From: Amorphus coralli DSM 19760 | GTDB lineage: Bacteria > Pseudomonadota > Alphaproteobacteria > Rhizobiales > Amorphaceae | DNA: 32,000 bases | NCBI RefSeq assembly: GCF_000374525.1 | Contig: NZ_KB894577.1 | Coordinates: forward strand, 154,126-186,125 | Direction: 5' to 3' | In this document: positions 1 to 32,000 of the stretch, piece after piece | How the letters are laid out: each line of letters starts with the position of its first letter | Position numbering within the stretch: the first letter of the stretch is position 1 | Position numbers and translations under genes: made by a program | Notes under the pieces: model-generated | Database searches by the model: none | The model's input: only the letters and a program-made list of their open reading frames with translations | What the model was told of the DNA's origin: nothing

Positions 1-112
1 ACTGGCTGTAGAGCGCGACGACGATGACGCCCGCCACCAGGAGCGCCGCCGTACTCCAGATAACGGAAAGGAGAAAAAGACGGCGGGCGAGCGAATTAGG
101 ATAGGGCCGCAT
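1..112 (-). CDS. sensor histidine kinase, N-terminal fragment (runs off the window)
   Basis: ATG at 112-110 overlaps the response-regulator stop. Translation MRPYPNSLARRLFLLSVIWSTAALLVAGVIVVALYSQ is a basic stretch plus a TM helix, typical of a cognate kinase downstream of an OmpR-type regulator. Confidence 0.5.
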   Translation of the reverse strand, partial: MRPYPNSLARRLFLLSVIWSTAALLVAGVIVVALYSQ

Positions 113-788
113 CGTCCCCGGCACCTTCTCGCGGCTCTGCGATCCGATAGCCGAGACCGCGGATCGTCTCGATGATCGGCGCGCCGACCTTCTTGCGAAG
201 CCGGCCCACGAACACCTCGATCGTGTTGGAGTCGCGATCGAAATCCTGGTCGTAGAGGTGCTCGATCAGCTCGGTCCGCGAGACCACGCGGTCCTTGTGC
301 AGCATCAGATAGGCCAGCAGCCTGTATTCGTGCGAGGTGAGCTTCACCGTCTGACCGTCGACGGCGACCCGGCCGGAGCGGGTGTCAACCTCCACCGGCC
401 CGCAAGAAACGACATTGCTGGCGTGGCCGGCCGAGCGCCGCACCAGGGCGCGTAACCGCGCCAGCACCTCTTCCATGTGGAAGGGCTTGGCCACGTAGTC
501 GTCGGCGCCGGCGTCGATGCCGGCCACCTTGTCGCTCCAGCGATCGCGGGCTGTCAGAAGCAACACCGGCATGGTCCGCCCGTCGCGCCGCCAGCGCTCC
601 AGGACGGAGATCCCGTCCATCATCGGCAGGCCGATATCCAGCACCACCGCGTCGTAGGGCTCGGTGTCGCCGAGGAAATGGCCTTCCTCGCCGTCTTCCG
701 CCACGTCGACCACGTAGCCGGCATCGCCCAGCGCGCTCTTCAACTGGCGCAACAGATCCTGATCGTCCTCGACGACGAGTATCCGCAT
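96..788 (-). CDS. OmpR/PhoB-family two-component response regulator
   Basis: 230 aa. Receiver domain (MRILVVEDD...DAVVLDIGLPMMDG...KPF) plus winged-helix output (LTSHEYRLLAYLM...TIRGLGYR). Confidence 0.9.
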   Translation of the reverse strand: MRILVVEDDQDLLRQLKSALGDAGYVVDVAEDGEEGHFLGDTEPYDAVVLDIGLPMMDGISVLERWRRDGRTMPVLLLTARDRWSDKVAGIDAGADDYVAKPFHMEEVLARLRALVRRSAGHASNVVSCGPVEVDTRSGRVAVDGQTVKLTSHEYRLLAYLMLHKDRVVSRTELIEHLYDQDFDRDSNTIEVFVGRLRKKVGAPIIETIRGLGYRIAEPREGAGDDAALS

Positions 789-797
789 TAATCGTCC

Positions 798-1076
798 CTA
801 CTGCCTGGCGCCCGAGCGCGCGTCGAACGTCACCCGCTCCACCTGGCCGCCCGGCATCAAGACCGTCGCCACGTAGACGAGGCGGCCGCCCTGGTCGCAC
901 AGATCGAGGCGCAGGAGTTCGCCCTGCACCTGCCCCTGGACGGTGGCGGGTCGCACCGCCGCGCCGCTCTGCACCGCCTGGCGCTGCTGATCCGGCGACA
1001 GGCAGGCCGCGGCGGCCGCCTGGGGGGCAGCCGCAAGCAGAAGCAGGGCGAGAAGAAGGGTGCGGGTTCGTGTCAT
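798..1076 (-). CDS. small periplasmic PepSY-like protein
   Basis: 92 aa with a signal peptide (LLLALLLLAAAPQAAAAA), lying 10 nt upstream of the response regulator. This is the PepSY-RR-HK arrangement common in alphaproteobacteria; the domain call is from recall. Confidence 0.6.
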   Translation of the reverse strand: MTRTRTLLLALLLLAAAPQAAAAACLSPDQQRQAVQSGAAVRPATVQGQVQGELLRLDLCDQGGRLVYVATVLMPGGQVERVTFDARSGARQ

Positions 1077-1221
1077 GGTGGGATCGGTCTACAGCGGCGG
1101 ATCTGAACCTGCCATGAACGACCGGCGCTTGTCGCCCTCCGTTAACGCCGCCGTCCGCTCCGGCTTGACCCCGGAGCGAGAGCCGGGTTGGTTGGGCGCG
1201 CCCGCTCCAGAGGATGATGCC

Positions 1222-1938
1222 ATGGCCACCCCCGAGAACGTCGAGTTCCTGATCGGAGTCGAGACCGAGGTCGAGCACGCGCGTGCGCGGGTCGGCGCCA
1301 CCGCCCAGGTCGACGGGCGATTCGAAGGCGAGATCGAAGCCGGGCATCTGGTGATCGGAAAGGCTGGCAGCGTCACCGGCACGGCCAGGACCGAGACCGC
1401 CGAAATTCACGGCGCCTTCCGCGGCACCATCGAGGTCGCCGGGCTCCTCACGGTTCGCTCCAGCGGTCTCGTGGAGGGTGAGATTTCCTACGGGTCGCTC
1501 GCCATCGACAGCGGCGGCCAGCTTGTCGGCGCGCTCACTCAGGCCGAGCCCGGCGACACCGAGGCGCGGGAACAGGCACCGTCTCCCGCCCCTGCAGTCG
1601 TCCGGGAGGTTGAAGCCATCGCCGAGGTCGAGACCGAGGCCGACCCCGAGCCCCTTGCCGACGCCCTTCCCGAGGCCGAGCCTGACGAGGACTGGACCAT
1701 CGAGCCCGATGCGGCCGTGGAGACCGCCGCGCCCGCCGAGCCGGCCGCTGAACCGGCGCCCGCCGCCGAGAAGAAGAAGGCCCCGTCTCGTGCCCCGAAG
1801 GCCTCGAAGGCAGCGCCGTCCGGGCGTGCAGCGGCGGCAAAGTCCAGCACCGGCGCAAAGGCATCGGCGGCAAAAACCACGTCCCGCAAGACCGGCGGCA
1901 AGACGGCTGGGTCGCGCAAGACCACGGACGATATCTGA
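1222..1938 (+). CDS. bactofilin (DUF583 polymer-forming cytoskeletal protein) with a long acidic then Lys/Ala/Ser-rich tail
   Basis: ATG at 1222 is preceded by AGAGGA. The beta-helical repeat core (GATAQVDGRFEGEIEAGHLVIGKAGSVTGTARTETAEIHGAFRGTIEVAGLLTVRSSGLVEGEISYGSLAIDSGGQLVG) is the bactofilin signature. Confidence 0.8.
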   Translation: MATPENVEFLIGVETEVEHARARVGATAQVDGRFEGEIEAGHLVIGKAGSVTGTARTETAEIHGAFRGTIEVAGLLTVRSSGLVEGEISYGSLAIDSGGQLVGALTQAEPGDTEAREQAPSPAPAVVREVEAIAEVETEADPEPLADALPEAEPDEDWTIEPDAAVETAAPAEPAAEPAPAAEKKKAPSRAPKASKAAPSGRAAAAKSSTGAKASAAKTTSRKTGGKTAGSRKTTDDI

Positions 1939-2062
1939 TTTTTCTGCGCTCTCGCACGATCCGAAGCCGAACCGCGCGCCGTTCCGCGCGTTTCAGTTGC
2001 GCCGATGCGCGTATCTGACGGTGGAATGATCCGCCAGTTGATAGGATCGGCCTCGATCCCGG

Positions 2063-3154
2063 ATGGTTGCCGAAGTCGTCGGCCCTCCCAATCAGCGTGA
2101 GCGCATGAAAACCGCCGTCATCGGGATCTTTCTGATCCTCCTCGTGGGTGTTCTCTATTTCGGCAAGGGCCTTCTGCTGCCGGTCACTCTCGCCTTCCTT
2201 TTCGCGCTCGTGCTCTTGCCCATCGTGCGGGTCCTGAGACGACGCGGCATCCCGGAGGGGATCACGGCGGTGGCGCTCGTGCTGATCCTCGGTGTCGGCG
2301 TCGGCACCGCCGCCTACACGCTCAGCGGTCCGGTGACCGAGTGGATCAAGTCGGCGCCCCAGGTCCGCTCGGAAATCAGCTTCAAGCTTCGCAACCTGCA
2401 GAAGTCGGTGGACGATTTCCGCGAGGCGCAGGAACAGATCAACGACGCCATCCAGCAGCCGGCCGACGGCTCCACCCAGGAGGTCGTCATCCGCGATCCC
2501 GGGCTGCTCGACGCCGCCGCCAGCAACGCCTCGCAGGTGGTTGCTGGCGCCGGCCTGACCTTCATCCTGCTGGTGTTCCTGCTGTCCTCGGGCGACATGC
2601 TCCAGGAGAAGCTGGTTCGGGTTCTGCCAACCCTCACCGACAAGAAGCACGGTCTGGCCATCGCCAAGGAGATCGAGCGATCGATCTCCACCTATCTCTT
2701 CACTATTTCCCTGATCAACGCTGGCCTGGGGGCAGTTATTGCCGCCGGCATGTTCGCCATCGGCATGCCGAACCCGGTCCTCTGGGGCGTCGCTGCCGCG
2801 CTCCTGAATTTCGTCCCCTATCTCGGCGCAATCGTGGGTGTGGCCGCCGTCGCCCTGATCGCGCTGATCTCCTTCCCAACCCTCGGGCACGCTTCACTGG
2901 CGCCCATCATCTATTTCGCCTGCACGACCATCGAGGGTCAGTTCGTGACGCCGATGCTGGTGGGGCGACGGCTGCAGATCAATACGGTCGCCGTGCTGCT
3001 CGCCGTTGCCTTCTGGGGCTTCATCTGGGGATTTATCGGGATTCTGATCGCCGTTCCGCTGTTGGTCGTGACGAAGGTCTTCGCCAGCCGCATCGAGTCC
3101 CTCTCCGGCCTGAACGAGTTCCTCAGCACCCGCGGCGACCTGGAACGGTCCTGA
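2063..3154 (+). CDS. AI-2E family transporter (PerM/UPF0118)
   Basis: 363 aa polytopic membrane protein with AI-2E-like helices (NFVPYLGAIVG, GILIAVPL). Alternative start at ATG 2105. Confidence 0.85.
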   Translation: MVAEVVGPPNQRERMKTAVIGIFLILLVGVLYFGKGLLLPVTLAFLFALVLLPIVRVLRRRGIPEGITAVALVLILGVGVGTAAYTLSGPVTEWIKSAPQVRSEISFKLRNLQKSVDDFREAQEQINDAIQQPADGSTQEVVIRDPGLLDAAASNASQVVAGAGLTFILLVFLLSSGDMLQEKLVRVLPTLTDKKHGLAIAKEIERSISTYLFTISLINAGLGAVIAAGMFAIGMPNPVLWGVAAALLNFVPYLGAIVGVAAVALIALISFPTLGHASLAPIIYFACTTIEGQFVTPMLVGRRLQINTVAVLLAVAFWGFIWGFIGILIAVPLLVVTKVFASRIESLSGLNEFLSTRGDLERS

Positions 3155-3156
3155 AC

Positions 3157-3177
3157 TGTCCGCAAAAGCGGACATTT
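3157..3177 (+). terminator. weak stem-loop after the transporter gene
   Basis: TGTCCGC-AAAA-GCGGACA followed by only TTT. Confidence 0.3.
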
Positions 3178-3298
3178 GCCGGGCCGAAATGCCGGTTTCA
3201 GTTGCAACGGGCGTCCCGAGTCGGTTTCTTGGGCGCGGGGGGTTGGGGACCTCAGTCGGATCCAACCTCGTCGTGTAGATTCCGACCGGGAGGACACC

Positions 3299-3754
3299 AT
3301 GTCCAAAACCAGACTGTTCGTCGCCGTGCTGTCGGCCGCTTTCGTCGCCCTGATGATGGCGCCGCCGAAGGCCTCGGCCCAGACGATGGGTTATGCCGAC
3401 GCCATCAAGATCCTCGCCCAGAGCTGCGGCGCCGACATCAACAAGTACTGCCCCAAGGCGAACATCGGTAACTTCGGCATCCAGAAGTGCCTGCAGGCCA
3501 ACTCCTCCAAGATCACGCCGCAGTGCAAGACCGACTACGTCCGCGTCTACGAGCTCATCCGGCTGCGCCACGAGGCCCAGCAGGCCGTCTTCCAGATCTG
3601 CTCGCGCGACTCCGCGCAGCTCTGCAGCGTGCACAGCAATGTCCGCACGCAGAACTTCGCCGGCAAGGTTCCGGTCCTGCGCTGCCTGCTGAAGGCCGAA
3701 CGCTCCGTCGGCAATAAGTGCAACCAGGCCATCACCGACGCCGGCTATCGCTGA
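3299..3754 (+). CDS. secreted cysteine-rich protein, function unknown
   Basis: ATG 3299 is preceded by GGGAGGA. Signal peptide MSKTRLFVAVLSAAFVALMMAPPKASA; repeated C-x-n-C pattern (INKYC, IQKC, TPQC, FQIC, AQLC, LRC, NKC). Confidence 0.7.
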   Translation: MSKTRLFVAVLSAAFVALMMAPPKASAQTMGYADAIKILAQSCGADINKYCPKANIGNFGIQKCLQANSSKITPQCKTDYVRVYELIRLRHEAQQAVFQICSRDSAQLCSVHSNVRTQNFAGKVPVLRCLLKAERSVGNKCNQAITDAGYR

Positions 3755-3789
3755 GCCAGCCAGATCCGAAAACGAGCCGAGTAGATCCC

Positions 3790-4368
3790 ATGAAAAGACT
3801 GATCCTCGCCGCGGCCGCACTGGCGGTTCTGTCGCTGCCGGCCTCCGCCCAGACCCCGCTCACGCGGAACGAAATCATCAACAACCTGCAGAACGTCGAG
3901 GTGCATCGCACGCAGATCACCGCCGAGGAACTGCGTCAGCAGGCGCTCGACAACATCCGGCTGCATCCGGGTGACGACGCCACCACCGACCTGCCGGCCG
4001 AGTCCGAACTCGCGAGGCTCCGCCAGTTCATCGTCGAGATCACCTTCGACTTCGATTCCTCCCGCATCCGGCCGGAATCCTACGAGTCGCTGGGTCTCAT
4101 TGCCGACGCCCTGCACACCGTCTATCTCGGCGGCGACCGCTTCCTGGTGATCGGCCACACCGATGCCAAGGGCGCTCGCGAGTACAATCTGAAGCTCAGC
4201 CAGCGCCGCGCCGACGCCATCGTCGAGGCCCTGACGACGACCTTCAACGTGCCGGCCAACATGGTCGTGCCAGTCGGCCTCGGCGAGGAAGACCTGCGCG
4301 ATCCGGCCAACCCGTACAGCGAGGTCAACCGCCGGGTGCAGCTGATCAACCTGGGTCCGGCCCAGTAG
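3790..4368 (+). CDS. OmpA-family peptidoglycan-associated protein
   Basis: Signal peptide plus a C-terminal OmpA_C motif (FDFDSSRIRPES...IGHTDAKGAREYNLKLSQRRADAIVEAL...NRRVQL). Confidence 0.85.
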   Translation: MKRLILAAAALAVLSLPASAQTPLTRNEIINNLQNVEVHRTQITAEELRQQALDNIRLHPGDDATTDLPAESELARLRQFIVEITFDFDSSRIRPESYESLGLIADALHTVYLGGDRFLVIGHTDAKGAREYNLKLSQRRADAIVEALTTTFNVPANMVVPVGLGEEDLRDPANPYSEVNRRVQLINLGPAQ

Positions 4369-4393
4369 GCAGCGGCCTCGGAACGCGACTGTC

Positions 4394-4429
4394 GGGAACG
4401 GGCGGGGATCTCCCCGCCCGTTCCTTTTT
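4394..4429 (+). terminator. rho-independent terminator
   Basis: GGGAACGGGCGGGGA-TC-TCCCCGCCCGTTCC followed by TTTTT. Confidence 0.8.
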
Positions 4430-4449
4430 GGGGCGGGTCGGCACGTCCC

Positions 4450-4728
4450 TCAGCGCAGCGCCGTGTCGCGGAGCCCGTAGAAGGCGCGCAGCCCGGAATG
4501 GCGACGTTTGCAGGTTGTCAGCGCCGCCCGATCGCGCGCCCAGACCGTCACCACCGTTGCCTGGTCGAGATCCGCCAGGCCGGCAAGCGTGACCGGGTCG
4601 TCACAGACGCGGGTGAGGCCCGCCGGTGGATCCGCCAGGCTCGGGCGAACCGCTGAGCCGGTCGAGGAGGCGCAGCCCGTCAGCGCCAAGGCCGCAAGCA
4701 TCGCCATCGGAAAGGTCGCGCGCGTCAT
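4450..4728 (-). CDS. o-spanin-like outer-membrane lipoprotein (Rz1-like)
   Basis: ATG 4728 is preceded by GGAGA. Lipobox LALTGC; short Pro-containing periplasmic protein with conserved Cys residues. The start lies inside the 3' end of the preceding ORF in another frame (overlapped spanin architecture). Confidence 0.55.
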   Translation of the reverse strand: MTRATFPMAMLAALALTGCASSTGSAVRPSLADPPAGLTRVCDDPVTLAGLADLDQATVVTVWARDRAALTTCKRRHSGLRAFYGLRDTALR

Positions 4729-5002
4729 CGGCAATCTCCATGAGAAGGGTTTTCAGGCGCGCGTTTTCCTCGGCCAGCGCCGAGACGATCTCCGCACCGC
4801 TGGCGAGGGCGAGCTGGTTGGCGCGGGCCTGCCGCAGGCGCTCTGTCGAGGCAGCCGTCCGGAATTCCGCCTCGCACGCCGCACGGCCGCGTTCGAAGGC
4901 CAGGTCGATGGCCCGCCAGGCCAGCGCGGCCGCGGCGGCAAGGACAACACCCTGCCACTTCACCTTCCCGACCAGCGTCAGGACGGCGGCAAGAACGGCC
5001 AT
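4601..5002 (-). CDS. i-spanin-like protein (Rz-like): N-terminal TM plus coiled coil
   Basis: The ATG shares 1 nt with the endolysin stop (TGATG). N-terminal hydrophobic segment, then a helical Ala/Glu/Arg-rich region (ERLRQARANQLALASGAEIVSALAEENARLKTLLMEI). Confidence 0.5.
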   Translation of the reverse strand: MAVLAAVLTLVGKVKWQGVVLAAAAALAWRAIDLAFERGRAACEAEFRTAASTERLRQARANQLALASGAEIVSALAEENARLKTLLMEIADDARDLSDGDACGLGADGLRLLDRLSGSPEPGGSTGGPHPRL

Positions 5003-6063
5003 CACGGGGCACCCCCGAGCCAGCCGGGCAACGCGCCTGCCCGCTTCAGCATCCGCCAGGCCTGCAGGCCCAGAAGAAGCGCCACCGCGAGGCCCAGCAC
5101 GCCGTAGAGCGCCGTTCCAGGGGAAAACACGGCCTGGCCGTGGCGCGCCGCCTCCGCCGCCTGCTCCACACCCTGGCCGACCAGGCCGGCCCCGGCGAGC
5201 GCCCCCGATCCGCCTGTCACCGCCGCCTGGCGGGTGGCGGCGGCCTGCTCGGTCTCCTCTCCGGGAGAGGCAGAGACCCCTGCCACTTCGAGATCCGCGC
5301 GTGCCATGTCCGCGCCGGCCGGCTCGCCGCGTCGCTGCGCCGCAACCATCGCGTCGATGGCGGTACGCGTCCGCGGCCCCAGAACGCCGTCGATTGCCAG
5401 CCCGTTCTGGCGCTGCACCACCCGCACGACAAAGACGGTGCGCGCGTCCACCAGCCCGTTCACCGGCACCACGTAGCCGAGGCGGGCAAGCTTGGCCTGG
5501 ACATCCCGCACGACGGCGCCTTCATGGCCGGCGCGCAGGATCGCTTCATCGGGATCCCGCGCCCCGGGTGACCGCTGGGCGGGAACCGGCCTCGCCGCCG
5601 GGTACGCCTTCCAGGGCAGTTGCCAATGGGGATAGTCCCGGAAGCGCTGCCAGTCGCCACCCCACTCCACCGGCACGCCAAGCTCCCGCGCGGCCGTCTT
5701 CACCGCCATTTCCAGCCGGCGCCAGGCATCCGCACCCTGCGGCGACGCCGGGTTCGCCCAATGGTCGGTTCCGTCGATGGTGCCGTCGCCATCCACGTCG
5801 AAGGCCAGCACCAGGTCGACCGCATGACCGACACCGTTGGCCGCCTTCAGATGCCGGGAGTTCATGGTTCGCGACACGCCCCGGCGCACATAGTCGCGCT
5901 GGCGGGCGACACTTCTGACGCCTTCGAAGACGCGAAACGGCACGGGTGTCAGCATGGCCGCGCGCGCCACCACGCGCACCAGGTCCGGATGCACGCCGGC
6001 AAGCGCCGCGCGGTCGCGCGACGTGAGGGTCATCGACATCAGCTCGTCTCCGGTATCGGTCAT
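5002..6063 (-). CDS. endolysin: peptidase M15 (VanY / L-Ala-D-Glu peptidase-like) + PG_binding_1 domain + C-terminal TM helix
   Basis: M15 motifs SRHL...GHAVDL and WGGDW...DYPHWQL. PG-binding repeat VRDVQAKLARLGY...GLAIDGVLGPRTRTAI. C-terminal helix ALYGVLGLAVALLLGLQAW. An alternative start at 6039 has a better SD. Confidence 0.8.
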   Translation of the reverse strand: MTDTGDELMSMTLTSRDRAALAGVHPDLVRVVARAAMLTPVPFRVFEGVRSVARQRDYVRRGVSRTMNSRHLKAANGVGHAVDLVLAFDVDGDGTIDGTDHWANPASPQGADAWRRLEMAVKTAARELGVPVEWGGDWQRFRDYPHWQLPWKAYPAARPVPAQRSPGARDPDEAILRAGHEGAVVRDVQAKLARLGYVVPVNGLVDARTVFVVRVVQRQNGLAIDGVLGPRTRTAIDAMVAAQRRGEPAGADMARADLEVAGVSASPGEETEQAAATRQAAVTGGSGALAGAGLVGQGVEQAAEAARHGQAVFSPGTALYGVLGLAVALLLGLQAWRMLKRAGALPGWLGGAP

Positions 6064-6470
6064 AAATCGCGGGATCTGGTCGGGCGGGCTCGATCGCCCG
6101 CGTCATCGGCGCCGCTGCGTCCCAGCAGGCTGTCGCGCCCCAAAAGGCCGCCGGGATCCGGCTCGCATTTCACCAATCTGTGGTAGAGTAATGCTATCTA
6201 CGGCTTGCCTTCTCCCGTCGGCCCGGTGCGAAGCCCCTGGGTCACGACGCGAACCGCGGGCCCACGCCTGCTGTGCAGGCGCGGCGGCAGCCGCCGGGCG
6301 AGCGCGGTTGGTTGTCCGGCGGGCGGGGCCGGCAGCGGATCTAGCCGTCCGGCCGACGGTCGGCGGCAGGATCTCGGACGGACTGACGGGAGAGATTGGA
6401 CAAGGTTGCTGTCGGCTCGAGCGTCGGGGCCAGTTGCCCGACGGCCGAGTTCTTGGGGTGGGGAAAGGTC

Positions 6471-6671
6471 GTGCCACGCTTTCAGGTTGGGCTCTTCGGG
6501 GGAACCCTAAAGATCAAGACGCGCGGATGGCTGCAGAGCTACGAGCGCAACGGCGAAGTGCCCGTACGGCGCATCGGGAACTGGTATTTCGTCTGGATGT
6601 CGAACCGTAACTTCGTGAGGTTCAGCATGGACGGGAAGCATCGAAGCCGCATGAAGCGGATCTACTACTAG
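6471..6671 (+). CDS. small hypothetical protein, possibly excisionase/AlpA-like HTH
   Basis: GTG 6471 follows GGGGAAAGG and GC3 is high. The segment NGEVPVRRIGNWYFV resembles the 'G-x-l-P-x-x-k-i-G-r-x-w-r-f' wing of HTH_17 proteins. This is a weak call. Confidence 0.3.
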   Translation: MPRFQVGLFGGTLKIKTRGWLQSYERNGEVPVRRIGNWYFVWMSNRNFVRFSMDGKHRSRMKRIYY

Positions 6672-6714
6672 CAGCGCCGTCCCACGGCGCGTCCCCCTGC
6701 CCGCCGGTGCGATA

Positions 6715-9700
6715 TCAAGCCGTGAGCGTCGCCTGTAGCGGAACGTCCGCGCCGATACCGCTGGCAAGCTGGGCGATGCGCACATCCACCGACCCCGGCA
6801 CGCTGCCGAAGTCGGCAACCTGCTCCGCCGCGGTATAGGCGTACGAAGGCATGACGGTTTCCACCGTCCGCACGACCTCCCCGCCGTCCAGGATCTCCAG
6901 CCGGTAGCGTTCCGCCGTCTCGCCAAGCGGAACGTCCTCGCCCATCCAGTCGTCGCCGCCGATGCGCGTGCGCCGGATCCAGGTGAGCACCAGGGCGCCA
7001 TCCGCCCGGCGCCGCCCACGCGCATGCACCGGGCTGAGCGGCAACAGCCCCCGGGCCGAGGCCGCATGGTTCGTCTGGACCACCGCGGTCCCCGCGATGC
7101 CGCCCTGCGGCGGACCGATCCGGTAAATCCGCTTAAGCCCGACTGCCGACCGGTCCAGCGGCAACCGGGTCACCGCCTCCGAGAGAAGGACAACCCGCGA
7201 TCCCGCCGGATGGCCGGCCACCATGACGTCCTCGGTTCCGAGCTGCCCCCGCAGCAGCCGGCTCAACCGATAGCGCCGCTCGCCGACCAGTTCGGCGTGC
7301 GCGAACTGCACGATTTCCCAGTCGCCACCCGCTGCCTCCACCGCGAGCGCGTTCGCCCCGGCCAGCACATCGAGATCGGCGCGGCCTTCCAGCCGTCCAC
7401 CGGCAAGTTCCAGGAGGATCGCGTTGGCGCGGTCCCATCGGCCGAGCGGTCCCACGGCGACCGCCTCGACGAGCCGCCCCAAAATTGCCGGTCCGGTGAT
7501 GGAAGCCACCGGCTCGTAGGCTTCGCCGGTGACGCTCCGCCACACCGTCTCCGATCCCGGCCAGGGCGCGGCAAAGGCCGCCACGTAGGGTCGGTGGTCG
7601 TCGCCCTCGACGAGCCGCGGCAGATCGAGGAAGACCACCTCTGCCGGCCCGAAGCTCGCCGCGGCCGCCGGCGTCCGACCGACACCGATGGCAGCGGCCG
7701 GCCGGTAGACATTCTCCGCCTGGCTGCGCGCCTCCATGCGCCGATGCGCGCCATCCTCGATCTCCTCCAGCGTCAGGATCTGGCGTCCCGCCCGGCTCGT
7801 CAGCGCCACCACGTCGCCCGGCTCCAGCGCGATCCGGCTCGGCGGCAGGGCGAACGAGGCCCGCGTCCGTTCCGCCCAGCGCGCATGCAGCCGACGCTCC
7901 GCCGCCTGCCCCGCAAGCCCGTCCCACAGCGCCGCCGGCAGCGACATGTCCACCACCTGCCGGCTCGCCCCGACCAGACGCCGCGACGAAGCGGCAGAAG
8001 CGCCGAAATCCTTCAGCGTGTCGCGGTAGCCAAGGCGCAGCTCGATGGGCAGTTCGCTCGCCTCTTCGCGCACCACCGAGGACAGCACCCCCTCGCCTCC
8101 CGGTTCGTCGACCAGGTCAGCCTCGCCGATCTCGGCGGCAAGCCGTGCCGCCCGGTCGGCGAAGCGGACATGGGTTCCGGCGTCGATCCCGATGTAGCCG
8201 AATGCCTCGCCGAGCGGGGCCAGCACCGCACGCAGATCGCTCGGCCGCTCGATGGAAATGCCGTCGATGACCGTGTCCAGCCCGATGATCTCCGGCTCCG
8301 GCAGTCCCCAGTCGGCGAAAAGCGCCCGCACCAGCGCAGCCAGGCTGGTGCCACCGAACCGGCCGTTGAGCCAGTGGCCGCGCTGCCAGTTCGGCCCATC
8401 CGACCAGGCGTCCTCGCGCTGGGGAAAGGCGGGAAAAGGCCGCGCATCCCAGGTCCAGGCGTGGATGCCGTCGGCCGTCACCATCCGCCAGCCCTCGCCC
8501 GGATGGGACGGGTTCACCGCCCCGTCCGACCCGAACGCCGCATCGAACGCCCCGATGAGCGCTTCCAGGTAGCGCCGTTGCACGGCATCGTCGCGCCCGC
8601 CGCTGGAGAAATGCGGAAAGAAGGATTCCGACGACTTCGGATCGTAGAAGACGTTCGGCTGGTTGGCGCCGCGGTCGATGGCCGGGCAGCCGGCCTCGGT
8701 GAACCAGACCGGCTTCATCGCCGGCGTCCAGCCCGTCGGCCCGCCCGCCTCCGCGCCGCCCGGCCGGTTCACGTGGACGTTCGACCACCAGCCGGCCAGG
8801 TCCTTATAGCGGAACACCCAGGGCTTGCCGTGCGCCCCGTCGGTGATCGGCGTGCGCACCTGTGCCGTCCGGTCGGCCTCGCTGGCATAGAACCAGTCGT
8901 AACCCTCGCCGCCCGCCACGTTCGCTGAGAGATAGGCAAGATCCGCCGGCCCGGTCGCGATATCGGCGTCCAGATGCTCGCCGTCGCGCCAGTCCGACAG
9001 CGGCCAGTAGAGGTCGATCCCGACGAAATCGACGGACGGCCGCGCCCACAGCGGATCGAGATGGAAGTGGACGTCGCCCGTCCCGTCCGCCGGCTGATGG
9101 CCGAAGAATTCCGACCAGTCGGCGGCATAGGAGATCTTCGTCTCGGCCCTCAGCACGCCGCGCACGTCGTCGGCGAGCGTGCACAGCCCGTCGACGAACG
9201 GGTAGGACGACGGCGCCGACCGTGTCCAGGTGAGGCCACGCAGCTCCGATCCAATGAGGAACGCATCGACCCCTCCCGCCGCCTCGCAGAGATGCGCGTA
9301 GTGCAGGATCATCCGCCTGAGCGACCACTCGTCCGGTCCGGAATAGGCAATCGACCCGTCCACCTCTGCAAAATCCGCAGCCTGCGCCGACCCGAGGATC
9401 GTCGCCACCTGGCCCGTCGCCGCGCCCGTCTTGTCGGGCGATCCGGGTTGGCCGGGGGCCGGGAACACGCTGATGCGCCCACGCCAGGGATGCGGCGCCT
9501 GTTCCGCTCCGCCATAGGGGTCCGGCAGTCCGTTGCCGGCCGGAATGTCCATGAGCACGAACGGATAGAACACCACCTTCAGCCCGCGCGCCCGAATGTG
9601 CTGGATCGCCGCCATCACGCTCGCGTCGGATGGCGTCCCGCCATAGGCCGGCCGCCCGTCGACCTGCGAGGTCAGCCGCGCTTCACCCCGCTCCAGCCCG

Positions 9701-10608
9701 GCGACCCCCCACGTCGCCCCGCTCGTCTCCCGGGTGGCGTCCTCAACCTTCGGCTCGATGCGGCACTCCGCGGCCCTCAAATCGTCGCCGAACCACGCGA
9801 CCACCAGCGCCACCCGTTCCAGCCGCGGGCACAGGGCCTGCAGCTCGTCGAGGGAGGCTTCCAGGTCGGTCCCCGCCGTTGCGAGGTGCCGGTTGTCGCT
9901 GACGCTGCGCCCCGGGCCGAGCTCCCGGCGCACCTCTTCGGGGTGGTAGCCGAACTCCGTGGCGCCCGGGATCAGCGTCACCGCCCTCACCATCCCCTCC
10001 AGCCGGTCCACCGGCCGGATCACCTCAAAGGAGAGCTGCGGGATGCGGTTGCCGAACTCCGCGATCGGCATCCGCTCGAACACCACGTAGACGAGCCCGC
10101 GATAGCCCGGCGCGGTGCCCTGCCGGGCCTCGATCAGCGGGTCCGGCGTCTGGTCCTCCGCGCCGAGATGGATCCGGTGCATCACCGCCTCCCGGTCGAG
10201 CAGCTTGCCGTCGGCCCAGATCCGGCCGATCCGCGCCACGGGCCCCTCGCAGATCGCCACCGCGAAGTTGGCAAAATAGACATAGGAGGAGCTCTGCGGC
10301 TGCGGCGCGCCCTTGCCGCCCGACGCCTCCTCCACCACCACCGTCTCCTCGTAGCGGGTCGCCCAGATGATGCTGCCGGCAAGCCGCATCCGGCCATAGA
10401 CCCGGGCGATGGCGGTCCCCTCGGTGGCGGCCTGCACCCCGATATCGTCGAGCTTGCCGGTCGGGCCGGATCCGCTGCGCGACCCGAACAGCCGGTCGTC
10501 GATGGCTGCCCCGGCAATCGCGCCGGCCGCCCGGCCGACGACGGCGCCGACGGGGCCGAGCAGGCCACCAGCGGCCGCGCCCGCGGTGGAAAGAACCAGC
10601 GTTCCCAT
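6715..10608 (-). CDS. g15: GTA host-specificity / 'megatron' protein (RcGTA g15-like)
   Basis: About 1297 aa and the last gene of the cluster. N-terminal Gly/Ala-rich segment MGTLVLSTAGAAAGGLLGPVGAVVGRAAG followed by a large phage-tail/glycoside-hydrolase-like body. The start shares 1 nt with the g14 stop. Confidence 0.9.
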   Translation of the reverse strand: MGTLVLSTAGAAAGGLLGPVGAVVGRAAGAIAGAAIDDRLFGSRSGSGPTGKLDDIGVQAATEGTAIARVYGRMRLAGSIIWATRYEETVVVEEASGGKGAPQPQSSSYVYFANFAVAICEGPVARIGRIWADGKLLDREAVMHRIHLGAEDQTPDPLIEARQGTAPGYRGLVYVVFERMPIAEFGNRIPQLSFEVIRPVDRLEGMVRAVTLIPGATEFGYHPEEVRRELGPGRSVSDNRHLATAGTDLEASLDELQALCPRLERVALVVAWFGDDLRAAECRIEPKVEDATRETSGATWGVAGLERGEARLTSQVDGRPAYGGTPSDASVMAAIQHIRARGLKVVFYPFVLMDIPAGNGLPDPYGGAEQAPHPWRGRISVFPAPGQPGSPDKTGAATGQVATILGSAQAADFAEVDGSIAYSGPDEWSLRRMILHYAHLCEAAGGVDAFLIGSELRGLTWTRSAPSSYPFVDGLCTLADDVRGVLRAETKISYAADWSEFFGHQPADGTGDVHFHLDPLWARPSVDFVGIDLYWPLSDWRDGEHLDADIATGPADLAYLSANVAGGEGYDWFYASEADRTAQVRTPITDGAHGKPWVFRYKDLAGWWSNVHVNRPGGAEAGGPTGWTPAMKPVWFTEAGCPAIDRGANQPNVFYDPKSSESFFPHFSSGGRDDAVQRRYLEALIGAFDAAFGSDGAVNPSHPGEGWRMVTADGIHAWTWDARPFPAFPQREDAWSDGPNWQRGHWLNGRFGGTSLAALVRALFADWGLPEPEIIGLDTVIDGISIERPSDLRAVLAPLGEAFGYIGIDAGTHVRFADRAARLAAEIGEADLVDEPGGEGVLSSVVREEASELPIELRLGYRDTLKDFGASAASSRRLVGASRQVVDMSLPAALWDGLAGQAAERRLHARWAERTRASFALPPSRIALEPGDVVALTSRAGRQILTLEEIEDGAHRRMEARSQAENVYRPAAAIGVGRTPAAAASFGPAEVVFLDLPRLVEGDDHRPYVAAFAAPWPGSETVWRSVTGEAYEPVASITGPAILGRLVEAVAVGPLGRWDRANAILLELAGGRLEGRADLDVLAGANALAVEAAGGDWEIVQFAHAELVGERRYRLSRLLRGQLGTEDVMVAGHPAGSRVVLLSEAVTRLPLDRSAVGLKRIYRIGPPQGGIAGTAVVQTNHAASARGLLPLSPVHARGRRRADGALVLTWIRRTRIGGDDWMGEDVPLGETAERYRLEILDGGEVVRTVETVMPSYAYTAAEQVADFGSVPGSVDVRIAQLASGIGADVPLQATLTA

Positions 10609-11041
10609 CAGTCCGACACTCCCGGAAAGCCGAAGACGAAGGCACGGCGCCGCGCCCACCAGGGCGACAGCTCGGTGGCGACGACGCCGCCGGCCGCGTC
10701 GTAGGCGTGTAGAAAGCGGCCCGGAGCGATCAGGATACCGGCGTGCTTGGCCGGCAGGTCGCGCCGCCAGCGAAACAGCAGCACGTCGCCGATGCCCGGC
10801 TCGCCAGGCACCGGCACGAGATGCCGGAAGCCGGCCTCCGCCAGCGTCTCCGTGCCGCCGGCCTCCGCCCAGTCCGCCGTGTAGATCGGACAGGGCTCCG
10901 GCTCCGGCCCGATCGTCTCGCGCCAGACCCCGCGCACCAGCCCCAGGCAGTCGCAGCCGATGCCCCGCAGCGATGCCTGGTGGCGTAGGGCGTGCCCCGC
11001 CAGGCGGTCGCCGCCGCCACGATCTCCGCCCGCGCGACCAT
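10608..11041 (-). pseudogene. g14: NlpC/P60 cell-wall peptidase (RcGTA g14-like) with an apparent 1-nt frameshift near 10984
   Basis: Conserved N-terminus MVARAEIVAAATAWRGTPY is in the frame starting at 11041 (TGATG coupling to g13). The rest (RHQASLRGIGCDCLGLVRGVWRE..., catalytic Cys) is in the -1 frame (ORF 10608..11063). Confidence 0.7.
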
Positions 11042-11922
11042 CAGGCGAGCAGCCCGCCGTCATTGGCGCCGCTGGCCGACGCGGCCGCGAGCGCCGCGTC
11101 GTTGCCGGGCATGTGCGGAAAGCCGCGAAAGTTTACCGCGTTGGCGAAGCGGTCGGCGCAGGTCGAAAACCGCTTGTCGCATCCGGCCGTCAGCACGACC
11201 TGGTCACCCGGCGCCATCACGGCCGGCATCGGCTGCCAGAGATCGATGGTCCAGGTCCGGTTGGAGTGCGCCTTGATCTCCGAAGCGCGCCCGGCATTTG
11301 CGCCGCTGGTGACCGCAAGCCGCCCGTGTGCGAACCAGCCGTCGGCGTAGCCGGAAAGCCCGCTCACCGACAGGCTGGCGCGTCCGTGAACGCCCGTCAC
11401 CTCCGCCTCCAGCCGGTAGGCCGAATCGCCGAGATCGATGCCGCAGCGCGCGTCGCCCAGGTCGGCATCGCAGCGCGGCTGGTAGAGCCGCCCCGTTACC
11501 AATTCGAGATCGATGGTCGGCCCGCGCACCTCTGCCCGGAACGCCCCGTCGGCCCGCGTCACCTCGCCGAGCGTGCCGCGCCGCAGCAGCACCCGTTGCT
11601 CCGGGCCCGCCCAGTTGACCAGCCACAGCTCCACGGTCGCACCGTCATAGGCGCCGCCTTCCAGCTCCGCCGCGGCCAGCCGCTCGTCGGTGAGCGCCCC
11701 CTCGATCTCGAAACCGCCCACGGCGAGCCCGCTCGCCGCCACGTCCGAGGTCGCTGCCAGCCCGCCCTCCGCCGAATGCGTCACCCCGTCGAAGACGATG
11801 TTCCGGTCGTGGTCGGTGAAGCCGAACACCGCCCCGTCGGCGCGGGTCAGCCGCCAGCAGCGGCAGAGCGTGGTGGTGCCGCCGGCCAGGTGCGCGGCGA
11901 GATCTTCGGGAAGCGTCTTCAC
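11041..11922 (-). CDS. g13: GTA baseplate hub protein (RcGTA g13-like, DUF2163 + BR0599 domains)
   Basis: GTG start overlaps the g12 stop (GTGA). Motifs TTLCRCWRLTRADG..FGFTDHD and C-terminal CDKRFSTCADRFANAVNFRGFPHMPG. Confidence 0.85.
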   Translation of the reverse strand: MKTLPEDLAAHLAGGTTTLCRCWRLTRADGAVFGFTDHDRNIVFDGVTHSAEGGLAATSDVAASGLAVGGFEIEGALTDERLAAAELEGGAYDGATVELWLVNWAGPEQRVLLRRGTLGEVTRADGAFRAEVRGPTIDLELVTGRLYQPRCDADLGDARCGIDLGDSAYRLEAEVTGVHGRASLSVSGLSGYADGWFAHGRLAVTSGANAGRASEIKAHSNRTWTIDLWQPMPAVMAPGDQVVLTAGCDKRFSTCADRFANAVNFRGFPHMPGNDAALAAASASGANDGGLLA

Positions 11923-12563
11923 AGCCGGATCTCCACGATGGGAATGGACGGCAGCACACCGGCAGAGAAGGCCGTCAGCGAGATCTCCAGCCGGTCGGTG
12001 TCGAAGCGCACCGGCACGTCGAACAGGAAGCCCGCTGTCACCGCCGCCCCGTTCGCCGGCACCGCACCGGGCTGGAAGGTCACGACACCGGTGGCCGCAT
12101 CGACGGTGAAGTCGGCACCGGCCGTCTGCTCCACGCCGGCCACCGCCACACGCACCGTCTCCGCCACCGGCTTGTCGATGCGCCGCACCCAGGGCGCATG
12201 CGCGCTGCCATAGGTCTTGCTGAGCTGGAAGATCGCCGTCGCCCCGTCCCCGGTGCCGATCGCCTGGTCGGTGGACGTCGGCGTCGCAGAGGGCGCTCCG
12301 GACCGGTGGTCGACCGGATCGCGGTAGCGAAAGCCGCTCAGCCGGCCGCGCCGCTCCTCGAAGAAGCTCGCCACCGTGTGCAGATCGTCGATGGAGCGCA
12401 CTCCGGACCCGGCGTCGTAGCGCCGGCGGGAGTCCGCCCAGCGGGCGTTGCGCTCCTCGTGGCCGGATCCGAGCAGCACGATCTCCGTGCGTCGCTCCGG
12501 CCCGCCCGTCGCCCCGAACGCCACGGCAAGCGGAAACAGGATTTCGTGGAAGGCGGTGGTCAT
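11919..12563 (-). CDS. g12: GTA distal tail protein (RcGTA g12-like, DUF2460/TIGR02217)
   Basis: 214 aa. N-terminus MTTAFHEILFPLAVAFGATGGPERRTEIV is typical of this family. AAAGGA SD. Confidence 0.85.
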   Translation of the reverse strand: MTTAFHEILFPLAVAFGATGGPERRTEIVLLGSGHEERNARWADSRRRYDAGSGVRSIDDLHTVASFFEERRGRLSGFRYRDPVDHRSGAPSATPTSTDQAIGTGDGATAIFQLSKTYGSAHAPWVRRIDKPVAETVRVAVAGVEQTAGADFTVDAATGVVTFQPGAVPANGAAVTAGFLFDVPVRFDTDRLEISLTAFSAGVLPSIPIVEIRL

Positions 12564-12580
12564 TGGCTTTGATCCTTTCT

Positions 12581-12722
12581 CCCCTCACGCGGAGTTCGCT
12601 CCGCTCACTCGCTCCGGGTGGGCGGCCTCCGGCCGGCGCACGGTCGCGCGCTGGCGGGCGCAGTCCGGGAAGGCCGTGCCTTTTTCTCCGCTCACCCCCG
12701 CGAAGGCGGGGGTCCAGGGCGG
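12581..12722. repeat. mosaic repeat block (family C module + one family A hairpin unit) between g11 and g12
   Basis: CCCCTCACGCGGAGTTCGCTCCGCTCAC...CGGCGCACGGTCGCGCGCTGG recurs at 14555, 16992, 21322 and 23655. The family A unit lies at 12688-12720. Confidence 0.85.
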
Positions 12723-12747
12723 AAGATTGCTGCCTGTGTGTCACCCC

Positions 12748-13335
12748 TCAGCTTCCGCGCCGGCCGCGACCGACGGCGCGCGCCAGCATTGCCGTCACCT
12801 GCGCCTCCGACCGCCGGAAGCTCTCCGCATCCGGCGTCGTCACCGTCATCGTCACGTGCACCGGCGCCCCGCCGGACGCCGACACCCCGAGCCGTCCGTC
12901 CGGCCCGCGACTGAGCGGCAGGATCGCCTCGGGGCCGGCTTCGCCGGCGAGGCCGGTCCGACCCCCGCCGAGCGGAAATGTCGCCGGCGCGCCGATCACC
13001 CCGCCCTCGGCAAACGGCAGGAGATTGCCGGCGGTCTTCACCGCCCCTGCCGCCGCCGCTCCCAGGATCGAACCGCCCAGCCCGCTGCCGCCGATGAGCG
13101 CCTCGCCCAGCGGCTTCAGCGCCGCCTTCAGCACCGAGGCGGAGATGCTCCGCGCCGCCGACGCCAGCACCCGGTCGAGCCGCCGCCCCTCCACCACCGC
13201 CGATTTCAGACCGCTGACCACGGTGGCGGAAAAGCGTTCCGCCGCCCGCTCCAGCTCGGCCGAGGTGCGCGCCACGGAGGTCTCCAGCGCGTCGGGATCG
13301 AAGCCCGCGCCGGTGTCGTTCGGATCGTCCGCCAT
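12748..13335 (-). CDS. g11: GTA tape-measure protein (RcGTA g11-like)
   Basis: 195 aa, GGAGG SD. Gly/Ala-rich middle and ...GEAGPEAILPL... motif, in the position upstream of g12. Confidence 0.8.
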   Translation of the reverse strand: MADDPNDTGAGFDPDALETSVARTSAELERAAERFSATVVSGLKSAVVEGRRLDRVLASAARSISASVLKAALKPLGEALIGGSGLGGSILGAAAAGAVKTAGNLLPFAEGGVIGAPATFPLGGGRTGLAGEAGPEAILPLSRGPDGRLGVSASGGAPVHVTMTVTTPDAESFRRSEAQVTAMLARAVGRGRRGS

Positions 13336-13345
13336 GAGACCTCCG

Positions 13346-13510
13346 TCAGGATGAATCGTGTTGATCGATGAGTGCCCGCAGTCCGGCCGCCGCGCCCGTC
13401 CCGGGCGGCTCCAGCGCGGCGCGGAGTTCCGGCAGGCTCATGGCCCAGAAGGACGCGGGCGACAGCCGCATCTGCCCCAGCCCGAACCGCATCGCCTCGG
13501 TCCAGGGGAA
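13346..13510 (-). CDS. g10.1: GTA g10.1-like small tail-assembly protein; conserved part only, no canonical start upstream
   Basis: FPWTEAMRFGLGQMRLSPASFWAMSLPELRAAL matches the conserved small protein between g10 and g11. Immediately upstream the frame runs into family B repeats, with no ATG/GTG/TTG before FPW; the first ATG is internal at 13492. Confidence 0.5.
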   Translation of the reverse strand, partial: FPWTEAMRFGLGQMRLSPASFWAMSLPELRAALEPPGTGAAAGLRALIDQHDSS

Positions 13511-13517
13511 GGCCCGA

Positions 13518-13615
13518 GCGCTTCCAGGCGAAGTGGAAACCGGTTCGCCGTCCGGAAGCGCGGCTAAACAAGCGCTTCCAGGAAAAGTGGGCACCGGTTT
13601 TCCGTCCGGAAGCGC
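13518..13615. repeat. two tandem family B double-stem hairpins (13518-13561, 13572-13615; 54-nt period)
   Basis: GCGCTTCC-A-GGCGAA-GTGGAAACCGG-TTCGCC-GTCC-GGAAGCGC and GCGCTTCC-A-GGAAAA-GTGGGCACCGG-TTTTCC-GTCC-GGAAGCGC. Confidence 0.9.
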
Positions 13616-13662
13616 GCAGGAAGATTCTGCCGCCTCGCCGTCTTTGCGAAGGCCAGGCGGCT

Positions 13663-14007
13663 CTAGAGAGGGTTTTCGCCCGCTTCCTCCTCCCCCGCCC
13701 CGAAGGTCGCGGTCAGGAGATCGGTCACGATCGCGGCGAACCCCGCCGCCCCTCCGGGCGTGGTCATCGCCGCCACCTCGTCGTCGGACACCGGGTTGCC
13801 GGCGCCCCGGAGGCCCGCTCCGATCACCCGCACGGCGTCGCCGGCCTTGAGCCGGCCGGAACCGAAGCGTTCCGCCAGCGCCACCAGGTCGTCGGCCTGG
13901 AAGGCCGTTTCCAGCTCCGCCAGCGCCCCCAGCGTCAGGCACAGGGTGAAGCGGCGCCCGTCGAAGACGGCGGCGACCTCGCCGCGATGCCGGTTCGCCA
14001 TGGTCAT
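13663..14007 (-). CDS. g10: GTA tail assembly chaperone (RcGTA g10-like)
   Basis: 114 aa, ATGA overlap with g9. The motif GEVAAVFDGRRFTLCLTLGALAELE is typical of the GTA family protein. Confidence 0.8.
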   Translation of the reverse strand: MTMANRHRGEVAAVFDGRRFTLCLTLGALAELETAFQADDLVALAERFGSGRLKAGDAVRVIGAGLRGAGNPVSDDEVAAMTTPGGAAGFAAIVTDLLTATFGAGEEEAGENPL

Positions 14008-14417
14008 GCCGCCGCAAACGTCAGTTCGCCGGCCGATTCCAGCGAGATCTCGTAGTTCACCTCGCCATCATGATTGCCGGCATAGTCGAGACCGGTCAGC
14101 TGGAACGGCCCGGACACGGTACCGAAGTCCGGGATCACCACCTGCCAGCTCCGGATCGCGCCGGCGAAGAAGATGGTGCGCGCCGCGGCATCCGAGGCGC
14201 CGTCCTTGAAGATGCCCGAGCCCGACAGGCTGGCGCGCCGCACACCGGCCCCGTCCAGGAGTTCCCGCCAGCGCCCGGCCGACTCCGTGTCGGTCACGTC
14301 GACCGCATCGGCGTTGAACGACAGCCGCCGCGCCCTCAGCCCGGCCACCGTTACGAACGACCCCGCCCCGCTCTGGTCGAGCCGGAGCACGAGGTCCCTG
14401 CCCCGCTGTGCGCCCAT
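14004..14417 (-). CDS. g9: GTA major tail (tube) protein (RcGTA g9-like, TP901-1 family)
   Basis: ATG 14417 is preceded by AGGGAGG. 137 aa with the motif GSGIFKDGASD...FQLTGLDYAGNHDGEVNYEISLESAG. Confidence 0.85.
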   Translation of the reverse strand: MGAQRGRDLVLRLDQSGAGSFVTVAGLRARRLSFNADAVDVTDTESAGRWRELLDGAGVRRASLSGSGIFKDGASDAAARTIFFAGAIRSWQVVIPDFGTVSGPFQLTGLDYAGNHDGEVNYEISLESAGELTFAAA

Positions 14418-14443
14418 GCGCGCCTCCCTTGTCTGGTGGAAGA

Positions 14444-15116
14444 GCAAAGCCAGGCGAAGTGGGAACCGGTTCGCCGTCCGGCTTTGCGGAGTGAAAGAGC
14501 AATCCCAGGAAAAGTGGGAACCGGTTTTCCGTCCGGGATTGCGTGGAAAAGATGCCCCTCACGCCGAGTACGCTTTGCGCACCGGCTCCGCGTTTTTCCC
14601 GCTCACGCCGAACTCGCTTCGCGCGCCGGCTCCGCGAGGGCGTGGGTGTTTCTTTCCGCTCACGCGAGTTCGCTGCGCTCACCGCTGCGCGGGCGCGGCC
14701 TCCGGCCGGCGCGCGGTCGCGCGCTGGTGGGAGTTGTCCGGCAAGGCTGAACTTGTTGAGGGAGCGCGCGCCCCAAACTCCGCTCATCCCCGCGAAAGCG
14801 GGGATCCATAGGGCCTGTCAGCCGACACCCAGCGGAATGATGGATGTCTCAGACCCAGCCCAGAACTCCGCTCATTCCGGCGGAGGCCGGAATCCAGTTG
14901 CGGAGGAACTCCAGGCTGACTCGGCAAGAGGATGGGCGCAGCCACCGGCAGCGGGCCTCATCCCACCGCGCCGTGCGGGGCAAACTCGGCCCCTGGGTTC
15001 AGGCATTCGCCGGAACGAGCGGCTGGGGAAGGACCGTCGGGCATCTGAGCCCGCAGTCACAATCAAGCACCCAGCCAGCTTCTCCGCCGATCCCGACGAA
15101 AGCCGGGATCAGCCCG
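14444..15116. repeat. repeat block: two family B hairpins (14444-14487, 14499-14542), composite mosaic copy I (14555-15022), one degenerate A unit (about 15070-15116)
   Basis: Direct comparison with the blocks at 16992, 21322 and 24100 shows the same module order. Confidence 0.9.
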
Positions 15117-15119
15117 CCC

Positions 15120-15548
15120 CTACTTCGCGTAGTTGTAGATCGCGCAGGGATCCGCATCCGGCGTCGGCTTGGCGTCGCCGGTGTAGACGATCAGGCTCAT
15201 CCCGTCGTCGAACGGTGCGAGCACCAGATAGGTCGGCTTGTTGCCCGGCAGTCCGCAGAACTTGTTGCCGTTCAGGAGCGTCAGATCCTTCGGCGGGTCG
15301 ATGCGGAAGATCGAGCCCTCGACGGCGGCCTGCTGGTCGCCCCACTTGCCCTTTTCCGATCCGTCGGCGGCGATGGCCAGCGTGCTGCCGTCCTCGAAGG
15401 TGATGGAGTCTTCCGCCACCTCGATGCTGCCGGTGATGGAGGTCGCCGTGTTGCTCAGCGGCTCCCAGGTGCCGTCGAGACCGGCGGCCATCGCCCCCTG
15501 CGTCAGCCCGAAGGCCAGAACGGCTGCCGTCAGCATCGTCGTCTTCAT
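15120..15548 (-). CDS. secreted hypothetical protein inserted between g8 and g9
   Basis: ATG 15548 with GGAG upstream. Signal peptide MKTTMLTAAVLAFGLTQGAMA; strong GC3 bias; no GTA homologue recalled. Confidence 0.75.
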   Translation of the reverse strand: MKTTMLTAAVLAFGLTQGAMAAGLDGTWEPLSNTATSITGSIEVAEDSITFEDGSTLAIAADGSEKGKWGDQQAAVEGSIFRIDPPKDLTLLNGNKFCGLPGNKPTYLVLAPFDDGMSLIVYTGDAKPTPDADPCAIYNYAK

Positions 15549-15644
15549 AGTCTCGCTCCCCGCGGTTCCAGGCTCATCGATCCGAACGACACGATAAAGC
15601 CTGCAGGCCACAGCGTCACGACAGCTTTGTTGCGGGCTCGCCCC

Positions 15645-16052
15645 CTACTGTGTCGGCTCTGTAACCGCCCTCAGCCGGATGACGGCCACCACCGAGCGCC
15701 GGTCCGGTGCCTCGCGGAAAGCCCGATCGACGAGGGTGAGCGACACCAGCCGGTGCCCGTCGAGCGGCAGGGCCGTGCCCACCAGCACCGCCTCGATCCG
15801 GTCGGCGATTCCCGCCGCCTCCGAGCGCCCGTGCGCGGTGGAGTGGATGTCCAGCGCGATCCGATGTTCCCGGAGCGGTGGCAGGTCGCCGTCGAGCCGC
15901 CGGTCGCTCGCCGGCCCGAACGTCACGAACGGATGCGCCGCACCGCGCGGCGCCCGGTCGTGCACCCGAGCGCCCCCAAGCAGCGCCACCAGGTCGTCGT
16001 CTCCCGCAAGGGCGGCATGAACGGCCGCCTGCAGCGCCAGGCCCGCGTCCAT
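15645..16052 (-). CDS. g8: GTA tail terminator (RcGTA g8-like, DUF3168)
   Basis: 135 aa. The start shares 1 nt with the g7 stop. DUF3168-like N-terminus MDAGLALQAAVHAALAGDDDLVALLGGARVHDRAP...HPFVTFG. Confidence 0.8.
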   Translation of the reverse strand: MDAGLALQAAVHAALAGDDDLVALLGGARVHDRAPRGAAHPFVTFGPASDRRLDGDLPPLREHRIALDIHSTAHGRSEAAGIADRIEAVLVGTALPLDGHRLVSLTLVDRAFREAPDRRSVVAVIRLRAVTEPTQ

Positions 16053-16381
16053 CACCGTCCCTCCTCTTGGGCTTCCAGAACGAGATAGTGGTCGCCGCGC
16101 CCCTCCGGACGCGTCGCCAGGATCGTCAGGATCCGCGACCCCAGGACGATCCGCTGGCCGCCGGCGATCTCCGGATGCGCGCGGACCGTAATCCGGTGGG
16201 TGGCGATGCCGTCGAGACGGCCGGAGCGGTCGCGTTCGGCCGCGGCTAGGCTCTCCACCCGGCCCCAGACTGAGGCGACCGGCCGCCATGTCACCGTCGC
16301 GCCGCCGGCCCCGTCGGCCGTGCGCACCGGTGCCTCGATGGCAAGCCGCCGGTCGAGCGCACCGATCGCGGGCGCCTTCAT
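16052..16381 (-). CDS. g7: GTA head-closure / stopper protein (RcGTA g7-like, Phage_H_T_join)
   Basis: 109 aa, ATGA overlap with g6. The motif TVTWRPVASVWGRVESL...HRITVR is typical of the HK97 gp10-like family. Confidence 0.85.
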   Translation of the reverse strand: MKAPAIGALDRRLAIEAPVRTADGAGGATVTWRPVASVWGRVESLAAAERDRSGRLDGIATHRITVRAHPEIAGGQRIVLGSRILTILATRPEGRGDHYLVLEAQEEGR

Positions 16382-16941
16382 GCCACCCTCGTCAGGCGAT
16401 AGGGCCGCACCAGGCTGTCGACGCCCAGCGTGAGCGGTTCCGGCACCGGCGCCAGCGCCGCCTCGCGGTGGGCGTACCAGTGGGCAACGAGCAACAGGAT
16501 CGCCTGCCTGAGCGGCGCCGGAACGTGCGCCGGTTCGGTGCCGTAGCCAGCGGTGATGTCGATCTCGACCTGGCAGCCGGCGACAGAGCGCCTGGCCTCG
16601 GGCAGGACCCGGATCCGCGTCGTCGGCAGGTCCACCACGTAATCGGCTGGCGCCAGCACCCGCGCCGTTCCGTCGAGGTCGCGCAGCGTCACCGCGTCGA
16701 CGGACAGAACCGGTGCGGGCTCCAGCCGCACGATGCCGGCCGGGCGAAGGTCGTCGCGGATAATCCGCCAGCCCTGCTCCAGGAGTGCCCGGCCGGTAGC
16801 CGCCTCCACGTGGCGGCGCGCCGCTGCGATCAGGTCGAGGATGGCGGCGTCTTCGTCGGCACCGTCGACGCGCAGATGCCGCTTGGCGGCGGCCAGCGTC
16901 ACCGGCTCCACCGCCGGTGGATCGGTCAGGATGGCTGTCAT
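16378..16941 (-). CDS. g6: GTA head-tail adaptor (RcGTA g6-like, gp6 connector family)
   Basis: 187 aa. EPVTLAAAKRHLRVDGADEDAAILDLIAAARRHVEAATGRALL is the gp6-like connector signature. Confidence 0.85.
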   Translation of the reverse strand: MTAILTDPPAVEPVTLAAAKRHLRVDGADEDAAILDLIAAARRHVEAATGRALLEQGWRIIRDDLRPAGIVRLEPAPVLSVDAVTLRDLDGTARVLAPADYVVDLPTTRIRVLPEARRSVAGCQVEIDITAGYGTEPAHVPAPLRQAILLLVAHWYAHREAALAPVPEPLTLGVDSLVRPYRLTRVA

Positions 16942-16950
16942 GATCGCTCC

Positions 16951-16985
16951 AGAAAAGAAAGGCCCGGCTTCGGGTGAAGCCGGGC
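16951..16985 (-). terminator. rho-independent terminator (minus strand) immediately upstream of the g6 SD
   Basis: On the minus strand: GCCCGGCTTC-ACCC-GAAGCCGGGC (perfect 10-bp stem) followed by CTTTCTTTTCT. Confidence 0.6.
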
Positions 16986-16991
16986 ATTTAT

Positions 16992-17726
16992 CCCCTCACG
17001 CGGAATTCGCTCCGCTCACCCGCTCCGGGTGGGCGGGAGTCTTTTCCGCTCACGCCGAACTCGCTTCGCTCGCCGGCTGCGCGAGGGCGCCCTGACCGGG
17101 CGGCGGACGGTCGTCCGCGGGTTGGAGTTGTCCGGGAAGGCCTGACTTGGATGGGACAGCGCCGGCCCCACCCTCCGCTCATTCCGGCGAAGGCCGGAAT
17201 CCATAGGGCCTGTCGTCAGTCTCCCAACGGAATGATGGGTTGCACAAAGCCCACCCCAACCTCCGCTCATTCCGGCGAAGGCCGGAATCCAGGTACGGCG
17301 GGAAACCAGGCCGACGCGGGAAAAGGAGTGGCGCAGCCGCCGGCAACGGGCCTCATCCCACACCGCCGCCCGCAGCGACCTCAGTAACTGGATTCCGGCC
17401 TTCGCCGGAATGAGCGGGGGATGGAAGGGCCCGTCATCCCGCAACCCAGCGGGATCACTCCAGCATCAGCCCACACTCCGCTCATCCCGACGAAAGTCGG
17501 GATCCAGGGCCGCAGTCCGCAGGATCGGAGTTCGACCGCCCTGGACCCCGGCTTTCGCCGAGGTGAGCGGCTAAGGGGGAAAACCCGTCAGCCCGCCACC
17601 TCAGCTGGATCACTCCAGCACCCGCCCCACCCTCCGCTCATCCCCGCGCAGGCGGGGATCCAGGGCCACGGGCCGCAGCGTCGGAGACTGCAGCCCTGGA
17701 CTGCCGCCTGCGCGGGAGTCAGCGGG
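16992..17726. repeat. composite mosaic copy II (16992-17417) plus two further roughly 151-bp units, each ending in an inverted family A doublet (17478-17570, 17634-17725)
   Basis: Module-by-module match to copies I, III and IV. It fills the 813-bp gap between g5 and g6. Confidence 0.9.
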
Positions 17727-17754
17727 ATGGCTCGAGCCCCAGAAACCCCCGCCC

Positions 17755-19011
17755 CTAGTCGGAGAACTGCAGCAGCTTGATCGCGTCGAAGTCCTGGACG
17801 CCGCCGCCCACCCGCTTGGTCGTGTAGAACAGCACGTAGGGCTTGGAGGAGTAGGGATCGCGCAGCACCCGCACCCCCATCCGGTCGACGATCAGGTAGC
17901 CGCGGCGGAAGTCGCCGAAGGCAATGGCCGTCTCGTCGGAGCCGATGTCCGGCATGTCCTCGGCTTCCACGACCGGGAAGTTCATCAGCGACGCAGCCCC
18001 GCCCGGTACCGCCGGCGGCTGCCACAGATAGGTGTCGTCGCCGTCCTTCATCTTGCGCACCGCCGCCTGGGTGCGCCGGTTCATCACGAAGGTCGCGTTC
18101 TGCCGGTAGCCGGCCTTAAGCGCGTAGACGAGGTCGACCAGCACATCGCCGGGGTCCGTCGCCGGAAACGCCCCGTCGGCGCCGGTCGAGACCGTACCGA
18201 TGGTCTCCCAGGCCCAGGCGCTCTCGTCGACGGTGGTGTAGGCGAGAAACCCGGTCGGCTTCTTGTCGCCGTCGCCGGCGACGAAGGCGGCGCTTTCCTG
18301 TTCGGCAAACGCCTGGTCGATCTCGCCGGCCAGCCACTCGCCCACGTCGATCGCCGCGTCGTCGAGCAGCGTCGCCGAGGCCGCCGGCATGGCGTAGAGC
18401 TCCATCGTCGGGAACACGAGCTCCTTCAGCACCGGCGCGTCGGTCTCCGGGCGCGCGTCGCTCTCGCCGACCCAGCCCACCGCCGGGCCGGAGGTGGCGA
18501 ACGGCTTCTTGAAGCTGGTGCCGGACACCTGCCGTACCCCGGAGATCGCGCGGATCGGCGAGATCTCCGAAAGCCGGCGGCCGATCTCCCGGTCCACCTC
18601 CTCCGGCACCAGGTAGCCGGCGTCGTCGGCGGCGGCCGTGAGCGCCTTCATCTCCAGCGCCTTCAGGTCGTGGTCGCGCCCGGCCCGCACATAGGTCTCG
18701 AAAGCCGCCTTGTGCTCGATGGACGCGGCGCTGCGGAAGGCCGGCCCGTCGCCGGAGATCGCCGGCCGCTTCGCCTTCAGCACCAGGTCGTCGACCCGCG
18801 CCCTGTGGGCGTCCAGCGCCCGGTCCACCCGGTCGAGCTTCTCGATGGTCACCACGTCGGCGGCGGAGCGGCGCTCCAGCTCGTCGAGGCGCTGGTCGTT
18901 GGTCTCCTTGAACACCTCGAAGGCGCCCATGAAGTCGGAAAAGGCGGAGCCGAGGTCGCCGTCGCCGCCGGCCGCCTTGGTCTCCGGGGCGCAATCCTGA
19001 AATCCGGTCAT
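17755..19011 (-). CDS. g5: GTA major capsid protein (HK97 fold, RcGTA g5-like)
   Basis: ATG 19011 is preceded by GAGAGGA. 418 aa: an N-terminal delta-like coiled region, then ...YLVPEEVDREI...FKKPFATSGP...GYLIVDRMGVRVLRDPYSSKPYVLFYTTKRVGGGV. Confidence 0.9.
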   Translation of the reverse strand: MTGFQDCAPETKAAGGDGDLGSAFSDFMGAFEVFKETNDQRLDELERRSAADVVTIEKLDRVDRALDAHRARVDDLVLKAKRPAISGDGPAFRSAASIEHKAAFETYVRAGRDHDLKALEMKALTAAADDAGYLVPEEVDREIGRRLSEISPIRAISGVRQVSGTSFKKPFATSGPAVGWVGESDARPETDAPVLKELVFPTMELYAMPAASATLLDDAAIDVGEWLAGEIDQAFAEQESAAFVAGDGDKKPTGFLAYTTVDESAWAWETIGTVSTGADGAFPATDPGDVLVDLVYALKAGYRQNATFVMNRRTQAAVRKMKDGDDTYLWQPPAVPGGAASLMNFPVVEAEDMPDIGSDETAIAFGDFRRGYLIVDRMGVRVLRDPYSSKPYVLFYTTKRVGGGVQDFDAIKLLQFSD

Positions 19012-19042
19012 CCTGTTGTCCTCTCTGCCTGGATGCGGAACG

Positions 19043-19080
19043 AAAAAAGCGGGCGCCGGCCGCCTGGCCCGCCTCCCGCT
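19043..19080 (-). terminator. terminator-like imperfect hairpin plus U6 between g4 and g5 (minus strand)
   Basis: Minus strand: AGCGGGAGGCGGGCC-AGGC-GGCCGGCGCCCGCT followed by TTTTTT. Confidence 0.45.
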
Positions 19081-19118
19081 TGCTGTGTCCTGAAAGTCCG
19101 ATGGTCGAAGGGGCGCCC

Positions 19119-19727
19119 TCAACGCGCCCGCAGCAGCTGCGCCGCCTGCCGGAAGCCGCTTGCCAGCCGGGCCGGATCGCTCCCCGGCCACAGCGTGGCC
19201 GCCTTGGCGGCGCGCACCCGCGCCTCCGGCAGCATCGGGAAGGTCACGATGGAGATCTCCCAGAGATCCAGCTCGATCAGCACGCGATGCCCGCTCTTGC
19301 GGTCGGTACGGGCCCGCACCGTTCGAAAGCCGATGGAGAGCCCGTCGAGCACGCCCTCGCGCATCAGCGCCTTCACCTCGCGCGCCCGCCGCGTCTCGGC
19401 CGAAAGCCGGCCGCGCACGAACAGGCCGCGCGCGTCCTCGGCAATGGTCACGAACCGGCCGATGGGCTCGGCCGGGTCGTGCTGGTAGAGGAGCTTCACC
19501 GCCCCCGCGCCCTTCTTCGCCAGCGAGGCGGTAAACGCCCCCGGCGCCACCACGTCGCCGGACAGGTCCGGCCGGCCGAACAGCGTCGCGTACCCCGCGA
19601 ACGCCCCGTCGGAGGAGACGGTCGGCTGCGCTGCCGGCGAGAACTTCACCTCCAGCGCGGGAGCAGCCCGTCCGCCCCTGGCCCTGCCGTGTCTCCCGTC
19701 CTTCGTGTCGTCAGCTCGACCGCTCAT
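19119..19727 (-). CDS. g4: GTA prohead protease (HK97 family, S78; RcGTA g4-like)
   Basis: 202 aa. FAGYATLFGRPDLSGDVVAPGAF...LLYQHD...PIG...GLSIGF...DLWEISIVTFP. Confidence 0.9.
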   Translation of the reverse strand: MSGRADDTKDGRHGRARGGRAAPALEVKFSPAAQPTVSSDGAFAGYATLFGRPDLSGDVVAPGAFTASLAKKGAGAVKLLYQHDPAEPIGRFVTIAEDARGLFVRGRLSAETRRAREVKALMREGVLDGLSIGFRTVRARTDRKSGHRVLIELDLWEISIVTFPMLPEARVRAAKAATLWPGSDPARLASGFRQAAQLLRAR

Positions 19728-19870
19728 CGCCCCACCTCCACGATCCGCGGCCCGGATCCACGCGCCTCCGATCGCACCCGGATCAGCCGCTCCATCTCCG
19801 CCACGAAGGCCTCAAACACGCGCCGATGGTCGGCGGGACGCCCCCCCGCTGCCCTTCTTTCGATCTGCAT
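19724..19870 (-). CDS. small hypothetical protein (48 aa) translationally coupled to g4
   Basis: ATG 19870 lies 7 nt after AGGAGG. The stop overlaps the g4 ATG (ATGA). Sequence: MQIERRAAGGRPADHRRVFEAFVAEMERLIRVRSEARGSGPRIVEVGR. Confidence 0.5.
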   Translation of the reverse strand: MQIERRAAGGRPADHRRVFEAFVAEMERLIRVRSEARGSGPRIVEVGR

Positions 19871-19892
19871 GATGTCCTCCTGAGGAGCCCAA

Positions 19893-20116
19893 CCTCTGAC
19901 TTGCCGAACACCTCCAACCAGCGCACGACCGTGCGCCGCACACGCAATCGCAGGAAAAGTGCCCTTGCGGTTTTCCGTCCGCGATTGCGACCCAGAGATC
20001 ATCAGGCCACCCTCCCGGAGCCGGTGCGCGCAAGCGCACTCGGCGCGAGGGGCAAAAAAGGTCATTCGCCCCGCAAAGCCGGACGGAAAACCGGTTCCCA
20101 CTTTTCCTGGCTTTGC
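19893..20116. repeat. mosaic repeat block (family C pieces in reverse orientation; family B hairpins at 19944-19988 and 20073-20116)
   Basis: The reverse complement of 19893-19940 matches GGCGGCGCRCGGTCGCGCGCTGGTGGG...; the B units have intact outer and inner stems. Confidence 0.85.
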
Positions 20117-20117
20117 T

Positions 20118-20282
20118 TCAATCCCGCTCCCGGAAGATCGCCGTCAGCCGGGCGATCTCGTTGACGAAGTCGTTGAAGCGCCGGTTCGAGACCGCCAGTT
20201 CCCGCAGCGCCCAGACCAGGAGCGCGCTCGCCGACGAGGCCCAGAGAAACAGTGCCAGGTGCGCCAGGTCGCCGCGCTCCAT
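20118..20282 (-). CDS. g3.5: small membrane protein in the g3.5 position
   Basis: 54 aa, MERGDLAHLALFLWASSASALLVWALRELAVSNRRFNDFVNEIARLTAIFRERD, with one TM helix. It lies 26 nt downstream of the portal stop. Confidence 0.5.
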   Translation of the reverse strand: MERGDLAHLALFLWASSASALLVWALRELAVSNRRFNDFVNEIARLTAIFRERD

Positions 20283-20307
20283 CACCGACTGGGTGACCGG
20301 GTCCACC

Positions 20308-21306
20308 TCATCCCTCCGGCGCGGCCGGATCGCCGCGCGGCGAGTAGCCCACCGCTGCCCGCTTCTCGTCGTCGGAGAGGAACGAGGCCTCTTCCAGCCG
20401 CCGCCACAGCGCCTCGCGCTCCGACGACAGCGCCTCCACGCCGTCGGCATCAAAGGCGAGCCGCAGCCCCTCGCCGAAGGCGGGCCCGAGCCAGCCGCCG
20501 ATCGCCGCCGCCGTGCGCCCGACGAGCGGCAGCACCGTCTGGCGCCAGAACGCCCGGTTCGCTTCCTGGAAGTTGGCGTAGGTGTTGTCGCCGGGGATGC
20601 CGAGCAGCATCGGCGGCACCCCGAAGGCGAGCGCGATCTCCCGCGCCGCCTGGTTCTTCGCCTCGATGAAGTCCATGTCCTTGGGCGTGAGCGCCATCGC
20701 CCGCCAGTCGAGCCCGCCTTCCAGAAGCAGCGGCCGCCCGGCGTTGCGCGCCCCCTGGTAGCCCTCCTCCAGCTCGCCCTTCAGCCGCTCGAACTGATCC
20801 GACGTCAGCGTCCCGTCGCCGCCGGAATAGACCAGCGCGCCGGAGGGCCGCGCTGCGTTGTCGAGCAGCGCCTTGTTCCAGGCACCGGCGGCGTTGTGGA
20901 TGTCGAGGCTCGTCTGCGCCGCCTCGATGGGCGCGAAACCGTAGTGGTCGTTGAGCGGATGGAACAGCGTCAGGTGCAGGATCGGCGACGCCCCCTCCTC
21001 GCCCGCCGGAAACCGCACCGAGCGGCCGTTGACGGTGTACTCGAACGCCTCCGGCCAGCCGCTCGCTCCCGGCAGAACCTTCATCCGGTCGGGCCTCAGC
21101 GCGAACAGCTCGCGCACCCGTCCCTCGACGCTGACGGCCTCCAGGTAGGCGTTGCCGGCCACCAGCAGGTGGCCGTAGAGCGCCTCCATCAGCCCCGTCC
21201 CCGCCTGGCCGGCGTTCGGCTGCGCGATCACCGGCCCGGTGCGCGAGGCCTTCGCCTCGGGCGCGGCTTTCCCGCCCGCCCGCCTGAAGACGCGATCGAT
21301 CAGCAT
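20308..21306 (-). CDS. g3: GTA portal protein (HK97 family; RcGTA g3-like), apparently about 55-60 aa shorter than usual
   Basis: AAGAGGA SD. MLIDRVFRR...EAKASRTGPVIA joins directly to QPNAGQAGTGLMEALYGHLLVAGNAYLEAV...; the rest is a typical portal (NAARPSGALVY, FIEAKNQAAREIALAFGVPPMLLG). Confidence 0.85.
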   Translation of the reverse strand: MLIDRVFRRAGGKAAPEAKASRTGPVIAQPNAGQAGTGLMEALYGHLLVAGNAYLEAVSVEGRVRELFALRPDRMKVLPGASGWPEAFEYTVNGRSVRFPAGEEGASPILHLTLFHPLNDHYGFAPIEAAQTSLDIHNAAGAWNKALLDNAARPSGALVYSGGDGTLTSDQFERLKGELEEGYQGARNAGRPLLLEGGLDWRAMALTPKDMDFIEAKNQAAREIALAFGVPPMLLGIPGDNTYANFQEANRAFWRQTVLPLVGRTAAAIGGWLGPAFGEGLRLAFDADGVEALSSEREALWRRLEEASFLSDDEKRAAVGYSPRGDPAAPEG

Positions 21307-21321
21307 GGTTGGGTCCTCTTG

Positions 21322-21753
21322 TTTCGCTCACGCCGAGCTCGCTTCGCTCGCCGCTGCGCGGGCGCAGCCTGTTGTCTGTCCCCCTCACGCCGAGTTCGCT
21401 GGCGCTCACCGGCTCCGGGTGGGCGCCCTGACCGGGCGGCGGACAGTCGTCCGCTGCTGGAGGCGGTCCGGAGAGACTTGAGTTGGCTCACTCCGAAGTT
21501 GCCGCAACCTCCGCTCACTCCCGCGTAGGCAGGGATCCATAGGGCCTCTCAGCGATCTCCCAACGGGATGATGGCTCACTCCGCACCCACCCCAATCCCC
21601 GCTCATTCCGGCGAAGGCCGGAATCCAGTTGCGGCGGGAAACCAGGACAGCCCGGCAAGTGGATAGACGCAGCCACCGACAACGGGCCTCATCCCACCAC
21701 GCCACCCGCAGCAATCTCGGCATCTGGATTCCCGCCTTCGCCGGAATGAGCGG
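21322..21753. repeat. composite mosaic copy III filling the g2-g3 gap
   Basis: Same C - A(...CATAGGGCC) - spacer(...CCCAACGGRATGATGG...) - A doublet order as copies I and II. Confidence 0.9.
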
Positions 21754-21773
21754 GGTTTGAGGCGCACACCCCC

Positions 21774-23132
21774 TCAGACCCGCCGGATCGCCGGGCGGCT
21801 GACCGGCCCCAGCATCAGCGCGGTGATCGCCCAGACCAGCGCGTCGAGCCGGTCCGGCGAGCGCCCGTTCGCGGTGCCGTCCGGGCCGAAGCCGCAGAGC
21901 TCGTCCTCCAGCTCCGGGAATGCGCCGGCATGGCGCACCCGGCCCTGGGCGTAGAGCGTCGCCACCGGCTCCGCCCGCAGCCACTTGCCGCGGCTCGCCC
22001 GCACGCTCGTCACCGGCACGCCGGCATCCACCTGGCGGATCACCGCCGCCACCATGTCGCCGCCCTGGTTCACCTCGGCGACCAGCGCGTCCGCCTGGAA
22101 CCGCCGGTAGGCCGCCACCGCCTTCGCCGCCCACACCGCCGGTGCCGCCGCCGCCACCGTCTCGTCGGCCAGCACGTAGCCGATCCCGTCCGCCGCGATG
22201 CCCGCCGCCACGATCCCGCACACCGAGGCCCTGCCGCCCGCCGCCGGCGGGTCCACCGCCACCACGATGCGGCTCATCTCCGGCGCGCCGTCGACCCGTG
22301 CCCGCTCCACCGTCGCCCGGCTCCACAGCGCGTCCTCCCGGTCGGTGAGGATCTCACCGTCCAGCTCCTGCCGGCCGAGCCGGGTGCCGCGATAGCGCCC
22401 CACCACCCGCTCCAGGAAGCCGGGCGCCAGATTGGCCGCGTTGTCCTTCGTCGGCATCCGCGCCACTTCCGTGCGCGGCGCCTCCATCAGCCGTGCCAGA
22501 AGCGGGATCGGCCGCGGCGTCGTCGTCACCACCTGGCGCGGCCGCTCGCCGAGCCTGAGCGCGAACTGCAGCATGTCCCACGCCTCCTCCGCCAGCCGCC
22601 ACTTGGCCAGCTCGTCGGCCCAGGCGGCGCCGAACTGCGGCCCGCGCAGGCTTTCCGGATCGTCGGCGGAAAACAGCTCCGCCACCGCGCCGTTCTTCCA
22701 TTCCAGCCGCCGGCGCGAGGGCTGCCACAGCGGCCGCTCGTCGGCGGCATGCACCGACAACAGCCCCGACACGCCCTCCACCATCACGCCGCGCGCGTCG
22801 ATCAGGGTTTCGCCGACAAGCGCGATCCGGCCGACGGGCGCGGAGGCGAACCCGTCGCGGCCCAGCGCCATGCCCTTCACCCATTCCGCGCCCGCCCGCG
22901 TCTTGCCGGCGCCACGCCCGCCCAGGATCAGCCAGACGGTCCAGTCGCCGTCGGGCGGCAGCTGCTCGTCGCGGGCCTGGAACATCCATTCCCGCGCCAG
23001 CCACGCCAGCGTCTCCGGCGGCAGCTCGGCCAGGAACGCGGCGCGCTCATCCGGGTCGAGCCCGTCGAGCGAGCCGATCAAGGCGGTCCGCAAGGTCCTG
23101 TCTGAGGGTGTCGATGTCCGGCCGGTGTCCAT
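21774..23132 (-). CDS. g2: GTA large terminase (RcGTA g2-like)
   Basis: Walker A motif LILGGRGAGKTRAGAEWV and a conserved N-terminus LIGSLDGLDPDERAAFLAEL. The start at 23132 is chosen by homology and overlaps the g1 3' end; alternative TTG at 23093. Confidence 0.9.
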   Translation of the reverse strand: MDTGRTSTPSDRTLRTALIGSLDGLDPDERAAFLAELPPETLAWLAREWMFQARDEQLPPDGDWTVWLILGGRGAGKTRAGAEWVKGMALGRDGFASAPVGRIALVGETLIDARGVMVEGVSGLLSVHAADERPLWQPSRRRLEWKNGAVAELFSADDPESLRGPQFGAAWADELAKWRLAEEAWDMLQFALRLGERPRQVVTTTPRPIPLLARLMEAPRTEVARMPTKDNAANLAPGFLERVVGRYRGTRLGRQELDGEILTDREDALWSRATVERARVDGAPEMSRIVVAVDPPAAGGRASVCGIVAAGIAADGIGYVLADETVAAAAPAVWAAKAVAAYRRFQADALVAEVNQGGDMVAAVIRQVDAGVPVTSVRASRGKWLRAEPVATLYAQGRVRHAGAFPELEDELCGFGPDGTANGRSPDRLDALVWAITALMLGPVSRPAIRRV

Positions 23133-24057
23133 GCGCCGCCTCTCCGCCGTCTGCCTGCGCCTTGCGGTCGAGGGCGAGCAGGATGTCCAGAGTGCGCGCC
23201 AGCGCCGCCAGCACCCTGGTGTCGCGTTCCGCGTCCTCGGCGGCATCGGGATCGAAGCGCGCCTCGATGGCCGATATCCGCGCCTCGAACACCCGGTAGA
23301 GCCGGGCGATCATCGCGGCCCGGTCCGACGGCGAGCGGTGCAGCGCCCGGCCCTGCGGCCGGCGCGGCAGTGCGGGTTTGGATGGAGAGTTCTTGCCGCG
23401 CAGATGCGCTGAATTCTCTCCACTCACGCCGATCTCGCTTCGCTCGCCGGCACCGCGAGGGCGGCCTGGTTCTTCAGGTCGCAAAGCCGGACGGCGAACC
23501 GGTTCCCACTTCGCCTTGCTTTGCTCGGGCGGCGCGCAGTCGCGGGCTGGTGGGTGCTGTCCGGCGGGGCCCAGTTCGGGGCCCTCCGCCGCCTCCCCCA
23601 AACGCCGCTCCTTCCCGCGAAGGCGGGAATCCAGGGCTTCAGGCTTCGGACCGTATTGTTTGCCCCTCCCGCCGAGTTCGCTTGCGCTCACCGGCTCCGG
23701 GTGGGCGCCCTGACCGGGCGGCGCGCAGTCGCGCGCTGGTGGGTGCTGTCCGGCGGGGCCCAGTTCGGGGCCCTCCGCCGCCTCCCCCAAACGCCGCTCC
23801 TTCCCGCGAAGGCGGGAATCCAGGGCTCCAGACTCCGAACCCGGCGGGCCGGCGTCCGTCCCGTCCAGCCCCGTGCGGCCCCTGACCCTTGGCGGCCTGA
23901 GCGTCCGGTCCCAGCCCTCCCGGCGGGCGCGGTCGCGCAGCCCGGATTCGGACATGCCGTAGCGGTCGCCGATCTCCCGCAGCGTTCCCACACCCGCCTC
24001 GAAGGCGGCTCTTGCGGCCGCCCAGTCCGGTCTGAACGACGGAAGGGGCTGGTCCAT
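23047..24057 (-). CDS. g1: GTA g1-like (small-terminase-type) protein carrying a roughly 430-bp in-frame repeat-derived insertion
   Basis: N-terminal HTH-like module MDQPLPSFRPDWAAARAAFEAGVGTLREIGDRYGMSESGLRDRARREGWDR and C-terminal helical module AMIARLYRVFEARISAIEARF...DIDTLRQDLADRLDRLA are in one uninterrupted frame. They are separated by translated repeats. Confidence 0.55.
   Translation of the reverse strand: MDQPLPSFRPDWAAARAAFEAGVGTLREIGDRYGMSESGLRDRARREGWDRTLRPPRVRGRTGLDGTDAGPPGSESGALDSRLRGKERRLGEAAEGPELGPAGQHPPARDCAPPGQGAHPEPVSASELGGRGKQYGPKPEALDSRLRGKERRLGEAAEGPELGPAGQHPPARDCAPPEQSKAKWEPVRRPALRPEEPGRPRGAGERSEIGVSGENSAHLRGKNSPSKPALPRRPQGRALHRSPSDRAAMIARLYRVFEARISAIEARFDPDAAEDAERDTRVLAALARTLDILLALDRKAQADGGEAAHGHRPDIDTLRQDLADRLDRLARRARPG
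23405..23832. repeat. repeat block inside g1: family C pieces, family B hairpin (23481-23524), and a 112-bp segment duplicated with a 189-bp period (23527-23638 and 23716-23827), each ending in a family A unit
   Basis: The two 112-bp copies differ at a single position by eye (CGCGGGCTGG vs CGCGCGCTGG). Confidence 0.9.
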
Positions 24058-24099
24058 GATGCGCGTGTCCCTCTGCCAGAAATGAAACCTGTTCACGTC

Positions 24100-24491
24100 G
24101 CGAGCACGAACGGAAAACCGCGAGAGCACTCTTCCTGCGCTCGCTCGACCGGCGCGTGGTCGCGCACTGGTTGGCGTGATCCGGCAAGATGGTGGTCGGT
24201 TCGGGAGGAGCCCGCCCCATCCTCCGCTCATTCCCGCGAAAGCGGGGATCCATAAGGCCTGTCGGCGAGCCCGATGACATGCAAGATGTCTCCCCGGCCA
24301 AACCAAACGCCGCTCATTCCCGCGAAGGCGGGAAACCAGGGCGGCACGCCGCAGCCGGAAAATTCCACCTCTGACCATCCCGGGAACCGCAGTTACCGGC
24401 GACCAAAGCTCAGGTCGATGCGGGGCGAATGGGAGTTCACGGAACTTCGGAGACCGAAGCCCTGGATGCCCGCCTTCGCGGGAATGTGCGG
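24100..24491. repeat. composite mosaic copy IV (degenerate B hairpin 24100-24144, C remnant, A unit, A doublet 24310-24491) 43 nt upstream of the g1 start
   Basis: Module order matches copies I-III. Confidence 0.85.
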
Positions 24492-24597
24492 ACAAATAGG
24501 GATCGCCGAGGCACACCAGCCGCCCGTCCCGATCCGGGACCACGCCCGGCGCCCTCCTTCCGGAAGCCCCCGGCCGCAGCTGTCCGACGATGCCTGA

Positions 24598-24626
24598 ACC
24601 CTAGCGAACCAGCGTCACGATGTCAA
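24598..24626 (-). promoter_or_regulatory. candidate sigma70-type promoter facing the GTA cluster
   Basis: Minus strand: A-tract, TTGACA (24626-24621), 17-nt spacer, TAGGGT (24603-24598). It sits at the AT-rich islet / repeat boundary, about 540 nt upstream of g1. Confidence 0.3.
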
Positions 24627-24703
24627 GGATTTTTTTCCTAGTTATCTACGTGCCTTCGCTTAACGAAGTTGGCCAGAGATCCCCAAGTGTAAAATGCCGA
24701 ACA

Positions 24704-25315
24704 TCACTCCTTAAGATCAGGAAGAATACTCCCGAAAATTCCTGGAACAGCTGGGAGACCAAGTGCACCTATCCCGAATGGCGCTGAAATGGGCGATGTG
24801 GATTGGCGATACATAAGCGCGGCGACTACGCTGCTCTTTGAAAGGGCCTCGCAGAGGCTGTGCATTTTTATTTTAAGGGCATCAACCTCCATAACTTCGT
24901 CATAGAAGCGCTTTGCCGGCCATACTTCGTCAGGCACATCAAGCTTGCTACTAGCCTTTACCACGAGAAATCGAACGGAGCCCGCATCATCATTCTCCGG
25001 ACCAAACAGGTCATGAGCCATCATATTCCTAATCGGCGACTTATCTGAAATTCTTTGGAGCGCGGATTTATAGGACGTTATCTCATCTCTATTTAGAGGC
25101 GAAATATCGACTAAAGTCTTAGAAATTTTGATTTTATTACTAAGTGTAATGTTTTTACATAGGATTATTCTTTGGATATCGGTTAATTCAAGACTTTTTG
25201 AGATGGCGTTGTTCAACGAGCCTTCCATGATAGCCCAGCGTTGAAGGAAGAATCCAACGAGAGCACATGCAGCAATTTGCGAAGGAGTATTTTCAGGAAG
25301 TCGCACTGACCGCAC
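24704..25315 (-). CDS. HEPN-motif protein (putative RNase toxin / abortive-infection effector) in an AT-rich islet
   Basis: 203-aa ORF (GTG start; alternative starts downstream). R-x4-H motif with the canonical Asn (IRNMMAHD, residues 96-101). Hydrophobic Gly-rich C-terminus FGIGALGLPAVPGIFGSIL. Base composition is clearly AT-richer than the flanks. Confidence 0.5.
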   Translation of the reverse strand: MRSVRLPENTPSQIAACALVGFFLQRWAIMEGSLNNAISKSLELTDIQRIILCKNITLSNKIKISKTLVDISPLNRDEITSYKSALQRISDKSPIRNMMAHDLFGPENDDAGSVRFLVVKASSKLDVPDEVWPAKRFYDEVMEVDALKIKMHSLCEALSKSSVVAALMYRQSTSPISAPFGIGALGLPAVPGIFGSILPDLKE

Positions 25316-25354
25316 CCCAATTCATTGAAGAAGGCGCTCAATTATAATAGGGGC

Positions 25355-25525
25355 CTATCGATCCGCGATATATTCAAGTATCTCTCGGATCGAGGTTATC
25401 TCGAATCTTATCCGGGTAATCTCATCAACCAAATAGCTAAGTTGTATTCCAGGCATATTGTCAATAGAGACGCCCTCAGTCTGTTTAGCCCTCTCTTTAA
25501 TGACCTCTTCCGCATTGTGGTGCAC
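25355..25525 (-). CDS. small acidic hypothetical protein (56 aa) upstream of the HEPN gene
   Basis: Not in the ORF track (below the size cut-off). GTG 25525 lies 5 nt after AGGAGG. Sequence: VHHNAEEVIKERAKQTEGVSIDNMPGIQLSYLVDEITRIRFEITSIREILEYIADR. Confidence 0.35.
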   Translation of the reverse strand: MHHNAEEVIKERAKQTEGVSIDNMPGIQLSYLVDEITRIRFEITSIREILEYIADR

Positions 25526-25597
25526 AGCATCCTCCTATGATTGTTGTATAGGGATGATACCATCGACACCTTCCATGTCACGCCCATCCCCTTCACT

Positions 25598-26008
25598 CCG
25601 CTCATTCCCGCGAAGGCGGGAATCCAGGGCTGCGGGCATCAGGGCAAGCTGTCGTAGAGATCGCTCCAGGTCGGGTTCAGCCCTTCGATCAGTCGAAGCT
25701 TCCAGCGCCGGCGCCACTTCTTGATCTGCCGCTCGCGCACGAAGGCGGCCTCGCGGGTGTCATGCACCTCGTACCAGACCAGCCCGGCAACGCCGTAGGT
25801 TCGGGTGAAGCCCGGCCTGAGCCTGGTCCGATGCTCGTGGACGCGTCGGGCAAGATCGTCCGTATGGCCCGTATAGAGCGTCCCGTTCGGCTCGCTGGCG
25901 AGAATGTAGACGTAGAAGGCCATCGGTCCGCCGCCGCTGCTGTCCGGCAGTCTACAGCATCCTGCAGCGCAAGCCGCCCTGGATTCCCGCCTTCGCGGGA
26001 ATGAGCGG
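25598..26008. mobile_element. GIY-YIG gene flanked by perfect 33-bp terminal inverted repeats of family A (candidate autonomous/parent unit of the repeat family)
   Basis: 25598-25630, CCGCTCATTCCCGCGAAGGCGGGAATCCAGGGC, is the exact reverse complement of 25976-26008. Only the GIY-YIG ORF lies between them. Confidence 0.5.
25639..25923 (-). CDS. GIY-YIG (URI-domain only) nuclease family protein
   Basis: 94 aa. MAFYVYILASEPNGTLYTGHTDDLARRVHEH...E.QIKKW is the classic COG2827-type GIY-YIG core. Confidence 0.9.
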   Translation of the reverse strand: MAFYVYILASEPNGTLYTGHTDDLARRVHEHRTRLRPGFTRTYGVAGLVWYEVHDTREAAFVRERQIKKWRRRWKLRLIEGLNPTWSDLYDSLP

Positions 26009-26055
26009 CGTTTGGGGTGGCGCGCGGTGCCTCCTCAACCGGCCTCCCCCCACCC

Positions 26056-26559
26056 TCACGCCACCTCGTCGGTGCGTTCCCGGTCCCGGCGCTTTACCGC
26101 CCGCTCGTTCGCCCAATCCAAAAGATTGGCCTCTACGACGGTCCCGGTGGTGACCTGTCCCCGCCGGTGCAGCCAGGCAGCCACTTCGGACCAGTCCCAG
26201 AGCGGCGCCTCCGACGAGACCTTGGCGACCGCAGCCGGGAACCCCTGTCCCCGCTCGCCCCGGGCAAAAAGACTGACGGCCTGACGGCTGATCCCGGCGC
26301 GCTCGGCGATGTCGGAAGCCGTGACCAGCGCATCGGGCTCGATCCGCTCGATGCGCGCGCCGGCCCGTTCCACATCGGCGACGGCCGAGGCGATCGCGTG
26401 GACGAGATTCTTCGCTTCCCGGTCGAAGTCCAGCAGGATCCGGCCGCGCACCACCGACACCGTCGCGTCGTCGCAGCCAGCCTCGTAGAGGCGGTCCTCC
26501 AGCGCATCGGATGCATGATCCAGCCCCGACGCCACGATGATGAATCTATGCGCCTTCAT
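26056..26559 (-). CDS. DNA-binding protein: HicB-like N-terminal domain plus HTH (putative antitoxin)
   Basis: ATG 26559 is preceded by GGGAGG. 167 aa. HTH segment LVTASDIAERAGISRQAVSLFARGER. It lies 17 nt downstream of the HicA-like ORF. Confidence 0.5.
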   Translation of the reverse strand: MKAHRFIIVASGLDHASDALEDRLYEAGCDDATVSVVRGRILLDFDREAKNLVHAIASAVADVERAGARIERIEPDALVTASDIAERAGISRQAVSLFARGERGQGFPAAVAKVSSEAPLWDWSEVAAWLHRRGQVTTGTVVEANLLDWANERAVKRRDRERTDEVA

Positions 26560-26575
26560 CGGCACCTCCCTGACA

Positions 26576-26803
26576 TCAATGCGCGCACCTCGCCGCCGCC
26601 CGGCGTATCGCCGCGGCATGATTGGCCGGACTCCGGGGCGTCGACCAGACGGAGATCCGGCACCCGGACCGGTCATGCTGCGGGCAGAGCAGCCGCCCCC
26701 AGCAGTGAGCGCTTCGGCCCGCAGCCTTGAACGTCCATCCGAGCGCCTCGAGTTCGGCCACCGCCGCCTCGATGTCCTTGTCCGGATGCCGGGGCCTGCG
26801 CAT
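26576..26803 (-). CDS. small HicA-like (alpha-beta3-alpha pattern) protein, putative toxin
   Basis: ATG 26803 is preceded by GGAGAG. 75 aa. DIEAAVAELEALGWTFKAAGRSAHCWGRLLCP...CRISVWSTP...NHAAAIRR resembles the HicA layout, with SAH in place of GSH. The family assignment is uncertain. Confidence 0.4.
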   Translation of the reverse strand: MRRPRHPDKDIEAAVAELEALGWTFKAAGRSAHCWGRLLCPQHDRSGCRISVWSTPRSPANHAAAIRRAAARCAH

Positions 26804-26825
26804 CGCTCTCTCCAATCTGGAGTAT

Positions 26826-26843
26826 TGTTGACATTTGTCAACA
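26826..26843. promoter_or_regulatory. perfect palindromic operator containing TTGACA on both strands
   Basis: TGTTGACA-TT-TGTCAACA, 23 nt upstream of the HicA-like start. Confidence 0.5.
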
Positions 26844-27095
26844 CTGCTTTGTCAGCAACCAAGGCGCGCATGATGCCTTCCCAACCACCTGACGAAAAGA
26901 AGGAGAAGCACCGCTCATGCCCGACCCCACCCCCGGAAAATCGAAAATCCGCGCGGCCCCATCCGCGCCTCTCCCCGGAAACCCGCCGCTTTGCGTCGAT
27001 CGGCAAAAATGGATTTCTTTGACAAATTCGTTTTTCTGATCTTTTCTGGACCGGCGTCACCTGCAGGCGAACACGCCGCAATCCGGAGGATCATC

Positions 27096-28286
27096 ATGAA
27101 GTCAACCGCCCTCGCGGCCACGCTCGGAGCCGTGCTCGTCGCCGGCGCCGCCCAGGCCGACCCGATCAAAGTCGGATTCATCTCGACCTTTTCCGGCCCC
27201 GCCGCCTTTTCCGGCGACTATGCCAAGAAGGGCGTCGAGCTCTTCATGAAGGAAAATCCGGACGCCTTCGGCGACCACGAGATCCAGATCATCGAGCGCG
27301 ACGACACCGGCCCCAATCCGGAAGTCGCCAAGCGCCTCGCCCAGGAGCTGATCGTCCAGGACGACGTCGACGTCATCATGGGCATCCAGTTCTCCAACAA
27401 CGCCTTCGCCATCCTCGACGTGGCGAACGAGGCGGAAGTCCCGGTCATCATCTTCAACGCCGCGACCTCGTCGATCACCGAGGCCTCGCCCTACGTGGTC
27501 CGTGTCAGCCGCACCATGTGGCAGTCGTCCTATCCGCTCGGCGCCTACGCCCACGACAAGCTGGGCCTGACCAAGATCGCGACCTTCTATGCCGACTACG
27601 CGCCGGGCAAAGACGCCAGCGCCGCCTTCACCGAGGGCTTCGAGAAGGCCGGCGGCGAGATCGTCGACGCCATTCCGCTGCCGTTCCCGCAGACGCCGGA
27701 CTTCACACCCTTCCTGCAGCGCATCAAGGCGTCGGGCGCCGACGGCGTGTTCGCCTTCATGCCGTCCGGCCCCTACTCCACCGCCTTCGTGAAGACCTAC
27801 GTCAATCTCGGCCTCAAGGAGAGCGTCAAGCTCATCGGCCCGGGCGACATCGCGCCGCCGGCCGAGCTCGACAAGATGGGCGAGGGCATCGAGGACGCCA
27901 TCATCACCTTCCACTATTCCGCGGCGGTGCCGGGCGAGGCGAACGCGAAGTTCCTGAAGGCCTGGAACGCCGCCTACCCGGACACCCCGGTCGATGCCTT
28001 CGCCGTGCAGGCCTATGACGGCATGGCGGCGCTCGCCGAGGCGGTGAAGAAGACCAATGGCGACTTCGACGCCGACAGCTTCGTCGACGCTCTCAAGGGC
28101 TGGGAACACGACAGCGCTCGCGGCCCGATCACCATCGATCCGGAAACCCGCGACGTTATCGGCAACCAGTACGTCCTCACCATCGTGAAGAACGATGCCG
28201 GCAAGCTGGAGGAAAAGCTGGTCGACACGCTCGAGGCGGTGAAGGATCCCTGGAAGGAGATGCACTCCGAGCAGAAGAAGAACTAA
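27096..28286 (+). CDS. branched-chain amino acid-type ABC transporter substrate-binding protein (LivJ/K-like)
   Basis: GGAGGA SD and a signal peptide. Periplasmic_binding_6-like sequence (IKVGFISTFSGPAA..., VDVIMG, ADGVFAF). Confidence 0.9.
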   Translation: MKSTALAATLGAVLVAGAAQADPIKVGFISTFSGPAAFSGDYAKKGVELFMKENPDAFGDHEIQIIERDDTGPNPEVAKRLAQELIVQDDVDVIMGIQFSNNAFAILDVANEAEVPVIIFNAATSSITEASPYVVRVSRTMWQSSYPLGAYAHDKLGLTKIATFYADYAPGKDASAAFTEGFEKAGGEIVDAIPLPFPQTPDFTPFLQRIKASGADGVFAFMPSGPYSTAFVKTYVNLGLKESVKLIGPGDIAPPAELDKMGEGIEDAIITFHYSAAVPGEANAKFLKAWNAAYPDTPVDAFAVQAYDGMAALAEAVKKTNGDFDADSFVDALKGWEHDSARGPITIDPETRDVIGNQYVLTIVKNDAGKLEEKLVDTLEAVKDPWKEMHSEQKKN

Positions 28287-28511
28287 CCTGGGTGGATTGC
28301 CGGCCCGGCGCGCCCTCGGGCGCCACGGGCCGGGTCCGCTGCGGGGCCGGCGCCGTGTGTCCGGTTCCCGTTCCCGGTTCGCGGGCTGGCCCGGCCAGCC
28401 CGTCCTCCTCCGGGTGGGGACGGCAGGATCCGGCCAGGCCAACGCAGCCGGCGCCCTCCTGCCCTCCCGATCCGACGCCCCGACCAGCGCCAAGGCCGGT
28501 GTAGCCCGCTC

Positions 28512-29381
28512 ATGACGAGCCTGTTCCTCTCCATCGCCTTCGACGGCATCGCCTACGGCATGCTGCTCTTCACCATCACCATCGGCCTGTCGATCACGAT
28601 GGGGGTGATGAACTTCGTCAATCTCGCCCACGGCGCCTTCGCCATGGGCGGCGGCTACCTGCTTGTGGTGCTCGCCGGGTCCCTCGGCCTCCCCTTCGTC
28701 CCGAGCCTCATCCTCATCGCGCTCACCTTCCTGGTGATCGGCGCGGTCTTCGAGCGGGTGCTCGCCCGCCGCTTCTACGGTGCGAGCCCGCTGCTGCAGG
28801 TGCTGCTCACCATCGGCATCGTGTTCATCTCCATCGCCGCGGCGACCTATGTCTTCGGACCGCTCAGCGCCGGCATCCGGATCCCGGAGTGGCTGCAGGG
28901 CCGGTTCACCGTCGGCACCATGTCCTTCCCCGTCTACCGGACGATGGTCATCGGCTTCGGCATCGCGCTGGCGCTGGTCCTCTGGTTCGTGCTCGACCGC
29001 ACGCTGATCGGCGCCAAGGTGCGCGCCGCCGTGTCGAACCGCGCCATGGCGGAGGGGGTCGGCATCAACGTGCCGCTGCTCTTTTCCGTCCTGTTCGGCG
29101 TCGGCTCGGCGCTGGCGGCCGTCGGCGGGGCCCTCTCCATCGAGATCTTCGGCCTGTCGCCCACCTACGCACTGGATTACCTGGTCCTGGTGCTGCTGGT
29201 GGTGATCGTCGGCGGCATGGGGTCGATCCGCGGCGCCTTCGCCGCCTCGCTGCTGATCGGCGTCATCGACAACGCCGGCAAGTTCCTGCTGCCCCATTCG
29301 GGCGCGTTCCTGATCTACCTCGTGGCCTTCGCCGTGTTGATCTGGCGCCCGTCGGGCCTGTTCTCGACCGTGGAGCACTGA
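28512..29381 (+). CDS. ABC transporter permease (LivH-like)
   Basis: 289 aa polytopic protein with FVNLAHGAF and GGMGSIRGAF motifs. Confidence 0.9.
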   Translation: MTSLFLSIAFDGIAYGMLLFTITIGLSITMGVMNFVNLAHGAFAMGGGYLLVVLAGSLGLPFVPSLILIALTFLVIGAVFERVLARRFYGASPLLQVLLTIGIVFISIAAATYVFGPLSAGIRIPEWLQGRFTVGTMSFPVYRTMVIGFGIALALVLWFVLDRTLIGAKVRAAVSNRAMAEGVGINVPLLFSVLFGVGSALAAVGGALSIEIFGLSPTYALDYLVLVLLVVIVGGMGSIRGAFAASLLIGVIDNAGKFLLPHSGAFLIYLVAFAVLIWRPSGLFSTVEH

Positions 29382-29383
29382 GC

Positions 29384-30382
29384 ATGGCCGAGCCGAACAC
29401 CCTGCGCGGCAGGTTCACCCAGGTCGAGGGGCCGCTCTGGCTCCTCGTGCCGATCTATCTTGCCGCCGTCGCCTACTTCTACCTGATGGGCAACCAGCTC
29501 CACCTCGGCATGGCCGTGGTGAACATGATCATCCTGGCGCTCTCCATCGACTTCATCCTCGGCTTCGCCGGGATCAACTCGCTGGGCCAGGCCGCGCTGT
29601 CGGGTGCCGGGGCCTACATGGCCGGCTTCCTGCCGGTCTATTTCGGCTGGGCGGAGCCGATCACCGGCCTTCTCGTCGCCGGTCTGGTCGGCGCCGTCAT
29701 GGCCTACGTCACCGGCATCATCGCGCTGCGCGGCGGTGAGCTCACCGTGCTCGCCATGACCATTATCGTGGCCGCCATCCTCTACGAGTTCGCCAACTCC
29801 TACCAGGACATCACCGGCGGCTTCGACGGCCTGCGCGGCATCGACATCGACCGGGTCTTCGGCCTCTTCAAGTTCGACCTGTGGGGGCGCACCGGCTTCG
29901 TCTACTCCGTCTGCGTCCTGTTCGTGGTCCACATCGCGCTCAGGGTCATCGTCAATTCGCCCTTCGGCGTGATGATGCGCGGCCTGCGCGAGAACCCGGT
30001 CCGCATGCGGGCGCTGGGCACCCCAGTCTTCCACCGGCTGCTGATCATCTACGCCATCGGCGGCTTCGTCGCGGGCATCGCCGGCGGCCTGCAGACCCAG
30101 ACCCACGAGTTCGTGTCGATGGAGGTCTTCGCCTTCCACGTCTCCGCCACCGCCCTCACCGTGGTGATCATCGGCGGGCTCGGCCGGCTCTACGGCGCCT
30201 TCATCGGCGCGGTCATCTACGTCGTCTTCCAGGACGTCTTCGCCAAGATGGCCCCGCAATACTGGTATTTCTGGCTGGGCCTGCTCCTCGTTCTGGTCGC
30301 GCTGTTCGCCCACGGCGGCGTGGTCAGCCTGATCGACAAGGCCGCCGCCCGGATCGGTCTCGCCGGGAGGCGCGCGCGATGA
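29384..30382 (+). CDS. ABC transporter permease (LivM-like)
   Basis: ATG 29384 lies 2 nt after the LivH-like stop. Contains GQAALSGAGAY and GGLGRLYGAFIGA motifs. Confidence 0.9.
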   Translation: MAEPNTLRGRFTQVEGPLWLLVPIYLAAVAYFYLMGNQLHLGMAVVNMIILALSIDFILGFAGINSLGQAALSGAGAYMAGFLPVYFGWAEPITGLLVAGLVGAVMAYVTGIIALRGGELTVLAMTIIVAAILYEFANSYQDITGGFDGLRGIDIDRVFGLFKFDLWGRTGFVYSVCVLFVVHIALRVIVNSPFGVMMRGLRENPVRMRALGTPVFHRLLIIYAIGGFVAGIAGGLQTQTHEFVSMEVFAFHVSATALTVVIIGGLGRLYGAFIGAVIYVVFQDVFAKMAPQYWYFWLGLLLVLVALFAHGGVVSLIDKAAARIGLAGRRAR

Positions 30383-31173
30383 GCACCGCAACCGTGAGCC
30401 CCTCCGCCGCCCCGACCGCCGACGGCCAGTCGCCGGTGCTGGCGGTGCGCGATCTCTGCCTCTCCTTCGGCGCCATCCGCGTCGCCCGCGACATCTCCTT
30501 CGATCTCGCCCGCGGAGAACGGCTTGCCCTGATCGGCCCCAACGGCGCCGGCAAGACCACCCTCATCAACCTGCTCACCGGCGTGCTCAAGCCCGACAGC
30601 GGGTCCGCCACGCTGGGCGGCCGCGACCTGCTCGCCCTCAAGCCTCACCAGCGGGTGCGCGCCGGGCTGGGCCGCACCTACCAGATCACCTCGCTGTTCC
30701 GGGCAATGACGGTGTTCGAGAACATCTTCGTCGCCGTTTCGGAGCGCATGGGCGCCTCCACCATGCTGTGGCGTCCGGCCTGGTCGCGCACCGACGTCTG
30801 CGCCGAGGTGGAGCGGATCCTGGAGATCGTCTCGCTCTCCGACGTGGCAAGCGAACCCATCTCCGATCTGCCCTACGGCCGACAGCGGCTGGTGGAGCTG
30901 GGCCTGGCGCTGGCCCTGGAGCCGAAGGTGCTGCTTCTCGACGAGCCCGCCGCCGGCATTCCTCACCGCGAGGCGGAGGTCGTCCAGCGCACCGTCGACC
31001 AGCTGCCCGACGACATCGCCATCATTCTGGTCGAGCACGACATGGACCTCGTCTTCCGCTTCGCCCGCGAGATCCTGGTGCTGGTGGAGGGCGCCGTCCT
31101 GCGCCGCGGCACGCCCGACGAGATCGCCGCCGACCCCGAGGTGAAGCGCATCTACCTGGGGACGTCGGAATGA
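30379..31173 (+). CDS. ABC transporter ATP-binding protein (LivG-like)
   Basis: ATGA overlap with the preceding gene. Walker A GPNGAGKTT, LSDLPYGRQR signature region, Walker B LLLDEPAAG. Confidence 0.9.
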   Translation: MSTATVSPSAAPTADGQSPVLAVRDLCLSFGAIRVARDISFDLARGERLALIGPNGAGKTTLINLLTGVLKPDSGSATLGGRDLLALKPHQRVRAGLGRTYQITSLFRAMTVFENIFVAVSERMGASTMLWRPAWSRTDVCAEVERILEIVSLSDVASEPISDLPYGRQRLVELGLALALEPKVLLLDEPAAGIPHREAEVVQRTVDQLPDDIAIILVEHDMDLVFRFAREILVLVEGAVLRRGTPDEIAADPEVKRIYLGTSE

Positions 31174-31928
31174 GCGCCGCAGCCCCCGCGCCGGCCGCCG
31201 CGTCCGGCGCCACCACCCGGCAGGCCGCCTCGCTGGCGCTGTCCTCCGTCACCGCCGGCTATGGCGAGCTGAAGATCCTCGTCGACCTGTCGCTCCGGGT
31301 GGACCCCGGCGAAACCGTCGGCATCATCGGCCGCAACGGCATGGGCAAGACAACGCTGCTGTCCACCATTGCCGGGCGCACCCGCGTCCACGCCGGCACG
31401 GTGGAGCTTTCCGGCCGCGACATCACCCGCGACAGCCGCGTCGCCCGCAGCAAGGCCGGGGTCGGGCTTGTGCCGCAGGAGCGCGAGGTGTTCCCGACCC
31501 TGACGGTGGAGGAGAACCTCCGGGTAGCCGCCCGCGACGGCGGCTGGACGCTGGATCGTGCTTACACCCTCTTCCCACGTCTCAAGGAGCGCCGGCAGAA
31601 TCTCGGCGCCCGGCTCTCCGGCGGCGAGCAGCAGATGCTGTCGATCGCCCGCGCCCTGATGTGCGATCCCGCGCTTCTGCTCATGGACGAGCCGTCCGAG
31701 GGCCTCGCCCCGGTCATCGTCGACGAGCTCTACGCGGCGCTCACCCGCATCGTGGCGGAGGAAGGCCTGACCCTGCTGCTCGTCGAGCAGAACGTCCACC
31801 GCGCCCTGTCCTTCGCCGACCGAGCCATCGGCCTGCGCAACGGCGAGATCGCCTTCGACGGCCCGTCGCGGACCCTGCTGGACGACGAGACCCAGCTCGA
31901 CCGCATCATGGGCGTGCGGGCCGACTGA
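31170..31928 (+). CDS. ABC transporter ATP-binding protein (LivF-like)
   Basis: ATGA overlap with the preceding gene. Walker A GRNGMGKTT, signature LSGGEQQML, Walker B LLLMDEPSEG. Confidence 0.9.
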   Translation: MSAAAPAPAAASGATTRQAASLALSSVTAGYGELKILVDLSLRVDPGETVGIIGRNGMGKTTLLSTIAGRTRVHAGTVELSGRDITRDSRVARSKAGVGLVPQEREVFPTLTVEENLRVAARDGGWTLDRAYTLFPRLKERRQNLGARLSGGEQQMLSIARALMCDPALLLMDEPSEGLAPVIVDELYAALTRIVAEEGLTLLLVEQNVHRALSFADRAIGLRNGEIAFDGPSRTLLDDETQLDRIMGVRAD

Positions 31929-32000
31929 CCGGAACAGTGCTGCCGCTGGCCATGGCGCCTGCCGCTCTGTAGCCTCTGCCTGCCCGAGAGGTGGTGCGGA

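Follow-up and report, generated by a model that had tools for sequence, protein, structure and literature searches.

In the marine bacterium Amorphus coralli, the RcGTA-type head-tail cluster, which encodes a virus-like gene transfer agent (GTA), carries mosaics of four hairpin repeat families, which we most readily read as BIME-like, selfish or nearly neutral elements that proliferated in the GTA cluster of an Amorphus sub-lineage and are tolerated there. Copies persist only at sites permitted by selection, past stop codons and before the next Shine-Dalgarno (SD) site or ancestral regulatory hairpins; those in the translated linkers of g1 and g10-g10.1 are in frame and stop-free, and the GTA genes are still under purifying selection. 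The window (the whole stretch of 32 kb analysed) contains the following cluster features:

6715..24057 (-): complete RcGTA-type head-tail cluster, Pfam-confirmed gene identities
24057-23047 (-): g1, TerS
about 23132-21774 (-): g2, TerL
21306-20308 (-): g3, portal
20306-20118 (-): g3.5
19870-19724 (-): small ORF
19727-19119 (-): g4, protease
19011-17755 (-): g5, capsid
16941-16378 (-): g6
about 16384-16052 (-): g7
16055-15645 (-): g8
15549..15644 (-): g8/X spacer, repeat-free, promoter-like GTGACG-N17-TATCGT upstream of ORF X
15548-15120 (-): ORF X
14417-14004 (-): g9
14007-13663 (-): g10
13492-13346 (-): g10.1
13335-12748 (-): g11
12563-11919 (-): g12
11931-11041 (-): g13
11063-10608 (-): g14
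about 10608-6715 (-): g15

Pfam matches cover the head and connector side (Terminase_6N/6C, Phage_portal, Peptidase_S78, Phage_capsid, Phage_connect_1, Phage_HCP, gp17) and extend to Phage_tail_2, Phage_TAC_11, Phage_TAC_6, DUF2460, Gp84_N/BR0599, NlpC_P60 and GTA_TIM/Rcc01698_C, while the N-terminal part of g1 matches a PHROG terminase small subunit (E = 3e-11). The tight packing predicted at g6/g7, g7/g8, g9/g10 and g12 to g15 was seen again. The broader claim that RcGTA-type clusters are normally tightly packed holds in part: among 80 Hyphomicrobiales clusters, g6/g7, g9/g10 and g12-g15 stay tight, whereas g2/g3, g3/g4, g4/g5, g5/g6, g8/g9 and g11/g12 are often expanded. ORF X had been called a cargo gene; both it and the small ORF are kept in every relative examined, and they are therefore clade-specific cluster genes and no recent cargo. 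The candidate promoter motif ahead of ORF X is conserved in four lineages, as read by eye.

The eight repeat blocks of the original prediction are real and lie where it placed them; within them GC3 periodicity is lost, and direct and inverted repeat families fill the sequence:

24058..24491 (-): leader block upstream of g1, units A+ A- A- D+
23314..23850 (-): insert inside g1, units A- D+ C+ A- D+ B+ C+
21307..21773 (-): g2/g3 block, units A+ A- A- D+ C+ C+
19871..20117 (-): g3.5/small-ORF block, units B+ C- B- D-
16942..17754 (-): largest block, between g5 and g6, units A- A- A+ A- A- D+ C+ C+
16952..16985 (-): terminator-like hairpin and T-run, GCCCGGCTTC ACCC GAAGCCGGGC CTTTCTTTTC, directly upstream of the g6 SD
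14418..15119 (-): X/g9 block, units A+ A- A- D+ C+ C+ C+ B- B-
13493..13662 (-): g10/g10.1 'spacer', a post-stop hairpin (13629-13662), then two B- units
12564..12747 (-): g11/g12 block made of one A- D+ C+ module, sequence backed by contig L081

Using nhmmer models on the 32 kb, we located 45 repeat units, 43 of them within 12582-24490 (19 A, 11 C, 8 D and 7 B) and the other two flanking a GIY-YIG gene at 25599-26007; outside these, no coding sequence of the window carries any unit. Their enrichment in the GTA cluster is measured against about 31 kb of flanking sequence from four loci only. The usual arrangement is an oriented A-D-C module of about 170-190 nt, which also duplicates in tandem; family B is a 17-bp two-tier hairpin, and families C and D are lineage-specific. 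The hairpins of families A, D and B are maintained via compensatory changes, the stems being 94% paired in A (83.7% in shuffles, 0/500) and 95.7% in D (81.3%, 0/500), with double changes at seven pairs in B. Orientation is strongly biased (C 28:7, D 26:6, A 9:32).

The blocks are REP/BIME-like and lie, as predicted, between a stop codon and the SD that follows it, and SD sites are indeed spared, with SD-like motifs (read by eye) 7-14 nt before g3, g6, g9 and g12. In the g3.5/small-ORF block the opening hairpin begins 1 nt past the g3.5 stop, and the g5/g6 block includes inverted A doublets spaced by about 80 nt. The leader block is separated from the g1 ATG by a terminator-like hairpin (24111-24091) and an SD. 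The g11/g12 module is flanked by a 7-nt direct repeat, TGAGGGG, which takes in the g11 stop codon, and the same site is empty (20 nt) in the relative L082. About 3 kb of structured repeat RNA had been proposed; total non-gene sequence from g1 to g12 does come to about 3.2 kb, but the excess over a compact relative is only about 2.3 kb, and only some blocks fold better than shuffles (g5/g6, MFE z = -12; g1 insert, z = -1.3; g11/g12, z = +0.6).

By sequence, family A is already known, as the published NTS/"Ssn-related motif" (SRM). SsnA is a small GIY-YIG single-strand DNA nuclease recognising this directional hairpin; in Neisseria it restricts incoming NTS-bearing single-stranded DNA about 5-fold, and NTS cluster around particular genes (Chenal et al. 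2025, PMC11893778). The published NTS consensus matches six window sites (0 expected), and family A shares with the NTS/SRM (PMC11893778) a conserved asymmetric head, an ATTCC(C/G)-N8-(C/G)GGAAT hairpin and a CCAG tail, together with local clustering, near-absence from ordinary genes and the bracketing of a GIY-YIG gene, here 1.1 kb upstream of the GTA cluster:

25595..26011 (-): SRM-ssnA-SRM unit
25639-25923 (-): ssnA, single-domain GIY-YIG nuclease gene, 94 aa

The bracketing family-A hairpins (25595-25633 and 25973-26011) are inverted and 95% complementary. Such inverted hairpins bracket 63 of 77 ssnA-homologue loci, with about 27 A hits/kb within 25 nt of the homologues against about 0.09/kb beyond 300 nt, whereas families B, C and D show no association with ssnA loci. 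We regard the A. coralli GIY-YIG protein as a putative SsnA homologue with predicted nuclease function. Unlike the published SRM, the A copies reside in an alphaproteobacterial host, are set in A-D-C modules with three more hairpin families in a GTA operon, and are in some cases translated in frame. The architecture also resembles the REP/BIME/REPIN elements of E. coli and Pseudomonas in its short imperfect palindromes with compensatory stem changes, its inverted doublets about 80 nt apart and its mosaics after stop codons in operons, and it resembles RAYT loci in having an associated gene, here ssnA, flanked by its own repeats. However, a GIY-YIG nuclease takes the place of the Y1 HUH transposase, the head reads CCGCTCA[TC] instead of GTAG or CGTC, and the window holds no RAYT gene.

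Comparison with relatives indicates that the insertions are lineage-specific, in line with the invasion that the original prediction proposed. Junctions are compact in Amorphus sp. 3PC139-8 (76, 67 and 29 nt, with only 5 units) and reach hundreds of nt in the window, MBR-141 and two metagenomic relatives, L082 and L083 (23-47 units, varying in content); the relatives show no long conserved non-repetitive spacers. The expansion thus appears to date to one Amorphus sub-lineage. Because 3PC139-8 also has the last C unit of g2/g3, by the g3 SD, this unit is ancestral. Likewise ancestral is the terminator-like hairpin ahead of g6, which is kept in all four lineages compared, even in the 76-nt compact spacer. 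Elsewhere, 6 of 80 other Hyphomicrobiales GTA clusters carry unrelated repeats, which occupy the same junctions in the two clusters examined (L025 and L047). Collapsed or chimeric repeats introduced during assembly are an extremely improbable source of the blocks. Short-read Logan contigs do break at them, with L081 stopping inside the g10/g10.1 block and both ends of L086, which covers the portal, lying at most tens of nt from the blocks that flank the portal/g3.5 segment; however, L081 is 100% identical to window 8429-13599 and so reproduces the g11/g12 block, and four independent relatives (Tara, JGI and NCBI isolate assemblies) share the architecture at the same junctions.

A possible but unlikely alternative is that the blocks are recruited conditional terminators or insulators that silence a lethal cluster unless a GafZ-type anti-terminator is loaded, and possibly also barriers to 3' exonucleases. 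Such barriers would give head, connector and tail mRNA segments differing stabilities. The precedent is ter_GTA of Caulobacter crescentus, where the first CcGTA gene is closely followed by three GC-rich direct repeats of 150 bp that contain inverted repeats; these are strong terminators, and read-through requires GafZ anti-termination (Tran and Le, bioRxiv 10.1101/2023.11.12.565669). The ter_GTA case provides a documented reason why a GTA operon with strong hairpins still gets expressed. Likened by description, both systems place GC-rich repeats with inverted repeats near the 5' end of an RcGTA-type cluster, but Amorphus has eight blocks of dispersed, differing families instead of one block, and terminator function was shown for CcGTA while the Amorphus blocks are known from sequence. 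Placement at module boundaries, strong orientation bias relative to transcription, the canonical terminator-like hairpin conserved after the capsid gene, terminator-like hairpins ahead of g1 in three lineages, the far greater structure of several blocks than of shuffles and the occupation of these junctions by unrelated repeats in other lineages all favour regulation. However, block size and content vary greatly among relatives with 91-96% identical proteins, and this variation, together with the empty L082 site, is unexpected for a tuned regulator. Moreover, A-D units lack U-tracts, compact Amorphus clusters do without blocks, and the blocks in g1 and at g11/g12 do not exceed shuffled sequence in structure.

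The g6-X module lies between the two largest blocks. In the window compared with L082, divergence in the module is 2.43 times that of the rest; the remaining five pairs give ratios of 1.34-1.39, and the identity of the closest pair switches at g6-X. Judged by these divergences, the module is recombinant. It is improbable that SRM clusters control such recombination, with SsnA cutting incoming single-stranded copies of the GTA cluster at module boundaries. Under such control GTA genes would be swapped only as short modules or be shielded, the repeats would provide dispersed homology for swapping, and the single strands would arrive via GTA particles or transformation through the Com machinery. 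The switch at g6-X, the Neisseria restriction and gathering of NTS at particular genes, the requirement of ComEC, ComF and ComM for GTA DNA entry and of DprA and RecA for integration, and the position of ssnA, which neighbours the A. coralli GTA and, in MBR-141, shares a contig with the GTA cluster, are consistent with it. However, the breakpoints are bracketed only and not placed on repeats, SRM corresponds to family A alone (26 of 45 units belong to other families), Ssn activity in Alphaproteobacteria is predicted from homology, and the gene calls immediately upstream of the L083 and L085 clusters include no ssnA.

Tolerated, nearly neutral mosaics, the reading we prefer, may have spread by SsnA-dependent single-strand processing with duplication and recombination. 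The cluster would tolerate them because it presumably need not fit its own capsid, is probably expressed rarely and, with an anti-terminating polymerase as shown for CcGTA, probably is transcribed through the hairpins. A by-product would be that the polycistronic RNA gains hairpins and the module boundaries gain SsnA cut sites and dispersed homology. Counting against this reading, the strong orientation bias and cross-lineage retention could reflect a selected function, B, C and D are not linked to ssnA loci, the g1 frame is broken in MBR-141, and that SsnA helps to spread SRMs is no more than a hypothesis in the source paper too (PMC11893778).

ORFs had been described as spared, and other coding sequences are repeat-free, but two translated linkers hold in-frame repeats. 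The g1 protein has 166-185 aa in compact and 242, 301 or 336 aa in expanded forms; the insert, predicted to be disordered, separates the HTH domain from the C-terminal helices. Across 620 insert codons we find 0 stops (12.1 expected), and only 3% of intergenic windows of equal length lack stops; in MBR-141 one extra T breaks the frame. Tandem duplications, each a multiple of 3 in length (189, 168 and 90 nt), enlarge the coding inserts; the 189-nt (63-codon) duplication is that of the g1 insert, and each B- unit in the g10/g10.1 linker measures 54 nt (18 codons). The repeat block predicted at g10/g10.1 is present (13518-13615, printed '13518-15') but is most likely translated and no junction. 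Spacers there of 47, 68, 122, 170 and 176 nt are all 2 mod 3, the -1 frame is always open, and coding conservation extends upstream of the g10.1 ATG. The spacer thus probably forms the linker of a g10-g10.1 -1 frameshift fusion, with the following candidate site:

13669..13675 (-): candidate heptamer for -1 slippage, A AAC CCT, in the zero frame of g10 and 3 nt ahead of its stop codon

This predicted arrangement matches the programmed -1 frameshift of the tail assembly chaperone G/GT of tailed phages, reportedly described by Xu, Hendrix and Duda in 2004, in its X XXY YYZ heptamer near the g10 end, a conserved downstream hairpin (13629-13662), a -1 frame for g10.1 and conserved coding sequence ahead of its ATG. 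It differs in that repeat units lengthen the linker and the heptamer, kept in four of five lineages, reads GGACCCT in MBR-141. Both linkers also recall the Rickettsia palindromic elements that Ogata et al. are said in 2000 to have found inserted in frame in protein genes, where selfish palindromic repeats within coding sequence survive only in frame, stop-free and in tolerant protein parts; unlike these, the Amorphus repeats belong to another family and host, are mostly intergenic and grow in tandem by multiples of 3.

That the repeats mark relaxed selection on a decaying locus turning into a pseudogene array is very improbable. Cluster-wide dN/dS is 0.18-0.21 over about 4,400 codons, across lineages all bearing repeats, so general decay, as had been suggested, is unsupported; nearly all structural genes lie at 0.04-0.3, all genes are intact, starts and SDs are retained, and coding inserts are held in frame. 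Signs in the opposite direction are the g1 frameshift in MBR-141, the high dN/dS of ORF X and the small ORF (0.4-0.9), and a deletion in the A. coralli portal gene:

21216..21230 (-): in-frame portal deletion of 189 nt (63 codons) relative to all relatives

The lost codons are highly conserved and an independent assembly confirms their loss, but the deletion is in frame, confined to the A. coralli strain and unrelated to the repeats.

The G+C content of the window is ~70%, and along the long minus-strand array of gene transfer agent (GTA) genes we observe a strong third-position GC periodicity, which is lost at ~14400-15075, 16880-17700, 19800-20100, 21300-21750, 23330-23780, and 24000-24500. 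These losses fall at the sites where the original prediction had placed repeat-filled junctions in the GTA operon, and the claim is borne out by repeat finders run on the window, which recover many direct and inverted repeat families confined to these regions. Profile searches of the window assign 43 of 45 repeat units to positions 12582-24490; the remaining two flank a GIY-YIG gene, and no unit lies in any other coding sequence. Parts of the window sequence are reproduced by two independent short-read assemblies, and the g11/g12 block is 100% identical on a Logan contig (L081); the chance that the blocks are an assembly artefact is practically negligible.

The invaded locus is an RcGTA-type cluster, collinear from g1 to g15, with a complete head-tail set from g2 to g15 (Pfam) and the GTA-typical domains DUF2460, Gp84_N/BR0599, GTA_TIM, Rcc01698_C, and Phage_TAC_11. 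The N-terminal region of g1 has matches to the DNA-binding domains of phage small terminases. The scanned flanking ORFs include none for phage replication, integration, or lysogeny, and the cluster is embedded in host genes (response regulator, bactofilin, transporters, OmpA, ABC transport proteins) in synteny with relatives. Rfam at the gathering threshold gives no match in the window, nor did searches for tRNA and tmRNA genes yield any there. Plus-strand GC skew is negative across positions 1-32000, which places the GTA genes on the G-rich, presumably leading, strand.

The repeat units belong to four hairpin families.

Repeat families of the GTA cluster, in GTA-sense orientation
Family A: head CCGCTCA[TC], 8-bp stem, GAAG or GAAA loop, tail CCAG
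Family B: two-tier 17-bp hairpin, predicted energy -26 kcal/mol
Family C: imperfect hairpin, 3' end GTGAG(C/G)GG
Family D: 6-bp stem, GAC[CT] loop, conserved flanks on either side

Compensatory changes preserve the stems in all four families. Pairing reaches 94% in family A (84% in shuffles) and 96% in family D (81% in shuffles), with 0 of 500 shuffles attaining the observed value in either case, and it collapses in slid-register controls. Family B shows seven pairs with double changes among its n=7 copies, while the 8-bp stem of family A has 5 covarying pairs beside an almost invariant CCGCTCA head, the arrangement of a directional hairpin of the Ssn-related motif (SRM) kind. The units are assembled into a recurring A- D+ C+ module of ~170-190 nt (signs denote orientation), in some cases preceded by inverted A doublets ~80 nt apart, and their orientation is biased across loci (C 28:7, D 26:6, A 9:32). 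The doublet arms at 17256-17301/17379-17424 and 21590-21632/21720-21762 are 89-91% complementary and spaced by 77-87 nt. Scored against dinucleotide shuffles, folding is better than expected in some blocks only, with z-scores of -12 for g5/g6, -4.5 for g10/g10.1, -3.8 for g2/g3, -1.3 for the g1 insert, and +0.6 for g11/g12.

The identity of family A follows from its company. The GIY-YIG gene (25639-25923) encodes a 94-aa single-domain protein in which the Pfam domain spans residues 3-76, without a separate DNA-binding domain, and it is bracketed by inverted family A units. It belongs to a large family (3,311 clusters at E <= 1e-10). When 80 metagenomic loci carrying homologues of this gene, ssnA, were taken, 63 of the 77 usable ones showed the same inverted-hairpin bracket with sharp positional peaks, the hairpin density being ~27 per kb at <=25 nt from the gene ends versus ~0.09 per kb beyond 300 nt. 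Amorphus sp. MBR-141 also carries an ssnA homologue flanked on both sides by SRM copies, whereas families B, C, and D, tested for the same association, were not found at ssnA loci. This is the NTS-ssnA-NTS layout described for SsnA and its directional hairpin repeat (NTS, or "Ssn-related motifs"), where SsnA cuts single-stranded DNA site-specifically and incoming NTS-bearing DNA is restricted ~5-fold during transformation (Chenal et al. 2025, PMC11893778). The Neisseria NTS consensus CGTCATTCCCGCGMAVGCGGGAATCYRG hits 6 window sites with <=3 mismatches, compared with 0 expected, and has 2 mismatches in both copies adjoining ssnA; the family A model finds 19 copies in the window. Judged by head, stem, and gene neighborhood, family A is a member of the SRM/NTS family published in 2025, and from this motif association we infer that the GIY-YIG gene is probably a member of the Ssn nuclease family (cd10448). 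On the strands, 14 of 19 SRM heads lie opposite the GTA genes.

Inverted palindrome doublets with a short spacer are also a property of REP/REPIN-RAYT systems. However, the head there is GTAG or CGTC, as opposed to CCGCTCA[TC] in families A and C, and the repeats flank a RAYT gene rather than a GIY-YIG gene; no RAYT (Y1 HUH, IS200/IS605-like) transposase gene is found among the scanned ORFs of the 32-kb window. We also considered the GIY-YIG/hairpin pair as a new REP-nuclease pairing and dropped this idea, as the pair had already been published in 2025 as Ssn/SRM.

The original prediction had proposed to date the insertions by alignment with related GTA clusters. Closer relatives were found by capsid search and their GTA loci compared; as the lineages are kin, counts across them are not fully independent. 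Amorphus sp. 3PC139-8 (capsid identity 81%) has compact junctions (g5/g6 76 nt, X/g9 67 nt, g11/g12 29 nt, g1 N-to-C gap 75 nt) and only five units, whereas expansion in two metagenomic relatives (91-94%) and in MBR-141 affects the junctions that are also expanded in the window, with differing lengths and unit content. Over the four expanded lineages, g5/g6 measures 388, 691, 685, and 813 nt, and g11/g12 measures 20, 308, 565, and 184 nt, the last value in each series being that of the window. The expansion is thus younger than the divergence from the compact Amorphus lineages, and its turnover continues. In 80 other Hyphomicrobiales GTA loci, neither family C nor family D occurs, which makes both lineage-specific. 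At g11/g12, the metagenomic relative L082 reads TGAGGGG-CCAAGGATCACAGCCA, and at the same site the window reads TGAGGGG-(A-D-C)-TGAGGGG-AGAAAGGATCAAAGCCA. This one 7-nt direct repeat flanking the insert was considered as a target-site duplication, but because family C units normally end in TGAGGGG at their 3' side, it may instead be a recombination footprint.

The suggestion that the repeats mark a decaying GTA is not supported for the cluster in general. Pairwise dN/dS over ~4,400 codons is 0.18 for the window versus L082 and 0.21 versus a second metagenomic relative, L083, and it is 0.04-0.3 in nearly all structural genes; since the lineages compared are all repeat-bearing, purifying selection has acted on the cluster during the invasion. 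One gene points the other way. The A. coralli portal g3 (21306-20308, minus strand) has 332 aa versus 391-395 aa in all relatives, owing to a clean in-frame 189-nt deletion at 21216-21230 that removes 63 highly conserved N-terminal codons and is flanked by TCGC microhomology, and an independent Logan contig from a different sequencing run (SRR892142) encodes the same 332-aa portal. The GTA of this strain may thus be impaired, and we still consider decay of the cluster very unlikely. We favor the view that the blocks are SRM/REP-like mosaic repeats accumulated at permissive sites in a GTA operon on which selection still acts. GTAs are domesticated viruses whose maintenance and regulation are still unclear, and here one absorbs kilobases of selfish hairpin DNA at fixed permissive junctions while purifying selection persists, a tolerance presumably owed to its being freed from packaging itself.

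Insertion is not restricted to spacers. In compact relatives, g1 is a single ORF of 166-185 aa; it is expanded to 242 aa in the relative P0125, 301 aa in L083, and 336 aa in the window, with a continuous frame in all three, and in L082 it is open up to the contig end. The extra length consists of A-D-C units in one frame, with tandem periods of 189, 168, and 90 nt, each divisible by three. The g1 inserts contain 0 stops in 620 codons, compared with 12.1 expected at the intergenic stop density, and only 3% of equal-length windows of truly intergenic blocks are stop-free. An AlphaFold model (AF2, from a shallow alignment) has a confident HTH at residues 12-47 and confident C-terminal helices at 243-333, and between them residues 59-221 have pLDDT below 50 and lack secondary structure, which is supportive of an insert in a structurally tolerant region. 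Frame-preserving repeats inside g1 resemble RPE-like in-frame palindromic insertions, with the exception of a 1-nt indel in MBR-141. In that genome, a single additional T within a GTTTTTGGGG homopolymer run of the repeat insert splits g1 (L169:4464-5487), and downstream of this T the frame is stop-free over 571 nt; the additional T reflects a recent frameshift or else a sequencing error in the homopolymer.

At g10/g10.1, the five lineages have an apparent spacer of 47, 68, 122, 170, or 176 nt; each length is 2 mod 3, and the spacer is open in the g10.1 (-1) frame in all five. The heptamer A AAC CCT, in the g10 frame, precedes it in 4/5 lineages, a downstream hairpin covaries between lineages through compensatory changes, and an AFPW motif is conserved 5' of the annotated g10.1 ATG. 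A zero-frame slippery heptamer, a downstream structure, and an open -1 ORF are the elements of a programmed -1 frameshift, and we take their arrangement here to be the G/GT tail-chaperone frameshift layout. Positions 13629-13675 (minus strand) are, as read from the sequence, a candidate programmed -1 frameshift site for a predicted g10-g10.1 chaperone fusion, and given this G/GT-like layout, the two B units (18 codons each) are most likely coding. The small terminase and the tail-chaperone linker would both accept repeat-encoded peptide segments.

Regulatory signals next to the blocks are retained. A stem followed by a T-run directly 5' of the g6 Shine-Dalgarno site is kept in all four lineages compared, and the g5/g6 repeats are inserted between the g5 stop and this conserved hairpin. 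Hairpins in a GTA operon have a documented precedent: in Caulobacter crescentus, the first GTA gene is followed by three GC-rich 150-bp direct repeats that contain inverted repeats and act as a strong terminator, read through solely by GafZ-modified RNA polymerase (bioRxiv 10.1101/2023.11.12.565669). Such bypass documents one way in which hairpins can be accommodated in a GTA operon, and GC-rich direct repeats with internal inverted repeats inside the GTA cluster are found here as well. The likeness speaks for regulatory gating by the blocks; the only canonical stem and T-run, though, is that of the ancestral pre-g6 hairpin, the A-D units being devoid of U-tracts, and we regard such gating as somewhat unlikely. 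Relaxed spacing may offer another source of tolerance: GTA clusters presumably need not fit their own capsids and are rarely expressed, which would leave their spacers under weak selection for compactness. Upstream of g1, terminator-like hairpins are also present (24111-24091 in the window). A different hairpin, conserved between L083 (3820-3910) and a further relative, L085 (5510-5607), has the sequence GGCGCGC-TTCG-GCGCGCC and a T-run; it is located 25-60 nt 5' of the g1 start and may be a leader terminator.

The distribution of divergence hints at exchange between lineages. The g6-g7-g8-X module (X being the ORF between g8 and g9) is 20.9% divergent between the window and L082, 2.43 times the 8.6% measured in the remainder of the cluster; in the other five pairwise comparisons, this ratio is 1.34-1.39. 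The closest pair switches inside the module. Since the window stands apart in g6 but L082 does so in g8, at least two exchanges are implied. The breakpoints are bracketed between the g5 3' end and mid-g6 and between mid-X and the g9 5' end, intervals that hold the two largest blocks, but constraint varies within g6 and X, so they cannot be placed exactly on the repeats. The mosaicism fits repeats acting as recombination junctions or SsnA cut sites without proving either. As GTA-delivered DNA enters via the competence machinery, SsnA would cut incoming copies of the cluster exactly at module junctions, and if so, cutting would either protect the cluster against being replaced or make its exchange modular, as at g6-X, making the repeats a functional layer on a domesticated virus instead of junk. 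We consider SsnA-linked control of recombination rather unlikely, and it is likewise doubtful that SRM clusters at module boundaries couple SsnA restriction to GTA biology, with the blocks perhaps serving as anti-termination-dependent expression gates too. Because the repeats include the target motif of an ssDNA-restricting nuclease, an interaction of ssDNA restriction with GTA transfer can be tested directly in Amorphus strains, which are culturable.

Across 80 other Hyphomicrobiales clusters, the junctions that are expanded here are again the variable ones, whereas g6/g7, g9/g10, and g12-g15 are tight. In six of the 80, gap sequence repeated within the cluster amounts to at least 300 nt and consists of unrelated families; examples are L025 (6900-7900), with three to four 279-nt tandem units at g2/g3, and a Pannonibacter genome, with hairpin repeats at g2/g3, g5/g6, and g8/g9. 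The same junctions have thus been hit independently in unrelated lineages, yielding a map of the operon's insertion tolerance. A major comparative GTA paper does not mention repeats in GTA clusters. We regard as new variations the dense colonization of a GTA cluster, the A-D-C composite, in which two families are new and lineage-specific, and the inserts that keep the reading frame of TerS (g1) and of the chaperone linker. Among the unrelated Hyphomicrobiales clusters, L047 (7258-8048, 11182-11679, 12957-13581) carries 199-nt units in three copies together with C-rich/G-rich palindromes.

Two small genes lie among the junctions. ORF X (15120-15548, minus strand), 142 aa with a signal-peptide-like N-terminus, is located between g8 and g9 in 5/5 Amorphus-clade clusters and has a dN/dS of 0.44-0.64; a promoter-like motif, GTGACG-N17-TATCGT, is conserved in the repeat-free g8/X spacer (15549-15644). 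A 48-aa ORF (19724-19870, minus strand), whose stop overlaps the g4 start (ATGA), has 49-83% identity across all relatives and a dN/dS of 0.4-0.9. Neither these two nor g3.5 has a match in PHROGs, PADLOC, or NCBIfam. As both occur in all relatives examined, they are clade-specific cluster genes, and the earlier reading of ORF X as a cargo gene has to be given up; on its sequence features, ORF X has the look of a conserved moron with expression of its own. A low-GC island (24600-25560, ~40% G+C in a 70% genome) separates the ssnA unit from the GTA leader and carries a 203-aa ORF (24704-25315, minus strand) that has no Pfam, NCBIfam, PHROG, or PADLOC match. The equivalent place in MBR-141 holds an HTH_3 gene, an IS1595 transposase, and other ORFs, and this differing content indicates a variable, probably horizontally acquired spot.

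Follow-up and report, generated by a model that had tools for sequence, protein, structure and literature searches.

Enterobacterial REP and BIME elements and the RIME elements of rhizobia are short imperfect palindromes that occur in mosaics and are normally strictly extragenic. Rickettsia palindromic elements (RPEs) become fused in frame to the genes of their host (Ogata et al. 2000, in the summary given in PMC10969869). The small terminase of phages (TerS) combines an N-terminal HTH, a coiled-coil oligomerisation core and a C-terminal TerL-binding segment (PMC6854486, PMC11841831). The sole experimentally characterised GTA small terminase, RcGTA gp1 (rcc01682; ADE85427), is a protein of 107 aa with three helices and without an HTH (PMC6854486). 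It is a generalisation of the current literature that known GTAs have small terminases without a DNA-binding domain, a property that it links to random packaging. At the locus described here, the palindromic repeats of the genome have probably colonised the tether of a g1 small terminase that is under selection and putatively working.

The window, by which we mean the whole 32,000-nt stretch of DNA that was analysed, carries a gene cluster of terL, portal, prohead protease, capsid, head-tail adaptors, tail tube, TAC, TMP, DUF2460, Gp84_N/BR0599 hub, NlpC/P60 peptidase and g15 with GTA_TIM and Rcc01698_C domains. The cluster is collinear with that of Amorphus orientalis at 55-95% amino acid identity, with g2 to g9 conserved. 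The Pfam domains of g5 and of g10.1 to g15 are near-complete, g14 excepted, whose NlpC/P60 match is weak and below the Pfam cut-off (21.5 versus 23 bits). By its gene content, this appears to be a head-tail cluster of the RcGTA type. Three of the ten flanking ORFs tested matched Pfam (a response regulator, an M15 peptidase and an ABC transporter) and the other seven had no Pfam match, and PADLOC found no defence system in the AT-rich upstream ORFs. The portal gene of the window strain has lost 63 conserved codons, with the junction near 21222, and because of this loss the GTA may have ceased to function as a whole in this strain; a portal contig was found in Logan.

The frame of g1 (Table 1) has 0 internal stops from ATG 24057 to its TGA, as the first-pass annotation had read it, and this start is matched by the N-termini of aligned orthologues. 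The public call of 498 aa from GTG 24543 (P0010) runs too far, through the upstream repeats; its translation is deposited as UniParc UPI00040C8A0F, and no exact record of the 336-aa, 498-aa or TerL products was present in the assemblies searched. The start of terL overlaps the end of g1 by 47 nt, as in Amorphus. Alignment with Amorphus places the terL start at TTG 23093 (the alternative is ATG 23132), and the window TerL is 86% identical to that of Amorphus orientalis over residues 1-439. The order of g1 directly upstream of terL is also found in L002-L008.

Both similarity to phage TerS and synteny bear out the early description of g1 as a gene of small-terminase type. The HTH-like N-terminal module that had been proposed is recovered as a match of residues 9-54 to phrog_1206, ‘terminase small subunit’ (E=1.8e-11), with weaker matches to phrog_370, 2606 and 509, and as an AF2 three-helix bundle with pLDDT >90 (91-95) for the helices at residues 12-47. 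In tblastn, the HTH module of the orthologue P0003 shared 44-50% identity with the N-termini of TerS proteins annotated in HK639, SEN34 and Erwinia phages, and residues 9-143 of P0003 (75% of its length) align with the TerS of Pseudomonas phage Cruim01 (E=6e-4). Homologues of g1 carry Pfam HTH_28, HTH_23 or HTH_7; Pfam and NCBIfam scans of g1 returned nothing useful. The helical C-terminal module, also proposed earlier, corresponds to three AF2 helices (residues 243-267, 273-302 and 313-333; pLDDT 80-88) and is 60-94% identical to its orthologues; it is presumably the oligomerisation and TerL-binding core. Foldseek comparison of the AF2 model of the g1 product with the PDB gave generic HTH matches only, all with E >1, and a PDB sequence search gave a single irrelevant coiled-coil match.

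Table 1. Features of g1, its linker array and the adjoining terL gene, in window coordinates
Feature	Position	Strand	Basis or remark
g1 ORF, 336 aa	23047..24057	(-)	ATG 24057, TGA 23047-23049; putative GTA small terminase
N-terminal three-helix HTH module, residues 1-55	23893..24057	(-)	phrog_1206, AF2, dN/dS
Native linker, N-terminal side, residues 56-72	23842..23892	(-)	Stretch of similar length before the repeat in L001
Composite repeat copy 1, 189 nt	23653..23841	(-)	Family-A hairpin and B module, then C'
A+B modules of copy 1	23715-23841	(-)	
C' module of copy 1	23653-23714	(-)	
Composite repeat copy 2, A+B modules, 127 nt	23526..23652	(-)	96% identical to 23715-23841
Nested 57-nt palindromic element of another family (GTGGGAACCGGTTCGCCGTCCGG type)	23469..23525	(-)	Between B and C of copy 2
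C module of composite copy 2	23420..23468	(-)	90% identical to 17094-17045
36-nt hairpin-forming insert AGAGAATTCAGCGCATCTGCGCGGCAAGAACTCTCC	23384..23419	(-)	Unique in window
Native linker, C-terminal side	23332..23383	(-)	Aligns with orthologues
C-terminal three-helix module, residues 243-336	23050..23331	(-)	AF2, dN/dS, orthologue identity
terL (g2)	21774..23093	(-)	Pfam Terminase_6N and Terminase_6C

The 187 residues between the HTH and the C-terminal core hold an array of two adjacent composite elements, the second with a nested 57-nt element. Repeat families between the two modules, a 112-bp repeat at an exact 189-nt period and a repeated peptide had all been noted in the first-pass annotation, and each was found again: segments 23527-23638 and 23716-23827 are identical at 111 of 112 positions with an offset of exactly 189 nt, the 37-aa peptide ALDSRLRGKERRLGEAAEGPELGPAGQHPPARDCAPP is encoded twice (peptides such as LGEAAEGPELGPAGQHPPAR would be expected from translation of the array), and the same families are found repeatedly in other parts of the window. 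The interpretation as a 189-bp (63-codon) tandem duplication has to be given up. The duplicated stretch is 127 nt long, with 5 mismatches between its copies; outside it, identity falls to random level on both sides, and the 62 nt that separate the copies belong to the same composite element, as its ‘C’ module in diverged form. A simple head-to-tail duplication was rejected on these grounds, with only 127 of the 189 nt shared, and TRF made no call of it.

Several parts of the array have counterparts elsewhere. Copy 1 has intergenic matches in the same orientation at 21539-21381 (79.5%), 17203-17042 and 14808-14653. The nested element is 98% identical to 14442-14488, in opposite orientation, and is missing at the same junction in L001, L009-L011 and L018. 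The C module of copy 2 is common to L001 and the Tara contigs; the 36-nt insert is missing from both and has no second copy within the window. At the level of protein, the ~160 repeat-encoded residues are 65% G/P/R/A/E, and AF2, applied to the full product as had been suggested, gives residues 56-221 a pLDDT of ~40 without secondary structure, so that the insert is predicted to be disordered.

Further repeat copies lie at 12576-12730, 13510-13616, 14436-15110, 16970-17680, 20002-20117, 21327-21770 and 24092-24510, and the same palindromic elements occupy almost every intergenic gap of the GTA cluster. The family-A hairpin was observed 12 times in the window against an expectation of 0.04, and the hairpins show compensatory variants (TTCCCGC/GCGGGAA versus TTCCGGC/GCCGGAA). 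No repeats were found inside any other GTA gene of the window, g1 being the sole case. A search of the whole window with Rfam at the gathering threshold gave no match, and no RAYT-type transposase was seen in it. Folded as single-stranded DNA, the insert was overall not stabler than shuffles (z = -1.2), local hairpins alone being meaningful, and no intrinsic terminators were found within it.

Syntenic orthologues with both modules and without repeats are 166-195 aa long and have short linkers, a result that leaves the proposed insertion standing. The repeats add ~157-160 codons to g1. The expansion had been put at about three-fold, which holds only against RcGTA gp1 (107 aa); because the true orthologues are 166-195 aa long, it comes to ~1.9-fold against them. 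Two-module homologues have linkers of 2 to 117 residues, which shows only that this type of protein tolerates variable linkers; to read the distribution as a property of GTA g1 genes was rejected, as the long-linker L015, L016 and L017 do not lie beside terL. Protein-pattern scans of JGI metagenomes and IMG/VR with a repeat-less g1 construct found nothing, and L018 and L019 were found by DNA pattern. Set against the repeat-free syntenic orthologues, the insert is lineage-specific.

Six related metagenomic contigs have differing repeat arrays at the g1 site, all of them open and in the same frame. In L001 the ORF is complete, at 242 aa, and holds one composite; in L018, where at least three B-C modules are present, 251 codons are open and the other two frames have 4 and 5 stops; L020 and L021 are open as far as the contig start, with stops in their other frames; and the g1 frame is also open in L010 and L011. 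Array copy number and content vary between near-identical strains, and the indel or period lengths of the arrays (189, 204, 90, 57 and 36 nt) are every one a multiple of 3. These five lengths do not amount to five independent one-in-three events, because arrays that are already in phase keep the frame under unequal recombination of same-frame modules. For the window linker itself, the original estimate of frame retention as a 1-in-3 event proved too weak: each of the other two coding-strand frames has 2 stops, ~2.9 stops are expected at 73% GC, and only 4-5% of composition-matched shuffles remain without a stop (0.04-0.05). The low-coverage Tara contig L009 has a g1-frame stop 30 codons upstream of its family-A module, and its upstream composite is out of phase; either the assembly is chimeric or g1 is truly split in that strain.

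Measures of selection separate the modules from the insert. The dN/dS is 0.27 for the HTH module (versus L001) and 0.14-0.27 for the C core, and ~0.7-1.5 (0.73-1.5) for the repeat-encoded part. Of the changes on the branch of the window itself, 7 synonymous and 1 nonsynonymous fall in the C core, and 6 and 4 in terL. Both flanking modules of g1 thus appear to be under purifying selection, the window branch included, and the values for the repeat-encoded peptide are such that only openness and phase are therefore conserved there. The view that the insert would be a tolerated disordered linker, with selection keeping the frame, is supported. Of the two alternatives first offered, that of a tolerant linker has gained on four fronts: the short-linker orthologues, the in-frame relatives, the purifying selection and the disordered insert.

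We favour the following course of events. In an Amorphus-related alphaproteobacterium, the gene at the head of an RcGTA-type cluster would encode a small terminase built like those of phages, its N-terminal HTH joined by a flexible tether to a C-terminal core of three helices. The GC-rich palindromic mosaic repeats of the lineage, which are REP/BIME- or RIME-like, would have invaded this tether. A first composite of ~189 nt would have entered in an ancestor that the window shares with several relatives, marine and metagenomic, and later expansion and contraction of the array would have differed per strain, the window gaining a second composite, the nested 57-nt element and the 36-nt hairpin. 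Surviving variants would have been kept open and in phase because the elements have one stop-free frame and the core can be reached only through the array. The ~160 repeat-encoded residues would then form an unstructured spacer without a sequence-specific role, and the outcome would be a DNA-binding domain on a long tether from the core. We infer that the g1 protein is made and works as a TerS.

It is unlikely that g1 is dead but still open, its function destroyed by the repeats and the damage masked by GC-rich DNA. Stops are rare at 73% GC, the repeats are spread throughout the cluster and the window strain has the 63-codon deletion of a conserved portal segment, all of which would suit a dead gene, but the low dN/dS of the modules (0.14-0.27, again with the window branch included) argues against it, as do the at least six differing arrays that relatives hold in phase and stop-free where the other frames have 2-5 stops. 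The insert also lies exactly where orthologues have their one short, variable and unstructured segment, and the other GTA genes of the window are free of repeats. The first-pass annotation had offered inactivation despite an open frame as its second alternative, which finds no support in g1 itself; g1 as a pseudogene was rejected, as there is no stop or frameshift and dN/dS in the modules is well below 1.

That the gene is split seems quite improbable. Under such a model the C-terminal module would be translated alone from an internal start, HTH-less like RcGTA gp1, and the HTH and repeats would be dispensable or separate. Its C-module is similar in size to RcGTA gp1, a 107-aa protein of three helices with no HTH (PMC6854486), a methionine shortly before helix 1 (AAMIARLY) is kept in the closest orthologues, in the Tara lineage an in-frame ATG (MAMRLRG) precedes the C-module, and L009 has its upstream stop. 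The phase and openness of the array, needless under a split, are nevertheless kept, and purifying selection also acts on the HTH module (0.27). No Shine-Dalgarno-like sequence precedes ATG 23315-23313 or GTG 23427-23425, and the 88- or 106-aa products that gene callers repeatedly yield all come from contigs that start within repeats.

A short-read misassembly in repeat-rich DNA is a very unlikely source of the second composite copy. The short-read assemblies of relatives do break at the repeats, as does the apparently same-strain L014 (1.3 kb), and the exact 336-aa and 498-aa products are unrecorded in the assemblies searched; against this, tandem composites (at least two) are found independently in L011, L018 and L021, the window copies differ at 5 positions and in their flanks, and UniParc holds the 498-aa translation of the same DNA. 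Least likely of all is the exaptation first suggested, in which the repeat-encoded peptide would have acquired a function of its own, for instance additional contacts with DNA or protein: being arginine-rich it could bind nucleic acid non-specifically, and all relatives use the same reading frame, but that frame is the elements' sole stop-free one, the repeat-segment dN/dS is 0.73-1.5, copy number and content vary among near-identical strains, and AF2 finds no structure.

With a tolerated repeat array in a working small terminase as the preferred reading, the locus can be set beside the described systems. Like phage TerS, g1 has an HTH, an overlap with terL and a helical C-terminal part; the linker between HTH and core is roughly 15-35 residues in the syntenic orthologues and 187 in the window g1. 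Like RcGTA gp1, it stands at the cluster head directly before terL and has the three-helix layout in a module of ~95-110 aa (107 aa in RcGTA gp1), a likeness of position and helix layout and not of demonstrated sequence homology. A profile search with the C-module gave, among the best 120 of 327 matches, Hyphomicrobiales, Parvibaculales or Cohaesibacter-type proteins of 88-203 aa and none labelled Rhodobacterales. Whereas RcGTA gp1 is without an HTH, the window protein and the syntenic orthologues of Amorphus, Parvibaculaceae and Cohaesibacter have one, which in the window g1 is under purifying selection. In several families the putative small terminase of RcGTA-type clusters carries a phage-like HTH, which may matter more for GTA biology than the repeats do. 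An evolutionary reading, which we hold to be unlikely, is that the array is a fast-evolving tether of strain-variable length that progressively uncouples the recognition of specific DNA sequences from the packaging motor, an intermediate from an HTH-bearing TerS of phage type to the HTH-less TerS of RcGTA; L009, with its upstream part out of phase and an ATG before the core, would be the next step.

The repeats themselves resemble REP/BIME and RIME in forming mosaics, in occurring in both orientations, in clustering in the intergenic spaces of an operon and in the compensatory changes of their hairpins, a resemblance drawn from their organisation; they differ in having one intragenic array. 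That array accounts for the wrong public 498-aa call and for the 88- and 106-aa fragments of relatives.

As selfish repeats within a probably working gene, the g1 insert represents a known kind of event. With RPEs and other intragenic MITE, ERIC or BOX insertions it shares an in-frame palindromic repeat that is missing from orthologues, a peptide compatible with the host protein and a host gene still under selection. On comparative grounds it appears RPE-like in belonging to a multi-copy palindromic family, in being missing from orthologues and stop-free, and in lying within a selected gene. It differs from RPEs in that several GC-rich families are arrayed in one linker in place of a single element, that copy number varies among close strains, that the target is a GTA packaging gene, and that the peptide is apparently disordered where the RPE insert is conserved and amphipathic. 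Rickettsia provides the best-documented examples of palindromic repeats that colonise genes in frame; g1 adds a case from a free-living, high-GC alphaproteobacterium in which comparative evidence suggests that selection polices phase and openness alone.

In g1, the putative small-terminase (TerS) gene heading the RcGTA-type gene-transfer-agent (GTA) cluster, selfish palindromic repeats occupy the linker; the case is real and well delimited, and selection still maintains the gene. It overlaps terL (g2) by 47 nt. The terL product, read from TTG 23093, matches Pfam Terminase_6N and 6C and is 86% identical to TerL of Amorphus orientalis. Portal, g3.5, protease, capsid and g6 to g9 follow, with TAC, DUF2460 and Gp84_N/BR0599 hub domains, a weak, sub-threshold NlpC/P60 match, and a 1314-aa g15 carrying GTA_TIM, Phage-tail_3 and Rcc01698_C. 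This gene set is an RcGTA-type head-tail cluster, about 17.3 kb long and stretched by repeats in its gaps; the three annotatable flanking ORFs look cellular.

Residues 9-54 of the g1 product match phrog_1206, ‘terminase small subunit’ (E=1.8e-11), and three further TerS PHROGs match the helix-turn-helix (HTH) module more weakly. The HTH of an Amorphus orthologue, P0003, is 44-50% identical to the annotated TerS N-termini of phages HK639, SEN34 and Erwinia phage 49, and P0003 aligns with TerS of Pseudomonas phage Cruim01 over 75% of its own length. An AlphaFold2 model, built on an alignment of 10 homologues, predicts a three-helix HTH (helices 12-47, pLDDT 91-95), a stretch without structure (residues 56-221, pLDDT ~40) and C-terminal helices at 243-267, 273-302 and 313-333 (pLDDT 80-88). 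In its architecture the host protein conforms to phage TerS.

Segments 23527-23638 and 23716-23827 are identical at 111 of 112 positions, with the spacing of exactly 189 nt noted in the first-pass annotation, and the repeated peptide proposed there, of 37 residues, is found twice in the product. The accompanying claim of a 189-bp tandem duplication does not hold as a clean repeat: only 127 nt are shared (23526-23652 and 23715-23841, five mismatches, again exactly 189 nt apart), identity falls to random on both sides, and TRF reported no tandem repeat. Comparing the linker with the window by BLAST, together with a repeat search of the window, resolved two composites within g1, each combining a family-A hairpin (TTCCCGC-CTTC-GCGGGAA) with a B hairpin and a C module. 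The window contains 12 copies of the family-A hairpin where 0.04 would be expected; the variants are compensatory and so preserve its stem. Rfam gave no match for the repeats. The same palindromic families occupy nearly all intergenic gaps in the GTA cluster, totalling >2 kb, and the g1 linker is their sole intragenic site within the window.

Positions of g1, its repeat array and other features of the window
Feature	Position	Strand or orientation	Remarks
g1 ORF	ATG 24057 to TGA 23047-23049	minus	336 aa
Composite copy 1	23841-23653		A-B-C'
Composite copy 2	A-B 23652-23526; C 23468-23420
57-nt element	23525-23469	opposite to 14442-14488	different family; splits copy 2; 98% identical to 14442-14488
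36-nt hairpin	23419-23384		unique; after copy 2
Composites elsewhere	21539-21381, 17203-17042, 14808-14653, 12720-12581	same as in g1
Intergenic repeat sites	12576-12730, 13510-13616, 14436-15110, 16970-17680, 20002-20117, 21327-21770, 24092-24510, 25573-26024
HTH module	23893-24057		phage TerS type; fused to helical core
Portal gene	20308-21306	minus	332 aa; deletion junction near 21221-21230
Open frame to Phage_TAC_6	13346-14017	minus	domain at residues 170-215
g10-like ORF	13663-14007
Low-GC island	24704-25923		0.52-0.60 vs about 0.70
OmpR-type response regulator	96-788	minus	230 aa
Peptidase M15 protein	5002-6063	minus	PG_binding_1 domain

No orthologue in the set compared has an equally long linker. 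Two-module homologues measure 179 aa in Amorphus orientalis and Amorphus sp. 3PC139-8, and 178 and 166 aa in two further assemblies; at seven genome loci (Amorphus, Parvibaculaceae, Cohaesibacter and others) the gene lies directly ahead of terL and portal and encodes a short-linkered protein of about 172-195 aa. Since the orthologues are short-linkered, at about 166-195 aa, the repeats add ~157 codons and expand g1 1.9-fold; three-fold, the figure first put forward, holds against the HTH-less RcGTA gp1 only. Searching 1.84 billion representatives with a profile returned 5697 relatives; against the best 150 of these, with a median linker of 30 residues (range 2-117), the window linker, at 188 residues, is the extreme.

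The closest relatives are metagenomic contigs, all of which break inside repeats; at the same site their repeats are arranged differently. L001 has a complete 242-aa ORF with one composite; L018, with three or more B-C modules, stays open over 251 codons up to the contig end, its other two frames holding 4 and 5 stops; L020 and L021 are open to the contig start, with stops in their other frames; and the frame is also open in the Tara contigs L010 and L011, which carry two composites at a 204-nt period. Across these contigs all modules share one reading frame, the sole stop-free frame of these elements. The length differences and periods (189, 204, 90, 57 and 36 nt) are all multiples of three, and are not fully independent tests because unequal recombination between in-phase modules keeps phase automatically. 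In the window as assembled, the g1 frame has 0 stops over 187 linker codons against 2.9 expected, the other frames have two each, and shuffled linkers stay open 4% of the time. In one low-coverage Tara contig (L009 1-120), the g1 frame has a TGA near the 5′ end and the upstream composite lies out of phase; in this lineage an in-frame ATG (MAMRLRG) stands ahead of the C-module. Either the contig is chimerically assembled or its g1 is naturally split.

Comparison of repeat-bearing lineages gives a dN/dS of 0.27 in the HTH module and of 0.14-0.27 in the C-terminal core, in which the window's own branch has 7 synonymous changes and 1 nonsynonymous; the repeat-encoded segment gives 0.73-1.5. Both modules are thus conserved as protein and the insert only in openness and phase, which looks like a tolerated disordered spacer; that a linker tolerates the repeats was one of the initial proposals. 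Exaptation of the repeat, the companion proposal, is disfavoured by the high insert dN/dS, which argues against a sequence-specific role. The constraint on both modules and the 7 to 1 ratio argue against inactivation of g1 despite its open frame.

Repeat DNA corrupts the annotation of g1: the public 498-aa call (P0010, UniParc UPI00040C8A0F; GTG 24543, window 23047-24543, minus strand) overshoots by 162 codons across upstream repeat copies (WIPAFAGMSG-type peptides), and g1 of relatives is called as 88- or 106-aa fragments. Homologues with HTH and C-module also lie away from any terL (L015 10001-10759, L016 258-1055, L017 1888-2718), that of L015 after rnpA and yidC and that of L017 ahead of a GTPase gene (MMR_HSR1 domain) and an amino-acid kinase gene. 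They do not adjoin terL and are orphan homologues whose status as GTA g1 genes is not demonstrable; possibly they are TerS-like genes that were orphaned or relocated where the GTA of a lineage lacks terS beside terL. Their linkers span 88-117 residues, the linker DNA of L015 contains a 159-nt self-complementary element, and in other lineages some of the long linkers resemble palindromic repeats that have been translated.

Elsewhere in the cluster, the portal gene lacks exactly 63 codons (189 nt), Amorphus residues 29-92 (GRPVWTPRDY..LAREGY..VYR.VR.IAEAAASVP..HPLL), with TGATCGC microhomology at both ends. The segment is kept in all eight other clusters examined, among them that of the near-identical relative L020, whose portal has 393 aa and flanks 100% identical; the same deletion occurs in an independent Logan contig (L014, SRR892142). 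The 63-codon deletion is strain-specific, and given this loss the GTA of the window strain may be defective. Two 53-nt GTGGGAACCGGTTCGCC-type elements (13510-13616) lie within the open frame leading to the Phage_TAC_6 domain, downstream of the g10-like ORF, which uses another frame; if a chaperone frameshift product arises here, these repeats would be translated too. The low-GC island just upstream of the cluster, with family-A repeats on both sides, holds a 94-aa GIY-YIG gene and a 203-aa ORF without a Pfam or PADLOC match, and the response regulator and peptidase genes lie a few kb past g15.

RcGTA gp1 has 107 aa, three helices and no HTH (PMC6854486); in our model the C-terminal layout of the window g1 agrees with that description, whereas its HTH sets it apart. 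In a profile search with the C-module, none of the best 120 of 327 matches carried a Rhodobacterales label, so gp1-family membership is not established at the sequence level. The fusion of HTH to core also occurs in g1 of RcGTA-type clusters of Amorphus, Parvibaculaceae, Cohaesibacter and other lineages (loci L002-L008 and L012). An HTH-bearing TerS in GTA-type clusters runs against the published generalization that a DNA-binding domain is absent from the small terminases of known GTAs (PMC11841831). By analogy, the window elements seem to behave like REP/BIME- or RIME-type mosaics. In-frame insertion of palindromic repeats into genes is already known as a kind from Rickettsia palindromic elements and other MITEs (PMC10969869); these are the nearest precedent for the g1 array, which adds a case.

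Follow-up and report, generated by a model that had tools for sequence, protein, structure and literature searches.

A very probable IS1595-family transposon relic beside the GTA cluster of Amorphus coralli DSM 19760 carries an intact gene of an uncharacterised, putatively HEPN-type protein family

HEPN proteins have been described as four-helix up-down bundles. Their N-terminal part contains an acidic residue that is conserved, and a variable insert separates helix 2 from helix 3. The canonical signature is R-N-x-x-A-H together with the upstream acidic residue, and in Csx1 a beta hairpin is located directly after this motif (PMC3710099). The described systems used for comparison here are the HEPN RNases (the HEPN domains of Csm6 and Csx1, and the abortive-infection proteins AbiU2, AbiD/F and AbiV), the HEPN-MNT (HepT/MntA) and type II toxin-antitoxin pairs, and the IS1595 family of insertion sequences. 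HEPN toxins on mobile DNA are known, as are IS elements with passenger genes. Siguier and colleagues are said to have described, in 2009, 'transporter IS' of the IS1595 family that carry passenger genes, with the ISfinder subgroups reportedly marked '+'.

The locus from A. coralli DSM 19760 encodes a protein of 203 residues that has several features of the HEPN RNases. In its Rx4H motif, the Arg is followed by Asn and the His is preceded by a small residue, and there is an invariant acidic residue in an N-terminal helix. Its core is predicted to be all-α, with the motif ending helix 3, and the gene is on mobile DNA. A β insert after the motif, also predicted, is shared with Csx1. There are also differences. 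The family has no significant profile or structural match to HEPN families, and the protein has no CARF, MNT or other partner domain. It also has a long C-terminal helix followed by a Gly/Leu-rich, Pro/acidic tail, and the family sits in an insertion sequence, not in a CRISPR, RM or prophage locus.

With the HEPN-MNT and type II toxin-antitoxin systems the locus shares a small basic putative RNase that is closely preceded, on the same strand, by a small acidic ORF. Unlike those systems, it lacks an MNT domain and a conserved antitoxin; the acidic ORF is an orphan, and in the relatives its place is taken by a divergent basic ORF. These relatives share with the IS1595 'transporter IS' a transposase with a zinc ribbon, inverted repeats (IRs) of ~25 bp, an 8-bp target duplication (in locus L007) and additional genes in the interval from the transposase to the right IR (IRR). 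Their passenger, on the other hand, is not a resistance or metabolic gene but a conserved HEPN-like gene accompanied by a tiny, divergently oriented basic ORF, and the copy studied here has lost the transposase and one end when compared to complete IS1595 elements.

The window (the whole stretch of 32,000 nucleotides that was analysed) has a mean GC content of ~69%. Between positions 24600 and 25599 the GC content is 33.5-51% in 200-nt segments, and it is 62-79% in the flanks. The 500-nt segment 25001-25500 is at 40.6%, and all 500-nt segments outside 24501-25500 are at 57.5% or above. An AT-rich islet of ~1 kb in a GC-rich context had been noted in the first-pass annotation, and these values (34-51% against ~69%) bear it out. 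The features of the islet and its borders are given below, with the syntenic locus of Amorphus sp. MBR-141 denoted L020.

24641..25582, minus strand: AT-rich islet proper, ~0.94 kb, very probably the surviving right-hand part of an IS1595-family transposon (from GC content and the limits of homology with L020).
24704..25315, minus strand: 203-aa HEPN-like cargo gene, intact, with all family-invariant residues kept (from the ORF, the alignment and the AF2 model).
25013..25030, minus strand: codons R96-N97-M98-M99-A100-H101, putative HEPN Rx4H catalytic motif (from invariance in the family).
25355..25525, minus strand: 56-aa acidic orphan ORF with a GTG start (from the ORF list).
25554..25581, minus strand: sigma-70-like promoter match, GTGACA-16-TATCAT with extended -10 (from a sequence match).
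24640..24654, minus strand: remnant of a terminal inverted repeat, degenerate and in IRR orientation, reading GGCACGTAGATAACT on the gene strand (from synteny with L020).
24567..24640, minus strand: conserved host flank past the IS end, beginning with AGGAAAAAAATCC (24640-24627) (from the L020 alignment).
24454..24513, no strand: REP-like element (core CCCGCGAAGGCGGG) that forms, with its inverted partner, a bracket around the islet (repeat pair I3).
25576..25635, no strand: REP-like element, the other arm of the islet-bracketing pair (repeat pairs I3 and I7).

The REP-like element at 25576..25635 adjoins the upstream edge of the islet and doubles as an arm of a second pair, around a GIY-YIG gene. 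The promoter-like site at 25581-25554 spans the junction between this element and the islet. A Logan assembly of the same strain has a contig of 1321 nt that is 100% identical to positions 24303-25623 of the window, and the ends of this contig fall exactly at the repeats flanking the islet. A search of positions 23000-26500 against Rfam gave no matches. The islet DNA, the 203-aa protein and the 56-aa ORF had no matches in the plasmid, phage and viral-contig collections.

The 203-aa ORF starts at a GTG codon. The RNMMAH motif corresponds to residues 96-101 (nucleotides 25030-25013), and residues ~177-198 at the C terminus are Gly and hydrophobic, so that the R-N-x3-H motif and the Gly-rich hydrophobic tail reported in the first pass are both present in the sequence. 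The predicted pI of the protein is 8.44. In the database, the gene called for this ORF starts at an internal TTG, and the resulting protein of 170 aa omits an N-terminal segment, ALVGxFLQxWA, that is conserved in the homologues. The long start is therefore supported, either at 203 aa or at 200 aa; the latter, from an alternative GTG at 25306, is equally possible and is the one used on the Logan contig.

Only two distant homologues were found with a word-indexed search. An exhaustive profile search, on the other hand, gave 809 representatives of 50%-identity clusters at E≤1e-3, of which 175 are at E≤1e-30. Most members are 190-230 aa in length, and every one is annotated as 'hypothetical protein'. 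All the named sources belong to the Alphaproteobacteria (Roseibium aggregatum, Stellaceae and other MAGs). Ten residues are the same in every sequence of a 66-member alignment (28-39% identity to the window protein): G21, E31, N55, K61, R96, N97, A100, H101, F104 and F116. Two distant paralogues inside related transposons have RNNIAH (L020) and RNDILH (L002) at the motif, and G21, E31, R96, N97 and H101 are still invariant when they are added. The conservation of the Arg and His residues in homologues thus extends to all 66 members and both paralogues, and from this invariance the motif appears to be beyond chance. As judged from its sequences, this is an uncharacterised, mostly alphaproteobacterial family with an E...RNxxAH signature. 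Neither the 203-aa nor the 56-aa ORF has a match in Pfam, PADLOC, NCBIfam or PHROGs, and the family consensus found nothing in Pfam. A sizeable unannotated family is exposed here, with at least 809 clusters at 50% identity and no Pfam or NCBIfam model.

The genomic context was compared in eighteen related loci or contigs; a family alignment of 17 sequences, a subset of the full one, served to search for such loci. A full IS1595 transposase (DDE_Tnp_IS1595 and zinc ribbon) is located upstream of the family gene, on the same strand, in L003, L007, L014, L019, L020 and the P0003 contig. Fragments of the transposase, from its C-terminal or zinc-ribbon part, are present in L002/L012, L006 and L008. 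The terminal IRs have the consensus GGGnAAyTATATACTTGACAAnGG. In L014 the transposase, the family gene and two unrelated ORFs are located between terminal inverted repeats of 25 nt that match perfectly (GGGCAACTATATACTTGACAACGGA), and equivalent IR pairs are found at both ends in L007 and L003. The right IR is positioned 26-113 nt downstream of the family gene in five further loci (L008, L009, L013, L015 and L018), and in L019 an IR is found upstream of the transposase. An 8-bp target duplication, GCTGCTTC, was read from the sequence strings of L007.

Moreover, a divergent ORF of 50-60 residues overlaps the 5' end of the family gene. Its product is very basic, with the motif ..IM.RL..MPPKPH.., and no Pfam family is matched by it. 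This ORF is present in nine of the loci (L002, L003, L006, L007, L008, L009, L014, L018 and L019), and the contig of P0004, the closest relative, has a called gene of 52 aa that is equivalent to it. From the transposase, IR and target-duplication data in the relatives, the canonical element therefore has the order IRL, transposase, variable small ORFs, divergent ~55-aa basic ORF, HEPN-like gene and IRR. The family gene is the last gene inside these IS1595-family elements, consistently a terminal cargo beside a conserved micro-ORF. A literature search on HEPN proteins or passenger genes with IS1595, and on ISNwi1, found nothing relevant to a HEPN-like cargo.

The GC content of the family genes is below that of the host locus in every case. 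The horizontal acquisition proposed in the first pass is supported; the DNA of the islet is foreign. However, its description as a defence islet of a kind that could not be placed does not hold, as the islet is very probably the IRR-proximal relic of an IS1595-family transposon.

At ≥90% identity, the GIY-YIG protein encoded beside the islet groups with a protein of Amorphus sp. MBR-141, and the flanks of L020 are 82-88% identical to the window (84% in the GIY-YIG region, 82% in a g1-like gene and TerL, and 87% in the portal gene). Between its GIY-YIG gene and the head of the GTA cluster, L020 has a complete IS1595-family element, with an IRR (1614-1640), a 198-aa HEPN-like paralogue, a 323-aa transposase and an IRL (3859-3891). 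The 203-aa protein and this paralogue are 27% identical (tblastn E 5e-7). A direct repeat, TTAGGAAAAAAATCC, borders the element on both sides, and AGGAAAAAAATCC in the window is the same flanking repeat.

The 86 nucleotides at 24567-24652 of the window are 91% identical to L020 3879-3964, which consist of the outer IS end, the flanking repeat and host DNA. On the gene strand of the window, the stop codon is followed by 50 nt, GGCACGTAGATAACT (24654-24640), AGGAAAAAAATCC and then TTGACATCGTGACGCTGG. By eye, GGCACGTAGATAACT matches the IRR of L020 at 12 of the 15 positions. The homology with L020 stops at ~25582, inside the REP-like element by the GIY-YIG gene, and resumes at 24652. In comparison with L020, the window is without the HigA-like HTH gene and the whole IS, and it has the 0.94-kb islet where these would be.

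A complete element has two IRs and a target-site duplication, whereas the islet has one degenerate end and a single copy of the flanking repeat. An IR model (nhmmer) detected no IS1595 IR in the window; the remnant is below its detection and was found solely via the synteny with L020. The islet is filed as a relic and not as an IS1595 member because of this single degenerate end, the one flanking repeat and the lack of an IR-model match. Two IS1595 transposases gave nothing against the window with tblastn, and there is no second IR and no basic micro-ORF in the window. An IR-like string in left orientation just after the stop codon (GCATTTTACACTTGGGG) was dropped as a chance match.

We consider it very probable that the islet is a relic of an IS1595-family transposon. 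The window protein has 27-45% identity to the copies inside complete elements, and the window's own element has therefore never been observed intact. The element in L020 is of the same kind, but it is a different element in the opposite orientation at the same site. With cargo proteins at 27% identity against more than 80% identity in the flanks, the elements differ, and the site would therefore be a recurrent target.

In the model that we favor, an IS1595-family element with the 203-aa cargo would have entered the region upstream of the GTA cluster at the A-rich target also used in L020 (AGGAAAAAAATCC), and it would have faced the other way from the L020 element. A later deletion up to the REP element would have removed the left end, the transposase and the adjoining host DNA. 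The 203-aa ORF would then be an intact copy of the signature cargo of a transposon subgroup, alone in the window. The cargo protein is predicted to be a HEPN-type, metal-independent RNase. In complete elements it may be a latent toxin for retention of the element or may provide an abortive-infection-like defence, with the divergent ~55-aa basic ORF as its possible regulator or neutraliser. In the window the gene has stayed intact although the conserved basic ORF is missing. This speaks against a classical toxin-antitoxin mechanism and against constitutive toxicity of a type II toxin. Its survival in this state fits a trigger-activated, single-gene Abi-like protein, or a recent and still neutral relic. 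Overall, this model of a transposon relic with an RNase cargo is likely; the predicted RNase activity of the cargo is, by itself, somewhat better than an even proposition. The data show the family with its invariant residues, its transposon context, the synteny and the IR remnant, and the HEPN fold, the RNase activity and the biological role are predictions from them.

The assignment of the family to the HEPN fold is suggested by the motif and by structure prediction. An Rx4-6H motif with a polar residue after the Arg is found throughout the family. With a deep alignment, the AF2 model of the 203-aa protein has a pLDDT of 89.7 and a pTM of 0.79, in comparison with a pLDDT of 37, and an unusable model, from a single sequence or from four sequences. 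The N-terminal half of the model contains helices at residues 12-41, 46-54 and 58-71. A helix at 76-91 runs on into 93-101, with RNMMAH at its end. It is followed by three short strands (103-133) and then a 39-residue helix (134-172), and the Gly/hydrophobic tail is of low confidence. The order of these predicted elements, with the motif ending helix 3, fits the HEPN topology.

No HEPN structure, on the other hand, was matched by this model. In the structural check suggested in the first-pass annotation, the order of elements thus fits HEPN, and the search for structural neighbors gave no HEPN protein. The best Foldseek match in the PDB (E 0.07, TM 0.29) is a helical protein that is not HEPN, and there is no HEPN protein in the top 50. 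Nothing significant was found in BFVD, where the best match is an unnamed phage protein (A0A4Y5TZQ9, E 0.027, TM 0.52/0.65). An hhalign comparison of the family with an AbiU2 protein gave a probability of 5%, and sequence-profile searches of the PDB gave spurious or sub-threshold matches only.

HEPN models do recur among the sub-threshold matches. In a Pfam scan of the 66 members, HEPN_RiboL-PSP (E 0.025) and Cas_Csm6_HEPN (E 0.1) are the only families matched twice, both below threshold, and pEK499_p136, also a HEPN family, is matched below threshold by one of the 66 (E 0.07). The core profile of the family picks Csm6' (8pcw) from the PDB, aligned on SxRNxxAH, with a sub-threshold E of 0.8. 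In PADLOC, the L020 paralogue matches three Csx1/Csm6 HEPN models, again below threshold (E 0.007-0.04). There is no significant profile similarity to an established HEPN family in Pfam, NCBIfam, PADLOC or PHROGs, whether the 203-aa protein or the family consensus is taken. Based on these observations, the family is fairly likely to represent a HEPN family that is new and divergent. Should RNase activity be shown, together with a function in maintaining the transposon or in defence, it would be both a new family in the HEPN superfamily and a new class of accessory gene for a simple IS family.

An alternative is that the gene is now a domesticated defence gene, kept after the decay of the transposon as a lone abortive-infection RNase like AbiD/F, AbiU2 and AbiV, and with a role unrelated to transposition. 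This reading overlaps with the transposon-relic model except in the current role of the gene. The gene is intact and has all the invariant residues despite the loss of the transposase, and solo copies exist in L009 (with an IRR and no transposase) and, also without a transposase, in L010 and L016. In addition, the neighbourhood has other defence- or toxin-antitoxin-like genes, the PDC-M06A/B pair, and an AbiU2 HEPN gene is located nearby in L008. However, there is no match to a defence model, and the family has no members in the phage or plasmid collections. The copy in L004 is truncated after the motif and that in L005 has the 3' half of the gene inverted, which shows that decay is common, and the intactness in the window may reflect a recent event only. 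We regard domestication as rather doubtful.

A second alternative is that the protein is not a nuclease. It would instead be a helical accessory or regulatory factor of the IS1595 subgroup that binds, for example, RNA, the transposase or the element ends, with RNxxAH as a binding and not a catalytic site. The fixed position of the gene beside the IRR in many elements would suit such a factor, as would the failure to obtain a significant HEPN match by sequence or with Foldseek. Moreover, Lys61, Asn55 and the FxVxKA strand are equally invariant, suggesting a larger conserved surface. Against this, the invariant R-N-x-x-A-H and the upstream acidic residue form the canonical HEPN signature described above, and the only recurrent sub-threshold matches are HEPN models aligned on the motif. 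Many IS1595 elements, furthermore, transpose without a HEPN-like cargo gene. A non-nuclease role is considered improbable.

The 56-aa ORF is located 39 nt upstream of the 203-aa ORF on the same strand, with the sequence AGGAGG at 25536-25531, 6 nt before its GTG, and its product has a predicted pI of 4.98. An acidic ORF with a strong SD at this position, as first reported, is therefore present. Its position-specific GC is compatible with coding but does not discriminate it from an antisense 71-aa ORF (25325..25540) that overlaps it. The ORF may be transcribed from the junction promoter, and its translation is possible given the strong SD, this promoter and the acidic charge.

Among 5.8 billion proteins, however, the 56-aa ORF matches only itself. 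It has no match with tblastn in the 18 related loci and none in the plasmids, so that the pair is not conserved as neighbors in those loci. The ~95-aa cargo ORFs of L002 and L007 were considered as equivalents of the 56-aa ORF and rejected, as there is no similarity. In PADLOC-DB 2.0, neither ORF of the proposed pair matches any defence-system family at E≤1. The 56-aa ORF appears to be a lineage-specific sequence and not a conserved partner. The compact two-gene HEPN toxin-antitoxin or Abi module put forward in the first pass, taken as a conserved module, is unsupported because this ORF has no homologue among the 5.8 billion proteins or in the related loci; a type II system has its cognate antitoxin conserved beside the toxin, and no such antitoxin is found across the homologues. 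It is very unlikely that the acidic 56-aa and basic 203-aa HEPN proteins act as a toxin-antitoxin pair of type II, or as an Abi pair, with both genes transcribed together under the promoter at 25581-25554. Although the shared strand and close spacing, the strong SD and promoter-like site of the small ORF, the antitoxin- and toxin-like pI values and the coding-compatible GC are as expected, the small ORF is an orphan (other cargo ORFs included), all informative relatives down to the closest, P0004, have the divergent basic ORF upstream, an antisense ORF lies on the same DNA, and PADLOC finds nothing.

The copy in the window is debris, and the family and its linkage to transposons are the part worth following. 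A tentative and rather speculative possibility is that the HEPN-like protein and the divergent basic ORF belong together as an accessory module integral to an IS1595 subgroup that is widespread in Alphaproteobacteria, with the RNase acting for the retention or spread of the transposon itself. Addiction, processing of the transposase mRNA, and exclusion of phage or GTA are routes by which this could occur, and solo copies such as the window gene would then be domesticated survivors. In concept, this would parallel the case of TnpB, whose functional partnership with IS200/IS605 was recognised only late.

The GTA genes, all on the minus strand, extend between positions 23246 and 6715 and encode TerL, the portal, the prohead protease and the capsid, and also head and tail completion proteins, the hub and GTA_TIM. 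The islet had been placed directly upstream of this cluster and co-oriented with it. The cluster is real and the 203-aa gene is co-oriented with it, but ~1.45 kb with five REP-like hairpins separate this gene from TerL. There is no convincing intrinsic terminator after the 203-aa gene (RNA fold downstream z = -1.7), and read-through from it toward the GTA genes may therefore occur. A functional coupling to the GTA cluster, which had also been suggested, is unlikely because the site is an IS target, as seen from the oppositely oriented IS at the same site in the sister genome. The position of the islet is thus regarded as an insertion hot spot and not as regulatory design. The odd AT-rich islet is in this way explained as transposon debris, and the suggested functional link to the GTA cluster is removed. 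The sequence TTGACA-17-TAGGGT is located in the host flank at 24626-24598 and faces the GTA genes.

A family of REP-like hairpins is present in 11 copies in the window, compared with 0.14 expected. The hairpins have the core CCCGCGAAGGCGGG and a conserved length of about 35–60 nt, and are located at positions 12697, 14789, 17643, 21731, 23614, 23803, 24233, 24319, 24469, 25607 and 25986. Seven of the 11 are grouped between the head of the gene transfer agent (GTA) cluster and the GIY-YIG gene. These elements break short-read assemblies and give rise to spurious long ORFs, with peptides such as PAFAGMSG and DSRLRGNER. The features of this part of the window are as follows.

23047–24543, minus strand: 498-aa ORF, upstream of TerL
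23526–23652 and 23715–23841: repeats of a tandem duplication inside the 498-aa ORF
24598–24626, minus strand: TTGACA-17 nt-TAGGGT (counterpart in L020, the syntenic locus of Amorphus sp. MBR-141, at 3905–3933)
25639–25923, minus strand: GIY-YIG nuclease gene, 94 aa (with its flanking repeats, 25595–26011)
26056–26815, minus strand: complete PDC-M06 pair, with matches to PDC-M06A and PDC-M06B

The 498-aa ORF is likely to be artefactual. The ~105 residues at its C-terminus match a 111-aa g1-like gene called in L020, and upstream of these the ORF runs in frame across the duplication (189 nt, or 63 codons), which contains REP-like elements. An HTH-like N-terminal segment in this ORF begins at about 24054.

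The GIY-YIG gene is enclosed by REP-like elements arranged as a 39-nt inverted pair (25595–25633 and 25973–26011, 95% complementary), and Amorphus sp. MBR-141 has the same gene with the same repeats. REPtrons consist of RAYT genes with REPs on both flanks. The layout here is reminiscent of them.

The TTGACA-17 nt-TAGGGT site lies directly past the junction of the IS1595-family transposon (IS) and is directed towards the GTA genes. It is within an 86-nt block that is 91% conserved between the window and Amorphus sp. MBR-141, and the IS insertions of both are just upstream of the -35 hexamer. The site may be a native promoter. Between the GIY-YIG gene and the IS, L020 carries a HigA-like HTH_3 antitoxin-type gene (879–1193, plus strand). 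The window lacks this gene, which fits a deletion that took out both the gene and the left part of the IS in the window.

The PDC-M06 pair is a candidate defence or toxin–antitoxin-like pair, based on matches to PADLOC models. The 79-aa ORF (26576–26815) matches PDC-M06A (E 1e-22) and, weakly, HicA; the 168-aa ORF (26056–26562), which has an HTH, matches PDC-M06B (E 3e-30). The long 341-aa ORF listed at this position is over-extended.

Loci related to the HEPN-like gene of the AT-rich islet contain the following features.

L003 5823–5987, L014 2823–2984, L019 4835–5020 and L002 5118–5267, minus strand: divergent basic ORF (also in others)
L002 5212–5853, plus strand: distant paralogue, motif RNDILH
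L020 1741–2337, minus strand: distant paralogue, motif RNNIAH
L005 528–993 and L004 5953–6291: decayed family-gene copies

The divergent ORF (50–60 aa, very basic, motif IM.RL..MPPKPH) is conserved in nearly all relatives, where it overlaps the 5′ end of the HEPN-like gene. It matched no Pfam family, and the window lacks it. In L002 the paralogue and a true family member are in tandem, each with its own divergent ORF. In PADLOC, the paralogue from L020 has weak matches to Csx1/Csm6 HEPN models. The decayed copy in L004 ends just past RNMMAHDLF. In L005 the 3′ half (GVQFLVVKARG...) is inverted onto the opposite strand, either by rearrangement or as a MAG assembly artefact.

Members of the family have in common a C-terminal tail that is modelled with low confidence (residues ~173–203 of the window protein). 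It contains a hydrophobic stretch rich in Gly and Leu (consensus GGLFGLGLLGLL), after which most members have a segment rich in Pro and acidic residues. This tail is possibly a membrane or partner-binding peptide.

Follow-up and report, generated by a model that had tools for sequence, protein, structure and literature searches.

In this study, we analysed 32,000 nucleotides of the genome of Amorphus coralli DSM 19760 (this whole stretch is called the window below), in which a gene for a small GIY-YIG nuclease lies between two inverted copies of a hairpin repeat. The locus is a further example of the published Ssn/SRM system and not one of a new kind; with high confidence, the 94-aa protein can be assigned to the Ssn family of nucleases and the 33-43-nt repeat units regarded as its cognate Ssn-related motifs (SRMs). 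The result confirms that the Ssn/SRM system reaches the marine Hyphomicrobiales, and the system is very widespread in Caulobacterales. A sequence-only reading of the window had proposed the GIY-YIG protein as the partner of the repeat family, which is borne out by our cross-genome tests and by the published biochemistry of a homologue; it had also thought such a partnership unestablished, which was mistaken, as the pairing was published in March 2025 (Chenal et al., 2025, Nat Commun 16:2388, PMC11893778).

The gene, the two units that enclose it and the further units of the window, named SRM in keeping with this assignment, are as follows (strand given where one applies).

25639..25923, minus strand: ssnA homologue, 94-aa single-domain GIY-YIG nuclease (ORF and Pfam)
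25976..26018, minus strand: upstream SRM unit, head CCGCTCAT outward, tail CCAGGGC toward the gene (covariance model, 67.3 bits)
25588..25630, plus strand: downstream SRM unit, head outward, 8 nt past the stop codon (covariance model, 64.5 bits)
17468..17580: gene-less SRM doublet, REPIN-like, tails inward, 27-nt spacer
17624..17735: gene-less SRM doublet, tails inward, 26-nt spacer
14770..15032: three-unit composite (+ + -) of ~260 nt, homologous from end to end with the composites at 17165 and 21501
17165..17427: three-unit composite (+ + -)
21501..21763: three-unit composite (+ + -), between the portal and terminase genes
24214..24501: three-unit composite (+ + -) with a different inner spacer
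12678..12720, plus strand: solo SRM unit (covariance model, 59.9 bits)
23526..23841, plus strand: two solo SRM units (23595-23637 and 23784-23826) on a 127-nt direct repeat, spacing 189 nt

The arms around the gene, at 25598-25630 and 25976-26008, are exact reverse complements over 33 of 33 positions, as had been claimed, and their pairing reaches 39 nt at 95% complementarity (25595-25633 with 25973-26011), with 339 nt between; the 94-aa GIY-YIG frame is the sole ORF enclosed. The upstream unit stops 52 nt short of the ATG. As single-stranded DNA it is computed to fold into an 8-bp hairpin of -10.9 kcal/mol, and the downstream unit into a structure of -9.4 kcal/mol. Each unit is an oriented hairpin with a conserved non-palindromic head and a C directly 3' of the palindrome, the invariant columns (A1) being the CCGC head, the stem and the CCA after the stem. 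The weaker likeness that had been noticed farther outward proved to be a semi-conserved leader, gCCCCAAaCt, located 5' of CCGCTCA in the window units.

The estimate of about 20 further copies was close to our count: a covariance model built from 20 copies recovered 21 strong copies (44-67 bits), all lying between 12.7 and 26.0 kb of the window. With three mismatches allowed, the 18-nt hairpin core was found 15 times (0.08 expected); with nine allowed, the 33-nt unit was found 22 times. All six gene-less doublets noted before (14868-15022, 17263-17417, 17478-17570, 17634-17725, 21599-21753 and 24310-24491) are present in the orientation described, their CCAG tails facing one another across spacers of 26-116 nt. 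The covariation of stem positions between copies, likewise noted before, is real, since 95% of the stem cells pair, both sides change in five of the eight pairs, none of 500 shuffles reaches the observed values, and pairing collapses when the register is shifted. The composite copies in the window are only ~80% alike and are therefore not recent. The direct repeat with 189-nt spacing was missed by Tandem Repeats Finder and was detected by a separate repeat search. The window gave no match to Rfam (gathering thresholds) and none in a tRNA scan; thus, no known RNA family accounts for the units. The CcrM methylation site GAATC, which occurs in the Amorphus unit tails, was considered and rejected as a defining feature, because it is missing from the Caulobacterales version (GACCC).

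The protein encoded between the arms is simple and compact. Pfam matched the GIY-YIG domain at residues 3-76 (E = 1.1e-15) and nothing else, hence no second domain in the 94 residues, and NCBIfam gave nothing above its cut-off. Its sequence is that of an Amorphus coralli protein (100% identity), and its relatives number more than 1,400; across 35 aligned homologues, the six residues Y6, Y17, R27, H31, E64 and N83 do not vary. An AlphaFold2 model showed one compact domain (pLDDT 93), for which the nearest solved structures are the UPF0213 proteins 1ZG2 and 1YWL, followed by Slx1, UvrC-N and I-TevI. Proteins of the UPF0213/YhbQ type (1ZG2 BH0048, 1YWL EF2693) share the GIY-YIG fold but are only 27-32% identical to the window protein. 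Slx1, a structure-specific nuclease acting on branched DNA, shares the fold as well, but has an added RING domain and needs Slx4. The N. gonorrhoeae homologue is 57% identical to the window protein (pairwise BLASTP E = 2e-35). The published criterion for homology is a tblastn E value below 1e-10 to Neisseria SsnA; our tblastn search against an N. gonorrhoeae record gave 57% identity at E = 1e-11 (7.3-Gb database), the comparison being with the gonococcal homologue.

The published system provides the biochemical frame. First, SsnA of N. meningitidis (NMV_0044) is a 94-aa single-domain GIY-YIG protein (CDD cd10448), which binds the NTS motif CGTCATTCCCGCGMAVGCGGGAATCYRG as single-stranded DNA only (nanomolar affinity) and cleaves it a few nucleotides upstream; it is inactive on double-stranded DNA, on RNA and on the reverse strand, and the mutants Y6A, Y17A and E64A lose cleavage (Chenal et al., 2025, PMC11893778). 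Second, binding depends critically on the C after the palindrome and cleavage on the three bases in front of it, and altering the stem sequence while preserving the hairpin abolishes activity (Chenal et al., 2025). Third, an SRM lies near 71% of homologues, and on both sides in 42%, and 81% of the genomes with more than 200 SRMs encode a homologue (Chenal et al., 2025). The demonstrated role of the system is restriction of incoming motif-bearing ssDNA, the enzyme lowering transformation by such DNA ~five-fold in Neisseria (Chenal et al., 2025).

The window fits this description closely. The window protein shares with meningococcal SsnA its length of 94 residues, its single-domain build and Y6, Y17 and E64; the window unit matches the Neisseria NTS CGTCATTCCCGCGMAVGCGGGAATCYRG at 26 of 28 positions, including the binding-critical C after the palindrome; and the inverted motif-gene-motif layout, with many gene-less copies nearby, is common to both. 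In addition, the flanks of the gonococcal homologue carry canonical NTS motifs. The core of the window unit (TCATTCCCGCGAAGGCGGGAATCC) is the same as that of the neisserial dRS3/NIME repeats, ATTCCC-N8-GGGAAT; dRS3, however, was defined as a bare palindrome, and the NTS/SRM head and tail, present here, were recognised only in 2025. Several differences were also found. The CCCCAAACT leader is semi-conserved in the window, whereas the corresponding cut region varies in Neisseria; several paralogues occur per genome here, each with one main stem subtype; the repeats crowd a cluster for a gene transfer agent (GTA) here and surface-protein genes in Neisseria; and the host is a marine alphaproteobacterium that is not known as naturally competent.

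Gene and repeat were then compared over 80 loci from other alphaproteobacterial genomes, sampled from Caulobacter, Brevundimonas, Phenylobacterium, Hyphomonas, Bauldia, Rhodoplanes and Xanthobacteraceae, with homologues 59-74% identical and 78 genes testable. Inverted copies of the window-type unit bracket most of these genes, e.g., CCGCTCATCCCCGCGAAAGCGGGGACCCAG. A model-free test (inverted-repeat score of at least 20) detected an inverted repeat between the 150-nt flanks of 59 of the 78 homologue genes and of none of 395 random 280-nt intervals from the same loci. It replaced a 25-bit nhmmer threshold, by which too few bracketed genes were counted because the model had been trained on Amorphus copies. 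Around the homologues, 178 of 223 units (~80%) are found no more than 200 bp from the gene, in a zone accounting for 4.3% of the bases. In the commonest layout, the forward unit precedes the ATG by 10-20 nt and the reverse unit follows the stop by 12-30 nt, with heads outward. Among unit pairs 150-3000 nt apart, 49 of the 52 tails-inward pairs contain the gene, the three exceptions being weak hairpin-only matches beside dnaN in Caulobacter. About one quarter of the homologue genes are without clear flanking units, for example the Caulobacter copy by dnaN. In other genera, the cassette is surrounded by unrelated housekeeping genes and thus has no conserved partner gene. A lead concerning Caulobacter BapE was dropped, as the BapE promoter sequence is absent from the examined loci.

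The reciprocal sample, picked by the unit alone, comprised 120 metagenome stretches (564 kb in total) with 238 units. Tails-inward doublets made up 88 of 131 clusters, with a median spacer of 25 nt, and the gene was found in four of the 120 stretches, the units directly abutting it in three of the four; the sole tails-inward pair at gene-size spacing contains the gene. These results characterise the repeat as a dispersed doublet family in which the gene occupies a doublet. Beyond these samples, the motif-gene-motif layout with canonical heads was seen at Aeromonas, Azospirillum, Rhizobium and Neisseria loci, and the flanks of the Aeromonas caviae and Neisseria gonorrhoeae homologues carry CGTCATTCCCGCGCAGGCGGGAATCC, which in Neisseria is the dRS3 palindrome. 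Taken together, the association of gene and repeat is very strong and specific across Alphaproteobacteria, with single examples from Gamma- and Betaproteobacteria as well.

A new observation here is a head variant, CGCTCAT, which the published pattern misses and which is dominant in these lineages. The canonical head is CGTCAT, so that the three bases upstream of the palindrome are CTC in the window and GTC in N. meningitidis, and these variant bases fall where meningococcal cleavage depends most. The published SRM pattern, HGTCWYN(0-2)YYVSBRHN(0-5)WNVSBRGN(0-2)RNCYNB, had no match in the window, in the A. suaedae locus (L081) or in the Brevundimonas locus (L066), whereas the same script found it in the Neisseria, Aeromonas, Azospirillum and Rhizobium loci. 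The window units are missed because of their CGCTCAT head, and they were recovered once the head alone was relaxed. The published counts of motif-flanked homologues are therefore probably underestimates.

A mechanism can be proposed from these likenesses. By homology with Neisseria SsnA, the window protein would ignore double-stranded DNA and RNA. A unit exposed in single-stranded DNA would fold into an 8-bp hairpin (computed at -9 to -11 kcal/mol). The protein would then recognise the unit by its stem, by the C directly 3' of the palindrome and by the oriented head, and a hydrolytic cut would follow a few nucleotides 5' of the head. As the heads point outward, a cassette or doublet presents a single forward site on each strand, and the cut is predicted just outside the element. 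We infer that the enzyme binds and cuts ssDNA specifically and that it would restrict or trim incoming or exposed motif-bearing ssDNA. To our knowledge, natural competence is not known for Amorphus, and the in vivo source of ssDNA is thus a presumed one.

Amorphus species have up to four ssnA paralogues each, falling in four protein clades, and each clade has one main flanking stem subtype, which is also new here.

Clade I: P0001, P0003 and P0004, flanks TTCCCGC...CCAGGG
Clade II: P0023 and P0121, flanks TTCCAGC
Clade III: P0123 and P0125, flanks TTCCGGC
Clade IV: P0152 and P0185, flanks TCCCCGC...CCATAG; A. coralli P0157 falls in the same clade

Clade and subtype match in eight of the nine Amorphus loci examined; the one that does not fit is A. 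orientalis P0007, which belongs to clade I and has a TCCCCGC stem in the only flank recovered. Together with the published dependence on stem sequence, this pattern suggests that several cognate nuclease-motif pairs may coexist within one Amorphus genome. Such sets of paralogues and subtypes would offer natural orthogonal enzyme-site pairs for the ssDNA tools proposed by the discoverers of the system. A family-wide compensatory change, TTCCGGC in A. coralli against TTCCAGC in A. suaedae, was considered at one point and withdrawn, because both subtypes occur in Amorphus sp. MBR-141, where they flank different paralogues.

The gene is syntenic and stable within Amorphus and within Brevundimonas. 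In three species, clade I has the GTA cluster on one side and a branched-chain amino-acid ABC operon on the other; in two species, clade II lies between corA and a PNPOx gene; and ten Brevundimonas-type loci are syntenic. The cassette of the window (25594-26017) aligns as one inverted block with A. suaedae (L081, 10330-9899) at 80.7% identity, and the alignment ends at the outer unit edges. The units, for their part, vary in number. The protease-portal spacer holds five units in A. suaedae and none in A. coralli, the connector-capsid spacer holds seven in A. coralli and two in A. suaedae, and copy numbers are 10-21 per 20 kb in the A. suaedae loci and 21 in the 32-kb A. coralli window. Unit-sized indels were also observed between A. 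suaedae and Amorphus sp. MBR-141 (88% identity), and target-site duplication was not seen at them in rough alignments.

These data bear on whether the nuclease also copies and spreads the doublets in the manner of a RAYT, the cassette being an autonomous or domesticated master element. Such a role, which is compatible with an Ssn nuclease, is possible, although we consider it rather doubtful. In the RAYT/REP-REPIN-BIME systems (Nunvar et al., 2010, PMC2817692; Bertels and Rainey, 2011, PMC3116915), as here, a single small nuclease-type gene lies between two inverted hairpin repeats, most repeats are paired as inverted doublets around short spacers, the gene is inherited vertically and its copy number is low, and the doublets form one long hairpin, computed for the doublet at 17468..17580 as single-stranded DNA at -36.1 kcal/mol (z = -5.3). 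The predominance of tails-inward doublets among the metagenome clusters, the different unit content of the same GTA spacers in A. coralli and A. suaedae, the unit-sized indels between 88%-identical genomes and the single main stem subtype per protein clade all speak for mobilisation, and the same hypothesis was raised by the discoverers, who likened NTS-ssnA-NTS to IS200/IS605, REPs and BIMEs and suggested domestication (Chenal et al., 2025). However, RAYTs are Y1/HUH (IS200/IS605-like) transposases whose repeats carry a GTAG or CGTC head, whereas the window protein matches GIY-YIG only and the window head is CCGCTCAT. GIY-YIG nucleases cleave by hydrolysis, without the covalent DNA intermediate that the Y1 transposases of RAYTs form, so that strand transfer as by HUH/Y1 transposases would not be available. 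Moreover, the doublet has one predicted cut site per strand, which does not allow the two-cut excision of a single strand known from IS200/IS605; spread of the repeats via this nuclease would therefore need host repair or recombination. The missing target-site duplication at the indels (rough alignments), the stable synteny of the genes across species and the age of the window composites also count against it. Insertion sequences and MITEs have terminal inverted repeats and target-site duplications; the window element has inverted ends, but duplication was not seen at indels in the rough alignments.

It is much less probable that the repeats spread by other means and that the gene is a homing-type selfish element, a free-standing GIY-YIG homing endonuclease that enters existing doublets. 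The gene does sit exactly at the position of a doublet spacer, it occurs inside operons (between sufB and sufC in Azospirillum, between the GTA terminase and portal genes in Hyphomonas), and the cassette is inverted at the same site between two Amorphus species. Yet GIY-YIG homing endonucleases join the nuclease to a DNA-binding domain and are found in introns or at phage intergenic sites, whereas the window protein is a single domain of 94 residues without a DNA-binding domain of that kind and its gene is chromosomal and intergenic. In addition, the published enzymes do not cut double-stranded DNA (Chenal et al., 2025), the paralogues hold their chromosomal positions across species, and the gene was present in so few of the unit-bearing metagenome stretches (4/120).

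That gene and hairpins meet by coincidence, or that the hairpins are purely regulatory, as REP-like terminators or as stabilisers of mRNA that do not interact with the nuclease, is scarcely credible: T-runs do follow some Caulobacterales units and the units do lie in intergenic spacers of a long operon, but chance is ruled out by the bracketing test (59/78 against 0/395), the head and tail are non-palindromic, oriented and conserved in mirror symmetry, which argues for recognition at the DNA level, and homologues bind the motif, and not RNA, at nanomolar affinity (Chenal et al., 2025).

With the Ssn/SRM assignment thus preferred, the position of the locus deserves attention. An RcGTA-like cluster occupies 6715-23246 on the minus strand of the window, with terminase, portal, protease, capsid, connector and tail genes and a GTA_TIM protein, and SRM units occupy its intergenic spacers. 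A Bradyrhizobiaceae genome (L026) has ssnA ~1.5 kb upstream of its GTA terminase. The gene lies between terminase and portal, with doublets in further GTA spacers, in both Hyphomonas atlantica (L025) and an uncultured relative (L055). This recurrent placement of ssnA and its repeats beside or inside GTA clusters is new here, and no paper linking Ssn with GTAs was found in the literature collection searched. As a rough estimate, two to three such cases among ~40 independent synteny groups, at ~0.6% chance each, give p ~0.002-0.02; the GTA-adjacent positions may also reflect shared ancestry of position. GTA-delivered DNA is imported as a single strand via competence-type machinery. A functional tie, in which the SRM hairpins within and near GTA clusters, with ssnA beside them, would enable an alphaproteobacterial cell to trim incoming strands, or veto their recombination, at chosen loci, is put forward as a speculation that we hold to be unlikely; the possible coexistence of several orthogonal nuclease-motif pairs in one genome is a related point. 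If true, the GTA-Ssn link would be the counterpart of the NTS/SsnA control of transformation in Neisseria. The GTA placement may bear on the role of Ssn outside naturally competent bacteria.

Two further features adjoin the cassette in the window. On one side lies an AT-rich island (24600-25560), and on the other lies PDC-M06A/B, a two-gene candidate defence pair (26056-26815); both are absent from A. suaedae.

A complete RcGTA-like gene transfer agent (GTA) cluster occupies 6715-23246 of the window on the minus strand, and units of the oriented Ssn-related motif (SRM) hairpin widen its intergenic spacers, which are ordinarily tight, at 12.7, 14.8-15.0, 17.2-17.7 and 21.5-21.8 kb. The members of the cluster are as follows:

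6715-10659, minus strand, GTA_TIM
17755-19191, minus strand, capsid
20308-21306, minus strand, portal
21774-23246, minus strand, terminase
within 6715-23246, minus strand, protease, connector, tail completion protein, tail assembly chaperone (TAC) and DUF2460

Homologues of the GIY-YIG nuclease gene ssnA also lie beside GTA genes in other genomes. They are situated between terminase and portal at the locus of Hyphomonas atlantica (L025, 5001-5300), where further GTA spacers hold SRM doublets, and likewise at that of an uncultured relative (L055, 5001-5300); in a Bradyrhizobiaceae MAG (L026, 5001-5285), the homologue is found 1.5 kb upstream of the GTA terminase.

The A. coralli cassette, comprising ssnA and its two inverted SRM units, is immediately adjoined by two small genes matching the PADLOC candidate defence system PDC-M06 (26056-26815, minus strand):

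within 26056-26815, minus strand, A component, 79 aa, HicA-like, E = 1e-22
within 26056-26815, minus strand, B component, 169 aa, E = 3e-30

The segment of about 900 bp bearing this pair is absent from A. suaedae. Immediately upstream of an ssnA cassette of A. orientalis (locus L083, 9300-9870) stand genes for a HigB-like toxin and an HTH antitoxin, a pair that recalls the toxin-antitoxin-like PDC-M06 pair. The A. coralli cassette also adjoins an AT-rich island at 24600-25560, with a GC content of about 0.45-0.52 against 0.70 in the surroundings, which is probably a recent foreign insertion; searches of its 203-aa ORF (24704-25315, minus strand) with Pfam, NCBIfam and PADLOC returned no match.

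The units flanking the A. orientalis clade III paralogue P0123 (locus L214, 1409-1840) are reversed, with heads toward the gene, whereas heads point outward in the other Amorphus cassettes except that of P0125, of the same clade, which carries a full doublet per side. A full doublet on both flanks also accompanies the homologue inserted between sufB and sufC, in the Fe-S cluster assembly operon on plasmid AZO_p3 of Azospirillum lipoferum 4B (L209, 1379-1887). At the Brevundimonas locus L066 (5001-5366), and in the same way at L028, L035, L042, L049, L059, L064, L067 and L074, the ssnA reading frame reads through the downstream unit and gains a tail of 20-30 residues containing WVPAFAGMSG, the translated SRM unit. 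Locus L001 presents a 65-nt inverted repeat, with one arm at about 1880-1945 and the other lying downstream of the gene; the arms resemble an SRM unit whose loop contains an insertion of about 35 nt (TTCCGCTCGTCCCCGC...GGCGGGGACCCAT). The Caulobacter paralogue downstream of dnaN (L003, L004, L008 and L010; 70% identical) is flanked by no canonical SRM units but only by weak matches to the hairpin alone, so part of the family has either lost the flanking motifs or never possessed them.

A 127-nt direct repeat of 96% identity (23526-23652 and 23715-23841, spacing 189 nt) carries one SRM unit on each copy and is spanned by a long, probably spurious ORF of 498 aa (23047-24543), whose product is made up of repeats in translation (LDSRLRGKERR...). 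A second short family, unrelated to SRM and exemplified by CCCCTCACGCCG...GCTCACCGGCTCCGGG and CGCACTCGGCGTGAGG, recurs across Amorphus intergenic DNA, with these sites:

about 21330-21420 and 21765-21800, window
6890-7060 and 10650-10720, A. suaedae locus L081
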